From NCBI RefSeq assembly GCF_018977255.1, contig NW_024704742.1, positions 117,430,001-117,494,000 on the forward strand: a stretch of DNA of 64,000 nt. Direction: 5' to 3'. The notes under the pieces are model-generated. The model made no database searches, was not told the DNA's origin, and was given only the letters and a program-made list of their open reading frames with translations. Shown one piece after another: positions 1-64,000 of this stretch. Position numbers and translations under genes: made by a program. Origin of the DNA: Callorhinchus milii. Lineage: Eukaryota. How positions within the stretch are numbered: position 1 is the stretch's first letter; every line of letters starts with the position of its first letter.

Positions 1-449
1 TTTAGGAATATAAATATAAAGCACAAAATGCAGTTTGAGAAGAGGAAAGAATCTAAGGCATGAAATAAAACTAATAAAAATACCAATTGCATTTGATATT
101 ACTCCTTATCATACTGTCGAACCATCTCAACAACAAATTACATTTTGTATAGCGCCTCAAAAGAATTGTTGCAAAGTGTAATGATTGTGAATTTGTTAGC
201 CAGACTGGAATTTCCATAAGAATGAACATTTCAGCAAAATAAAAAACACACACACAAAATAGAAAAGGTTTCTTGAGCTTTTATATAAGAGTAAAGATAT
301 CACTTAAAATGATAGTTGTTTGATATAGAACTTTATCTTGTCATCGAAATGTTCAAAACACTTCACACAATTTGTGCTGTAGATTTGCTGTATGTTTTGT
401 TGCTGAACTTATTTTTTAATACTGCACATTATAACCTTATAGGTATTAG

Positions 450-860
450 CCTGGCTCGGTTGGTAGCACTTTCATCTCTGGATTCAAGCTCCACGTGGGG
501 ACTTTGAATTCAGTCTAGCCTAATACTTCAGCACAGTACAAGGGAGAGGTCAACAATATCAGAGGTGCCATCCATCAGATGAGACGTTTATTTCTTCTGT
601 TGTGCGTGGCAAAAAAATCTCCCAGGAAAAAAAAACATTCACTTCATGTCAGTTTCATAGCCTTGGGACGTCCTCCTGACGTGAAAGGCACTAAATAAAT
701 GCAATTTGTTGTTGTTTATGTGACATCGCTGCACAAATTGGCTGCTGCATTTGCCTACAAAATACAGTCACTACATTTTACAGTGAATTCTGGAAAGACT
801 CAGAGACATCTCCCCAATGTAAAAGATTCTAGTATCAAATGCAACAATTATGATTATTAT
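450..860 (+). mobile_element. Old DeuSINE/SacSINE1-like relic
   Basis: Degenerate tRNA head, gaggtgcc..cagatgagacgtt core, aaattggctgctgcatttgcctac tail; family name from recalled similarity. Confidence 0.5.
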
Positions 861-1077
861 TAGCTTGCCAGAAAGTTTCAGTGAGTCCACTGAATCTTGA
901 CTCTGATATATTGTTTATAAAGCTCCATGAATGGAAGAAAAATTCAGAAAAATAATAGTTACAGAAAGACATTCCCAAAGATAAGTTTGTATAGAGTGAG
1001 TATATCGTGCTAATGCTTTTTCTCGTACTTTTATAACTTGAGTTGTATGTTCATTTCAGATTTGATTCATTTTTCAG

Positions 1078-2258
1078 ATGACAACTCGATCTTTAATGGT
1101 ACAATCAGGAGTTTTGCTGGAACCAAATGTGGATCTTCTGCTTGTAACAATTCTCAGCACAGAAGGCAAAATTCCGGCTCAGAATACAGACTTAACGAAA
1201 GTCTGTATATAAAGTCTGTAAAGTTTGAAGATGCCGAGAAGGCAATTCATGTGAACATTTCGAAGATAGCAGGACAATACCTAACCGGACCGTGGATGAC
1301 CATATTTATTCCTTCTGTTTATACAGCTGTTATTGCAATGAGTTTGCCTCTCAACTGCTTAGCAATCTTACTGTTCCTGTTTAAACTGAAATTGAAAACG
1401 CCGTCCATAATCTTCATGGTGAATTTGGCTATTGCAGATTTACTATTTGTGCTGTTGCTTCCCCTAAAAATCTCCTACCATTTCTCTGGCAATGACTGGG
1501 GATTTGGTTCTTTCACGTGCCGAATGGTTACTGGTGGATTTTATGCTTACATGTACTGCTCTGTGCTGCTGATGATGTGCATAAGTGTTGATCGATTTTT
1601 TGCTGTGGTTTATCCAATACGCTCAGTCTCATGGCGTAGCCCTAAACGTGCTAGTGTACTTTGCATTGTCATGTGGGTTCTGGCTATCACTGGTGCGTTA
1701 CCCCTTTTCCTTTCTGAACAAATGGTGTATATCAGCAAACTGAACATTACAACCTGCCATGATGTGCTACCTCTCTCTACGCTACAAAACCACTCACTGT
1801 ACTACTTTCCCATCTTGTGTACGCTGTTCTTTGTACTTCCCCTCATTGTGACCTCAATCTGCTACATATCCATTATCCTTACTCTTTCCTCTTCAAGTCT
1901 GTCGACCAAATGCAAAAAAACTCGTGCCATCAGTTTGGCTGTGCTTGTGCTTTTTGTGTTTATTGTCTGTTTTGCACCAACTAATATTCTTCTACTTATA
2001 CACTACTTGCATTTTTATCACAGTGCAAGTGACTCGATCTATTTTGCTTATCTCCTGTGCCTGTGCATCGGGAGTGTGAGCTCTTGCATTGACCCTCTGA
2101 TTTATTATTACGCCTCATCTTTGTGCCAAAAGCATTTGCAGAATCTGCAGTGCTGTGGGCAAGCAACTGAATCTGGGAGTAGTCGGATGGAATGTTTGAA
2201 TGATAAATTGGGAACCACATCTCCCATTGGTGACATCCACAAACAATTATTAACGTGA
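1078..2258 (+). CDS. F2R: Proteinase-activated receptor 1-like paralogue A, coding exon 2 (exon 1/signal peptide lies upstream of the window)
   Basis: 7TM class A GPCR with PAR1-type motifs: ISVDRFFAVVYP, NITTCHDVL (ECL2), CIDPLIYYYASS, C-terminal ..KQLLT. Acceptor ttcatttttcag| at 1077/1078, phase 1 as in other PAR genes. Candidate cleavage site NGTIR/SFAGTK. Confidence 0.85.
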
Positions 2259-3068
2259 ACCCCTCACATGGTGTTACACATATAGTATTTATTAGTTAAA
2301 GTTACTTTACATAGCAATTTTGCTTTATTCTATATTGCAATCCTTGCTCCTTGAGTAGGTATGTGTATGAATCCAGTGTAGATGTTGTCAGAGACTGAAA
2401 CTTGGTCAAAATGATGTTGTTCTTGTGGGGGCACTTCTCAGGCTTTCACCCATTTCAGTTTGGTTCTGGATAAAGCACATTCCGGATCATTGTTCAGCGT
2501 TAATGCTTTCATAAGCACTTGAACATTTCGATCCCATGCATGGCATAACAACTAGCTTCTTGCAGACATAACATGATGGCATATTTGTCAAGTCATAGAA
2601 GAAACTGCTCCTCAGGCTCTTAGTTTTTGTTTAGATTAAATTATGTAGAACATTAAGCCACAGAAACAGGACACTGCCCCAACTAGTTTGGGTTATTGTG
2701 TAATCGACTTGAGTCTCCTTTACCATTCCTAATCCTGTCTCCCACACCTCTTTATTCTATTAAATATCAAAATTCAACTTAGTACATATACGAATTAAGT
2801 CAGCAATAATGCATTCACTGAAAATGCAGAACTTTTCTGCCTTTATTTGCCAGAAGGATTGCAAATGATCGAACAAATTTATATATTGTACTTTTATAAT
2901 CAACAAAAATTCCATGGGGAAGGAATCTCCTCACTGTGATTTGGAATGGATTTCATTAGTGAATGCACTTACCTATTGGAAAGTTTTGTATAAGACAACC
3001 TTTTGAGCACCTCATTCAAAGAAACATGGAAAACCAGAATGGACAAACATTTCAGATGGGCAGTATTT

Positions 3069-3391
3069 GGAGTCTTGTAGCTCATTGGTTAGAGCACTCG
3101 CTTTGCAAGTGAGAGACTTGGGTTCAATCCCAGCCAGAGGGCGAAACCTTGGGCAAGTTTCCTTACTCCACACAGAGCCTAGTAATAATCCCTCCAAAAC
3201 CCAAAACAATAATAAATTGGTCATCTTCAATCTACGACTGTTTGTGGGACATTTCTGTGCGCAATTGGCTGCCGCGTTCACCCACAAATATACAGTCAAT
3301 TCACTTTACAGTATATTCTGTGAAGCGCTTTGGGACCTCCTCCCGACGTGAAAAGCGCTATATCAAATGCAAGGATTATTATTATTATTAT
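3069..3391 (+). mobile_element. Young tRNA-derived SINE (short form), (TTA)n tail
   Basis: A/B-box head (tagctcattgg...ggttcaatcc); near-identical to many other copies in the window. Confidence 0.9.
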
Positions 3392-3832
3392 TGTGTTACA
3401 ACAACAAAATTACATTTGTAAAGCGCTTTTCACGTCAGGAGAACATCCCGAGGCTCTGAAATAATATATTATATTATTGTCCACAGTACTTTGAGTCAAC
3501 ACACAACCAAGAAGCATAGAAGCATAACTGTAAGAGGAGTGCAAACCAAAATGCCACATTACAGGAACCAGAAAACCTGAAGACTTTCAAATTATATTTA
3601 CTGTTGCACCAAACTGTTGAGTGGTTTAAAAAAGGAAAATGATGTTGAAATCTTTCAAATGAATGAAATGTACTATTTCAGGTTTGCAATGAAGAAAGAT
3701 TTACTTGTTGAGTTCTATTACAAGTTTTCAGAACAAGAATGAAACTGGATATCATGATGATGATGCTTGTTGTTCACATTCTTTATCGCTATTTTTACCA
3801 TTTTGTATCTAATATTTAAATATATTTTTTCA

Positions 3833-3838
3833 AATAAA
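3833..3838 (+). terminator. Candidate polyadenylation signal of PAR1-A
   Basis: AATAAA at the end of an AT-rich 3'UTR-like stretch; use not demonstrable from sequence. Confidence 0.35.
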
Positions 3839-3954
3839 TTGAACGAAATGAAAAAGTAAAAACTTTGCAAATGTTTACTGCTACTTCAGCAATCTTATCA
3901 TGTAAATATGTATCACAAACCTATTCATAGATTGAGCATATGACTTTCTGTGTA

Positions 3955-4350
3955 GAGGATGGCTCAGTTGATAGCAATCTCATCTCAGAGACAGAAGATT
4001 GTAAATTTTAAGACTCACCGCAGGACTTTGAGCTTATTGTCTGGAAGGTGCTGCCTTATGCTAATAAGATGTTAAAAATTGAGCTGCCCATCTGCCAGTT
4101 CAGTTGAATGTTAAATATCCCATGGTACTGTTCAGAAATAAAGAGGGGTCTCTCTTGGTATTCTGGCCAACGACCTCAGATAGAATTTTTCATTTATTTC
4201 ATGGCTGTTTATGGGATATTTTTGTCTGCAAATTGTTTGGCATGTTCGCCTATAAAATATAGTCCCTACACTTTATAGGCGATGGTGTGAACCTCTTTGA
4301 CACATCCTCCCAGTGTGAAAGGCACCATATTAAATGCAAGGATTATTATT
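3955..4350 (+). mobile_element. Old DeuSINE/SacSINE1-like relic
   Basis: ggctcagttgatagc head, atcccatggtactgttc core, L2-type tail. Confidence 0.55.
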
Positions 4351-5034
4351 TTTTATTTTATTTATCTCCAGAGACCCATTCTCAGCACATTGATGATTCC
4401 AATCAGATATTAAATGCACTCTGTTTGGCAGCGGCTAACCTATCTCCTGTTGAAATTTCCCTGTCTTAAAAAGGTTATTTAAGAATGTACAATATGCAAG
4501 TTTGCTTCCAGTTGAAGTATGTGCGTCAGGCAGATAAAATATTTAATAAGTGGCCTGAAAGTCTCAAATGGGAGAAGTACTGTATTAATATTGTGTAAGC
4601 CTATCCACTCTAACAATAATAATGCAAATCTTTACAGCACAAACTAGTTTTATTTGAATTCTATCTCGGCAAGACAAAGTGTTGACTTCTAGTTCAGAAC
4701 AAAAGAGCTACTGATTCATTTCCACAAGTCCAGTGTCATTTGTTGAAGTAAAGTTAGATTATATTGTTGTTTTGTTTTATGTGCAGTCCACTGGGTCCCA
4801 TCTCCTGACAGATCCATTGATCCATTACCTCCATTGCCAAGCCCCACCATACCACTCCCACCTTCTGTGACTGTACAGGCCCAGATCCTCCCTCTGCACA
4901 GCTATCACTAACCACTTTCATCTCCCTTCCTGTATGCCTCGCCACTGATGGGCAAGTTTTCTGCTATGCTGCCCCCTTGCTGTGGAACTCAATCCCTGTG
5001 TCCCTCCTTCTTGCCCCTCCCTCTCCACCTTCAA

Positions 5035-6500
5035 AACAACAACAAAAGCAACAAACAACAAAATTACATTTGTACAGCACCTTTCACATCAGGAGGACGT
5101 CCCAAGTCGTTGGACAGACAAAGTTATGGACCCGAGCTGGGGTCGGTGTGGGTGAGGGTGGAGGGCAGGGGGGGAAACAGGGAGCTCGAAAGCACGGTCG
5201 AAGAGGAGGGTCTTGAGATGGGTCTTGAAGGTGGCAAGGGAGGGGATGAGGTTGAGGGACTGCGAGATGGAGTTCCAGAGGGTGAGGGCAGAGTGGCAGA
5301 AGGTCCGCTCACCAACAGTGGGGCGAGCGAGGCAGGGGACGTGAAGCAGGCCGGAACCCGCTGAGTGGAGGGAGCGAGCAGGATGGGGTAGGGGGTTAGG
5401 AGGTCCCGGAGGTAGGGGGGAGCAAGACCATGGAGGGCTTTGAAGGTGAGGACCAGGATTTTGAACTGTATCCTCTGTGTGATGGGAAGTCAGAGGAGTT
5501 GGGTAAGGATGGGGGTGATAGAGTCACGGAGCCTGGTGCGGGAGAGGACACAGGCTGCAGAGTTCTGGATGATCTCCAGTCTATGGAGGGAGGAGTTGTA
5601 GATACCGAAAAGCAATGAGTTTGCATAGTCGAGCCTCGATGTAATGAAAGCATATATAAGGGTTTCGGTGGCCTGCGGTGTGAGACAGTGGCGGAGGTGG
5701 GCGATGTTGCGGAGGTGGATAAAGGTAGAGTGGGTCATGGTGGAGATGTGGGGTAGAAAGGATAGTTGAGGGTCAAACAAGACCCCAAGGTTCCGGACTG
5801 GTTTAGCAAGGTACAGTGTGCAACCGTGGATGGTGATGCTGTCAGTGCCTGAGGTGAGGAGGCGCTGAGGGGAGCCAATCAAGAGGGCCTCGGTCTTGTT
5901 GACGTCCAACTGAAGAAAGTTAGCTCTCATCCAGGACTTGATGTTTGACAGACATTCTGTCACGACAGCAGTAGTCCTGAAATCAAGGGTGGAGGCAGAG
6001 AGGTGGAGTTGGGTGTCATCCACATATATGTGGAAGTTGACCCCATATCTGCGGATGATGTCACCAAGAGGGAGCATATAGATATTGAAGAGGAGGGGAC
6101 CAAGGACAGAGCCCTGAGGAACACCACACAAGACGATGTGGGGGCTAGAGGAGAAACCATTTGTGGAGATGAAGTGGAAGCGTTGTGAGAGATACAATCT
6201 GAAACAGTGAAGGACAGAGCTGTGAAGGTTGAAGTGAGAGGAGAGTCAGTGGAATGAGGATAGAGTGGTCGACGGTGTCGAAAGCAGCAGAGAGGTCAAG
6301 GAGGACGAGGAGGCAGAGGGAGCCCTGGTCGCAGATGGACAGAATGTCATTTGTCACTTTGACCAAAGCTGTTTCTGTGCTGTGGGCGACACGGAAACCC
6401 AATTGGAGGGGTTCGAGAAGGGAATGGCGGGACAGGAAGGAACGAAGCTGAGAAGCAACAACTCATTCTAGGACCTTGGAGAGGAAAGGGAGGTTGGACA
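5035..6500 (-). mobile_element. L2-clade LINE, 5'-truncated and decayed
   Basis: RT motifs ([33 protein letters not shown]); (TTG)n tail at 5035. Confidence 0.9.
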
Positions 6501-9230
6501 CCTGCCTTAAGATCTATTTATTCTATGTACTATTGGCCTGCTTCCCCCACCCCCTCCCACAAGCTTCTCCTCCCTCAGCTCCATCTTCACTCAGCCGGGG
6601 GTGTGGGGGTGGGGGATCTTTTAAGCCATGACTGAAGACCTTCCTCTTCGACTGTCACCTCTACGGTCACCTCCTTCATCCCCCTGGCTCGGTGTCAGAC
6701 TCTGCCATTGTTAAGTGCGCCGAGATGCTGTCCCATGTGCAGAGCGCTATATAAATGCAAGTTGTTGTTGTGTCAGACTCCCTGACAGCTGTGTGAATTG
6801 CTTTGACACATCCTACAATAACTGTGCTATGTGAAGGTAAATTGCTGTTTTGACTATCTTCAAAATAAAGATTTGCTATAAAGCCACATTTAGGGTGCAT
6901 TGATGAACAGTGATGCTATCAATGCCTGAGGTGCGGAGGTACTGACGGGAGCCAAACCAGAGGGCCTCTGTTTTGTCAACTTGGTTCACACAAACCGAAA
7001 AATTTCCTTTGCCACAATAAATAAGTAAAGTGAAGTATGAGTTTTTACTCAGAATAAGCAAAATATTGTTGTTTTCTACAGTTCCACATGGAAAAGCTGA
7101 CATCATTTACTTTTCTTCTCACATATCATTCTCTGGTGGAACTAACCTAGCCGGTTTCCTGAAATAACTGAAAACAATTGTACACTACCCGAACACAATT
7201 TACATGTATATAGCGCCTATTTTATCAGGAAGCCACCTGAAAGTGCTTCACAGTTGTGGTGGCAGGAGTGGGGGTGGGTTGATAAGCAAATCTTCTTAGA
7301 GCTGAACTAGTAACCAGGTGAGGTGCTTACTACTGGAATATCGGAATTGAGGCAATCCTCTGCAGTGGCCTCAGATAGACCAGTTCCTCAGCCAGGGCAG
7401 ATCCATAGTACGCCTAGACACGACTGATGTCAAACAAGCAACCTGATTCATCAGCAGGACTTGGGAAATCCAGACTGGCACTGGGGGCAAGGAACCTTGC
7501 ACGTCACTCAGTTGGGGGTGTGGGAGGTTGGGGGGGCTGGGTCTTTTAAGCCATGACTGAAGACCTTCCTCTTCGACCGTCACCTCTACGGTCACCTCCT
7601 CCCTCCTCCCTCCTATACAAATGTAATTTTGTTGTTGTTGTTATGGGTATGGTAGTTCTCGCTGGATAAGAAGCGGGTGCTTGCCAGCCAGTGCTCTCAA
7701 TGGCAAATTATATGGTTTTAGTTGATAGAAACTCTTGGTTCTTACTAAGCTGGGCCCAATAATTTGTGGAATTAGGCCACTCCCTGCAACTCTCAGGGAG
7801 TGGCCATTCCATTTCAGATATGTGTACATGGTATGCATTTGTGAAACTTCTTATGTTTGGTCTCAATACCAAGATTTTATCTGAATATACAATAACAAGA
7901 ACTGCGATTGCTTCACGTCAGTCTGTGAAGAGATTGGAATCTTTTTATTCCTGGGGAAGGGGGAAGGGGGAAACATCCTAGATTTCTCTTTGATTGACTT
8001 TTGTTTTTGGTCAGCCGGGCGTCTGACGCAGGCGGAAACCCATCACCATGCTTAAGAGGAATTGATTGATTCAAAGCAGAGTATTACTGATTGACTCGCT
8101 GTGCATTCCCAGCATTTTCTGTTTCAATTTCCAATTCAGGCTGCAAGAAAAGGATTGGGAATGCGGATAAACGGTAGCCTGTTTTTTTTAAATTACAGCC
8201 TCCGATGGGACATTAAAGCTCTGCCTTTCGTTTTATAAAAAAAAAGGCAGAATTTTTTGCCCGTTTGCCTATGCTATGCTGCATTCTTTTTAATAAAACA
8301 ACGTGAGTAAAATTGCTGAAGACCGATCCGAACAAATCAACTTTCAAACTTGGTGGAGAGCAAAACACAAAAGTCATACTATCAGCAAACAGTTGAGGTT
8401 TGTTAAGCTGCGAGGAGGTGATATTTTGGAAATGGCCATATAAAGACCGGGATCGGTGGGGTTAACTATAGATTAGCAAATTAATGCATTCGGGGGTCTT
8501 TTAAATGGCAATGCAATACTGCAACGCTAAGGAGAGGGCAGCAAAAGGGTGGGCAGCGAGTGACTCAGTTCCCTGTGAGTGTATTCTCTACACGTTCCAC
8601 ATGTTCTGTGAGAAGAGGGAGGATCTTGAATGTAATTCTTATCGCATCAGATTAGACCTTTCCCCCCCATCCCTCCTGCAAAGTTCCTGGCAGTCAATCC
8701 CAATAACGCACTCGTGATAATCATAATTACTATTATTATTATTATTATTATTATCATCATCATCGTTGCAACACACTGGAAAATGCGCCCTTGAAAGTTG
8801 CCACATTGCACCGAACTCCGCGCAACGGCTTTGCTGCGAGTTGTTACCCCCGAAGCGACGAAGATTTCTTTCCCGTTTCTCGCCGCTGCGCCACTCCCAA
8901 AAGGGAAATAGGTTTGGAATCGTTTCACGGGGATCGCATCTTTTACACCTTTGGTACCGGCGATCTCACCCCCAAAAAATATCGCCTCCGCTCTGCAGTC
9001 TATGCTCGTGTTTGCAAAGGCGGTTGTGGCACAGCAGTGGTCTCCGGAGGGGGACGACGAGGGCACTTGGGGAGTAATTGCACGAACTTGGGATCCGGTT
9101 TGTGCACAAGTGTCTCTCTTTGCTTCAAACGCTTCCCGGAATCGATGGGTTCGTTATCTGATCACCGGAGCTGAGAGTCGCCACGTTTGGATCGGATCAG
9201 AAGAACGTCACTCAGGAATGCGGAGCCGAG

Positions 9231-9272
9231 AGTGAGAGAGTGAGACAGACAGAGAGAGAGAGAGAGAGAGAG
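9231..9272. repeat. (GA)n microsatellite
   Basis: Seen directly. Confidence 0.9.
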
Positions 9273-9340
9273 TGAAGTCCGGACTGATCTGCTCCGAGGG
9301 CAGAGCGTGTGAGCATCGCCACAAACTGAGCCCCAGCATC

Positions 9341-9393
9341 GCAGCAGCAGCAGCAGCAGCAGTAGCAGTAGCAGCAGCAGCAGTAGCAGTAGC
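9341..9393. repeat. Compound (GCA)/(GTA) trinucleotide repeat in PAR1-B 5' region
   Basis: Seen directly. Confidence 0.9.
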
Positions 9394-9514
9394 CATCGTC
9401 TGCGCGGCCACTTGGCGTCGATTGCCCCGGAGTTCGCCGGTGGAAGAGACTGATTCGGGATCGCAGTTCGGAGCAGCACAAAGCCCTGTGGCTTTCTCAT
9501 TCCCCCCCGACAGT

Positions 9515-9581
9515 ATGGGTGGGGGAGTGGGGCTTGTGCTCTGCATCGCGCTGCTCCGCGCTGTGTCGGCTCGAAATCCTG
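9515..9581 (+). CDS. F2R: PAR1-like paralogue B, coding exon 1 (signal peptide MGGGVGLVLCIALLRAVSARNP-G)
   Basis: ATG at 9515 in the CpG island, hydrophobic signal peptide, donor CTG|gtaaga, phase 1 matching the exon 2 acceptor. Confidence 0.8.
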
Positions 9582-9691
9582 GTAAGAGCACTGCTGCCTT
9601 TACACAAGGATTACACCCCAATCACTTGCCAACAATTATTTGCTGTGCGGGGGGGGGGGGGGGACACACAATGTTTTGCCCCCCAAAAAGG

Positions 9692-9935
9692 ATAATAATA
9701 ATAATAATAATCCTTGCATTTGATATAGCGCTTTTCACGGGAACACACTGTAAAGTGAATTGACTGTATATTTGTGGGCGAACGCGGCAGCCAATTGCGC
9801 ACAGCAATGTCCCACAAACAGTCGTAGATTGAAAATGACCAATTTATTATTGTTTTCGTTTTTTGGAGGGATTATTATTAGGTGTGTGGAGTAAGGAAAC
9901 TTGCCCAAGGTTTCACACTGCCTGGAATTGAACTC
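9692..9935 (-). mobile_element. Young SINE, 5'-truncated, PAR1-B intron
   Basis: Reverse complement of the SINE consensus. Confidence 0.85.
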
Positions 9936-12654
9936 GATTTTAACGGCGTAGTCCCGAAATAAACAGGGAATACGAACAGTGGAATAAGGTTGGGAGTCCG
10001 GAGAGTGGAGGCATTGGGCAGACTTTGGTTTTCTGATTTGATTCAACACATTTATTTATCTGTTCCATGAATGGATCATTTTTTTTNGGTGGGGGAGATC
10101 ATTTGTTGGGCTAAGTGAGTGTGTGCGTGAAACTTTCGCCATGAATGGTTTCCATGGTTTGTTTAACTGTTGGATCCTCAATTGTCCCTAAACAAAAGTA
10201 CAGGGTTTAAGAGCAGAGTTTGAGGAGGGATCTGCAGCGTTGCTTCTTTCAAACAGAGATTTGATAGTTTTCTTTCAGGAAATAACATTATGGGATGTAG
10301 TTTGGGAGATATGTGAAAGGCAAACTAGATGGATCTTGGTGACTTTTCGTCTAGCATTTCTCATGTTGTTATGTTCTCTCACAGACAAGTGCTGGCAATC
10401 TGGTCCATTTCTCATGATTGTTATTTATGCACGGATCAGGATTAACCACTGATTTATAATAATATAATAATCTTTGCATTTTTATATAGCCCCTTATCAC
10501 ATCGTTGAGACATCAAAATATAAAGTCAATTCACTTTACAGTACATTCTGTGAAGCGCTTTGAGATGTCTCGACGACGTGATAAGTGCTATATCAAATAC
10601 AAGGATTATTATTATTCAGTTTTGATCCAAGGTTGGAAGGTAAAAACAAATCTAAACCTTTGAAACAAAACCAAAATTACTAGAAATTTGTACCAAGACA
10701 ATCAGGATATGATAGAGAAACACAGATTAACGTTTCTTCAATCTATATTGGAACATTTAAATGATACAGGGGTTTTCTCTTACTTTTAAAATCCTATCTC
10801 CTTTCTGACCAAGTGCTCTGCCCCTTTCACTTGTTTTCAGAGTTTGAATGCTGAATGCGTCACTGAGCCCATGGAATTCACAAAGAAAATATAAACAGTT
10901 GCCTGTTTCTGCAAAGAATCAGTAATTCACTACTGACAGCAAGTTTAAAAAAACATTGGACTGTCAAGTTTTTGGGGAAACTACAAGAGGCTGTTTAGTG
11001 TTTCCTCTGAAAAACTCATGGCTTTGGTGATAACTCTTCATTTTTGACACTAGGATAGAAGAAATAAGCATTGCATCTGATAATGTGTTTTATCAGGTGG
11101 TTGTGACATTTGAAAGTGGTTCGCAAGATTTTACTGTAAAGTGATTAACTGTGCATTTGTAGGCAAACACACCAGTCAATTTGTGCACAGCAGTGTCCTA
11201 CAAACAGCCACAAAGTAAATGACCAATTTTATTTGGGGGGATTATTTGGCCATGGTACCTCATTTAAGGCAGCAAACAATCTGACAGTATATAAGAAGTT
11301 ATAAATATTTTACATAACTTGTACAACAATCTAGAACAACATTATTGAGGTTTAACTCTTTCTGTACTTTATCTTGATGGATTTATACTCAGAGGAAAGC
11401 AAGAAAATGCACAGAATGGTTTGAAATGTGAAAAATCTTAAGGATGATTTCCAGGAGGAAACATATTAGGCTGCTGAAGCACAGCTTCTCCTAAAATACA
11501 ACAGCTAACCCCTGTAAATTAGTAGTGTTTACTACTCTCCTGCCTGTGTTTACGTCATTGGAGCCTTAAATGAGGAAGGCAATGAAGTGGATTAATCAAC
11601 GAGTAAACAATCTGACTCACTCTAGTAATTACAGGATTGCGCTCAAGGGTGAAAACGTGGATGTCTGCAGTGCAAACTCTGTGCCTTGAGGCATCCACCT
11701 GACTTGAAAGGTGCTACACAAATATAACTCGTTGTTGTTGCTGTTGCTGCATAATCTCAGAGCAAAATAAGTTGAACAATCAAATAATGTTTTATTTCTT
11801 TATTATTATCATTGACTGGTATTGCCTTAATAAGTCTTGCCTAAAAGTAATTTGTTATGTGTATATAAAATATATTTTTTAAAAATTAAAATGCATTTAA
11901 AATTACGTTTAGAATATATGATTTGGAAAAGTGATATTTTCTCCTCAATAATCACATAGAGAAATAGGAACTACTTTTGCAATTAGTTGTATTCAGTCAT
12001 AAATAGTGATTTAAAACAGATCTTTATTTTCCAGTCACAGACTTATCATCTTATTGTGTATGATGAAAAAATAATAAAATCAATATTTGTATATTCTGAC
12101 TTTACTTCGTACAGAGTAATCCTGACCTCTAGTCACCTTGTTGATATATAAACAGCCCCGGAACACTGGGGCTGCAGCATAAGGCTTTTCCTTCTCAGGA
12201 CAATTCAGCTGCAATTCAGCTACAAATATATATTGATGCAAGAGATTTAACTCCAAATTTACCTCAAGCAATCCTGTGGATAAAATCATTCACTTCATAG
12301 CTGTTTGTGGGACAAAGCTGTGAGCAAGTTGGCTGATACGTTTACTTGTAAAATACACAGTCACTACACTTCACAAAGCAGTGAAGCACTTTGACAGGTT
12401 TCAATGATGTTACAAAGTGGTATAACAAATGGTAGGTAACAGAAGCATCTGGGCAAATCCTGTGGGTAAAAATTCCATTTAGTATTACGTACCATGCAAC
12501 AGATTGGAACCATTATTTACAGCAGTTTCATTAACCCAAGAAAGTGTATAAACATCCTATGTGTAACATTGTCATTTATCATTGTCTCCCCAAACTGGAA
12601 AACTGTACAATATTTTTATTATTGAATCATCAGATGAGGATTTTTGTTTCTCAG

Positions 12655-13859
12655 GTAACTCATCAAAGGCAGTAGCCCCTCCTAGAAGCTTTGGAGGTAT
12701 TATTCAACTCTCTGAATATATTGATCTTGCACTTATCGAAGGTGAAGATTCAGGTCAGTTCAGCGGAAGTGGATCGAAAGATGCTCCTGGAATTGATTCT
12801 GATGAAAATAAAGTCATGGATTCTGTCAAAGACTCGAAGAAACCCAATCTACATTATGTGGCTATTTCGAAGATAACAGGACAATATCTAACCGGGCCAT
12901 GGATGACCATATTTATTCCTTCAATTTATACAGCTGTTATTGCAATGAGTTTGCCTCTCAATTGCTTAGCAATCTTACTGTTCCTGTTTAAACTGAAATT
13001 GAAAACCCCGTCCGTAATCTTCATGGTGAATTTGGCTATTGCAGATTTACTATTTGTGCTGTTGCTTCCCCTAAAAATCTCCTACCATTTCTCTGGCAAT
13101 GACTGGGGATTTGGTTCTTTCACGTGCCGAATGGTTACTGGTGGATTTTATGCTTACATGTACTGCTCTGTGCTGCTGATGATGTGCATAAGTGTTGATC
13201 GATTTTTTGCTGTGGTTTATCCAATACGCTCAGTCTCATGGCGTAGCCCTAAACGTGCTAGTGTACTTTGCATTGTCATGTGGGTTCTGGCTATCACTGG
13301 TGCGTTACCCCTTTTCCTTTCTGAACAAATGGTGTATATCAGCAAACTGAACATTACAACCTGCCATGATGTGCTACCTCTCTCTACGCTACAAAACCAC
13401 TCACTGTACTACTTTCCCATCTTGTGTACGCTGTTCTTTGTACTTCCCCTCATTGTGACCTCAATCTGCTACATATCCATTATCCTTACTCTTTCCTCTT
13501 CAAGTCTGTCGACCAAATGCAAAAAAACTCGTGCCATCGGTTTGGCTGTGATTGTGCTTTTTGTGTTTATTGTCTGTTTTGCACCAACTAATATTCTTCT
13601 ACTTATACACTACTTGCACTTTTATCACAGTGCAAGTGACTCAATGTATTTTGCTTATCTCCTGTGCCTGTGCATCGGGAGTGTGAGCTCTTGCATTGAC
13701 CCTCTGATTTATTATTACGCCTCATCTTTGTGCCAAAAGCATTTGCAGAGTCTGCAGTGCTGTGGGCAAGCAACTGAATCTGGGAGTAGTCAGACAGAAT
13801 GCAAGAACAGTAAAACAGGGAGCTCCACTGATACTGTCTCCCAGAAATTACTTATCTAA
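12655..13859 (+). CDS. F2R: PAR1-like paralogue B, coding exon 2 (spliced product about 423 aa)
   Basis: Acceptor tttttgtttctcag| at 12654/12655. Cleavage site APPR/SFGGII followed by an acidic stretch. Same PAR1 7TM motifs as copy A. Lies directly upstream of F2RL1, as F2R does in other vertebrates. Confidence 0.88.
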
Positions 13860-15989
13860 ATTGATTACATTGCCACTTACTGAATTAGTATTCTTTATTT
13901 AATGACATTACGATATAGATTTCACAATTCTGTGACAATATCATCTTATTGTATACCTTCATTGCACAGAGTTATTCTACATCCATATAATACCTTAACT
14001 TTACCTGTGAGAAAAGAACAATCCCTGCATTTAAGTTTAAATTATTTTCTTCAAGTAACATTTATTTTCTTCATAGAGTATATCTCATTATGTGTTGTTT
14101 GACTTTTGAGTACGTCCAGACCCACATTGGCAACAGAAATTCCAAGTCTTGATGTAATTGTATTTAAAGTGACTTTAACCCCTGCCCTGAACTTCAGTAT
14201 TATGCATTCCATAAATGCCTTTTCTTGCCATGTTCGTCCAGTCAATGGGTCTGGTTACCTTGAGTTTAGAACATAAACATTAATGTGTTGGATAGTGTAG
14301 TTCCTTTTTTGCTTACTTTGCTTCTAAAATACTTAGCAAAATGTTAAGATTACAGTTGACTGCAATTTCAAAATTGTAAATGTAATTGGCTGGCTCCAAT
14401 TCCATTCTTTCTTCACTTTCTTTTGTCATATTTAGGGCTGGCTCTGATTGTTATAATAACTAGTAGATGGAATTTCATACTCTAAATGAAAAAAATATAT
14501 TTGCAAAGTTGTAGTTAGCAATAGTTAAAGAAGTCAAGCATATTTCTGGTAGAAACCAATCTCATTTATTCATACATAGCACAAACTCAATGAAGAAGAC
14601 ATTTTACAATACTACATAGCATTGTTAAGGGTTTACTGCAACCCAGATTTCAACTGTGTCCAAGCTTCATACGTTATTTTCAATTTACAAAAATTGTTTC
14701 CAATAACATTCTTAAATATTAACATGAAATATTAATATGCTCTGTAAAACCTCTGAACCATCTGGTTAACCATCTGAATATTATTATTCTATTTGATAAG
14801 CAAGAATGTTAATCCATGTGTGTTTGTTGGATATTATATACTATGTCTATGTAACACTAAAATTTGTTGATGCTCCATGCATTTCCTATTGATGGACAAA
14901 ACTCTAAAGGCTCATTTAATAAGATATGTGAAGTAATTTATGTGTTACTTTGCTTTCCGCTTATTTTACACAGTATATAAGATTGTAACCAGATTATGTT
15001 TAAGTGTGTTTCATCAATTATTGCATACATGTAGCATTCTTAGATTTCAAAAAAATTTAGAAATTCAGGCTAATGATATTAAAAATGATTTTATTACTTC
15101 AAACCATTCCACGATTGCTCCTCCAGTTACTCAAATAAACGGCCCCCCGAGGGGGAAAGTTTTAGAAGATTGTTTCCAGGTTTGTAAAGAACATAAATAC
15201 TGCATACTTTATAAGGTTATATAATAGGAGAATGATAAGAGTACATATTAGCAATTCTGCTGCATTGGCGAAAAGGGAATCTGGAGGCGATTTTCGGGGC
15301 TTTTTTAATCATGAATGTAAAAGCAATTTGTTCCAACACAAAGCTGCTCAGTATTTTTGTAAAAATCATATTTAATTTGTGAGGTAAAAGGGAAATTCCA
15401 TCCACAAGGGTTTTACGCAGCAAAGATAAGAGAATATATACTGTTTCACTGCAAATAAGATTTGTTAAAACTAAAAATACAAGTTAAAGTGGAAACTATT
15501 GAGGTTAAACAATCCTGCCCAGGAAGTGATTAATTTCCTTCTCCCCAATCCAAATAAATAGCTAAGTCTCTTACTATACTTAAGGAAAACCTCCAGCAGC
15601 TAATAACTATTATGAAAATACAGCTCTAACTCTTATCGCTACGGATAATCGGTTTTAAACTCTGGCGACTTATCTTTCAAAAGGACATTGATGGATTAGA
15701 AGGAATTTGGAGAACAGCAACAAAGATAATTCCTGGATAAGATGCTGTAAATTTATAGAATTCAATTTGATTTCATTAGTGGAAAGAGGTACAAGGTTTT
15801 TAACCCCTAGGACATCTCTAAGACGAAAACCTATTTGGATTTATCTGTGAGTTATCTATCTCATCAGAGGGGGCCAAGCACTAAATATCACAGCAAATAC
15901 ATCAGAAGACTGATCCGGGCAACTCCATCACACAATTGGGTCAAAGAGTACAATACAATGTAGGTTTACGAGGCTGGCAGGTTACTGCT

Positions 15990-16460
15990 ATCAGGATAGA
16001 CTGGATAGGTTGGACATTTTTTTGCTAGAAAAGAGATGTTTAAGGGGGAACATAACAGAAGTGTTTAAAATTATAAAAGGGTTTGATAAGGTTAACATAA
16101 ATAGGCCATTTCCACTGGTTGGGGAGTCCATAACCATGGGACACAAATAGAACACCAGCTTGCACTTATATAGCATCCTCCACACAGGGTAGCATCTCGA
16201 GCGCTTAAAATATGAAAGGTACTGGGGATCAAAAAGAGAATTTTGGAGGAGAACTCATGCAGAGGGTAGTGAGATTGTGGAATTCGCTGCCTGAAGTGAC
16301 AGTTGAATTAAATAATGGGGAAGCTTTCAAGAGGAATGAAGGAGAGGGGAATAAAAAGGTATGGGAAGGAGTAAAGGAATGGGTGAAGACTCATGGAGTA
16401 TAAACATTGGCACAGATTGGTTGGGCCATGTGGCTTGTTTCCATGCTGTACATTCTTTGT
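15990..16460 (+). mobile_element. Old CR1 LINE 3' fragment, containing a short L2-type tail insertion near 16150-16205
   Basis: QRVVRLWNSLP motif and CR1-type 3' end. Confidence 0.7.
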
Positions 16461-17297
16461 GAATCTTTAATGACTTGATATTTCATTCACTGACTTAAAG
16501 AAAACTCGTGTTTGGAGCTGTTCTGTAGCTGATCAGGGCTAAGTTTTTATCAGTGAAGGACATAGCTCACAAATGGAGATCAAATGTATAGAAACAGAGA
16601 AATAAGCTATGATTTAAAAATAAATGAAGTAAATATTTGTAAAGTTATCAGCATAAGTAAGAAATTACGTGAAAGTTGAAAATAGTTCAAAGTCTTTTTT
16701 TCAAAACCTGATGCACAAGAAGATAACATTCTCTGCAGCTGGCAATTTAAGGATTAGGTGTTAAACTGGGTAGAATGATGTAGGTGGAAGCAGATCATTA
16801 ATTTGGGCTGTGTATTCGGAACTAGAAAATGCTTATATAAAATTAATAACCCGCTAAACTCTGTGTTTAATAACTGCTTCACGAAAGAGTGAAGTAAATA
16901 CCTAAGAAAAGTATGGTTTTAAGGATGAGATTTTTGGAGTTAATAAATAATAATAATTCTTGCATTTCACATCAGGTGAATGTCTCAAAGCACTTCACAG
17001 AATCTACTGATTACTGACTATGTATTTTGTAGGCGAATGCGGTAACAAATTTGAATTATCAATCAATTATTCCAGGAAATCCAATGAAAATATAATTTGT
17101 GGTAAGTTGCCAGGTAGGGTGGAACACAACAACATTACATTTGTATAGTGCCTTTCATGTCAGAAGGACGTCCCAAGGCGCTGGATAATCAGTCTAAACA
17201 AAGGGCAAAATACTGCAGATGCTGGAAATCTGAAACAAAAACAGAAGTTGCTGGGAACACTCAGCAGATCAGGCAGCATCTATGAAGAGAGTAAAGT

Positions 17298-17337
17298 GAG
17301 TCACCGTTTTGGGTCCATGACCCTTCGTCAAAACTAG
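17298..17337 (-). ncRNA. Decayed minimal hammerhead ribozyme in the Penelope terminal repeat
   Basis: agtt-TTGACGA-a-gggtc-atg-gaccc-AAAAC-ggt-gact: perfect stem II, core substitutions relative to CUGANGA/GAAA. Confidence 0.55.
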
Positions 17338-17744
17338 GGCATGTTGGGAGGGAGAGGCTTTTAAGGGCTAACAGAGAGGGGGAGGCAGGGCAAGGAAGAC
17401 AAAGGAGAAAATGGGGTAGAGGACAGGGGATAATGAGTTAAAGAGGTTTCAATGATGCAAAACAAAGGAGGGGATTACGACAAAGCGGGGGAATAGGGGT
17501 GTTAATACTGCAGAATAAAGCAGGGGAAGGATTACAACAAAATAGGCAGACTGGAGAGAAAAGGTGTGTCTGGGATCAAGATGACGGTCCCAGACACAGA
17601 AGAGGAGGGGGAAGGTGAGCTGTTATGGTCTGAAATTGTTGAATTCAATATTGAGGCCAGAGGGCTGTAAGGTCCCCAGCAGATAAATAAGGTGCTGTTG
17701 AGCTTGCACTGTGCCTCATTGGAACAGCGTTGGAGACCATGGGT

Positions 17745-18061
17745 GGTCCTGTAGCTCAGTGGTCAGAGCACTCGCTTTGCAAGCGAGAGACCTGAGTTCA
17801 ATTCCAGGCAGGTCAGAGCGAAACCTTGGGCAAGTTTCCTTACTCCACACGCCTAATAATAAAACCCTCCAAAACCAAAAACAATAATGAATTGGTCATT
17901 TTCAATCTACGACTGTTTGTGGGACATTGCTGTGCGCAATTGGCTGCCGCGTTCGCCCACAAATATACAGTCAATTCACTTTACAGTGTGTTCTGTAAAG
18001 CGCTTTGGGACGTCCTCCCGACGTGAAAAGCGCTATACCAAATGCAAGGATTATTATTATT
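17745..18061 (+). mobile_element. Young SINE inserted in the Penelope element; TSD ATGGGT(GG)
   Basis: SINE consensus; atgggtgg at 17739-17746 and 18062-18069. Confidence 0.9.
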
Positions 18062-18164
18062 ATGGGTGGAGAGGTCAGAGTGCGAGAGGGAGAGTTGAAG
18101 GGGCAAGAAACCGGAAGCTCAGGGTTGTGCTGGTGGACAAAAGCCTCGCCCTCCCAACATGCCC

Positions 18165-18203
18165 CATTTCTGACCAAGGGTTGTGGACCTGAAATGTTGA
18201 CTC
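18165..18203 (+). ncRNA. Decayed minimal hammerhead ribozyme in the second Penelope terminal repeat
   Basis: CTGACCA-agggttgtggacct-GAAAT-GTT-gact. Confidence 0.55.
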
Positions 18204-21165
18204 ACTTTCCTTTCTCCATAGATGCTGCCTAACCTGCCGAGTGTACCCAGCAACTTCTGTTTTTGTTTCAGATTTCCAGCATCTGCAGCATTTTGTGGCT
18301 GAATCAATGTTTCGGACCCAAGCTGGGGGTTGGGATTGGGGAGGGTGGAGGGCACGGGGGGAAGGAGGGTGATCAAAGACACGGACGAAGAGGACGGTCT
18401 TGAAGGAGGTAAAGGAGGTGGCAAGTGAGGGACAAATGGTAGAGATAGTGGCATTGTTGCAATGAATCTCCCACCCTGCCAATTGCCTCCTTCAGTCATC
18501 AAACCCTTCCCCATCTTGCATCATTTAATCTGCTTTCATTTAATCTTTTGTCAAAAATAAATATACAGATGTACATGGTATACACATGCAGCACTAAAAA
18601 CATGACTTAGGCAATAAGAAACTTCTGACCTAATCTATTAACGAGACAGCTTTACTGTCTACGCAGACACTGAACCCACATGACAGCATTTAGCAAGTTC
18701 CTAGAATCTATAAAGTATGAATTGCGTCACAATTGCATGATTTGCCTTCCTTGCTTAGCAGTTTGTGATTAAAGTATGTAAGTAGTTATACTCCCTCCAC
18801 ATTTTGAATCAAGCTACTAATGTATTTTTCTTTATTATTACTACTTAAAAGTGAAGGCCCAGGACAGGAGAAGTAAGTTCAATAAATTAAATTATATAGC
18901 GTGTAGTACACTTGTACAATTGTGCCTCTGGCTCTGTGCACAGAAGTATGTATTTGCACTTTCTGAAATCTGACCCAGATACATGTTTTAAGCCAACTTT
19001 ACATGCCTTATTCAAATCTAATTTCTGATAGGGTTGATTCAGCATGGACTTTGATAAGCACTGAGCAGCTCGATAAACATACAAAGTTCATTGCTAGTGG
19101 AGGGCTGAAGGGGAAGGAGCTCGGAGGACTCAAGGACATTTTTAAAGGAGTGAGGGGGAGCTTTCCGGGGATGGAACAGGGTAGTGCCTGGCTTGGAAGC
19201 AGGGAATTGAATACGAGAGATGAAGGCATGGTCTGAGATAGCATTGCCTTTCAATGGCTAAAGAACGTCTTGAAAGAAAACCTTACATTCCGGTTATTCC
19301 TCTTCTGAGTAAAATAAAGGCTGGCTCTTCAGATCTCATGTTCTTTCCACCTCCTGATCTAACACCCTGATCCCTGTGACTGATAAAGAGGTATTTTGAA
19401 AGAATTTGTTTGTAGGTTCTGGATATCACTTCGAAGAATTTAACTGTAAATATAAGAAAGGTCTTAGTATCCCAAACTAGGAGAATAATTTAGTTAGTTA
19501 GCCATGTTACATTGATTCTGATTGGCTTCACCCGAATTAGCAAATCCAGTTGATTAATGATTGAGAGAGTTAAACACAATAAACTGGATTATTTCATTTA
19601 CAATAAACGATCTGAATATGGATAGGTGCAACTCACAACTAACAGGAAGGGTGTGCAATACTGCAGTAAAATATGGTGCAATTCTATTTGGAGGATGCAG
19701 ACAGAACAGAATGATGTGAGTGGGGAGAAACGTATTGCAATATTTAAATTGCTTCTAATATGTTTGTAATAAGTTCTAGCAGATTTTTCTCTGGTAAAAC
19801 TTTTGTTAAAAATAAAACTTTGAAGTATGCTCAAAAGCAGAACTTTTCGAAGCATTATTACCCAATAAATGTCCTTGTTTTTTTTGATTATCTCAGAAGT
19901 TTTAAAGCAGTGAGACATGAATTGAATTCAATTTGCTGATGAATTTAAAATTATATTAACATTTTGGAAAAATCCCAGTAATTTATGTGAGTGAACAAGT
20001 CATACCATGTTTAAATGGTGAAAAGAACTCTTCCATAAACTGCAGTTGTTCAAGAAACTGTCAGCTATAAAAAATAAGCCACAATATATATAGTTACATG
20101 GATTTTCAAAAAACAATTGTCAAAATATCATGGCATATGTAATTAAGGGGAGTGTGGTCACCTAGATAGAGAAATGTGTTGGAGGGCAAAGAATAGGGAA
20201 GCTTAAAAAAAGTTTCTCAGACTAGGAAGATGCATTGGAAGGTAGTTTCTTCCAGTACTCTTTAGTTCCACCATTCATTGCTTCCAACTTCTCCAAACCT
20301 CCACCATCTGCATCCTCAGCCTCACCAAACGCTTCAGGTCCATCACACCAGTTCTCACCAGTCTCCACCTGGGAGTCTTCCTATCTCCCAGCAGATTGAT
20401 TTCAATGTCTTCACACTCACCTATAAATGATACTTCAGTATTTCAGCATCTCTCTTTCCCTACTTGTTTAATAGCTCCATCCGTTGCCAGCTCAGGCTCA
20501 CTGCACAGCTCCCGCCCTCTCTGCACCAGTATCGGTGGCTGAGCTTTCAGTATCTACACCACTAATCTCTGGAATTCTCTCCATCTCATCTCTCTCTATC
20601 TTTATTTATGTCAAGCCTTGAAACCTACTTCTCAGCTGCACCTACGGTCACCTCCCACTTTTCCTTCTTGGTGTCTGACTCCGCCTTTGTAAACACGACA
20701 AGATGTTATCCTACATGAAGGACGCTATATAAATGCAAGTTGTTGTTATTACTAGCTATCAAAAATCCATGTAAATTTGTCATTCACTTGAAGGAAAAGA
20801 TCAGTTGCTGGGGATTCTTCTGACTTGGGTCCCATTAAATAATTAACTTCACCCACAAAATATACAGTCAATTCACTTTACAGTATATTCTGTGAAGCAT
20901 TTGAGACATCCCAAAGATGTGATAAGGCGGTACATCAAATACAAGGATTATTATTATTAATAACCTTGTAAGATGAAGCCCTAACAAGTAAGGTTGAACA
21001 AGCAGCAGAAAGTTTGTAAGTGTTTGGACTAGTTAAACTCCAGCAGCACCACAATACACACTCTGGGCTCTCGAGTCCTTGAATTGTTTCCAACCTGCGA
21101 TTACATGAGGATGGTGCAGCCATCTGGGAAGAGTTCTCTCAATTACTAGACAAACAGAACCAAAC

Positions 21166-21468
21166 ATAATAATAATAATAATCCTTGCATTTGATATAGC
21201 GCTTTTCACGTCGGGAGGATGTCCCAAAGCGCTTCACAGAACACACTGTAAAGTGAATTGACTGTATATTTGTGGGCAAACGCGGCAGCCAATTGCGCAC
21301 AGCAATGTCCCACAAACAGTCGTAGATTGAATATGACCAATTAATTAGTGTTTTTGGTTTTGGAGGGATTATTATTAGGCTCTGTGTGGAGTAAGGAAAC
21401 TTGCCCAAGGTTTCGCCCTGACCTGGAAATGAACTCAGGTCTCTCACTTGCAAAGCGAGTGCTCTAAC
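21166..21468 (-). mobile_element. Young SINE, TSD aacata
   Basis: SINE consensus; aacata on both sides. Confidence 0.88.
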
Positions 21469-21849
21469 ATATTTGGAACTCTCAATAAATTTGGTTTGGA
21501 GATACCAATGGCATGATGCCAGGTTTCCATGGGTCTCTCACACCCAGCTGACCAAATAAAAGTGGAAGAAAAACACATTATTCAGCCTTAATAAGCTCAA
21601 TGCCTTTCTTTTGTGTGGGAAGATTGATTCATCAAACATGTGATTCATCAATCAGGCATCTCTTGGGGATTCTCTTTGCATCTATTTAAGCCTTTATGTC
21701 CAAGGGCAGCTGGACCTTCACATGAGGGAGAGGGGAATAAAGGTATTGGCGGGATTAAGGAATGGGGGCATACTCGTGTGGAGTGTAAACACCAGCATGG
21801 ACCTATGGTGCTGAGTGGTCTTTTCCATGCTGTACATTCTTTATAATAC

Positions 21850-22263
21850 TTTGTATCACACAGAGGATACAGTTCAAGATCCTGGTCCTCACCTTCAAAG
21901 CCATCCACGGTCTTGTTCCCCCCTATCTCTCCGACCTCCTAAACCCCTACCACCCTGTTCGCTCCCTCCGCTCAGAGCGCTCCGGCCTGCTTCATGTCCC
22001 CCGCTTTGCTCACCCCACCATTGGCGGGCATTCTGCACCCACACTCTGGAACTCCATCCCGCAGTCCCTCCATCACACCCCCTCCCCCACCACCTTCAAA
22101 ACCCTCCTCTTCGACCGTACTTTTGATTTCCCTGCTTCCCCCCCTGCCCTCCACCCTCCCCCACCCCGACCCCCAGCTCAAGTCTAACTCTGTCTGCCAG
22201 CGTCTTGGGACGTCCTCCCGACGTGAAGAGAGCTATACAAATGCAATTTTGTTGTTGGTGTTG
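21850..22263 (+). mobile_element. L2 3' fragment
   Basis: Matches the 3' end of other L2 copies; (TTG)n tail. Confidence 0.8.
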
Positions 22264-22361
22264 TGAGGAGACTTTCAATTACTGAAATATCTCAAACATA
22301 TTTTACCAACCAACAACAAAGCTTATTTGTGCACATCTTGTATAGGACTGAAGCATACTAT

Positions 22362-22670
22362 ATAATAATAAAATAATATAATAATCCTTGCATTTGATAT
22401 AGCCCTTATCACATCTTCGAGTCGTCTCAAAGTGCTTCACAGATTATACTGTAAAGTGAATTGATTGTATATTTTGTGTGCGAAATGCAGCACAGCAGTG
22501 TCCCACAAACAGTCATGGATTGAAGTGACCAATTTATTATTTTTATTAGTTTTTGAAAGAATTATTACCCCTGGAAAAACGATCTGCCAATCAACTAACA
22601 ACCGAGTTCCTACTTACTGCTAGGTAAACAGAGGCGTGTGGAGTAAGGAAACTTGCCCAACTTTTTGCCC
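22362..22670 (-). mobile_element. SINE, long form with extra internal domain, 5'-truncated
   Basis: Contains gcctctgtttacctagcagtaagtaggaac segment absent from the short form. Confidence 0.75.
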
Positions 22671-22779
22671 TATATATCTCAAAGCACTTCACAGGATATA
22701 TAAAGTGTAATGACTGTATATTTTCTAGGGATGCTGCTGGAGTTTAACCAGTTAAAATCTCACAGCAAACACTGACAAG

Positions 22780-23200
22780 CTTCCTGTGTGTCAGTCTAGT
22801 TCATTTGGGAACATTCTCACCTCTGAGTCAGATGGTGTTGGATTCAAACCTCATGTCAACAACAACAACTTGGATTTATATAACACCCTCCACGCTGGAC
22901 GGCATCTCAGAGCGCTTCATGGGACTTTAAACTGGAGATTGGTACTCCAATACAGTCCTGGCAGGGTGCTGCATTGTTGAAGGTACAGCCCTTTGGATGA
23001 GACATTAATCCAAGGTCCCATCTGGCTGTTCAAGTGGGTGTTAAAGATCCCATGGCACTATTCGAAAAGAGGAGAGTGTTTCCCAGTTTCCTAGCCAATA
23101 GTCCCCAGGATAAAAATTTAAACTTTATGACCGTTTGTGGAACTCTGCTGAGTGCAAATTGGCTGGAGAGTTTGCCTACAAAATGCATTCATTACTACAC
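22780..23200 (+). mobile_element. Old DeuSINE/SacSINE1-like relic
   Basis: gtgctgcattgttgaagg...ggatgagacattaa...aaagatcccatggcactattcgaa core. Confidence 0.65.
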
Positions 23201-24082
23201 TTAAGGGCGCCATAGCACTGTGCAATTGCCCGGGCCAGTCGGGCCCTGACCGTTCACAATGAGAGATTCTGCTTCTAACAATCTCTATGTCAAAAAATGT
23301 TTTCTAGTTTGGGAGTCGCCACTATAATACAGGTCAGGACAAAACCATTGTAGAGACCTTTATTTATTCTCAAGATGGTGCACAATACCTGGTTAACCTA
23401 GAAAGGCAGCTTTGTGGTTTTGCATTTTGTTAGAGACAAATCCTGACATTGTCAATTTATCCATTTGTAAAATGTGAACTCTCCCTTTTATGTTAATCTT
23501 CTTATAAAATTCCAAATAGTTTTTAAATGTTTGTTACGCCACACATATCTCTCAGAGGTCAAGATTAAATTGAAACAGTGATTGAAACAGCAGAAAACAG
23601 TACTCTAGCTGAAAAATAGTGGCTGTTCTCTCTGTGGGATAAGGAATCCAGCTTTTTATTCTCCATCAGAAGTAACTTCAATATAAAGCCAGATCCAGCC
23701 ATGTGAAACAACCGGCGCAATAATCACTCAAACAGACAACTTCACTGGGCAAGAAAACTCTGGGCTCCAATCACTAAGTTTGAACAATGGGAAAGACGCT
23801 GTTGTGGAGCTTCTCGCTGTCCGCGAATAACTTAAGGAATAGTCGCGACAAGTGGGCCCATGGGAAACTTTCTAATATGACTGTCAAGTGCCTCAGGACA
23901 TCCTCCTGACATGAAAGGTGCTATATAAATGTAAATCGCTATTGTAACTTAAAATAGAGAGATTGTCTAACCAGATAAACCGGAGAGAACAGGATTCTCT
24001 CACTCCAGGCAAACTGTTTCTCATTTAAGGATTTCAGATTTTCCTGGTCTGACGTAATTTGATCTCAACTTTATTAATCACT

Positions 24083-24405
24083 TAATAATAATAATAATCC
24101 TTGCATTTGATATAGCACTTTTCACGTCGGGAGGACGTCCCAAAGCGCTTCACAGAATGTACTGTAAAGTGAATTGACTGTATATTTGTGGGCGAACGCG
24201 GCAGCCAATTGCACACAGCAATGTCCCACAAACAGTCATAGATTGAAAATGACCAATTTATTATTGTTTTGTTTTGGAGGGATTATTATTAGGCTCTGTG
24301 TGGAGTAAGGAAACTTGCCCAAGGTTTCGCCCTGACCTGCCTGGAATTGAATTCGGGTCTCTCGCTTACAAAGCGAGTGCTCTAATCACCGAGCTACAAG
24401 ACTCC
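24083..24405 (-). mobile_element. Young SINE, full length, upstream of PAR2 promoter
   Basis: Reverse complement of the SINE consensus. Confidence 0.9.
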
Positions 24406-24699
24406 ACTTGACACCAGATTAAGTAGGTAGTATTTAGTATCATCGTCTAGTAAAATGTAGGGGCCTCAAACCGAGCCTTTGCTTTGGGCCCCTGAAAGGC
24501 AAACGCCGGCCTGACTACACTTGAAGCACTCGGCGACGTCCTCCTGACATGAACGGCGCTATATCAAATGCAAGAGTTATTAAATAGTTTCGCAGTCCAA
24601 TGTTTACCCCATTAGCCTCATTGCTCGCATGTGACTTGTTCTTGCTTCCTGCTGAGAGAAATGCAGCTCCCTCCAGTGCACCCTCCAGGGACCTGAGTG

Positions 24700-25168
24700 T
24701 GTAAACGTTACCACATTGATGATCTATTGCGTCACTGGGGAGCAGCTGCAGCTCAGGCACCTGTCAATCAATAGGCTGAGGGCGCGGGAAGCTGCAGATG
24801 GATCAATCCATTGTCCAGGAAACCGGCCCCGCCCCCCCCCGCGCCCAGTGAGCTACTTCTAGCGCGTGGGGCGGGGGGGGAGGAGTTACACTGCAGGTGC
24901 TCAGCTGTCAATCATTAGCTTCCGGGCTGCCATCCCCGCCGTGTGTGGAGGGGCTGAGCGGCCAGTGAATGGGTTGTCCAGGTAACAGGTCCCGCCCACT
25001 TACCTGGGACGTATATATAGGTGGAGGCCACTCGCGGCGCAAACAGTCAGAGACGGTCGCAACACCTGAAGCAGCGGAGTCACAGATCAGTCGGTCACAG
25101 CGGCTTTACTACTACTACTACAACAACAACAGCAGTGAGATAAGCGGCGTTGGCCCCGGGCTGAGGCG
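24700..25168 (+). promoter_or_regulatory. PAR2 CpG-island promoter: GC boxes, two CTGTCAATCA (Pbx-Meis/Prep decamer, reverse strand) sites, TATA-like gtatatatag at 25011-25020
   Basis: Motifs read directly: ctgtcaatca 24761-24770 and 24905-24914; cccgccc near 24828 and 24991; ggggcgggg near 24867. Confidence 0.6.
25107..25135. repeat. Compound (TAC)n(AAC)n repeat in PAR2 5'UTR
   Basis: Seen directly. Confidence 0.85.
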
Positions 25169-25229
25169 ATGGCTGCCCTGGTGTGTGGTGTGTCCGTGCT
25201 GTTGGGGGTGATTCCCGGCTGTGTTACAG
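25169..25229 (+). CDS. F2RL1: PAR2 coding exon 1 (signal peptide MAALVCGVSVLLGVIPGCVT)
   Basis: gcgATGG Kozak-like context, hydrophobic peptide, donor CAG|gttagt, phase 1. Confidence 0.78.
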
Positions 25230-26856
25230 GTTAGTTCACGCGGGGGTCGTGTCGGGGGGCGCTCTCTCTCACCTCTCGGCCCCTGTCTCCCCCCCACCCC
25301 CCCCCCCGGTTTGCGTGCGGTTGGAGTAGGCGCGGTGGGCAAACAGGTTCGTCGACGAAGCGCTGCGAATGCGAAAGGTAACGCCGGGGGCCACGGACAG
25401 AGAGGCCCTCCTCCCCGAGGAATAAAAGGTGGGGCCACGAGGAGGGGTTGGGAAGGTGTTGCTCGGGGGCTGCCTGGACTTTTGATCCGATAATAAAGCT
25501 TTCACTGAGGCCTGGACTTACCTTCTCGCCTGGGTTTTGAGGAAGTTTTTGAGGAAGTTTTCGGGGAGCAGCTTCCCCCCTCCCCCCTCTCCCCCCCTCC
25601 GCGGGTGGATTTTTTTGCGTGGTTTCGGTGATCTCACCTCAAGGCAATCTCTGGCCTCGGCCCCCACCGTACCCGCCGCTGCGGGTAAACCAGGACCTGT
25701 GTTTTAACTGAAGAAGTGAACTTTCTCCCTCTCCCCTTCTCTCCCTCTCCCTCTCTCTCTCTCATAGCAACATTCTGAGGTTAGGGTCAACCAAAAGTCT
25801 TGGTTGACCCTTAATCTCAGAAGACCCACAGGAGCAAATTCACTTCGATCTACACTGCCTCTCCAATCCACTTTTCAGTAAATCCAGTCAAGAAAGCGTT
25901 TTTGAGATCCCTCTCTCTCTCTCTCTCTCTCCCTCTTGCTCGATGATGTGGTTATTTATGGGTTAAATAAATGAGCTTTCTACAGCACTTGCCCCATTAT
26001 CTGCTCTTTAATTACAGTTGAGTTTATTGATGTCCATAAATCTGAGGTAATGTCCAAAATTCTGTAGTGTGCTGCCAAATGGTTAAGTCCAGTAAACGCA
26101 TTCAGATGATGGCCTTTGCTATCTACCTCTGTAAAGCATAATAGAGAAGTTTGCAGGGAATGAACGCCTATTATCTATTATTTGATCACTTAAAGAGAAG
26201 ATAGTACTTGGGACTCTAAAGCTGCGATGTTCCCTGACTCGCACTGGTTTCCCTAGCTCCACCATTCACAAGCCGGGCGATGTTGCATAGGTGGGGAAAG
26301 GCAGAGTGGGTCACGGCGTTGATGTGCAGTAGAAAGGATAGTTGAGGGTCAAACAAGATTCCAAGGCTCCGGACTGGCTCAGTGAGGTGGGGTGTGCATC
26401 CTTGGACGGTGATGCTGTCAGGCTTGAGGTGTGGCGGTGCTGACACGAATCAGTCGGGGGGGGGGCCTCGGTCTTGTTGACCTTCAACTGTGGAAAGTTA
26501 GCTCTCATCCAAGACTTGATGTATACTACGCACAATAGAGCTTGCAATACAATTTACTTAGTGCCTTTCACATCTGGAGGACATCTCAAAGTGCTTTCAA
26601 ACAAAACTGATTTCATGCAATGCTTGTGCATTAACTTTCATCGCATTGCATGTCTTGTGCTTTTAGTATTTTACCCTGTACAGCTGTACCTTTTTGATGG
26701 CTAATATTTTTCTGTAAATTCTTGGGTTAAATTGAACTGAGGTTACATCAAGATTGTCCTAGAAACTAATTAGCAAATGTAAAGTGGTATGTATGTAAGA
26801 TGACATAAGTGCACTTGTAAACCTATTTTTCCCTCCCTTCTTCTTTGATCCACCAG

Positions 26857-27935
26857 CTGGTCGAAGCTTTGCTGGCGAAACTGTTGATAATAGCTCTGAC
26901 TTGAAGGTTGACGACTTTGCTAAGGACGTACTCACCGGTGGATTGACTACAGTCTTCTTGCCGTTGGTCTACATTATTGTGTTTATCATTGGTTTGCCCA
27001 CAAACTCAATAGCATTGTGGGTCTTTGGCTACCGAACCAAAAAGAAACATCCGGCAACTATCTACATGGCCAATTTGGCATTGGCAGATCTTTTGTTTAT
27101 CTTTTGGTTCCCTTTGAAGATTGCATATCATGTGAATGGCAATAATTGGATTTTTGGAGAAGGCTTATGCAGAGTGCTTGTGTCTTTCTACTATGGGAAC
27201 ATGTACTGCTCAATTCTCTTCATGACCTCCCTTAGTGTGCAAAGGTACTGGGTCATTGTAGATCCAATATCTCAATCTAAGAAAAAGACTACAATTGCTT
27301 ATGCTGTTTCCATTTCTATTTGGATACTAATTGTATTGGGTACTATGCCATTGTATCTAACTACTCAAACTGCATACATCACTAACCTTGATATAACCAC
27401 CTGCCATGATGTCCTACCTGAATTGAAATTGTCTTCCACTATGTTTGATTACTTTACATCTTTGGCTATTGGTCTGTTCTTTTTTCCTGCAGTTTTGACC
27501 GTGATTGTATATGTACTCATGATCATGACACTGAAAGCTTCTTGTACTGAAGCGAACATTGGGAAAAGCCGTAGACGAGCAATTGAATTGATAATTACTG
27601 TTCTTATAATGTATTTAGTTTGCTTTACACCCAGCAATATAGTGCTTGTAGTTCACTATTATATGATAAAATTCTATGGCGTCAGCAATGTTTATGCTTT
27701 CTACATTGTGGCTCTTTGCCTCTCTAGCATCAACAGTTGCATTGATCCCTTTGTCTATTATTTTGTATCTAAAGACTTCAGAGACCATGTTAAAAATACA
27801 ATGATGTGTCGTAGTGTGAGGGCAGCAGAAAGGATAAGAGCTTCATTCACATCCATGAAAAATTCCAAAAAGTCTAATATTTACAGATCTACAAGAACTA
27901 CTAGTTCCACTGCTACGAGTAACACAAATTATTGA
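26857..27935 (+). CDS. F2RL1: Proteinase-activated receptor 2, coding exon 2 (spliced product about 379 aa)
   Basis: Pyrimidine tract + caccag| acceptor; GR/SFAGET cleavage site; PAR2-diagnostic SVQRYWVIV, LTTVFLP, TTCHDVLPE, CIDPFVYYFVSKDFRDHVKN; Ser/Thr-rich tail. Confidence 0.92.
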
Positions 27936-28944
27936 ATCTTTTGAGCAATATTGCTTTTGTGGGACTTATTTCAGTTTGCTTTTTTTAGAAGCAAGTTGGA
28001 TATTTATACTTGATATTCAATGAATATTTTGGATTACTGTACTCTATTTCCTTCTGCAATGATTTGTTAGTTGTCCTTTTCTGAGTTTAAAGGTGGATAT
28101 TTTTGTTTCACAATTGAAGCTCAGAAACCACCTTCTAGATAAATTTGGCCTTTTTTATATATTTAAAGAAAAACTACCAAGCATTATAAACTGTGGGGAG
28201 TTCACACACGGCACTACATTGCTACCGTTCTTGTACTATTACATTATTTCTATTCTTGAGATTCATGTACAGTAATCAAAATAAGACTGATCTCATTTTA
28301 AGGTTAATGAAAAGTGTCTTAAATGAGTTGTTGCTTCTTTAGGTATTGGCCTGGAGCACCAAACAGTTTGTTTTGCTGTTTTAAATTTTATTTTTCATGA
28401 TTAACTGACAAATGTATTTGTACAATTACCTTTTTAATATGCTTTTGTTTACTTGCATTTAAAATGATATTTTATAGTTGTCTGAGCTATATACAATAAC
28501 TGGGAAATGTGTTTTTTGTGATAATGTACTGCATTTAAAGGTTGTGGGTGTGGGGGGGGGGCACTGAACATATTTGTTCATGGCCTTTACTAATATTTCA
28601 GCTGTAGCATCGAAGTGAAATTGTTCTAAAAACAATTTAGAGAATATCCAAAGATGTTGATTTCCCCAAAAATAGCTATAAATTAACTGTATTGCAATTC
28701 AGTCACTTAACCAAATTTGTAACCTGAATGTTTCCAAAATATAATTTGATTTAACCTGTTCACATTGGAGCCTAACTTGTTCTCTTGGTTTTATGGAAAC
28801 TATTAGAAATGAATCTAGAAATTATACATTTTGAGTAGTAGGTATATGCAATTGAATAATCTGCTAGATCCCTCATAATTCAAGTTATATAGCCTTGAAC
28901 TATTGTGTATATAAGCATTATTTAAGAATATAATATTGTTTTTG

Positions 28945-28964
28945 AATAAATCTTTGAAAATAAA
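28945..28964 (+). terminator. Candidate PAR2 polyadenylation signals
   Basis: Two AATAAA (28945-28950, 28959-28964) followed by U-rich sequence. Confidence 0.45.
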
Positions 28965-31900
28965 ATGGATTTTTTCTGCATTTATGTATGCTGAAATGTT
29001 GATAATTTCCTATGGACTATCATACCTCTGAGTTTCAACTTTTAATTTTTGGTATTGTTAAGACTGCTGCATGAGTTGCCTTCACCAACAGCAAGTCTCT
29101 TGTTCTAAGCTTATCTAATATCAGATGCTGCATCTTTTCATTGGAGCTACTAGCTGTGGAGAGGAATGTCTGTCTCTTAAGGGTTTACAGTCAGTTTGTG
29201 CTGTCCTAACTTGAAATGATGAGAGAGCATTCTCTTAATAAAAGCACATGTTTTTAAACTTCCAACTAGGATAGATGAGCTCCAGAAATCATACCATGGA
29301 TTGGGAAAATGTGACTTTCTAATTATCGTGAATTATTAAGAAATCAAGATTGCCGTGCCCTTAATTCACTTCCTTGGTGTATAGCACCGCATTTGTTAAG
29401 TAAAAGTTTTGAGACTGGAAGAGTGACTACTTCTGAGAGGATTGTGTGTGCTTGTAAGTAATGAGCCTTTTTTTGTGTGTAAAAATTGCTTTAGAGATAG
29501 CCATTTAAAATACTGGCTCAGTAGGGACTTTGATAGATTGGATAAATGCAGTCTAACCTAGATTCCCTGTGTCTGCATTACAAAAAACATTCAGGAGCTC
29601 TTTACAGAATAAAAAAAATGAATGGACCATGTGAATATTATGAAGGCAAACAACCCAGCTAGCAAACTCCTAACCCCGATAAACAATGGCTAGTACTAAG
29701 TGATTTAACATTTTGTTGTGAGAGGGAGGTATATTGTAAGCAAAGCCGACATTGCTTTTTGGAGTAATAAGGATAATTGCATTTGTAAATCCTTCAAATG
29801 TTTCTGTCTTCAGAAATAAAAGCAAAACAAAAACTCAAATGATGTCCAAAGTCTTTTAGTGGAACCAAAAGTCAATTGAAAGTTAGTAAAAAGTACGAAG
29901 TGTTTATATTCTGTATCTTGACGCATCTTATTAGTTTCACATGTGTTCTCACTGAAACTAAATTGTATGGTTGACTATCAATGAAATATGTATTCTATTA
30001 TTAACTGTAGTGAGTCAGGATTCAGTCTGACTCGTGATTTTCACTAGGCATTATATCATACTGTATTAGTCACTCAAATGCTAAATAGCATTGAATACTT
30101 GTACTGTCATGTTCTTAGAACGCTGCATACTTGCAAATTAGATTGTTAACTAGTTACTGCCAAAATGGGAAGCATAGAAAACTTTCTTTAGAATAATAGG
30201 ATGGGGTCAGAGAGAATGATCCTGATCTTATGATGGTTATCAAGTCAGTCAATGTGGAGAGGGCAGATTCTGCTGTGTGTGACAAAAGTGGTCTCATTTG
30301 CCATGTTCTATTTAAGACTGAAATTTCAATCTGACTTCTGAAGAAAGTTTCATTCTGCATTCATTTTTACAGAACTCTTATGTAAAAACTTTATGCAATT
30401 GCTGTCAAGAGAAGTAATTTGCTTGATTGGCAAATCTGTCAATGGAACATATCAGCTTCAAGGTTCTCATAAAGAACATGCCCTACATCACTTCCTATCT
30501 CTCTAATCTACTTATACCCCACTCCTCTATTCACCCCCTGCACTCGGCTAACATAATCTGCTGTGAATCCACCACCCGCTCCATTCCACCATTGGTGGCC
30601 AAGCTTTCAATTACTGCAACTTCCATTTATAGAGCACCTTTCACACAGGATAAAATGTTTAGGAGCTCTGCCCTAACCTCTGGAACTCCTTGCCTGTATC
30701 CCTCTGCCACTCCCTTTTAATCTGTTTTAAGTTTCACCATAAAATCTACCTCTTTGACCACAGCTATGGACAACTCCCCCTTCTTCCTTGCTCAGAATCC
30801 AATCCCACCACTGTGAAATGTTCAGAGAGCCTTCCCCCACCCCCCCATAATTCTTCACTTCATGCTCTGTGTCAAAACATATTATTTATTATCTTCGATC
30901 TATCCATTTCTAGGGTGCTGGATGGGTCATAAACCTCAAGCTCCACTCCTTCCTTTCCCATGTCCTTCTACTCGCCTCTCCAATGCAGCACTGAGACTGT
31001 TGTCAAAGGCACCAAAGACATTCTCTCCATCTGTGACCAGGGATCCATTTGCCTTGTTGTTCTCAAACTATCAGGCATGTTTGATACCTTTACCATACCA
31101 CCTTTCTATGTCTCTCCCTTCTCTGCCTCCATGGCTCCTTTCTTCATTTCACTCTTACCATATTTTCACAGTCATATGGGAGTTACTCAGGGCTATATCT
31201 TACACCCTCTTCACCATCTATTATGTTTCCTCCTTGGTAACCATCTGTAGGTATAGAGTTCACTTCGACATGCAGATGATTGATACCCAACTCTACCTTT
31301 CTGCCTGTATTCTGTATTTCCTATTCTAGGAAAAGGCACAGAGACTGATTATTTGTCTATTTTGACTTAATGGAATGATCAAACAAGAGAGTGATCAAAC
31401 CTTGTATTAGAGGCATTTTTCAGTTTGTAACATCTGTTCACTTACAGTATTGGGGTGAGGCATGTCATAATGTCAGAGGTGTGGTCCTTCAGGTGAAGTG
31501 TAAAACCAAGGTCCTTTCTGTCTTTAAAGATACATGATGCTATATCAAAAGAGAACATTACTCCCCATGTCCTAATCAAGTGGCCTATTTTTTTTTCATT
31601 TATTTCATGGTGTTGTTAGTGAGACTTTGTTAACACACAAAATGGCTGCTGTTTTTGCCTGCAAAGATACATGTGACAATAATTACTGTAAAGCATTTTG
31701 AAACGTGTTCATGTTATAGGTACTATATAATGTTCTTCCTATATGAATTCAGCCACAGAGCCCAGTGAGCAAATAATGGTCAATGGAGCAGAACAAGTTT
31801 AATTGTTTCATCAAATGTTCCATTTTTTAAAAAAACATTGCCATTTTAAAAAAAATTCTCTCCACTGACATAGTCCTCTGTCTCTGGTCAGGTGTCCTCT

Positions 31901-32042
31901 CACTACAGTGCTGTTCCAAGGGCACTGGTTGCCCTTTGGTATCCTGCCAAGTAGCATTGTTTGTGTGTGGCAGTGAGCCTTGGCAGTGAGTCTTGGCAGG
32001 ACATTTGACTGTAGAAGACAATCCTGCAGATTAATTGGTCAG

Positions 32043-32237
32043 TCACTTGATGACTGCTTGTTGGGATTTGTTGGTGCAAATATTTTGCACATAATCAACA
32101 AAAACTTGAACGTTTAGATTGTGAATATGCTTTGCTGCGATAAGGAGACATGATCTTTCCCCAGAATAAACAAATGAGCACTGATGTATTCTCAGGGCAT
32201 AGTTTTGAATGAGTTTATGCTCGATCATCTTATTTCT
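32043..32237 (-). CDS. Candidate terminal coding exon (RNKMIEHKLIQNYALRIHQCSF...QAVIK stop)
   Basis: Acceptor aattatattag, in frame with ORF 32043..32228. Confidence 0.35.
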   Translation of the reverse strand, partial: RNKMIEHKLIQNYALRIHQCSFVYSGERSCLLIAAKHIHNLNVQVFVDYVQNICTNKSQQAVIK

Positions 32238-32313
32238 CTAATATAATTAACCTCTGAAGATTTATCTACATTCAGCTGACACTGAGCTGGAGAATAAAAG
32301 AAAATGAATTTAC

Positions 32314-32381
32314 CTCCCACAGACATCCCATGGGTTTGGCAGAGAAATCATGTCTCCATTTGTTCCATTTTTCACAATCTC
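32314..32381 (-). CDS. Candidate exon (DCEKWNKWRHDFSAKPMGCLWE), phase 1 to 0
   Basis: Donor GAG|gtaaat; weak acceptor (tattttatgaag); two frames open. Confidence 0.35.
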
Positions 32382-32600
32382 CTTCATAAAATATAATACA
32401 GTAAACCCCCATCCCTGGTATCCAGAATCTACACTTAGTTGGGCTAAAATGTCTGCAACTAAATTTTGGATTTGGGCAACGCAGCCACAGAATGTTTTTC
32501 CTGTCCACCGGATTTTTTTCGTGCATATCATAAACGCGGTGCTGGTAAATGCTGGTATCGGCATTGTAATTATACTTAGCCGGCTCACAGGATCGGATCT

Positions 32601-34191
32601 GGAGTCCTGTAGCTCAGTGGTTAGAGCACTTGCCTTGCAAGCGAGACACCTGAGTTCAATTCCAGGCAGGGCGAAACCTTGGGCAAGTTTCTGTACTCCA
32701 CACAGAGCCTAATAATAATCCCTCCAAAACAAAACAATAATAAATTAATCATTTTCAATCCACGACTGTTTGTGGGACGCTGCTGTGCGCAATTGGCTGC
32801 CGCTTCTCTCCCACAAATAAACAGTCAATTCACTTTAGAGTATATTCTGTGAAGCGCTTTGAGACGTCTAGAAGACTTGAAAAGTGCTATATCAAATGCA
32901 AGGATTATTATATTGTGTCTCTCCCCTACTCCACTTAGTCTGGCATCCCAGGGTTTATCTGTAATATATAGAATCATAGAAATTACAGCACAGTTGGAGG
33001 CCATTTGTCCTTGTATTTTAAGATCCTCAACTTTATCTTAAAATGCTTTCTCTTCCTCTCCAATATCACAAAATATAATCACTCCGCTTTACAATATATC
33101 CTGTGAAGCGCTTTGAGATGTTTTGAAGCCGTGATAAGCCTCTATATCAAATGCAAGGATTTTTATTATCCCCCAATGTCCACTCTTCACCCCCATGCCA
33201 CATTCGATCACGAAGTCCTGTAGCTCAGTGGTTAGAGCACTCGCTTTGCAAGCGAGAGACCTGAGTTCAATTCCAGGCAGGGCAAAACCTTGGGCAAGTT
33301 TCCTTACTTCACACGTCTAATAATAATCCCTCCAAAACAAAAAACAATAATAAATTGGTCATTTTCAATCCACGACTTTGTGGGACACTGCCGTGTGCAA
33401 TTGGCTGCCGCGTTTCGTCCACAAATATACAGTCAATTCACTTTACAGTGTGTTTTGTGAAACGCTTTGGGACGTCCTCCCGACGTGAAAAGCGCTATAT
33501 CAAATGCAAGGGTTATTATTATTATAAAACATAGTCACTACATTGAACAGTATATTCTGTGAAACACGTTGAAACGTCATCCTGACATGAAAGGCGTATT
33601 AAGGATTATTATTATCCCCTTTATTATTATTATCCCCTTCCCTCCACCTTCCTCCATTTGTTTCAATGTTATGCTTAGAACATATGGGAACTTTCCTCCC
33701 TGTCACTATTTGCCTGCTATGACAGATGCCTGGTGCCATCTACTGGTTTCTTTTCCATTGCACTAAGTATAAGCTTAGTTTTTAATGGACAAAGGGTATG
33801 AGATTATTTGATGCAATTAATTTTAACCTGGAGTACAAGTTAATTTTTTTAATTGCAGTTTTGGAGTCCTGTAGCTCAGTGGTTAGAGCACTCGCTTTGC
33901 AAGTGAGAGACCTGAGTTCAATTCCAGGCAGAGGGCGAAACCTTGGGCAAGTTTCCTTACTCCACACAGAGCCTAATAATAATCCCTCCAAAACAAAAAA
34001 AACAATAATAAATTGGTCATTTTCAATCTACGACTGTTTGTGGGGCATTGCTGTGCGCAATTGGCTGCCGCGTTCGCCCACAAATATACAGTCAATTCAC
34101 TTTACAGTGTGTTCTGTGAAGCGCTTTGGGACGTCCTCCCGACGTGAAAAGCGCTATATCAAATGCAAGGATTATTATTATTATTATTATT
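32601..34191 (+). mobile_element. Cluster of three SINE copies (32601-32910, 33212-33524, 33863-34191) plus orphan tails
   Basis: SINE consensus repeated in the same orientation. Confidence 0.9.
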
Positions 34192-34563
34192 TTAACATTG
34201 TAACAAACACATTTGGTATGGAGAAAATAATATCCACATCCAAATGAAATTGAATCCTATCCCCTCCTACAGGCCACTATTCTTGGCCAGAATTTCCTTT
34301 TTTTAAGTCTATTTATATTGGGGAGCTTTCTACTACTTAGATGACGGACTGTAGGTGTAGTGCAATTTAGTAGGGGTTGTTGACTTGTGCCTGTTTAAGT
34401 CACTGGTAACTGTTTAACTCTAGGATTTGGAGGGTTTGTATTTGAGCCCAAATTCTGGTGCTGAGGTTTGTTACCTTCTGGACGGGTAGATTAAGGTTCT
34501 TTTTGGGTGAACCATGAGGATGGAAAGCAAAATTGTTTTCCTTAAGGCTGTTTGTGGACTTAC

Positions 34564-34626
34564 CATATTTATCACTTCTCTCCAGATTGCCTATGGCTAT
34601 CATATTCTGTAATGAAGAAAGATGCC
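34564..34626 (-). CDS. Candidate exon (HLSSLQNMIAIGNLERSDKY), phase 1 to 1
   Basis: Strong acceptor cctctctctgtttttag, consensus donor ATG|gtaagt; only the phase-1 frame is open. Confidence 0.45.
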
Positions 34627-34948
34627 CTAAAAACAGAGAGAGGATTATGCCCTTTTCCTCTTTTCAAATGCAAAAGAATTTGCACAAAACAAATAAAGAA
34701 CACGTGACACTGCTCATGATTTATTACTCTGATCTTGTATTTCTTATTTGACTGGCCAATTACTGTTTACAGTATATTTCTGTGAAGCTCTTTAAGACAT
34801 TTTGAAGACGTGATAAAGTGCTATATCAAATGCAAGGATTATTAACTGTTCACTTCTCTGGAGAATGTAACATGCTGAATTAGGCTATTACTAAAACACA
34901 CACTCACAGTATATCCTGTGAATATAAGAACATAAGAATTGCTAGGCG

Positions 34949-35626
34949 CCTTCACTCGTGTGGATCTAAACTCCTCAGCCTCCTGGGCTCTCCCTCAGAC
35001 GCACCGAACCAGTGCGCAACCTAGGCGTCCGGTTCGACCACCAACTGTCCTTCCTTCCTCCCCCACATTCTGTCCCTGACCAGGACCGCCTTCTTCCACC
35101 TGCACGACACTGCCCGCCTCCGATGGTACCTTACCCCAAATGCAGCTGAAACCCTCGTGTATGCGTTTGTCATCTCCCGCCTGGATTATTTCAACGGACT
35201 CCTTGCCGGTCTCCCCAGCTGTTCTGGTTAGACTTCATTGGCTCCCCATCACCGAACGGATTGACTTCAAGACCTTCATACTCGTGTTCAAATCCGTTTA
35301 CTCTCTGGCACCTTCCTACTTCTCTGACTTCCTCACTCCCCAATCCACCACCTGGCACCTCCGCTCGACTGGCACCGGCCTCCTGCTTGTCCCTCACACC
35401 CTCCACCCCACCATCGGAGGTCATGCTTTCAGCCACCACTCCCCAAAACTGTGGAACACTCCCTCAATCCTTCCGCCGTGACCCCTCCTCTTTCAAGACC
35501 TGCCTGAAAACTTTCCTCTTCGACTGTGCTTACGGCCACCTCCCCCTGGCTTGGAGTCAGGCACTGTTAAGCGCTATGAGACGCTACCCTGCGTGGAGGG
35601 CGCTATATAAGTGCAAGTTGTTGTTG
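34949..35626 (+). mobile_element. L2 3' fragment (second subfamily) inserted in a minus-strand CR1-type 3' tail; TSD TAGGCG
   Basis: LHWLPITERIDFK motif; taggcg at 34943-34948 and 35627-35632. Confidence 0.8.
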
Positions 35627-35839
35627 TAGGCGAAAGAAGATCAAGGTCCATCCAGTTCACCTTCCTGGTAGTCCCCGGGTGGTGGATTGGGGAGTGAGGA
35701 GGTCGGAAAGGTTGGGAGGTGTCAGAGAGTGAATGGATTTGAACACGAGTGTGAGGATCTTGAAGTTGATCAGTTCGGTGATGGGAAGCCAGTGGAGAGT
35801 AAAAGAATTTACGCTTTCTACTCGCTCATTGAAGTAGTG

Positions 35840-37722
35840 GAGAAGAGCAGCGGAGAAGTGAAAAGGGAAATAAGAAGGGCGAAGAGATTGTATGAGAAAA
35901 AAGTAGAGGAAACATAAAAGGTAACCCTAAGGTATTTTATAAGCATATCAAGAATAAAAGGTTAGTCAAACGTAGGGTGGGTCCAATTAGGGACCCAAGT
36001 GGAAATCTTCTTGTTGAGGCTGAGGGCATGGCTGATGTACTAAATAAGTACTTTGCAACTGTCTTCACAAAAGATGCAACCAATGCCACAATATCGCAGG
36101 AATGTGAACAGAAATTGGATGTGATAAAAATCAACAGAGAGGAGGTACTAAAAAGGCTGTCGGTGCTCAACATAGATAAGTCACCTGGTCCGGACGGGAT
36201 GCATCCTAGGTTACTGAGGGAGGCAAGGGTGGAAATAGTGGAGGCTCTGACCACATTCTTTCAATCCTCTTTGGACAATGGAGCGGTGCCAGAGGACTGG
36301 AAGGTTGCAAGTGTTACTCCCCTGTACAAAAAGGGGCAGAAGGATAAACTACAGGCTAATCAGCCTAACATCAGTAGTAGGGAAAATTCTGGAGACTATA
36401 ATCCAAACAATATAAATTCTCACTTAGAAAAATATGGTTTAATAAAGGACAGTCAACACGGATTAGTTAAAGGCAGATCGTGTCTCACAAACTTAATACA
36501 TTTTTTGATGAAGTGACTGAGAGTGGATGAAGGTAGTGCAGTAGATGTAGTTTATCTAGATTTTCAAAAGGCATTTGATAAAGTGCCACATAAGAGACTT
36601 ATAAACAAAGTAGAAGCCCACGATATTAAAGGAACTGTGGCAACATGGATCCAGAACAGGCAAGGAGACAAAAAGCAAAGAGTGATAGTAAACAGTTGCT
36701 TTTCTGACTAGAGGGGATATGTAGTGGTGTCCCTCAGGGCTCGGTATTGGGACTACTGCTCTTTCTGATCTATATTAATGATCTGGACCTGGATGTAGGG
36801 AAAACAATTTCCAAATTTGCAGACGATACTAAGCTAGGAAAAGTACTTATTGATGAGGAGGATAACACCAGACTCCAAGAGGACTTAGACAGATTGGTAA
36901 AATGGGCAGAAAAGTGGCAGATGAGGTGTAATATGGAGAAATGCGAAGTGTTGCATTTTGGTAGGAAGAATGAGGAGAGACAGTATAAGCGAGATGGTAC
37001 AATCTTAAAGGGGGCAAATGAACAGAGAGACCTGGGGGTCTACATAAGAAATCTCTAAAGGTGGCAGAACAGGTAGATAAAGCTGTTAAAAAAGCATACG
37101 GGATACTAGGTTTTATAAACGGGCATAGAATTCAAAAGTTAGGAGGTTATGTTGAATATTTATAAAATGCTGGTTAGGCCTCAGTTGGAGTACTGGTTCA
37201 ATTCTGGGCACCGCACTTTTGGAAAAATGTTAGGGCATTGGAGAGGGTGTAAAGGAGGTTTACCGGGATGGTACCAGGAATGAAGGACCTTAGTTATGAG
37301 GAGAGGTTAGCGAAACTAGGATTATTCTCCTTGGAGCAGAGAAGATTAAGAGGGGATTTAATAGAGGTTTCCAAGATCATGAGAGGATTTGATAGGTTGA
37401 ACCGGGAAAAACTGTTTCCACTGGCATGTGGGTCAGTAACCCGAGGACACCGATTTAAGATAGTTGTTAAAAGAAACAGAGGAGAGGTTAGGAATTTTTT
37501 TTTCACCCAGCGAGTTGTTCGGATCTGGAATGCATTACCTGAAAGGGTAGTGGAAGCCGATTCAATAACAACTTTTAAGAGAGCAGTAGATGGGTATTTG
37601 GGGAGGACTGGATTGCAGAGCTATGGAGAGAAAGTGGGCCAGTGGGATTGAGTTGGATTGCTCTTTTAGGAGCCGATGCAGACACAATCGGCCGAATGGC
37701 CTCTTTCTGTGCTGTATGATTC
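35840..37722 (+). mobile_element. CR1 LINE, 5'-truncated, frameshifted
   Basis: KSPGPDGMHPRLL, YLDFQKAFDKVPH, KFADDTKL, QRVVRIWNALP; CR1 3' end ..tgctgtatgattcta. Confidence 0.92.
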
Positions 37723-40700
37723 TAGTGTTTCTGCTGATTTGTTCTGACTTTACCCCCCCTTCGATCACAGCACTTTGAGATGACCTCTCCCTGTGAAAGG
37801 TGCTATGCCAAATGTAAGGATTATTATTATTACTGACAAATGCTGACAGCAGAATGAGAATGGGATCTAAAATGTAATTGGTGCAAATTTGTTTGTGTTC
37901 ATTGTGTTCATTCTGGTTTCAAATGGTGAACACCAACATTTGCTTGGATACTGTCCTGTTCTGGGACTGTGTTGAGAAGAGGTGAAGGGCACTCCTATTG
38001 TTCTTATTTCTCTTCAAAGTAGCAAGGCCCCAAGGCAGGATAAGATTGATAAAATTGGACATTAGACCTCTGTCCAGATTATTCTCCTTTATAGTTCCGA
38101 GCTGCTGGAAATGCATGGATGGGTTCCTATCAATTCACCAAATCAAAGATCTGAATAAAGGTAGAAGGCGAGTTTAAGGCAAGAACATTTCTATTTGCTT
38201 TCTATACGATTTCTAACAACATATCAAGGAAATATTATTTTGCATCACCTTCGGACCAGGGGTGAGAGGAGGCAACCTCACTCACTAATAAAAATACCTC
38301 CATATACACTGCCAATATAGTTTGCAGTAAAAATTAATGTGAAGCGCACTGAGATGTCGTCTCAATATGAAAGACGGCATATCAAATGTAAGTTCAGTAT
38401 TATTATTATTACGATTGTTATTAATTAATAGGATGTGAGAAAGAATAAAGAGACAGTAGAATTTGATTTGAAAGAAAAAAATTGCATTGTTATAACAACT
38501 TTTCATATTGAAATATCTCAAAACACTTCATGGATTATAACTGTGAAGCAATTGTTTTGTAGATAAACACGACAACAATTTACATCAGCAAGGTCCCATG
38601 AGTAGCCATCAGGTTATTAAACAAATAACAGTATTTCTCCCTAGACAACTGGAAAAAGTTCCTTCTTTTGTTGTTGAGATCTTCATAACATTTTTAATGC
38701 TCAGCTGGATTCTTAAACTCAGTATTTATTTTGTTTTAGTAAAATGAGTGTCTGACACGTGAAAATAAATCACCATGTTTAAAAAAAATCCAAATCAGAC
38801 TGAGATCCACACATGTATGCCATCTTCACACAGATATTTCCCTGCGTCTGGAATCAAATGTGCATGCTGGCCTGATGGGATGCATCCTGCTTACCTAATT
38901 GGCCAAGCTTGGGGACCCCAGTGTGTATGCTGGGGAACTGCCGGAGTTCAACCAGTCAAAACTACATAGCTTTCCAATGAGAGTTCTATGGGGCAACCTT
39001 CTCCTTGCCTACCCAGGCAGGACCAACCTATCTGTTTGGGTTTTGGCTTGCAAGATTAACAGGAGCTGATTGGGAAGATTCCCTGCCCCCTCCCAGTCCT
39101 GTCAATGAGCCAGGCTGGACACCAGCAGTGCCCTGGAGTACAGTAGACACACCTGGTTCAGGAACCGGACCACCGAGACCACCACAGGGTTGATTCGATT
39201 CTAACATTAAGTTGCCAAGCATGCCACTTTGTAACCAAGGAGGCTTTGATTACCTCCCCCACCTCCCACCCCGAGTAACCTCCACCCTAAAGGGATTAGA
39301 AGCAGATCTACTGAAGGTAAGAAAGTGGTAAATGCCGGTTAGATTTGTAAGAGACATGAGGAAACTGTATGGAGGAACTGAAGAAACTGTGTCTTGAGAA
39401 ACTGAAAGAAAAAAGCAATTGCTATTGAAGTGTATCAAGAAGGTTAATGTTTAATATTTTTGGCAAATGCACTGCATGCTGATTGTAGTTTGATAAAATG
39501 GAATCATCAGCACAACAATAACATGTGCTTTGATAAGCCAGGTGTCTGAAATATACAGACATCCATCTCCCTGTGTCTGGAATGGAATGCACTTCCTTTC
39601 TCCGAAGGGATCCACCCTGCTTACTTGATTCCGTAAAGCATCAGGTGCAGGTTGGCAAGAGCCAAGGCTTGGGAACAGAGTGTGCATTTGTGTACTGCCA
39701 GAATTTAGCAAAACGATAAAGGCAGGTTTGAATGAAGAATGGAGAAGTTCAGTGATGTGGAAAAGTTTGACGGCAGATCTCTGAGAATCCAATTTTGCAC
39801 TTAACGTTTTCAAATAAATTTGGTAGTGTTTCCTGGAATTTTAAACTGAAATTTGCTGTTAATCACAAATTATACAGTATTTTCAACCTGAAGCAGACTC
39901 TGCCATAAAGAAAATACATAACAGTATGTTGTAGTGTTGCTGACTTTCTTTCATAATATTGGTTACTGATTTTTCAGATTGTGCAGCATCGTTGTGTGTG
40001 AATTAATTGTCTCAAACATTCATTAAAATGATCACAAGATCACAGATTGCTCTGGATGAAGAAAGCACTTTGGCCCATCTGATCTCATCCATCCAGATCA
40101 CCATTCCTGCATATCATTGCATCAAGCTGCGTTTTAAATGAAACTTGTGTCCTGTTCTCAGCCACCTATCCTGGTAATCGGTCTTTGATTCCTCTCTGCG
40201 TAAAGAAACAAATGATGCTCCTTCAATGTATCATATACCAATATGGGTATTTGTATGTGAGGATCTGTCATTGGAGCCTATGAGCTTTCTTGTGACTGAT
40301 GTGGAATGATTGTATTTTCATCCATATTTTGTGAAGCTTTGCTTTGTGTTACACCCACTAATGACCAACTGGTGGTGCCACTGTGCTTGGTTTGAACTTA
40401 GTTTGTGGTTATGTTACAGAGCAAAGTTTTTTAAAAAAATTTTAAGCATCTTTTTAAAATTAGAATTATTTTATTAATCTTATCATTTTGTTTTATTATT
40501 TAGCAACAGTTTTAGAAAACTACAGTCATACGATAATCTTAATAATATCAGAAAACATAAAACATATTCTAAATTGTTAGAAGTCAACAAAAATAAATAA
40601 TAAAAAAAATCCTTGCATTTGATATAGTGATTTAGCATGTTGTTGCAACATCTCAAAGCATTTCACAGCATATATTGTAGTAATAATAATAATAAAAATC

Positions 40701-41501
40701 CTTGCATTTGATATAACGCCTTATCACGTCATCAAGACGTCTCAAAATGCTTCAAAGAATATACTGTAAACTGAATTGACTGTATATTTTGCTTTTGTTT
40801 CTGTAACACCTATATATTTTCTTTTCATATCTTTAAAATGTTACAAAAAATAATAATAATCTTTGCATTTCATATAGTGATTCATCATGTCATTGTAACA
40901 TCCCAAAGCGCTTTACAGCGTATATTGTAATAATAATAATAAAATGTACACAACAAGTATGAAGACAGCTGAGCTTGCTCAGCTTCTATTCATTTGCTAG
41001 TTACTCCTCAGGTTAAATTACTCTGTATTCCAGCCTTGTTTCATGGGCACCAACTGATTGGAGCTCAATAATCTCACTAACTCGGGAGTCAGAGGCCCCT
41101 TCACATATTAGGCTGTGACTGTGCCACTTCTCACTTGCTGGCAATGGTTTGGTAAGATTAAATATTTCCCTCTCCCAAAATATTTCAACACTACTGGACC
41201 AGTGTGAAATAAATCATAAACTAGCATTAATTATTTCAACCTTTCATTCCTTATATTTGGGGCCAGAAGTCTTCCACATTAAATCTGAGTTTAAGAATTT
41301 TTCACAATTTTGTGCAATCTTAAATTTTCAGACAAAAGGGTCTCATAGGGTAAGACCATGAGAAATATTGGGCCTCATATATTAACATGTCTTGAAGCAA
41401 ATATTCTTTGATGGTCCTGCAACTAGAAAATATTTTGAGCTAATTTCTGGAATTATAAGGGACAATTTTAATAATCTGCAACATTTCTACACAATGGATA
41501 C

Positions 41502-41574
41502 GTGGTAGAAAGTCTCCTTTGAACCAAACTTGTATAAACCTTTGAAAGTGAACCCAATGATCCTCAAAGTTGCC
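41502..41574 (-). CDS. Candidate exon (GNFEDHWVHFQRFIQVWFKGDFLP), phase 0 to 1
   Basis: Acceptor cttattgcag, donor C|gtatcc; phase fits neighbours, but a second frame is also open. Confidence 0.4.
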
Positions 41575-42126
41575 CTGCAATAAGCACTTGTAGGTATGCA
41601 AATATGGGACATGACTGCACCTGAATTAGTCTGTCTGCACTCAAAAGGTGCCCAGTGTCCTATAGTCATTGTAACCCGCACTGAACTTTACTGCTTCAAT
41701 TATAGTGGTTAATTCAGTGACAGCGGCTCTGGCACTGAGTCTGTTTTCATCACTAAATAACTAATGTCATGACCTTCTACAGGTCATGGTCAATTTTAAG
41801 AGACCTCACTCAAGGTTAGCACTGATAATGAAGTGTTTATCCAAGGTTTCCAGGAGCTGGTTGCCATAATTTGGACATTAGAGTTTTGTTTTATTTTCTA
41901 TAGATCACAAGTTATAAACAACTGATGTACATTATTAAAGGTCCATTTTGCTGCATTCTGAGGCTCTACATGCTCTGGGACACTACCCCGCGTGAAGGGC
42001 GCTATTCAAATGCAAGTTGTTGTTGTTGAAATCCATAATTATGTAAAAATGTGTCATTCCACACACAATGACTTGTCCTTAGTGAGAAACACCAAGTGCC
42101 AGACGCTACCCTACCTCAAACAGTGA

Positions 42127-42495
42127 AATAATAATAATAATCTTTGCATTTGATATAGCGCCTTATCACATCTTCAAGGTGTCTCAAAGCGCTTCACAGA
42201 ATATACTGTAAAGTGGATTGACCATATATTATGTGGGCGAAACGTGGCAGCAAATTACGCACAGCAGTGTTCCACACATAGTTGTGGATTGAGTGAACAC
42301 TTTTTTTTGGAGGGATTATTATCCCCAGAGAGCAATCTGCCAATCGACTAACAACTAGATTCCTACTTACTGCTCGGTAAATAGAGGCGTGTGTGGAGGA
42401 AGAAAACTTGCCTAAGGTTCCACCCCGTGTGGGAATCGAATCTGGGTCCTCTCACTTGAATGGCGAGCGTGTTAACCACTACGCTACAGGACTCC
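42127..42495 (-). mobile_element. SINE, full-length long form (about 370 bp)
   Basis: tRNA-like head, internal domain and L2-type tail. Confidence 0.8.
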
Positions 42496-43619
42496 ACAAA
42501 AAAAACATTCCCAGGTTTCTGGAAGTCTACATTCTGGAAGTCTAGAAGACGTGAAAAGCACTATATCAAATGCAAAGATTATTATTATGTATTATAGTAA
42601 CAACCTCTATTTCTCTCTGGCAGATAACCATCCCCGCCTCAAACTCTTAGTCAGCCTCGAGCAGTCAGTTTCAAACGAAAGGAACAGAACAAATGGATGA
42701 AAACGAAAAGAATTTAGGCATTGACCCACCCTATTTCTGTGACATCCTGTAACCCTGCTAAGTGGCTACGCCCTTCACTCCACTCTGTCACCATTGACAA
42801 ACAAGCTTTCAGACACTTTGTCCTGCTCTCCGGAACTCGCTCCCAGAATCTCTCCTCCTTCCTTCTCTACTTTCGAATACTGCCTGAAGATTTGGCTTAT
42901 TGTACTTTTAGTCGCCTTCCCCCAGCCCCACTCCACCAGCTCTGTCCCACCTTGATCTCCTGGTCAGTCTTTGTAAAGCGCTTCGAGACGTTTTCCTAAC
43001 TTGCTGCACTGTGAGAAGTGCTGTCCTTCAGTTGAGAGATTAAGATGAAGTCATGTCTGTCTGTTCAGATGGATGTTAAATATCCCATGAGACTAATCAA
43101 AAAGAGGAATTTCTCTCAATGGCTAACATTCCTCTAGAATTGTTCATTTATTTTGTGGCTCTTTATGAGACATTACTGAGCACATATTGATTTTCATGTT
43201 TGCTTACAAATTCACTTAGTACACTTTATAGAAAATAGTATATAGAAAATTAGGAATGCGCATAATATTTTTGGTCCTTGGAGATTTATATTATGTGTGT
43301 GTGTGATCATGTTATATTGTTTATATTATGTGTGTGTGTGTGCATGCGCATTATAGTTAAATAAAACGCAATGTATTTTATGCCAACAAAATGTCAAGTA
43401 AAAACGCACTGGAAAATGTCTTACATGTCCTACCATGACTGTAGCCTTGGGGGCATCCTTGTCACATTATTGAAATGGATGAAATTTACTTTTCTTTCGG
43501 TCAAAATATAACGTTTAAGACCAGTTCATTTTTATCACCTCTTTTGAGCCTAATTGATGAATTATGCACTATGCACGATACATAATCAATAAAACTTTTG
43601 CCCTTTTTTAAATGGTTCC

Positions 43620-44612
43620 TGAGGCGACAAATTGCCCCTCATTGAGGCCACACCACCCGGCTATACCTGGGCTATCATGGCCACCCACTCGAGCTGGTGA
43701 CTACCCAGGACCTCAATGTCTTGGATATCACAATCACAGACAAAGCCATCTCTGATCACCATTTCATCTCCTTTAACTCCTCAATCCCTCTCCCCACCGT
43801 GACCAATCCCACCTCCATCTCCTATCGCTCCTGAAAAAATATCTCCCCACAATCCCTCTCCAGTGCCCTGGAGTTATCTGAACTCCTCCCCTTCTGGTCT
43901 ATCTCCCGTACTGATTTATCCTTTTCGCTCACTCTCCTCCACAACTCCCTCTCCACCACTCTTGATGCCCTTGCCCTCCTCATCTCCCGAACTGCCTCCT
44001 ACTCACGAACCTCACCCTGATACACCAGCCACCTCCTCTCCCTCAAGGGTCAGGTGCGGGCCCCCGAACGCACCTAACTCAAATCTGACCGAATGGTCCA
44101 CCGACAGATCTTACTGGACCACATCAAAACGGACTGCTCCACCCTCTCCTCTGCCAAATCATCCTTCTGCTCCAAGATAATCTTGGAGGCGAAGGTCAAC
44201 CCCACGCTCCTATTCTCCACCACCAACCAGCTCCTCCGTCCACGCTCTCACACCTCACCCATTCTCTCCTCAAACTCTGACAGTGAGGAGATGCTGGATT
44301 TCTTCGAGTCCAAAATTGAGGGGATCCATTCAGCTGCCTCCGCCCTCTCAACCACCACTCCCTTCCCATCCCTCCCTCCACATTTTCGAACCTGTCTCTC
44401 CCTCCTCTCTCATCACCACCATATGCAGCATAAAACACACCACCTGATCCCTTGACCCTATCCCCTCCCTTCTGCTTACCTCCCAGCTCCACCTCCTCAC
44501 CCCTCTATTCTTCAACATCGTCAATCTCTCCATTTCATCCAGCACAGTTCCCATCCCCCTAAAAACAGCTACAAACACCCCCATCCTGAAAAAATCTTCC
44601 CTGGACCCATTC
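43620..44612 (+). mobile_element. L2 fragment (end of the endonuclease and linker region)
   Basis: SDHH-like APE end and PILKKSSLDP motif; homologous to 49700-50550. Confidence 0.7.
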
Positions 44613-44614
44613 CT

Positions 44615-45890
44615 GCTATCTCTGAGAGGATGAAGACTGTGCTGGAGCAAGTAATACACCCTGACCAGATCGCCGCAGTTCCGGAACGGAGAATCTGTGA
44701 CAACCTTGTGTTGCTCAGGGATATCATCGCCTTTGTGCAGGACAAGGGGGTGGGGACTTGCCTCATCAGTCTGGATCAGGAGAAAGCCTTGGACAGAGTA
44801 TCTCATGACTACATGCTTGCCAAAATGGGTTTCGGGGAGGGAATTCTAAATTGAGTCCATCTGTTCTACAGAGGTATCTGTAGTGCAGTCATGATAAATG
44901 GACATGAAATGCAGACTCTTCCCATCAGATCTGGAGTCAGACAGGGATGTCCCCTTTGCCCAACCCTGTTTGTCTGCTGCATAGAACCCTTTGCACAGGC
45001 CATCAGGAGGGAGAATAGCATCAGAGGTGTCACTATCCCAGGTAACCACGGCTCACAAGCCAAGGTTTCCCTGTATATGAATGATGTCACTGTCTTTTGC
45101 TCTGACCAACGATTGATCAAGAGCCTGCTGGACATCTGCGATCATTTCGAATGGTCTTCGGGTGCCAGGGTAAATAGACAAAAAAGTGAGGTAATGTAAT
45201 TCGGCAACTGGTGAGAACCCAAATGTATACTATTCTCTTGTGCTGTATGGCCTCTTCCTGGGGACGCATGGAGAGACTAACATCGAATGTGCGTGGAGGG
45301 TCATCAACTCGGTGAAGGAAGCTCTTTGGGTCTGCCCAAACCGGATGATCTTCAGGCATGGAGACAGATCGGTAAAGGCCTGCTACAGAGTAGTACAGGT
45401 GAGAGTCAGGGAGTACGTCATGAGGGACACACTGAAGCTGGGTTCAGCAGAGGCTAAGGACAGATGGGGCCTGACCCTGGCCAGAGCAGCTCAATGATGG
45501 GTGCGCAGGCGTTAGTGCCATCTCCCCGCATGGCAGGGTACCTATGGAAGGTATGGTTTGTAGAGAGGGACACTCGACCTGTAACCAGAGAGTGTCCTGT
45601 GATGTGTGTGGGTGGGTTGGAAAAAATCTCTTCCCATAAAGGAGGGAGAAACGGAGTGGGAATTTTGGCATGCCATTCATTAAGGGAAGGAAGGTAGAAC
45701 TGGGAATAGCCCAAAGTGTAACTGCTTCCTGTAAATAAAGGCAGTAGCATAGAGGAGCGAGAAGGTCCTGGTCCCTCCGCTCGAGGAGAGTGGGGGACAG
45801 TAGTGGTCGACACAAGGTAAACAGGCACTTCTTTGAAAATATTGAATTTGAAGTGGATGTGTTTTTTTCTGTTACGGGTGTGCTTTCCTT
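44615..45890 (+). mobile_element. Tx1/L1-clade LINE fragment with internal deletion
   Basis: IHPDQ..VP.R.I.DN, SLDQEKALDRVSH, GVRQGCPL, YMNDV; C-terminal VLYGLF..CAWRVINSVKEALW. Confidence 0.8.
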
Positions 45891-45914
45891 CCACAAGGAA
45901 CGTATTGTTTATAT

Positions 45915-46812
45915 GGAGTCCTGTAGCTCAGTGGTTAGAGCACTCGCTTTGCAAGTGAGAGACCTGAGTTCAATTCCAGGCAGGGCGAAACCTTGGGCAA
46001 GTTTCCTTACTCCACACGCCTAATAATAATCCCTTCAAAAAAAAACAAAAAAAAAAAAACAATAATTAATTGGTCATTTTCAATCTACGACTGTTTGTGG
46101 GACATTGCTGTGCGCAATTGGCTGCCGCGTTCGCCCACAAATATACAGTCAATTCACTTTGCAGTATGTTCTGTGAAGCGCTTTGGGACGTCCTCCCGAC
46201 GTGAAAAGCGCTATATCAAATGCAAGGATTATTATTATTATTATTATTATATTATTATAATTGCTTGGGGAACAAAAGGATGGGCCATTTGCAATTTGTC
46301 ATGGTTTTGAAATGTGTTTTTTTTGAGAATGTTTCTTTGTTCTGTGACGGGGGTGTTTTGATATTAATATTATATGTGGAAAGTTGAATATATTTTTTAT
46401 ATATATCAAATAAATATGTTTTTTAAAAAAGAGGTGAGCTGAAATAAAAGAGTGAATAAAACAAGCACATTGTTTGTTGAGAACATAACAAGATGACCAC
46501 TGTACCACTGTAGCTCAGTGGTTAAAGCTCTCGTCTTGCAAGCGAGACACCTGGATTCAACTCCAGGCAGGGCAAAACCTTGGGCAAGTTTCCTTACTCC
46601 ACACGCCTGATAGTAATCCCTCCAAAACAATAATAAATTGGTCATTTTCAATCCACAACGGTTTGTGGGACACTGCTGTGCGCAATTGGCTGCCGCATTT
46701 CATCCACAAATATACGGTCAATTCACTTTACAGCATATTTTGTGAAGAGCTTTTGTGATGTCTAGAAGATGTGAAAAGCGCTATATCAAATGCAAGGATT
46801 ATTATTATTATT
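45915..46812 (+). mobile_element. Two SINE copies (45915-46258, 46508-46812)
   Basis: SINE consensus. Confidence 0.88.
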
Positions 46813-47755
46813 TTATGTTCTGGCTTGCAGCTGAAGCTCACATACAGGCTACGTATTTGACGTAAGTGATTCATCAAACAGACAAAGATCACGGTCATTT
46901 TGCTTGATTATGCATTTGATTATGTGTTGTAAAGTTGCAATAAAAGTAAATATTTGAGAAAAGAATAATAAATGATGCCAAAGAAGACTAAGAAATTAAG
47001 CAGAACAATCAATATGGTTCTTTGATCTCCCTTAAAAACAGGTGCACAGTCCACAAACTGATGTGGCGTCTGATCAGAACTACAAAGCTCAAGGTGAACT
47101 GACCAGATCATTGCAACTCAAGGTTGTGCTATCTGAAATATTTTGAAAAATAACATGACTCATACCCAGCATCAATCAGAAAGGAAAACTATAAATGCAT
47201 CTAAAAGCTTTTATTGCAATAAATGCAATATTGCTACCAATTCTATCTTATGGATGGTCTCATCACTGCCTTATTGACTTACATTTGAAGCGGCATGAAA
47301 AAAGTTTGTGTATAAAAAATATGGTGATAATTATGGGCAAATTTCATTAGAAATATATATCAGGATAAGTGGATTTCTGTGTGGAATAATGCTTTGCACA
47401 TAAATACTGGGGATACATTTCAGAATTCTGATCAGTGCTTCGTTAATTATTTGTGAGGTTCTGCAGCTCCAAAGACTTCAATAATATGGAGAAGAGATTT
47501 TTTCCTTCATGTGCTACATCTCCTAGACAGTTTGTTACAGATGTATCACGTAGATATAGCTAAGAAATAAAACTTCTCTATTCACAGTCCCAATAACATA
47601 TTAATTATGCCATCTCAATAATTATCCTATTGATGTACTTCTCAATAGGCAGTTGTGATGAATCTATAAGTGATATTATTATTACATTGTATAATAATCA
47701 TAATAATTATAATAATACAATATAATATTATAATAATTATTATTATACTATGTAT

Positions 47756-47955
47756 TGGTTAGAGCACCCGTCTCAAAAGCGAGAGGACCTGGGTTTGATT
47801 TCCAGGCAGGTCGAAATGTTAGGCAAGTTTTCTTCCTTCACACGCCTCTATTTACCTAGCAGTAAGTAGGAACCCAGTTGTTAGTTGATTGGCGGATCAC
47901 ATTTCCAGAAGTAATAATCCCTCAAAAAAAAATTTGGTCACTCAATCCACAACTG
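47756..47955 (+). mobile_element. SINE long form, 3'-truncated
   Basis: Head plus gcctctatttacctagcagtaagtaggaac domain. Confidence 0.7.
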
Positions 47956-48317
47956 CTTTTTTTAAGGCTCAGTCGGGTGACTGACACATGCAGAAAACCA
48001 TCACCATGCTTAATAATATCCAATCCAAGCTGAGATTTCCACGCATCCCACTACACGTGGAAATCCCAGAGACAGATTGTTGGAATGGAATGTGCACTCT
48101 CTCCCTGGAGGGACACATCCTCCTTACCTAAGTCCAGAAAGCATTAGGTTCAGTTTGGCAAAATCCAAGGCTTGGGGACACCAGAGTGTGCATTAGGGTA
48201 CTCCATTCAGCCACCTTCACCCTCCCAACCGTTACCCTTCCCCATCTCTCCCTCACTCTCTGGCCCCTACCCATCCATCCCTCCACACCTTCAAACTTGT
48301 CTCCCCCTCTTCTCTCA

Positions 48318-50550
48318 CAACAACAACAACAACAAAATTACATTTGTATAGTGCCTTTCACTTCGGGAGGACGTCCCAAGGCGCTCAGTCAGTGTTTCAT
48401 ACCCGAGCTGGGGGTCAGAATTGGGGAGGGTGGAGGGCAGGGGTGAAAGCAGAGTGATCAATCACACGGTGGAAGAGAAGGGTCTTGAGACAGCTCTTGA
48501 AGGAAGCAAGGGAGTTGGCGAGGCAGAGGGACTGCGGAATGGAGTTCCAGAGGGTGGGGGCAGAGTGGCAGAAGGTCCGCCCACCAAGGCCATGGAGGGC
48601 TTTGAAGGTGAAGACCAGGATCTTGAACTATATCCTCTGTGTGATGGGAAGCCAGTGGTGTCAGGCGAGGATGGGGGTGATTGGGTCACGGAGCCTGGTG
48701 CAGGAGAGGACATGGCTGCAGAGTTCTGGATGATCTGCAGCTCATGGAGAGAGGAGTAGGGGAGGCTGACAAGCAAGGAGTTTGCATAGACAAGTCTCGA
48801 TCTTATGAGGGTTTCGGTGGTCTGCGGTGTGAGACAGTGGTGGAGCCGGGTGAAGTTACGAAGGTGGGGGAAGGCAGAGCGGGTCATGGCACAGATTTGG
48901 GGTAGAAAGGATAGTTGAGAATCAAACATGACGCCAGGGTTCTGGACTGGCTTAGCCAGGTGGAGTGTGCATCCATGGATGGTGATGCTGTTAGTGCATG
49001 ATGTGTGGCGGCGCTGACAGGAGCCAATCAGGGGAGTCTCCGCCTTGTTGACCTTCAACTAAAGAAAGTTAGCTCTCATCCAGGACTTAATGTCTGCCAA
49101 ATGTTCTGTAAGGACAGCAGTAGTCCTGGAGTCAAGGGTGGAGGCAGAGAGATAGAGTTGGGTGTCATCCGCATACATGTGGAAGTTAACCCCATGACTG
49201 CGGATGATGTCACCAAGACGGAGCATTTAGATATTAAAGAGGAGGGGACCAAGGACAGAGCGCTGAGGAATGCCACATGAGATGGTGTGGGGGCCAGAGG
49301 AGAAACAGTTTGTGGAGATGAAGTGGAGACAGTGTGAGAGGTACAATCTGAACCATTCAAGGACAGAACCGTGAAGGTTGAGGTGAGAGGAGAGGTGCTG
49401 GATGAGGATAGAATGGTCAACGGTGTTGAAGACAGCAGAGAGGTCAAGGAGACGAGGAGGCAGAGGGAGCCCTGGTCGCAGATGGACGGAATGTTATTTG
49501 TTACTTTTCTCAGACTTGTTTCTGTGCTGTGGAAGGCACAGAAACATGATTGGAAGCGTTCATGAAGAGAGCGGCAGGAGAGGAAGGAGCGAAGCTGGGA
49601 AGCAACAACTCATTCCAGGATCTTGGAGAGGAAAAGGAGGTTGAAGATAGGGTTGTAGTTTCAGAGCAGGAATGGGTCCAGGGAGGGTTTTTAAGGATAG
49701 GATTGATGACTGCTGTTTTTAAAAGGGTGGGAATGGTACCAGTGGACAGGAGAGGTTCATGATGTCTGTGAGCAGAGGAGCAAGGAGATGGAGCTGGAAG
49801 ATAAGGAGAGGGGTAGGGATGAGATCAAGGGAGCAAGTGGTAGGTTTCAGCGGGTTATAGTGATAGTGAGAGAGGAATGGAGACAGGTTCGAAGATGTGG
49901 AAGGAGGGATGAATAGGGGCTAGGGTGTGAGGGGGAGATGGGGAGTGGGTAGTAGATGGAAGGGCAGAGACAGCTGATTGGATCTCCTTTACTTTGGATT
50001 CAAGGAAGTCCAGCATCGCCTTGCAGTTGGCATTAGAGGTGAGGATGGGCGATGCATGAGAGGGTGGGCAGAGGAGCCTAATGGTGATGGAGAAGAGCGG
50101 CCTGGGGTTATCCTTGGCCTCTAAGATTGTCTTGCAGTACAACAACAATTTAGCGGAGGCGAGGGCAGAGCGGTAAGATTTGATAAGGCCCAGCCAGATC
50201 TGCCGATGGACTGTTAAGTTCGACTTAAGACAGGTGTGTTCAGCGGCACGCACCTGTGCTTTAAGGGAGCAGAGGTGGCTGGTGTATCATGATGACTTTC
50301 ATGAGTAGGAGACGTTTGAAAAATGAGGGGAGCAAAGGAATCAAGAGTGGTGGAGGGGGGGCTGTGGAGAAGAATGACTGAGAAGTATAGGTCATTGTGG
50401 GAGGAAGCCCAAAGATGGAGGATTTCAGATGACTCCAAGGCGTGGGGGGGGCGGGGGGAAGATTTTTTTCCAGGGGCGGTAGTCGATGGAGGTGGGTTGG
50501 GTGGTGATGGGTAAAGGGATTGAGGCCTTAAGGGGGATGAAGTGATGGTC
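48318..50550 (-). mobile_element. L2 LINE, decayed, with internal deletions
   Basis: RT/linker homology to other copies; (TTG)n tail at 48318. Confidence 0.88.
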
Positions 50551-50680
50551 CACTTATTATAATAAGGGCTTTTGGTGCATACATTTTTAGCACCAGGTTG
50601 AATACTAATAATGTTCTGGTAATACGTTACCCTTTCTATGTCTTGCACCCGCTACTGTCAAATGGTGTCAAGACTATTAC

Positions 50681-50869
50681 CTTATACATATGGAATGGAA
50701 GAAAGTTAGAGAGGTTTCCTGTATTATTTTTGCTGCGTAAAAGTGGACAAGTAATATATTGATAAACGTCTCTCTTAATGGTCATTAGGTTTTCTAAGTT
50801 CTGTAACATTATCAGAAACTTGTGCAAAATGATAGGTTTGTTGCTGTGGCTATCAACAGTACCAACCAG
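50681..50869 (-). CDS. Candidate exon (LVGTVDSHSNKPIILHKFLIMLQ...FLPFHMYK), phase 0 to 0
   Basis: Acceptor ttttgtattctatgccgcag, donor AAG|gtaata, exactly 63 open codons. Confidence 0.5.
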
Positions 50870-51639
50870 CTGCGGCATAGAATACAAAACTAGGCAAGAA
50901 CTTATAATTAGTCCAGCAATGCAAGTGGAAACAGTGCAATAAGTGTTGGAAGTTGCTAAATTCTGTTCAAAATAGGATCAGTTATTCTTTTCAAGTAGCT
51001 TTGTGCCATATTAGTATTTAATGGAACATCCTGTCTCAAGCGTAAATGATAAATTTGTGAAAGCTATAGCGGTGCGATAAAGAATACCAATTTTAACTTC
51101 TTTGCTGACATCCTGGCTGATTAAATTTACTGAAATTCATTAAACTTCAATTTAAGAAGAAAGATATGCACTGGTGCATAAGCAATGTATGAAAACTTAG
51201 TTGATTGTAATTAATAGCTTTGTGTACTGTGGGATTTGGATTTTGATACGTGCTTCGGATTACAAGTGACCCAATGTAATGAAATCAAAGCGACACATTA
51301 AAAGAAATGGACAGCTGAAATATGTTCATGGTTCTATATACAGTAGTTGTGAAGTTAAAACACTTTGTGTTACCAAACAGAATAAATCTGTGCACTTTTT
51401 CCCTAGAGTAAAAAAAGTGGAGTAATTATGAAAGTGAATCAAGAGCTTCAAAGGAAGTTATTTTTTCTTTAAAGATTGATTAAGAATTTTGCTCACACCA
51501 AGAATACTGCTCCAGATTTACTTATAAAATCCTATAAGTCTGAACCAATTAACTTTTTATCAAATTACACAAGCATTTTTTAACAAGGGAGAGTCAAAAG
51601 CAAATGGATGCACATGGGGACACAGGGAAGATTGTCAAT

Positions 51640-54600
51640 GCAATTATCATTGGGGACACAATGGTGAATGGATCAGGCAAGACGTTTCTGGAACCAAAGA
51701 CGTGACACTCACATGGTATGTTGCTTCCCTGACGCCAGGGTTGAATACATCATGGAACGGGTGCAAAACATTCTACTGGGGAAGGGTAACATCCAGAAGT
51801 TGTGGTCCATGTTGGGATCCATGACGTAGGGAAAAAAAGGGCTGAAATCCTACAGGAGAGGATATCAAAAGCTATGGAAAAAGCTAAAGAGCAGGACCTC
51901 AAGGTGGTGATCTCTGGATTACTCCCAGTGCCCCGTGCAGGTTCGTCGAACATTGGGACCAGTTCTAGGGCGGGTGGCGGGTGGACGGATTACACCCAAA
52001 CAGGGCTGGGACAAATGTCTTCGCAGGGAGGTTAACTAGTGCTGTGGAGAAGTGTTTAAACTAATTTCGAGGGGGGAAGGGAATCAGGATGTAGCATCAG
52101 AGAGAAGAAATAAGTTACATAGAAGGCTCGAAGAGATGAATAGCAATGCAATAATGAGTTGTCCAGAAAAAGGAGGGATTAGGCAGGGGGAGAAATGCAG
52201 AGCAGAATCAGTCAGTCTTGGAGTGCATGTGTGTAAATGAATGGAGTGTGACAAATAAGATTGGTGAACTGCAGGCTCAAGTTGACACATGGGGTTATGA
52301 TATAATGGCAATAACGGAGACTCAGCTCAAACAAGGGCAAGAATGGCTACAATGTATTCAAGAGGGATATGGAAAGAAAAAAAGGAGTGCGGAGTGGGAG
52401 AGGGGGTGGCAATATTGATCAAAGACATGTTTACAGCCCTGGAAAGAGATGATGTGCTAGAGGGTCCAAAAACAGAATCTATTTGGTTAGAATTAAGGAC
52501 CAGAAAAGGAGCTGTTACTCTGGTGTATACTACAGACCACCAAATAGTGGGAGGGAGATACACAAGCAAATCTGCAAGCAGATTTCAGAAAGATGCAAAA
52601 CCAATAGAGTAGTGATAATGGGGGACTTCTATTATCCTGACATAGACTGACAAAATAATAGTGTAAAGGGCAAGGAGTGGGGAAGGATTCCTGAAATTTG
52701 TGCAGGATAACTTTCTGTATAAGTATGTTTCCAGCCCAGCGAAGAAGGAAGCAGCGCTGGATCTAGTTCTGGGGAATTAAGTGGGTCAAGTGGAGTAGGT
52801 TTCAGTAAGGACAACAATGATCACCACATTATTAGGTTTAGAGCACTTACGGAAAGGGACAAGGAACAATCAAAGGTGAAGAGGGCTAATTTCAGTGAGT
52901 TAAAAAGAGAGTAAAAGAAAGATTGGCAGGTAAAACAGTTAATGAGCAACAGGAAGCCTTCAATGAGGAGATAGTTCAGGGACGGGGACAGACCAAATAC
53001 ATTCCCACAAAGGGGAAAGGTAGGTCATCCAAACTTCCCTGGATGAATAAGGAAATTGGGATTAAAATAAAACAGGAGAAGGAAGCTTATGGTAAATGTC
53101 GGGTCCAAAATACAGAAGATAATCAAATAGTATATAGAAAGTACAGAGGAGAACTGAAAAAGGAAATAGGAGGGGCAGAGAGATTGTATGAGAAAAGATT
53201 AGCGGGTAACATAAAAGGGAACCCTAAGATATTTTATAAGCATATAAAGAATAAAAGGTTAGTCCTTAATTGGACCCACCAACGAGGAAATCTTCTTGTG
53301 GAGGCAGAGGGCATGGCTATGTACTGAATGAGTAATTTGCATCTGTCTTCACAAAAGAAGAGGGTGCAGCCAATGCCACAGTAGCAGAGGAGAGGGTAGA
53401 GAAATTGAATAAGATAAGAATAAACTGACAGGAGGTACTAAAAAGGTTAACGGTGCTCAAGGTAGATAAGTCATCTGGTCTGGACCGGATGCTTCCCAAG
53501 TGACTAAGGGTTGAAATAATGGAGGCTGCAGCCACAATCTTTCAATCTTCCTTGAACACCGGGTGGTGCCAGAGGACTGGAGGATTGCAAATGTTACTCC
53601 CCTGTACAAAAAGGGGCAGTAACTATAGACCAGTCAGTTTAAAATCAGTCGTGAGGAAACTTCTGGAGACTATAATCTGGGACAAAATAAATTTTCACTT
53701 AGAAAAGTATGGGTTAATAAAGGATGGCCAACAAGGATTTGTTAAAGAAAAATTGTGTCTAACAAACCTGATAGAGATTTTTAATGAAGTAACAGAGAGG
53801 GTGGATGAAGGTAGTGCAGTTGATGTAGTTTATATGGATTTTCAAAAGGCGTTTGATAAAGTGCCACGTAAGAGACTTGTAAGCAAAATAGAAGCCCACG
53901 GTATTAAAGGGACAGTGGCAGCATGAATACAGAACTGGCTGGGATACAGAAAGCAAAGAGTGGTTGTGAACGGTTGTTTTTCTGACTGGAGGGAAGTGTG
54001 CAAGTGGTGTTCCCCAGGGGTCGGTATTGGGACCACCATTGTTTTTGATCTATATAAATGACCTGGATTTGGATCTAGGTATTGGGTATCTTTCAAACAC
54101 AAATTTTCTTTTAGGAAATAACATTATGCGATATAGTACAAAGGTAGTTTGGGACATATGTGCATGCGACTGCCAAGAAGGTGGAAGGTGAACTAGATGG
54201 ACCTTGGTCTTTTTNCATCTAGCATTTTTTATGTTCTTATAGGGAGTACAAATTTGAAGTTTTACAAATGATATTAAGCTAGGAAAAGTAGTAAACAGTG
54301 AGGAGGATAGTAGCAAACTGCAAGAGGACATAGACAGACTGGTAAAATAGGCAGATACGTGGCAGATGAAGTTTAATGTGGATAAATGCGAAGTAATGCA
54401 TTTTGGGAGGCAGTATGAGGAGAGGCCACATAGAATCTTAAAGGGGGTGAAGGAACAGAGAGACCTGGGGGTTCATATAAATAAATCTTTGAAGGTGGCA
54501 AGACAGGCAGATAAAGCTGTTAAAAAAAGCATACGGGATACTAGGCATTATAAATACGAGCATAGAATACAAAAGTCAGGAAGTTATGATGAACCTTTAT

Positions 54601-54920
54601 AAAACATTGGTTCAGCCTCAGCCAGAGTACTGTGTTCAGTTCTGGGCACCACACATTAGGAAGGATGTCAAGGCATTGGAGAGGGTGCAATGGAGATATA
54701 CCAGGATGGTTCCAGGAATGAGAGACTTCAGTTATTAGGAGAGGCTAGAGAAGCTAGGATTATTCTCCTTGGAACAGAGAACGTTAAGAGGAGACTTAAT
54801 AGAAATTTTCAAAATTATAAGGGGGTTCAAGGAGAAGCTATTTCCGCTGGTGGGTGGGTTGGTAACCCAAGGACACCTATTTAAGATAGTTGTTAAAAGA
54901 AACAGAAGGGAGGTGAGGAG
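51640..54920 (+). mobile_element. Long decayed CR1 LINE: SGNH-esterase-type ORF1 remnant, APE endonuclease, RT
   Basis: VVHVGIHDV and VVISGLLPVPRA (esterase); MAITET, GVAILIK, ESIWLEL (APE); YMDFQKAFDKVP (RT); many stops and frameshifts. Confidence 0.88.
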
Positions 54921-55990
54921 AGCTTTGAGAAATGTGCCTGACTTGGGATGTGAAACCACAACCTTCTGACGCAGAGGCGAGAGTGCTACCACTGAACCAA
55001 GTTGACGCACATGGATAGCAAAGGCATGTAGGAGCTGCCAAATGATGTATTTAACTTATGCTTACAGAAAGAAGAATGACAAGGAACCTGCTGGGTGGCA
55101 TGAATATTGCTGAAGATCTTCCTCTCTTTGCCTGTGCCGTTGGTTATCCTTGTAACCCCCCATCACCCTTGGGCCTTGACCCCTCTTGAATCCAAACCCC
55201 AACTCGGATGTAAACTCTTGACTGTCCAGTACCTTGGGACATAACTCCAACGTGAAAGGCACAACACAACTGCAATTTGTTGTTGTTGAAGACCATTGGA
55301 ATGTCATGACAATTTGTGTGTGGATCTGTCAAGTGAAAGAATTATAGAGAAGATACAAAAGGCGGGTTGGTATGAATAGCCCATGGGATAACTGTATTCA
55401 GACATATACCGTGAATGCTCTTGATTATGTAATTATCCAATTAAATGAATTACACAACAATGTGCAATTATATAGCACCTCTCACACAGTGTAGCATCCC
55501 AGAGTGCTTTACCAAACCACCTGTAATGTTTTTATTGATGTTTACCTATATACTTAAGGACACTTGTAACAAGGGCTCATGGTTAGCTCCTTAGACATTA
55601 GCCCGTTAAATATTTCAGATCCCAGTGCCAGTGCGAATGGACAGGTAAGGAATTCAAACTCAATGCAATACAGATTAATACTGAGAAAACACTTTTCTAG
55701 TATTGTACGAAGATTTGTACCTTTATAAATAATTTCTGTTAAAAAGAATGTTATATTCATGTAAAAGATAAATCCTTTTACAGATAGAAGCTTCTACAGC
55801 CATCTTATGTAATACTGGTGTCCAAATCCCATTGTAGTATATTGAATGGAAGGAAAACTTAATAAAATGCCCTGGATTAACCTGACATCTACTGATCATT
55901 AGGTGAGATTCTGATGTGCCATTTGGGTCAACATTATGCAACAAAGTCCTTCAAAAGTACAAGATAGAGTTTGCTGTATATCAAACATAC

Positions 55991-56153
55991 TGTTTGCAAT
56001 TCTAACGATCTTAATCTCTGGCATTGCAACAGTTGTTCAAATAAAATAAAATGTTTTAGCGCTTTGCTTTGGGCAATCCAATAGCCGTTGAACGCCATCA
56101 TGATCTTATGAAGGTTTGCGAACATGAACTGAAGTAATGGCCTCGCACTGAAT
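55991..56153 (-). CDS. Candidate exon of an unrecognised minus-strand gene (FSARPLLQFMFANLHKIMMAFNGYW...LELQT), phase 2 to 0
   Basis: Acceptor ttgttcacatttgccctag, donor ACA|gtatgt, 54 open codons in non-repeat AT-rich DNA. Confidence 0.45.
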
Positions 56154-56264
56154 CTAGGGCAAATGTGAACAACTGAAATCATTGATGCCTTTTAGGCTCA
56201 GTTCCAAATTTTGGTTTTACTCATGAAAATAATCAAGCTGAGCTTCATCCAAATTTTTTAATTG

Positions 56265-57345
56265 AACCTGGTGAAAGTGTCAAATCACATTATGTCCATC
56301 TACATCCAGGGCTCCCTCTGCTTCCTCGTCCTCCTTGAACTCTCTGCTGCCTTTGACACCTTGACCACTCTATCCTCATCCACCACCTCTCCTCTCACAT
56401 CAACCTTCATGGTTCTGTCCTTGAATGATTCAAATCGTACCTCTCATACCTCCTCCACTTCATCTCCACAAACGGTTTCTCCTCTAGCACTTGCACAGTC
56501 ACGTGCGGCGTTCCTCAGAGATCTGTCCTTGGTTCCCTCCTCTTCAATATCTAAATGCTTTCTCTTGGTGACATCATCTGCAGACATGGGATCAACTTCC
56601 ATATGTATGCAGATGCTACCCAACTGTACCTCTCTGCTTCAACCCTTGACTCCACGATCACTGCTGTCCTGACAGAATGTCAGTCAGACATCAAGTCCTG
56701 GATGAGAGCAAACTTCCTTCAGTTGAACGTCAACAAGACCGAGGCTCTCCTGATTGGCTCCTGTCAGTGCCTCCACACCTCAGGCACTGACAGCATCACC
56801 ATCCATGGATGCACACTCCACCTTACTAAGCCAGTCTTACCTTGGGTTCCTGTTTGACCCTCAACTATCCTTTTTACCCCATATCTGCGCCATGACCCGC
56901 TCTGCCTTCCCCCACCTACCCAACATCGCTTGGCTCCACCACTATCTCATGCTGCAGGCCACTGAAACCCTCATAGATACACTCATAACATTGAGGCTTG
57001 ACTAAGCAAATTCATTGTTTGTCCGCCTCCCCAACTTCTCCAACCATAGGCTGCAGATCATCCAGAACTCTGCAGCCTGTGTCCTCTCCCACACCAGGCT
57101 CCATGACCTCATCACCCCCATCCTCGCCCGACTTCAGTGGCTTCCCATCACAACAACAACAACATAATTACATTTGTAGAGCGCCTTTCACGACGGGAGG
57201 ATGTCCCAAGGCACTGGACAATCAGCTGGGGGTCAAGCTGGGGGTCAAGATTGGGGAGGGTGGAAAGCAGAAGGGGAAGGAGGAAACATAGAGGATACAG
57301 TTCAAGATCCTGGTCCTCACCTTCAAAGCCCTCCATGGTCTTGCT
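56265..57345 (+). mobile_element. L2 fragment with an antisense L2 3' end nested at about 57150-57286
   Basis: Host sequence ..cttcccatcaca resumes as ..agaggatacagttcaagatcc after the insert. Confidence 0.8.
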
Positions 57346-57784
57346 ATCCCCTACCACTGCAACTACCACTGAAACACTGACTGTTCAGCGGTTTGGGACA
57401 TTTTCCCAATATGAAAGACGCTATACAAATGTAATTTTGTTGTTGTTGTTGTAAATGACTCACTTTTAGGCAGGCTTATTTCTTTCCTTAAATTTTCGGT
57501 GAAAAAGCATTAAAAAGACCATCTAAAAAGGGAGTGAGACAAGAATCTTATAAAATTGGAAGCAAATAACTACTGATTACTTCAACAACGAGATTACGTT
57601 TGTATAGCACCTTTCACGTCGGGAGGACGTCCCAAGGCACTGATATGACACAATTACAGGCTGGATATGATGCAAGTTTGTAACCTTGGAGCCAGTTCAG
57701 CTCCAAGGAGATTCCTCTTACCTTTCCCCCAAGGCGGATAATAATAACAATAATAATAATAATATAATAATCCCTTTTTATAGC

Positions 57785-58998
57785 ATTTGTCCTCCTCGAC
57801 CTCTCTGCCACCTTCGACACTGTCGACCACTATCATCCTCATACACTGCCTCTCCTCACTTAATCTTGTGGACCTGCCCTTGCTTGGTTCAATTCCTATC
57901 TCTCTCACCATCTCCACTTTGCTGCTTCTACGGTTTCTCCTCCAGCCCCCACACTGTCATATCTGTCGTCCCCAAGGGCTCTGTCCTTGGCCCTCTCCTC
58001 TTTAATATCTACATTCTCCCCCTTGGTGACATCATCCGCAGACATGGGGTCAACTTCCATATGTATGCGGATGACACCCAACTCTATCTTTCTGCCTCCA
58101 CCCTCAACTCCAGGACCACTGCTGCCCTGACAGACTGCCTGTCGGACATCAAGTCCTGGATGAGGGCAAATTTCCTACAGTTGAACGTGAACAAGACTGA
58201 GGCCCTCCTGATTGGCTCGCGACAGCGCCTCTGGACCTCAGGCTCTGGCAGCATCAACCTCCATGGTTGCACACTACAATTCACCAAGCCAGTCAGGAAC
58301 CTAGGTGTCTTGTTCGACCCTCAACTGTCTTTTCTTCCCCACTTCTACGCCATGACCCGCTCTGCCTTCCCTCACCTCCATAACATCGCCCGACTCCGCC
58401 ATTACCTCACCCCTCAGGCTGTTGAAACTCTTGTTCATGCCTTCATCACCTCCAGGCTCGACTATGCAAATGCCCTACTTGTCGACCTTCCCAACTCCTC
58501 CCTCCACAGGCTGCAGGTAATCCAGAACTCTGCAGCCCATGACCTCTCCCGCAACAAACTCCGTGACCCCATCTCCCCCACTCTCGCCCGACTCCACTGG
58601 CTCCCTATCCTCCAGGATCAAAATCCTGGTCCTCACCTACAAAGCCCTCAATGGTCTCGCCCCACCCTACCTCTGTGACCTCCTAACCCCCTACCAACCC
58701 GCCCACTCCCTCCGCTCAGCAGGCCTCTGGCCTGCTCCACATCCCCCGACCCACCCGCCCCAACATTGGCGGGAGAGCCTTCAGCCACTCTGCCCCCAAT
58801 CTCTGGAACTCCATCCCCCAATCACTCCACCTCACCCTCTCCTTAGCCTCTTTCAAGTCCCACCTCAAAACCCTCCTCTTCGACCCCTCCATTCTCCCGC
58901 CTGACCCCTGCTCGGGTCTGAAATGCTGTACACTGTCCAGCACCTTGGGAAGTCCTCCTGACGTGAAAGGCGCTATACAAATGTAATCTTGTTGTTGT
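57785..58998 (+). mobile_element. L2 LINE 3' part
   Basis: [20 protein letters not shown] motifs; (TTG)n tail. Confidence 0.9.
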
Positions 58999-59652
58999 TA
59001 TCACTTCATTGAGACATCGCAAACTAGGTCAGTTCGGTATTAAACTATACCATTGTTAAGCGCTCCAAGATGCTACACTACGTGAAAGTGCTATATAAAT
59101 GCAAGATGTATTTGTAAGTGAATGCAGCAGCCAACTTGCACACAGCAAAGTTCCCAAACAGCCACAAAGCGATTGACAATTTACTATTGAGGATTGTTGG
59201 CCAGGATAGTCAATTGTCAGTTACTTGACATCTAACAAGCACAGATTCTATATAACTTATTATCCCAAATCAGACCCTGTATTGGAATGGTTCTATTTTT
59301 ATAATGCCTTATTATATCAACATCTCACTTAATTACTGCCAACAGCACTGACTGTTTTTATAGACAACCTCTCACATAACAGCTATGAGGTGAATATCCA
59401 AAAATCTGCAGGATTATTAACTGGGACACTTGGAGAAATTCCCTTTCATATGATGTTATGGGATCGTTAATGTCCACCTGAACAGGCATATGGAACCTTA
59501 GTTCTACATCTCATCTGAAAGACAGCACCTCTGACAATGCAGTGCTCCCCCAGTATTGTACTGGAATGTCATCTCTCCATTTTAAGGACTAGAAAGCTCA
59601 AGACCTTAAATGCTGAGCCTGAATCCACCATCTTCTGACCTAGAAATTAAAA

Positions 59653-61242
59653 ACTGCCATCATCACGCCCACCCTGAAAAAACCCTCCCTTGATGCGTCG
59701 CAGCTATCAAGTTACCGGCCCATCTCCAACCTCCCCTTTCTCTCCAAGGTCTTGGAAAGAGTTGTCGCCTCCCAACTGCGCTCTTTCCTTTCCACCCATT
59801 CTCTTTTTGAACCCCTTCAGTCAGGTTTCCGTGCTGCCCATAGCACAGAAACTGCCCTGGTCAAGGTCACCAATGATATCCTGACCATCTGTGACCAGGG
59901 CTCCCTCTGTCTCCTCGTCCTCCTCGACCTATCGGCAGCATTTGATACGGTCGACCACGCTATCCTACTCCACCGCTTGTCCTCCCACCTCAACCTACAA
60001 GGCACTGTCCTTGAATGGTTTAGGTCGTACCTTTCTCACCGTCTTCATTTTGTCTCGACGAATGGCTTCTCCTCCACCCCCCGCACTGTCTCATGTGGTG
60101 TCCCTCAGGGCTCTGTCCTCGGTCCCCTCCTCTTCACCCTCTATATGCTCCCCCTTGGTGACATCATCCGCAGACATGGAGTTAACTTCCACATGTATGC
60201 GGATGACACCCAACTCTACCTTTCCTCCTCTACTCTCAACTCCACGACCACCGATGTCCTGACAGCTGCCTGTCCGACATCGAGTCCTGGACGAGAGACA
60301 ACTTTCTTCAGCTCAACGTGCGAAAAACCGAGGCCCTCCTGATTGGCTCACGTCAGCGCCTCCGCACCTCAGGCGCTGACACCATCAGCATCCAAGGCTG
60401 CACTCTCCACCTCTCAAAGCCAGTCAGGAACCTTGGCGTTTTGTTCGACCCTGAGCTGTCCTTTCTCCCTCACATCCGCACCACAACTGGCACCGCCTTC
60501 CATCACCTCCGGAACATCGCCAGACTACGGCATTACCTCACCCCTCACTCTGCTGAAACCCTGGTTCACGCCTTTGTCACCTCAAGGCTGGACTATGGGA
60601 ACTCTCTCCTCGCCGGCCTTCCCGCCACCTCCCTCCACAAGCTGCAGGTCATTCAGAACTCTGCAGCTCGTGTACTGTCCCGCACCAGGCTTCGGGACCA
60701 CATCACTCCCACCCTCGCTCGCCTCCACTGGCTCCCCATCCCCCAGAGGATTGATTTCAAGATCCTCATCCTCACCTACAAGGCCATTCACGGCCTTGCT
60801 CCCTCCTACCTCTCCAACCTACTATCCCCCTACCTACCTGCCCGTACCCTCCGTTCCTCTGGCTCCGGTCTGCTCCACGTCCCCCGCCCCAACCGCCCTA
60901 CCATCGGTGGTCGGGCCTTCAGCCTCTCAGCCCCCAGGCTCTGGAACTCCATCCCCCAGTGCCTTCGCCTTGCTTCCTCCCTTTCCTCCTTCAAGGCCGG
61001 TCTCAAAACCTTTCTCTTTGACCGAGCCTTCAGCTCCCCTCTCGACTCTCTTCCCCCTCCTCGCTCCCTCCCTTCCCTCCCCTCACCCTGACCATTTCCC
61101 CCCTCCTCGCTCCCTCCCTTCCCTCCCCTCACCCTGACCATTTCCCCCCTGCTCGGGTCATGACCCAACTGTGCAGCGCCTTGGGACGTCCTCCTGACGT
61201 GAAAGGCGCTTTATAAATGGAATCTTGTTGTTGTTGTTGTTG
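59653..61242 (+). mobile_element. Young L2 LINE, 5'-truncated, one frameshift near 60265
   Basis: Near-intact RT (ORFs 59752..60342 and 60318..61091); tandem duplication in the 3'UTR (about 61052-61148); (TTG)n tail. Confidence 0.92.
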
Positions 61243-62129
61243 TAGAAGTGCAGAATGCTATGAACTGAACCAAATTGACACCACAAAGACTCCCACAGCT
61301 TTATTTAAACTGGTTTCTCGGAAAATGCCTATGCCTCCCTGCACATGTCAAAAAAAATTACACGTTAACATTAAAACCTCATTGCAGAATTTCAGGTCTC
61401 TGACCTGTTGTAACTCCTGTGGGAAAAACATGAAAGCCTCTTGAACTATATTAAACTTTGCTGTTATACGGCAGGACAAATCATTTAATGTCATGCTGTT
61501 GTTGTCTCTCAGCCAATTTAAATGTTAGGATTATTAACAATAAAATAAAATCTAATAATCCTTGCATTTCATATTGCAGCTTATTCGGTCAAGATGTCTC
61601 ATTTCACAAAAGTTTTCTGGAAATTGTAATGATTGCATTTGTAGAGGACCACAGCAGCCAATTTGGACGCAGCAGGAATGAAGCCAAACTGAATGTCTCC
61701 ACAGCAACTTTCCTGATCTTTCAAAATGGTTTTCAAAGAACTTTGAATCATATGAAAAACAATCTCTCGTGATCCCTAGACAGTAGCGTTTTCAGACGTG
61801 ACACTATAGAGCTCGTACTCATCTCAACTTTTTATCAGCCTGTACTCACTTTCAGAAATAAAAGGATATCATTGCTACTTCATGAATAATTTGATTCTTT
61901 ATTTTTGTAAGTACAAAGAGGCTATTATTCTGTAATTAACTACAACAAAATAATACATGTCAGGCCACCATTAAGCTGCAGTCTTACTGCTATCTAATAT
62001 AAAGTACACTGAAATTAGTACCGGAATAAAAGCAAATACAGGCTCAGTGTGTGGATAGGCCATGGTTACATTTTCTATTCATTCAATTTATAGGGTTAAA
62101 AAAACTCTCAAACTGTTCCAGGGTAACTG

Positions 62130-62378
62130 CTGAAACCTTGGGCAAGTTTCGTTACTCCACATGCCTAATAATAATCCCTCCAAAACCAAAAACAATAATA
62201 AAAATTCGTCATTTTCAATCTACGACTGTTTGTGGGACATTGCTGTGCGCAATTGGCTGCCACTTCGCCCACAAATATACAGTCAATTCACTTTACAGTG
62301 TGTTCTGTGAAGCGCTTTGGGACATCCTCCCGACGTGAAAAGCGCTATATCAAATGCAAGGATTATTATTATTATTAT
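62130..62378 (+). mobile_element. Young SINE, 5'-truncated
   Basis: SINE consensus. Confidence 0.85.
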
Positions 62379-63816
62379 AGAACTTCATAGTACATTCAGA
62401 CCATCATTAAACCGAAGTCTCGTCTGCCTGTTCAGGTGGATATTAAGATTTCCCCAGTACTATATGAAAAGAAAAGGGAATTTTTCCTGGTGTTCTGGCC
62501 AACAATCAATCTCCCCCCACAATACTGTATACATAATACTATATAATCTTAGAACTGAAGAAAAATTGCAGAACAATGGGAGGCTATTTGGCACATATCT
62601 GCGTTCATTGATAGCTCCACACTCCCTCTTCTCCATTCATTAAAACTATTTACTCTAATCTCCATGTTCTTTCTCTGTAACTTATAATATTATTTTTCCT
62701 CAAGTTTTTATCTACTTGTGTTATAACTGTTGGTCTGGACTCAGCTTCTACAGCCATTTTGAGCAAGGCCTTTGTAATTCAAACAATTTTCTATGTAATA
62801 ATAATTGAATCAACAATTCAAAATGGGATAAAATAACTGAGAGAAGTTAAGTCTCTTTCTTCCCTGTCGTGCCAGAATAATTATTTGACTCAAAACTACG
62901 TAGCTTGTAGAACTGGAGAAAAGCAAATAAATTGTTCAGCAAAATATGTTTGAAGAGAGATTTAAGACGTGCCTAGTTCAGTGAACTAAAATTCTTCAGG
63001 ATACACTGTGGCTAGTAAAAATATGCGACTATAGGATTTTTGTCCATATGTTATTTAAAATTAAGTCTTTAAGAAAACGCAAAACCTATCAATTGTAACT
63101 TTGACTATCTTCCCATACTCCCCCCCCCACCACCCACCCCAATCTACCTTCCTTTATGTAAAATACTTTGGGATATTCTCCAATGTGAGAGGCATACAAG
63201 TGCAAATTGTTATTGTCAAATAAAACTTTTTTATTTACTTTGTGATGGGTGATCTGTGGTAACCCCTGAAGATATAATGCATGAGACCGTTAAATGTGAC
63301 TGTTTGTTTTGAAGTTTATACAAAAGCGCACGCAGATTGCATTATTGGAATGTGAAGAGACGTTTTGAACTATAATGAACTTTATTAGTCCAGTTGTGGA
63401 TATTAGGGGTAACTCCAGGTTAGATTTGTTATTGTATTGGGGGCATCTGATCTACTTCACATCTTGCTGTTAATGTTGTAGATGATATCTAAACATGAAT
63501 ATGGTTAACCATCAATAGAAAATTTCAAGCAGACCATGCTGCGGAAATCTTAGAGCATCTTTGAACCAGATTGAACTTCATTGGCCCACCTGTTTATATG
63601 GGTTACTCTAGGTTATCATTCTCCACTGAGATTGCAGGAACATCAGGATATCTAATCTTAGATGATGTCTAGGTCACAGTCAACGTTAATTAAAATATTT
63701 ATACAGGGTGGTAAAGGAATAAAGGTGATTTCATATCTCGAAACCTTTTTGAGGAAGTATCTCATAGGAATTGCCTTGTGTGAGAAATACTTAACATGTC
63801 TTTGAGAGCCATTGTG

Positions 63817-64000
63817 GAGCCCTGTAGCTCAGAGGTTAGAGCACTCGTCTCTCAAACGAAAGGCCTGGGTTCAATTCCCGGCAGGGCGAAACCTTGGGCA
63901 AGTTTTCTTACTCCACACGCCTAATAATAAAACCTCAAGAAAAAAAAACAATAATTGACTCACTTTCCTTTCTCCATAGATACTGCCTGATCTGCAGAGT
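63817..64000 (+). mobile_element. SINE 5' part abutting a Penelope terminal-repeat fragment (from about 63955)
   Basis: SINE head; ttgactcactttcctttctccatagat matches 18197 onward. Confidence 0.75.

Follow-up and report, generated by a model that had tools for sequence, protein, structure and literature searches.

Tandem PAR1 genes of cartilaginous fishes: a core probably shared through gene conversion, and divergent protease-cut ends

What keeps two neighboring receptor genes almost identical throughout their transmembrane core when their ends, including the part that a protease cuts, are no longer alignable? The F2R locus of the elephant shark, Callorhinchus milii, raises this question. We analyzed a window (the whole stretch of DNA considered here, 64,000 nucleotides) in which PAR1 copy A, PAR1 copy B and a PAR2 gene follow one another. 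The reading that we favor, with a probability of roughly 0.65, is that A and B are ancient tandem paralogs, that their cores are likely held alike by recurrent conversion as the ectodomains diverged, and that B is likely a high-affinity thrombin receptor and A likely lacks a thrombin docking site.

Two PAR1 genes and their shared core in C. milii

The gene models are collected in Table 1. Exon 2 of copy A follows the acceptor ...TTTTCAG and encodes the last 392 residues of protein P0001 (421 aa). Both copies have the class A 7TM fold and lie nearest to PAR1 (Pfam 7tm_1, PDB sequence search, homolog lists); the closest solved structure was PAR1 9d4z_R (E 2e-112), with PAR2 at 5e-72. Both also consist of a signal-peptide exon and one large exon, as seen for A in spliced contigs and for B in the gene model. 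Exon 1 of A is upstream of the window, within which tblastn of its 29 residues matches only B exon 1 (59% of 22 aa). B exon 1 sits in a CpG-rich stretch, and positions 9001-9500 are CpG-rich. The PAR2-type neighbor has the predicted ligand SFAGET; it is not converted and is 38% identical to A.

Table 1. Features of the C. milii F2R locus (window positions; ligand, tethered ligand)
Feature	Position	Strand	Basis
PAR1 copy A exon 2, coding part	1078..2258	+	ORF; = P0001 residues 30-421; Pfam 7tm_1; spliced contigs of runs X1, X2
A-specific ectodomain	1078..1259	+	A vs B comparison; shark/ray A-profile score
A predicted cut, after Arg codon	1107-1109	+	
A predicted ligand SFAGTK	1110-1127	+	
Homogenized tract in A (base of N-terminus, TM1-TM7, helix 8)	1260..2184	+	alignment to B
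A-specific C-terminal tail	2185..2258	+	tail-profile score
PAR1 copy B coding exon 1 (signal peptide)	9515..9581	+	joined to exon 2 = P0121 exactly
PAR1 copy B exon 2, coding part	12655..13859	+	ORF; P0121 match; Pfam 7tm_1; run X3 contig
B-specific ectodomain	12655..12866	+	A vs B comparison; shark/ray B-profile score
B predicted cut, after Arg codon	12684-12686	+	
B predicted ligand SFGGII	12687-12704	+	
B acidic, Ser-Gly-rich stretch	12711-12806	+	
Homogenized tract in B	12867..13791	+	alignment to A
B-specific C-terminal tail	13792..13859	+	A vs B comparison; tail profile
PAR2-type neighbor (F2RL1-like), predicted exon 1	25169-25229	+	bounds read by eye
PAR2-type neighbor, exon 2	26857..27935	+	ORF; Pfam; bounds read by eye

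From TM1 to helix 8 the two tracts align without a gap and differ at 15 positions in 924 nt. A 524-nt run (1408-1931 in A) is identical, TM2-TM5 are 100% identical in protein, and the flanks cannot be aligned. In C. milii only 8 of ~217 synonymous sites of the core differ (pS 0.037), and this value, together with the identical run beside unalignable ends, indicates that silent sites have been homogenized too.

Could such a core be an artifact of assembly or polishing? None of the contigs listed covers the whole copy A gene, and in the DNA run X12 the depth of the core (12-17) is less than twice that of the flanks (9.3-9.5), although depth is no measure of copy number and was not used to rank the copies. 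Against this, contigs of four runs tie the copies' own ends to the core: in X12 an A intron-ectodomain contig and an A 3' contig each enter the core with A alleles, in X3 one 2518-nt contig runs from the B 5' end through a core with B alleles to the B 3' end, and in X1 and X2 contigs link the A ends to the same core. Moreover, the same pattern with the same boundaries recurs in 12 shark assemblies and is absent from 6 batoids. The agreement of independent DNA and likely-RNA contigs makes an artifact very unlikely indeed. Contigs of X1 and X12 show G1932, as in B, together with C1944, as in A; neither assembled copy has this haplotype, and a private reference allele would look the same.

Copy A does have an exon 1, since contigs from two of the three likely-RNA runs join its exon 2 to a signal-peptide exon. 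No run is recorded as RNA; 10 of the 15 rows were guessed to be RNA, and X1, X2 and X3 are called likely RNA on that footing. No A-ectodomain contig was found among those listed for X3, which we do not take as silence of A. What an initial annotation observed here, one receptor core with two different N-terminal ends, is confirmed from the sequence and reaches further than it described; its interpretation is supported in part. The two genes are expressed-looking PAR1 paralogs with one core and different ectodomains.

Age of the pair and conversion of the core

The same A/B pair was found in 12 sharks and 6 rays and skates, and A and B are likely tandem PAR1 paralogs that predate the chimaera-shark split. 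C. milii B groups with elasmobranch B (95/95). C. milii A is on a long branch, and monophyly of A including it receives only 69/47; its ectodomain is 23% identical to shark/ray A, no higher than the 25% to B. A search with the A N-terminal region returned P0001 only (1 of 14 candidates) and no other chimaera sequence. The weak grouping and long branch would suit a recent duplication confined to chimaeras, or a chimeric gene, unrelated to shark A. However, the ectodomains of A and B are only 28% identical despite the core pS, and the A ends score on the elasmobranch A profiles, not on those of B: with the shark/ray A profile the ectodomain reaches 15.8 bits, a score matched by none of 1000 shuffles, and with the B profile 1.8; the tail gives 10.4 and 0.9 on the A and B tail profiles. 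The B ectodomain scores 57.5 bits on the B profile versus 3.2 on the A profile. With B placed as above and an AU test that goes, if borderline, against a C. milii A+B clade (p 0.048), we regard a chimaera-only origin as distinctly improbable.

No cause for the shared core had been offered in the initial annotation. Gene conversion, a known process, is most likely what keeps the cores alike, in a long-lived, repeated and region-limited form. Within species, TM2-TM5 are 94.8-99.3% identical in 12/12 sharks and 60-76% in 6/6 batoids; between orthologs the means across six shark lineages are 85.5-89.4%. Shark TM2-TM5 sequences form trees by species and the ends form trees by paralog; the core tree needs 11 label changes and the ends tree one (95/95). 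Monophyly of shark A is rejected by the AU test, with p 2.9e-5 for the core and p 1.1e-4 for TM6b-TM7, whereas in a tree of TM1-ICL1 plus ICL3 copy A is a single clade (100/99). Four-sequence splits from the 15 pairs of six sharks, which are not independent, favored grouping by species over grouping by paralog in the core (249 vs 0) and TM6b-TM7 (21 vs 1), and the reverse in the ectodomain (4 vs 125), TM1-ICL1 (8 vs 149), ICL3-TM6a (9 vs 69) and the tail (1 vs 63). A rare Leu-to-Gln change in ECL2 is present in both copies of S. torazame and in no other row. As interlocus conversion predicts, the sequences thus group by species within the tract and by paralog outside; homogenized synonymous sites were found in C. 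milii, the shark evidence being from protein only. The tandem arrangement in sharks is inferred from same-length contigs and neighboring accessions.

In sharks a 20-residue ICL3-TM6a island (48-54% identity) lies between homogenized tracts (90-100% upstream, 78-92% downstream), and within it Gly for Lys is fixed in 17/17 elasmobranch A. In 10-residue windows, shark identity is 38-54% over TM1-ICL1, ICL3 and helix 8/tail, and lower in the tail; tails are paralog-specific in all groups. The claim that A and B have almost identical intracellular loops accordingly holds in C. milii alone. The tethered-ligand pocket of PAR1 has been assigned to Y183, H255, D256, F271, Y337, Y350 and Y353 (PMC12033368). 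With human positions mapped through the Saimiri sequence, these seven and L258 are kept in both C. milii copies, and the seven are unchanged in 26/26 chimaera and shark rows; some batoid A sequences depart from this at Y337 and F271.

Conversion appears to have stopped in rays and skates (6/6 batoids). The PAR1 duplicates of gar and lungfish show no comparable homogenization (core 81% and 65%). Chimaeras and sharks separated about 400 My ago, so if A is orthologous in both, conversion has lasted about as long.

Protease-cut ends and their likely roles

The sensors themselves are as first described: copy A reads NGTIR/SFAGTKCGSSAC...HRR, where P2 is Ile, P5 carries an N-G-T sequon and two Cys are present, and copy B reads APPR/SFGGII...SEYIDLALIEGED...DSDE. 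The 56 residues of A from the cut to TM1 hold 5 D+E, unclustered, and sequons occur at P5, P13' and P29' of this acid-poor sensor. The corresponding 66 residues of B hold 11 D+E, a hirudin-like acidic stretch by composition that A does not have. B also carries an upstream sequon (P10), which had gone unremarked.

Are these differences typical of each paralog? The lack of an acidic cluster is (D+E 2-6 in 19/19 A orthologs), and so is the character of B, which by sequence looks like the thrombin-type copy (P2 Pro in 20/22, D+E 7-16 in 22/22); D+E is 8-17 in all 77 bony-vertebrate PAR1s parsed. P2 Ile (1/19 A), the P5 sequon (3/19), HRR and the placing of the Cys pair are not shared by A as a group, and all four were rejected as A-defining; of the 77 bony-vertebrate PAR1s, 42 lack P2 Pro and 16 combine an aliphatic P2 with a P5 sequon. 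Copy A instead tends to P1 Lys (15/19, vs 6/22 B), has P2 Pro in 7/19 and P2 Ala/Gly in 8/19, and past the cut always carries 1-4 N-glycan sequons (19/19). A basic P1 followed by an S/T-F ligand is intact in all 41 ectodomains (19 A, 22 B).

We infer that A and B would present a similar S/T-F-x-G/A ligand to the same pocket (ECL2, TM5-7), so that conversion there would be tolerated or favored, and that selection would remove tracts that extend into the ectodomain or, in the case of sharks, into TM1-ICL1, ICL3 or the tail. As the C. milii tract spans TM1 to helix 8, its two copies would share their G-protein coupling; shark A and B probably differ in output too. Because the protease-cut front ends differ, different protease responses are predicted, and distinct tuning of A and B is likely. 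The acidic stretch of B would dock thrombin exosite I. Acid-poor, N-glycosylated and mostly with P1 Lys, A would need high thrombin or respond mainly to exosite-independent trypsin-like proteases. According to PMC6440139, the hirudin-like domain of PAR1 recruits thrombin via exosite I and PAR4, which has no such domain, needs more thrombin; by analogy A need not be thrombin-blind.

Might both copies then be thrombin receptors, A being slow, low-affinity and PAR4-like, and the pair be kept for thresholds, tissues or desensitization through promoters and tails? Cleavage of PAR4 by thrombin, the A copies with P2 Pro, the bony-vertebrate PAR1s sharing A's P5/P2 pattern, the paralog-specific tails, and the A-specific 5' contigs in X1 and X2 beside a whole-B contig in X3 would all fit. 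Xenopus PAR1 is activated by thrombin. Thrombin prefers Arg/Pro, however, and the P1 Lys, small P2 and downstream sequons of A suit it poorly, which leaves this reading rather unlikely. Conversion could also be a neutral by-product, with core DNA that stays recombinable, ends that escaped after indels and an A ectodomain relaxed without a distinct function. A ectodomains evolve fast, on long branches, as relaxed constraint would have it, and conversion ceased in the batoids with neither copy lost. PMC3924837 ascribes coding-restricted conversion in yeast to purifying selection, which on its own can preserve enough likeness between coding cores for conversion to continue; the shared core need not therefore be adaptive. 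The same paper reads divergent islands within converted genes as a sign of selection. The cut site and ligand retained in every A, the persistence of the shark ICL3-TM6a island between homogenized tracts and its fixed Gly make the neutral account improbable.

Differently tuned sensors on a converted core remain our preferred reading. A bolder version, which we advance tentatively and put somewhat short of even odds, is that cartilaginous fishes have a second, thrombin-independent PAR1, in which some 400 million years of conversion hold the pocket common and selection separates two protease sensors (in sharks also two G-protein faces), and in which B may dock thrombin via glycosaminoglycan on its acidic Ser-Gly repeats. 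If true, the pair is a natural chimera series showing which parts of PAR1 determine the protease input and which the signaling output. Since the tract boundaries part exchangeable segments (TM2-TM5, TM6b-TM7) from non-exchangeable ones (ectodomain, TM1-ICL1, ICL3, tail), they predict directly how engineered chimeras would behave.

Comparison with known systems

The A copy is an unstudied, cartilaginous fish-wide addition to a family usually given as four genes, and in the pair conversion limited to certain regions would have gone on for a very long time. Trees built on the core give the duplication a wrong date, and RNA counts or probes that target the core do not separate A from B. No shark PAR1 duplicate or PAR gene conversion was found described in titles and abstract openings of literature whose coverage leaves out most subscription journals, and a term search of a 2016 PAR family survey (PMC4771116) gave no mention of shark, Callorhinchus or conversion.

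Both copies resemble vertebrate PAR1 (F2R) in their two-exon gene, signal peptide, basic P1 with S/T-F ligand, conserved pocket, DRF/DPxxY motifs and location 5' of a same-strand PAR2-type gene; B shares its acidic stretch as well. Unlike it, the locus has two tandem copies, of which A lacks the acidic stretch of all 77 bony-vertebrate PAR1s parsed. In having no acidic docking site A recalls PAR4 and PAR2, and its SFAGTK resembles the ligand of the adjacent PAR2-type gene, but its core is that of PAR1 (TM2-TM5 identical to B). Conversion of CCR2/CCR5 likewise involves adjacent class A GPCR paralogs and repeated, lineage-specific events sparing the N-terminus (PMC8877049). There the extent of events varies among mammal lineages, whereas here one homogenized tract is found in the chimaera and 12/12 sharks, and what conversion spares is a region that carries a tethered ligand and serves as substrate for a protease. 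Segments closer between paralogs than between orthologs for >100 My are described for BMP8A/B, DDX19A/B and TUBG1/2 (PMC2720389), and divergence peaking at functional sites for the red/green opsins (PMC3924837). The PAR1 pair differs from such long-lived partial concerted evolution in the different tract sizes of chimaera and sharks and in its apparent cessation in batoids.

Receptor genes of the window and their shared core

ORF translation and Pfam searches placed three rhodopsin-family ORFs in the window, all on the plus strand.

Features of the F2R locus of C. milii
Feature	Position	Strand	Basis
Copy A exon 2	1078-2258	+	ORF; 100% identical to P0001
Copy B exon 1	9515-9581		Joined with exon 2, translates exactly to P0121
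Copy B exon 2	12655-13859	+	ORF
PAR2-type gene	about 26857-27935; predicted exon 1 25169-25229	+	ORF; 38% identical to A
Decayed reverse-transcriptase (putative LINE) fragments, short repeats	5040-6500, 35900-37650, 52900-53900, 57600-61200		ORF translations

The protein record P0001 is named PAR1-like, Callorhinchus milii, and PAR1 is the best solved-structure match of copy A (E 2e-112; PAR2, 5e-72). The third gene, which from its position and sequence we take to be PAR2-like, has a very short predicted pro-region and a predicted ligand, SFAGET, nearly the same as the SFAGTK of copy A; cross-activation between the two through such near-equal ligands is possible. The intergenic DNA holds, besides the reverse-transcriptase fragments, many short repeats.

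The ectodomain motifs that the initial annotation described in A and B were all found in their places. Positions 1260-2184 (A) and 12867-13791 (B) align without gaps and with only 15 differences in 924 nt, of which 8 are synonymous (about 217 sites) and 7 non-synonymous (about 707 sites); 1408-1931 of A is identical to its B counterpart. Outside this core the DNA of the copies cannot be aligned, and the ectodomains are 28% identical. Since silent sites are homogenised beside saturated ends, protein constraint alone cannot explain the identity of the cores. We put the probability of gene conversion between A and B at about 0.93.

Contigs from four of 15 C. milii sequencing runs were compared with 820-3050. 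X1 and X2, from one study, are guessed to be RNA; X12, from another, is whole-genome-like. The initial annotation had considered that copy A might lack an exon 1. In X1 and X2, however, a contig over the A ectodomain omits the upstream intron and continues in 25 letters that encode the end of the P0001 signal peptide, indicating a separate exon 1 for A that lies beyond the window. A single 2518-nt contig of X3 comprises the B 5' end, a core carrying B alleles and the B 3' end; no A-ectodomain contig occurs among the X3 contigs matched to 820-3050. In X12, the A intron and the A 3' flank each continue into core with A alleles. None of the contigs listed for the four runs covers all of 820-3050. 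Contigs of X1 and X12 combine a B-type G at 1932 with an A-type C at 1944, a haplotype of neither assembled copy, which hints at segregating conversion or at a private reference allele.

Extent and age of the homogenised tract

Nineteen species (one chimaera, 12 sharks, six batoids) each supplied one A-type and one B-type protein. Four unpaired proteins (Mustelus B, two Mobula B, Narcine A) and 14 bony-vertebrate proteins were added; the set excludes truncated isoforms, fused models and near-duplicate Logan rows, and Rhinoraja A, which lacks its N-terminus, was omitted from ectodomain counts and end trees. Within a species, A-B identity across TM2-TM5 (residues 148-300 of B) is 100% in C. milii, 94.8-99.3% in 12/12 sharks (a comparison of proteins only) and 60.1-75.8% in 6/6 batoids, whereas mean identity among the orthologues of six shark lineages is 85.5-89.4%. 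Columns dividing four sequences 2:2, counted over the 15 non-independent pairs of six sharks, favour species over paralogue in the core (249 vs 0) and TM6b-TM7 (21 vs 1), and paralogue over species in the ectodomain (125 vs 4), TM1-ICL1 (149 vs 8), ICL3-TM6a (69 vs 9), proximal helix 8 (62 vs 6) and tail (63 vs 1). In batoids all regions split by paralogue.

In the core tree (11 label changes) the A and B proteins of each shark species, and those of the chimaera, pair with each other, while batoid sequences group by paralogue; the tree of the ends keeps A apart from B with one label change (support 95/95). For both the core (p 2.9e-5) and the TM6b-TM7 region (p 1.1e-4) the AU test rejects a single shark-A clade; the TM1-ICL1+ICL3 tree recovers that clade at 100/99. 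Identity, splits and trees thus set the tract at TM1-helix 8 in elephant shark and at TM2-TM5 plus TM6b-TM7 in sharks, and indicate that homogenisation has lapsed in batoids.

The B copy of C. milii clusters with elasmobranch B at 95/95 support. Its A copy has a long branch, and the A clade that includes it is supported at 69/47; a chimaera-only duplication gives an AU p of 0.048. Raw identity of the C. milii A ectodomain tells little (23% with A, 25% with B); profiles are more telling. Those of elasmobranch A and B score this ectodomain at 15.8 and 1.8 bits, and its tail at 10.4 and 0.9 bits; the pattern is reversed for C. milii B, and 0/1000 shuffled controls reach the scores of C. milii A. 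By these comparisons C. milii A is likely orthologous to elasmobranch A, which would make the duplication older than the split of chimaeras and sharks, about 400 My ago.

NCBI isoform models P0128 and P0132, in Chiloscyllium plagiosum and Cetorhinus, join A exon 1 to B exon 2, and in Pristiophorus A and B share the same first 22 residues; these may reflect read-through splicing, conversion of exon 1 or an annotation error.

Protease sensors, ligand pocket and output

Arg/Lys followed by S/T-F is kept in 41/41 A and B ectodomains. B-type ectodomains (n=22) have P2 Pro in 20/22, P1 Arg in 16/22 and 7-16 acidic residues; A-type ones (n=19) have P2 Pro in 7/19, P1 Lys in 15/19, 2-6 acidic residues and 1-4 N-glycan sequons downstream of the cut. 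Among bony-vertebrate PAR1s (77 of 100 matches, parsed by pattern), 77/77 have 8-17 acidic residues, 42/77 lack P2 Pro and 64/77 have a sequon at P5-P8; an aliphatic P2 with a P5 sequon occurs in 16/77, including Xenopus PAR1. The Xenopus receptor is activated by thrombin, although our literature search found no supporting paper. By this comparison B represents the ancestral type, and the only feature that marks A across its lineage is the lost acidic stretch. The initial annotation's observation that copy A has no acidic cluster extends to the whole A lineage; the P2, P5, Cys and HRR features it also listed for A hold only at species level.

The hirudin-like domain recruits thrombin through exosite I, and PAR4, which has no such domain, responds at higher thrombin (passages of PMC6440139). 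By analogy, A may respond to thrombin poorly instead of not at all. We lean towards different protease tuning of A and B. Since A, B and the neighbouring PAR2-type gene have similar ligands over the first four residues, the proposed test peptides, SFAGTK and SFGGII, are unlikely to be copy-selective.

Acidic Ser-Gly motifs (12711-12806 in C. milii B) number 1-3 in 22/22 B and 0 in 19/19 A, with at least one in 62/77 parsed bony-vertebrate PAR1s. They match the usual glycosaminoglycan attachment context, Ser-Gly near acidic residues (PMC4598785, in part), and PAR1-B may be a part-time proteoglycan. Cys counts near the A cut site are 0, 2 or 3, never 1, and six of 19 A ectodomains (P0123, P0017, P0133, P0126, P0022, P0016) carry a single Cys both before and after the scissile bond, which suggests a disulfide able to retain the pro-peptide after cleavage.

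The ligand-pocket residues named in PMC12033368 fall within converted tracts, and chimaera and sharks retain them in both copies, except for one Leu-to-Gln change common to the two S. torazame copies; in some batoid A, F271 and Y337 are altered. The shark ICL3-TM6a island (20 residues, 48-54% identity) lies between tracts of 90-100% and 78-92%, and its Gly for Lys is fixed in 17/17 elasmobranch A. Sections of PMC3924837 treat divergence peaks inside converted genes as marks of selection, and note that purifying selection alone also prolongs conversion in coding regions. From general GPCR knowledge, the ICL3 and tail differences would alter G-protein or arrestin coupling.

Relation to known gene pairs

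Both genes were already annotated as PAR1-like. A term search of a PAR survey (PMC4771116) found no mention of shark, Callorhinchus, chondrichthyans or conversion, and searches of the openly accessible literature yielded no paper describing the A/B pair. Par1-like duplicates, uncharacterised at the time, are mentioned in a zebrafish paper (PMC3408399). In lungfish a single first exon is annotated for two PAR1 second exons (P0109, P0114), and in gar (P0057, P0081) one PAR1-like protein has an ectodomain that is short and acid-poor; homogenisation is absent from both pairs (core identity 65% and 81%). The A/B pair is a real, clade-wide and apparently undescribed case of a known process: gene conversion is already reported for the paralogues CCR2 and CCR5 (PMC8877049), for opsins (PMC3924837) and, lasting over 100 My, for mammalian gene pairs (PMC2720389).

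What the first reader, a model, noticed from the sequence alone, without database searches (positions are those of the whole stretch)
1257..13791. Two PAR1 paralogues with a homogenised 7TM core but old, divergent ends (probable gene conversion)
Seen: 1257-2184 aligns ungapped to 12864-13791 (offset 11607) with 15 substitutions by my count (8 synonymous, 7 non-synonymous). The stretch 1408-1931 vs 13015-13538 (524 nt) is identical, silent sites included. Just outside the block the C-tails are only weakly alignable (RMECLNDKLG..HKQLLT vs QTECKNSKTG..SQKLLI), and I see no similarity in the ectodomains, introns or 3'UTRs. Inference: an old duplication plus recent or recurrent interlocus conversion limited to the transmembrane part, with differences clustering at the tract edges.
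Basis: partly seen in the sequence, partly recalled or inferred. Interest (0 to 1): 0.75.

Follow-up and report, generated by a model that had tools for sequence, protein, structure and literature searches.

The report
Thrombin-receptor twins kept alike by conversion
An elephant shark carries two old neighbouring copies of the thrombin-receptor gene PAR1 that keep copying their membrane-spanning part onto each other while their protease-sensing ends stay different; sharks do this over a shorter stretch and rays have largely stopped, so the pair shows duplicated genes at three stages of escaping each other.

Summary
Observation exact: 15 substitutions (8 silent) over 928 nt, 524 nt identical, flanks barely or not alignable. 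The window encodes two Callorhinchus milii PAR1 paralogues, A and B, then PAR2. An assembly artefact is unlikely: contigs from other samples bridge both edges of copy A, and A is spliced. A second species has both sets of ends but one collapsed core with the same boundaries, differing from the window at 72 sites, so homogenisation continued after that split. Sharks and rays carry A and B too. In 10 of 10 sharks TM2-TM5 is 153-159 of 161 residues identical between paralogues, while TM1, ICL3 and helix 8 stay orthologous; in 4 of 4 batoids it is 96-121 of 161. Best reading: an old tandem duplication with recurrent interlocus gene conversion: whole receptor domain in chimaeras, two shorter tracts in sharks, ceased in batoids. 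B keeps an acidic ectodomain, A lost it. Same kind of process as CCR2/CCR5; not found in print for PAR1 in 10 searches. Selection on the shark ICL3 island (K6.29G) is inferred, not shown.

The parts
1078..2258 (+). PAR1 copy A, coding part of exon 2 (exon 1 lies upstream of the window); equals XP_007903567.1 from exon 2 on
   Evidence: AG acceptor at 1076-1077; best solved-structure match PAR1, E 2e-112; a contig of run X6 joins exon-1 letters to this exon
1107..1127 (+). Copy A predicted cleavage site R|S and tethered ligand (SFAGTK); ectodomain poor in acidic residues (2 in P1'-P35')
   Evidence: sequence; cleavage inferred from PAR family knowledge, not tested
1257..2184 (+). Converted tract in copy A (human PAR1 about I88-S397: juxtamembrane segment, TM1-TM7, helix 8)
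1408..1931 (+). 524-nt identical core in copy A; coincides with the TM2-TM5 tract that sharks also convert (1410-1892 in these coordinates)
2185..2258 (+). A-specific C-tail, orthologous to elasmobranch A tails
9515..9581 (+). PAR1 copy B, coding part of exon 1 (signal peptide), in a CpG-rich kilobase
   Evidence: tblastn of P0124; GT donor at 9582 and CpG o/e 0.84 in 9001-10000
12655..13859 (+). PAR1 copy B, coding part of exon 2; equals XP_007903569.1 / V9KF74 from exon 2 on
   Evidence: best solved-structure match PAR1, E 5e-110
12684..12704 (+). Copy B predicted cleavage site PR|S and tethered ligand (SFGGII), followed by an acidic stretch (6 acidic in P1'-P35')
   Evidence: sequence; cleavage inferred, not tested
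12864..13791 (+). Converted tract in copy B
13015..13538 (+). 524-nt identical core in copy B
13792..13859 (+). B-specific C-tail, closer to elasmobranch B tails
26857..27935 (+). PAR2 (F2RL1) exon 2, same strand, not part of the exchange (about 38-40% protein identity to A and B)
   Evidence: best solved-structure match PAR2, E 2e-151

Best explanation
PAR1 was duplicated in tandem in an early cartilaginous fish. The ends diverged: copy B kept the ancestral acidic ectodomain, copy A lost it. The large second exon, 11.6 kb apart in the same orientation, stayed alike enough to pair, and interlocus (non-allelic) gene conversion has overwritten one copy with the other again and again, independently in each lineage. 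In C. milii the whole folded receptor domain is still exchanged, most often TM2-TM5. Sharks exchange TM2-TM5 and, more weakly, late TM6-TM7, while TM1/ICL1, ICL3 and helix 8 have escaped; batoids have escaped almost entirely. Shown: identity pattern, both copies real, lineage-specific homogenisation, segment-wise tree conflict. Inferred: that the exchange is DNA-templated conversion, that C. milii A is the orthologue of elasmobranch A (about 85%), the order of tract shrinkage, and the functional reading: in C. milii two receptors with nearly the same signalling body but different protease-sensing ends and tails (B thrombin-type, A lower thrombin affinity or another protease; about 55%).
For: (4 of 24 listed runs laid): run X19, a different organism, has A-type intron/ectodomain and 3' flanks (depth 26-27), a B-type tail as loose end (28 of 30 letters as in window 13802-13831, read by eye), and one 937-nt core contig at depth 47 on 1250-2184 with 72 other letters. 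If A and B had not exchanged since that split about 71 differences would be expected between them; 15 are seen (Poisson 6e-16; 0 in 524 nt, 3e-18, equal rates assumed). TM2-TM5 identity between paralogues 161/161 in C. milii, 153-159/161 in 10 of 10 sharks; for 7 of these 10 (one per lineage) mean paralogue distance 0.02 vs orthologue 0.14 (A) and 0.13 (B); shark A copies as one clade in TM2-TM5 rejected, p-AU 2e-77; in TM1/ICL1+ICL3+helix 8 the 17 elasmobranch A and 17 B copies form two clades (100/100, 100/95); quartet sites over 21 shark pairs 349 conversion-type vs 2 orthology-type in bins q152-301, but 0 vs 225 in q92-136 and 11 vs 93 in q302-331 (summed by hand); C. milii against each of 11 elasmobranchs 21-60 vs 0-1. 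Ends: C. milii A scores 14.3 bits on the elasmobranch-A ectodomain profile (0 of 1000 shuffles reach it) and 2.4 on B; B scores 57.4 on B and 3.1 on A; termini tree puts C. milii A with elasmobranch A at 99/97 and 99/98 under the mixture model.
Against: Orthology of C. milii A rests on short, fast-evolving ends: long end branch (1.4-1.9), best identity 31% over 67 columns, and a C. milii A+B clade is rejected only at p-AU 0.022 and 0.038; trees of the 7TM place the C. milii pair outside all elasmobranch copies, as expected from conversion but also from an independent duplication. B copies do not form one clade in the termini trees. Three of 10 sharks (the bamboo sharks) do not pair by species in TM2-TM5. 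No contig spans a whole tract, and contig assembly can merge similar copies, so the collapse in X19 bounds but does not measure its A-B distance; core depth in X2 (12) is not twice the flank (9) whereas X3 gives 27 vs 6-10. Elasmobranch evidence is protein only: no silent sites, and tandem arrangement there is inferred from shared longest-contig lengths and near-consecutive accessions. No elevated GC3 to speak of (tract 0.45, A ectodomain 0.39, PAR2 0.39). Direction of conversion could not be polarised.
Confidence: 0.85

Rival explanations
1. Conversion is real, but chimaeras and elasmobranchs duplicated PAR1 independently and the A-type ends are convergent or an artefact of long branches; the C. 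milii pair is then younger than the chimaera-shark split.
For: At 19 columns that separate elasmobranch A from B inside the tract, C. milii holds the outgroup state at 15, the B state with mixed outgroups at 1, another residue at 3, and never a clearly derived A or B state. 7TM trees put the C. milii pair outside elasmobranch A+B (85/82; 91/97). Lungfish, gar, bonefish and a frog have PAR1 duplicates of their own, so the gene duplicates readily.
Against: Reciprocal profile scores and two termini trees group C. milii A with elasmobranch A; A-tail profile 10.1 bits for A (1 of 1000 shuffles) vs -1.0 for B; the identical core coincides with the shark tract. The ancestral states are also what whole-domain conversion up to the split would leave.
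Confidence: 0.1
2. Assembly artefact: the core of one copy was collapsed or patched into the other.
For: No laid contig spans a whole tract; the central core comes as one contig per run.
Against: X2 and X3 contigs cover 900-1347 with 0 other letters, i.e. intron, A ectodomain and 91 nt of tract with six A-specific alleles; an X2 contig covers 1945-2597 with 1 other letter, outside the tract; X6 has a spliced A 5' end running into the tract and separate B ends, with depths 185 + 63 against 277 in the core; no second full-length core of 80% identity or more was laid (6 pieces not shown). Ten shark assemblies show the same pattern with species-specific residues.
Confidence: 0.02
3. Strong purifying selection on the receptor body, or a simple recent duplication, without exchange.
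For: pN/pS in the tract is 0.29 (7/694 vs 8/233 sites), so purifying selection does act.
Against: Silent sites are nearly identical too (pS 0.034); the same region differs at 72 sites from a second species and at 26-41% of residues from elasmobranchs; introns and UTRs show no similarity above shuffles.
Confidence: 0.03

Closest known systems
CCR2/CCR5 concerted evolution in mammals (PMC8877049, parts 1-2 of 3 read; cites Vazquez-Salat 2007 and others)
   Same: Tandem class A GPCR paralogues, conversion tracts inside the receptor body, independent events in many lineages, N-terminus spared, heterodimer and neutral explanations both open.
   Different: Here the pair is PAR1/PAR1, the tract covers the whole folded domain at 98% nucleotide identity in one lineage, boundaries recur in a second species, and three lineages show full, partial and no exchange. 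If the duplication predates the chimaera-shark split it is several times older (about 400 My, recalled).
Long-lasting two-gene concerted evolution: BMP8A/B, DDX19A/B, TUBG1/2; also Oxct2a/b, EMR2/CD97, TLR1/TLR6 (PMC2720389, part 1 of 7 read)
   Same: Exactly two functional paralogues, mosaic homogenisation of a segment, paralogues closer than orthologues.
   Different: Those tracts include introns and were dated to over 100 My; this tract lies within one exon, and no intron similarity is left.
Peak of divergence under conversion: human red/green opsin exon 5, RHD/RHCE (PMC3924837, passages read; Teshima and Innan 2008 cited there, not read)
   Same: Shark ICL3/start of TM6 is an orthologous island between two converted tracts, with no indel in the alignment, and holds a fixed change at a functional residue.
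   Different: No silent-site or population data here, and no function measured, so selection is inferred only.
Human PAR1 (F2R) (PDB 9d4z, 8xor; PMC11443083 and PMC4026716, passages read)
   Same: Best structural-sequence match of both copies; two coding exons; R|S-F tethered-ligand start; pocket residues S89, Y95, Y161, C175, C254, H255, D256, V257, L258, H336, Y337, Y350, Y353 are kept in both copies; gene lies upstream of PAR2.
   Different: Two copies; K135(2.37) is Thr in both C. milii copies, E347 is Asp; copy A lacks the acidic stretch that in human PAR1 binds thrombin exosite I.

Membership tests
PAR1 (F2R) subfamily | Rhodopsin-family 7TM whose closest characterised relative is PAR1, not PAR2/4 | tested here: met
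   Pfam 7tm_1 189 bits for both; PAR1 E 2e-112 / 5e-110 vs PAR2 5e-72 / 8e-72; no PAR3 chain appeared in these lists
PAR1 (F2R) subfamily | Basic residue followed by a tethered ligand starting S/T-F | tested here: met
   A GTIR|SFAGTK, B APPR|SFGGII; K/R|[ST]F in all 30 elasmobranch copies with an ectodomain
PAR1 (F2R) subfamily | Tethered-ligand pocket and activation residues of PMC11443083 | tested here: met
   Identical in A and B at 31 of 32 positions listed (F87 position differs, one residue outside the tract); departures from human include K135T, E347D, S306C
PAR1 (F2R) subfamily | Acidic segment after the ligand that binds thrombin exosite I | tested here: inconclusive
   Acidic residues in P1'-P35': B copies 4-10 (C. 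milii B 6), A copies 0-5 (C. milii A 2), five bony-vertebrate PAR1 8-10. Met by composition for B, not for A; binding not tested
PAR1 (F2R) subfamily | Activation by thrombin cleavage | not testable with these tools
   needs an assay
Concerted evolution by interlocus gene conversion | Paralogues closer within species than orthologues between species | tested here: met
Concerted evolution by interlocus gene conversion | Homogeneity includes silent sites | tested here: met
   C. milii pS 0.034, 524 nt identical; not testable for elasmobranchs (protein only)
Concerted evolution by interlocus gene conversion | Mosaic: flanking segments keep orthologous history | tested here: met
   for C. milii A with a long-branch caveat
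Concerted evolution by interlocus gene conversion | Shared polymorphism between copies in the population (ongoing exchange) | tested here: inconclusive
   Collapsed contigs carry mixtures of A and B alleles that differ between runs, but contigs cannot phase them
Concerted evolution by interlocus gene conversion | Raised GC3 from biased conversion | tested here: inconclusive
   0.45 in tract vs 0.39 in A ectodomain and PAR2; small difference, few codons, no test made
Selection-maintained divergence peak (Teshima-Innan type) | Divergent island flanked on both sides by converted sequence, without an indel barrier | tested here: met
   Sharks: q302-331 11 conversion-type vs 93 orthology-type sites, flanked by 349 vs 2 and 29 vs 4; no A/B indel there
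Selection-maintained divergence peak (Teshima-Innan type) | Island exceeds neutral expectation and holds a functional difference | not testable with these tools
   needs elasmobranch DNA, simulation and signalling assays; K307(6.29) to Gly in 17 of 17 A copies, Lys in 17 of 17 B copies is a candidate

The most novel reading that the evidence does not exclude
One PAR1 gene pair has been exchanging sequence since before chimaeras and sharks split (about 400 My, date recalled), and living lineages preserve three stages of escape: whole-domain exchange (chimaeras), exchange punctured by selected islands at the G-protein-facing ICL1, ICL3 and helix 8, including a fixed K6.29G in copy A (sharks), and full release (rays and skates). 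Copy A is then an undescribed chondrichthyan PAR subtype: a non-thrombin or low-affinity sensor that signals like B in chimaeras but with altered coupling in elasmobranchs.
Probability: 0.4. Interest if true: 0.72.

Novelty: new member of a known kind. Interest (0 to 1): 0.55.

Why it matters
Theory predicts how duplicates under conversion break free (local divergence islands held by selection, then loss of pairing), but two-gene cases that show several stages side by side are few. This pair offers one exon, about 30 sequenced copies and three regimes, so the prediction can be tested with public genomes. It also shows that PAR1 trees built on the 7TM give false 'species-specific duplications' in cartilaginous fish, that short-read assemblies collapse the core, and that cartilaginous fish have a second PAR1 whose protease-sensing end has lost the acidic thrombin-docking character, a natural chimera series for dissecting protease recognition from G-protein coupling.

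Tried and rejected
No whole genome is held for this window, so exon 1 of copy A, upstream genes and the third decayed copy could not be located; tblastn and blastn found no third PAR1 copy inside the window. My early reading that B was the donor was dropped: all 12 B-like states with a clear outgroup are ancestral, as are the 3 A-like ones. A search with the A ectodomain alone (residues 20-100) returned only itself among 4 candidates: too fast-evolving for word search, no evidence either way. PAR1 duplicates of lungfish (3), gar (2), bonefish (2) and a frog (2) show 105-130 of 161 identity in TM2-TM5 and group within their lineages: no comparable homogenisation and no sign that the A/B split is older than cartilaginous fish, though the gar pair (40 of 52 in TM1) was not pursued. 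No listed run is on record as RNA; X6 is RNA by guess, and the spliced junction is the only expression evidence. Motif scans (patterns recalled) for S100Z/CRHBP-like exons and for PAR2 exon 1 found nothing. The GC3 figure printed for the B ectodomain was out of frame and is not used. Rfam gave only tRNA hits. Earlier findings of the scan: three look-ups, nothing shown. No structure or complex prediction was run: solved PAR1 structures answer the mapping. Literature: searches returned 0 papers; others returned 2, 25 (24 listed), 7 (5 listed) and 5, none by title or abstract start on PAR duplicates or conversion in cartilaginous fish; some were for comparison cases. The one PAR-evolution paper found (PMC4771116; part 1 of 4 and passages) has 0 occurrences of 'shark' and of 'conversion'. 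Subscription journals are mostly outside the library, and no supplements were read.
Full report
1. Observation. At offset 11607 the stretch 1257-2184 differs from 12864-13791 at exactly 15 positions, none in 1408-1931; identity falls to background within 50 nt on either side; self-BLAST gives 946 nt at 97.8% without gaps. Eight changes are silent and seven are not; pS 0.034, pN 0.010. The gap of 524 identical bases is not expected from 15 evenly spread changes (7e-5 of 200,000 simulations). Against 200 shuffles the C-tails are weakly alike (z 4.2), the exon-2 ectodomains barely (z 2.5), 3'UTR and intron not (z 1.1, 0.8).

2. What the genes are. The two ORFs equal, from exon 2 on, two named Callorhinchus milii proteins, XP_007903567.1 (copy A) and XP_007903569.1 (copy B). 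Both match PAR1 best among solved structures; the third receptor at 26857-27935 is PAR2. B's first coding exon is at 9515-9581 in a CpG-rich kilobase; A's lies upstream of the window. Through the alignment the tract corresponds to human I88 to about S397, close to the 82-397 range modelled in the cryo-EM structure (PMC11443083, passages): the whole folded receptor, not only the helices. Segment names (TM1, ICL3, helix 8) are my assignment from that alignment, the paper's residue labels and recalled topology.

3. Is it an artefact? I laid 4 of the 24 listed runs (3 studies) on 900-2600; all are contigs. In X2 and X3 a contig covers 900-1347 with no other letter, joining A's intron and ectodomain to 91 nt of tract with six A-specific alleles. 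In X2 another covers 1945-2597 with one other letter (at 2201, outside the tract). X6 (RNA by guess) has a contig whose loose end reads as A's exon 1 spliced to exon 2, separate B-type 5' and 3' ends, and depths of 185 (A end) and 63 (B end) against 277 in the shared core. Against: no piece spans a whole tract, depth is not a copy number (X2 core 12 vs flank 9; X3 27 vs 6-10), 107 difference rows and 6 pieces were not shown.

4. Is it recurrent? Run X19 is a different organism (coded; about 92% identical in the core, presumably another chimaera, an inference). It has A-type pieces on 960-1125, 1229-1279, 2161-2300 and 2395-2497 at depth 26-27, a B-type tail, and a single 937-nt contig on 1250-2184 at depth 47 with 72 other letters. 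So both genes predate the split of the two species, their cores are too alike to assemble apart in that species, the boundaries are the same, and yet C. milii A and B differ at only 15 sites where about 71 would be expected without later exchange (Poisson 6e-16, equal rates assumed). Caveat: assemblers merge bubbles, so X19 bounds rather than measures its A-B distance.

5. Relatives. Of 383 hits at E<=1e-100 the best 120 were listed; with cluster members I kept 36 chondrichthyan sequences (15 species with both copies, 6 with one retrieved, which is no evidence of loss) and 8 bony-vertebrate PAR1. Identity between a species' two copies: TM2-TM5 161/161 in C. milii, 153-159/161 in 10 of 10 sharks, 96-121/161 in 4 of 4 batoids; pre-TM1/TM1/ICL1 48/52 in C. 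milii but 20-30/52 in sharks; ICL3/TM6 start 17/19 vs 7-12/19; helix 8 22/23 vs 7-11 of 19-20. For 7 sharks, one per lineage, TM2-TM5 paralogue distance is 0.02 against 0.14 and 0.13 for orthologues. The TM2-TM5 tree pairs A with B by species in Pristiophorus, Heterodontus, Heptranchias and Cetorhinus (starred), both Scyliorhinus species (unstarred) and Rhincodon (with Stegostoma A); the three bamboo sharks do not pair by species; batoid A and B form separate groups. Shark A monophyly there is rejected (p-AU 2e-77, 26 rows). In TM1/ICL1+ICL3+helix 8 the 17 elasmobranch A and 17 B copies form two clades, with the C. milii pair outside. Four-sequence site counts (summed by hand, species pairs not independent) show two shark tracts, human about 132-296 and 327-372, around an orthologous island at about 297-326; batoids give 14 conversion-type against 232 orthology-type sites. 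Twelve of the 15 C. milii differences fall in the 280 of 928 nt that sharks no longer convert (binomial 1e-4); part of this is an edge effect expected of any tract.

6. Age. Profiles built from elasmobranch ends assign C. milii A to A and B to B for both ectodomain (14.3 vs 2.4; 57.4 vs 3.1 bits) and tail (10.1 vs 1.2; 6.5 vs -1.0); shuffles reaching the matching scores: 0, 0, 1 and 10 of 1000. Termini trees (39 of 44 rows, five A rows with truncated ends left out; 26 rows with a mixture model) place C. milii A with elasmobranch A at 99/97 and 99/98; holding the C. milii pair together is rejected at p-AU 0.022 and 0.038. The branch is long and B is not resolved as a clade, so I put orthology at about 85%. 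The chimaera-elasmobranch split at roughly 400 My is recalled, not looked up. Inside the tract C. milii holds ancestral residues at 15 of 19 diagnostic columns and no clearly derived A or B state: the donor cannot be named, and the simplest history is whole-domain exchange in the common ancestor, retained in chimaeras and shrunk in elasmobranchs.

7. How it works. Shown: mosaic identity, both copies real, repeated homogenisation. Inferred from established genetics (PMC3924837, passages; PMC2720389, part 1 of 7): close, same-strand paralogues with some hundred bases of high identity pair and convert; introns, UTRs and the fast-evolving ectodomain lost homology early and so bound the tract; purifying selection on the receptor body keeps it alike enough for conversion to go on. 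An mRNA template cannot be excluded because the tract lies in one exon. Function (inferred): pocket and activation residues named in PMC11443083 are the same in A and B, so C. milii has two near-identical receptor bodies. The ends differ: acidic residues in the 35 after the cleavage site are 4-10 in 17 elasmobranch B copies and 6 in C. milii B, against 0-5 in 13 elasmobranch A copies and 2 in C. milii A. In human PAR1 an acidic stretch there binds thrombin exosite I and raises affinity (PMC4026716, passage). I therefore expect B to be the thrombin-type receptor and A to respond more weakly to thrombin or to another protease (about 55%); P2 proline is no guide, since salamander and tortoise PAR1 lack it too. 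In elasmobranchs the escaped segments face the G protein (ICL1, ICL3, helix 8 per PMC11443083), and K307(6.29) of the K-R-K motif, whose mutation hampers signalling, is Gly in 17 of 17 A and Lys in 17 of 17 B copies. An island between two converted tracts without an indel is the pattern described for selection under conversion, but neutral decay of pairing is not excluded (selection about 50-55%). ICL2, also a coupling surface, is converted in sharks, which tells against a simple 'all coupling surfaces escape' rule.

8. Comparison and novelty. The process is known: CCR2/CCR5 (PMC8877049, parts 1-2 of 3), BMP8A/B and others, opsins and RH. The PAR1 pair, its conversion and the three-regime pattern were not found in the searches; the PAR-evolution paper found does not mention sharks or conversion. 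Most subscription papers and all supplements were unseen. Interest 0.55.

Noticed in passing
laid on window 1223-1335 and 1751-1802 (runs X2, X3); 1945-2281 (run X19): A third, decayed A-like PAR1 copy: a 292-nt contig with 16 other letters that skips 415 nt of the core in both DNA runs, and in organism B a contig with 40 other letters and 27 gaps. Not in the window; probably a pseudogene elsewhere in the cluster.
   Followed up: partly
window 9515-9581 and exon 1 of relatives: The signal-peptide exon also looks lineage-homogenised: 124 conversion-type vs 15 orthology-type sites over 55 non-independent species pairs (summed by hand); Pristiophorus A and B are 22/22 identical. Shared-exon gene models could inflate this: a Chiloscyllium 'isoform X2' joins an A-like exon 1 to B exon 2, hinting at read-through splicing.
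   Followed up: partly
window 1410-1412 region and its copy in B (human K135): K135(2.37) of the K-R-K motif is Thr in both C. milii copies, Lys in all elasmobranch B and in shark A except Stegostoma, Asn in most batoid A: a non-conservative change spread to both copies.
   Followed up: no
batoid proteins, ECL3 (query 332-361): The few conversion-type sites left in batoids cluster at ECL3 (9 of 14), perhaps a last small tract.
   Followed up: no
proteins P0177, P0114, P0108 (Protopterus): Three 'isoforms' of lungfish PAR1 share exon 1 but have three different second exons (105-127 of 161 identical in TM2-TM5): either merged paralogues or alternative receptor exons behind one signal exon.
   Followed up: partly
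window 2201: All four laid runs read C where the window has T (third codon position, in A's C-tail): rare allele or error in the window.
   Followed up: no
window 3060-3398, 17746-18063, 21166-21468, 24083-24406, 32600-32911, 33214-33525, 33862-34203, 45914-46260, 46508-46819: A family of about 320-nt repeats, 83-96% alike, most with a tRNA-like head (called tRNA-Ala at five places): tRNA-derived SINEs. None lies inside either tract.
   Followed up: no
window 63818-63889: tRNA-Glu(CTC), 63 bits in Rfam, not among the top self-BLAST repeats; probably a genuine tRNA gene.
   Followed up: no
window 5054-6498, 35848-37493, 43754-44617, 48585-50550, 53144-54919, 56267-61038: Fragments of LINE reverse-transcriptase ORFs, 71-84% alike among themselves; family names not tested.
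   Followed up: no
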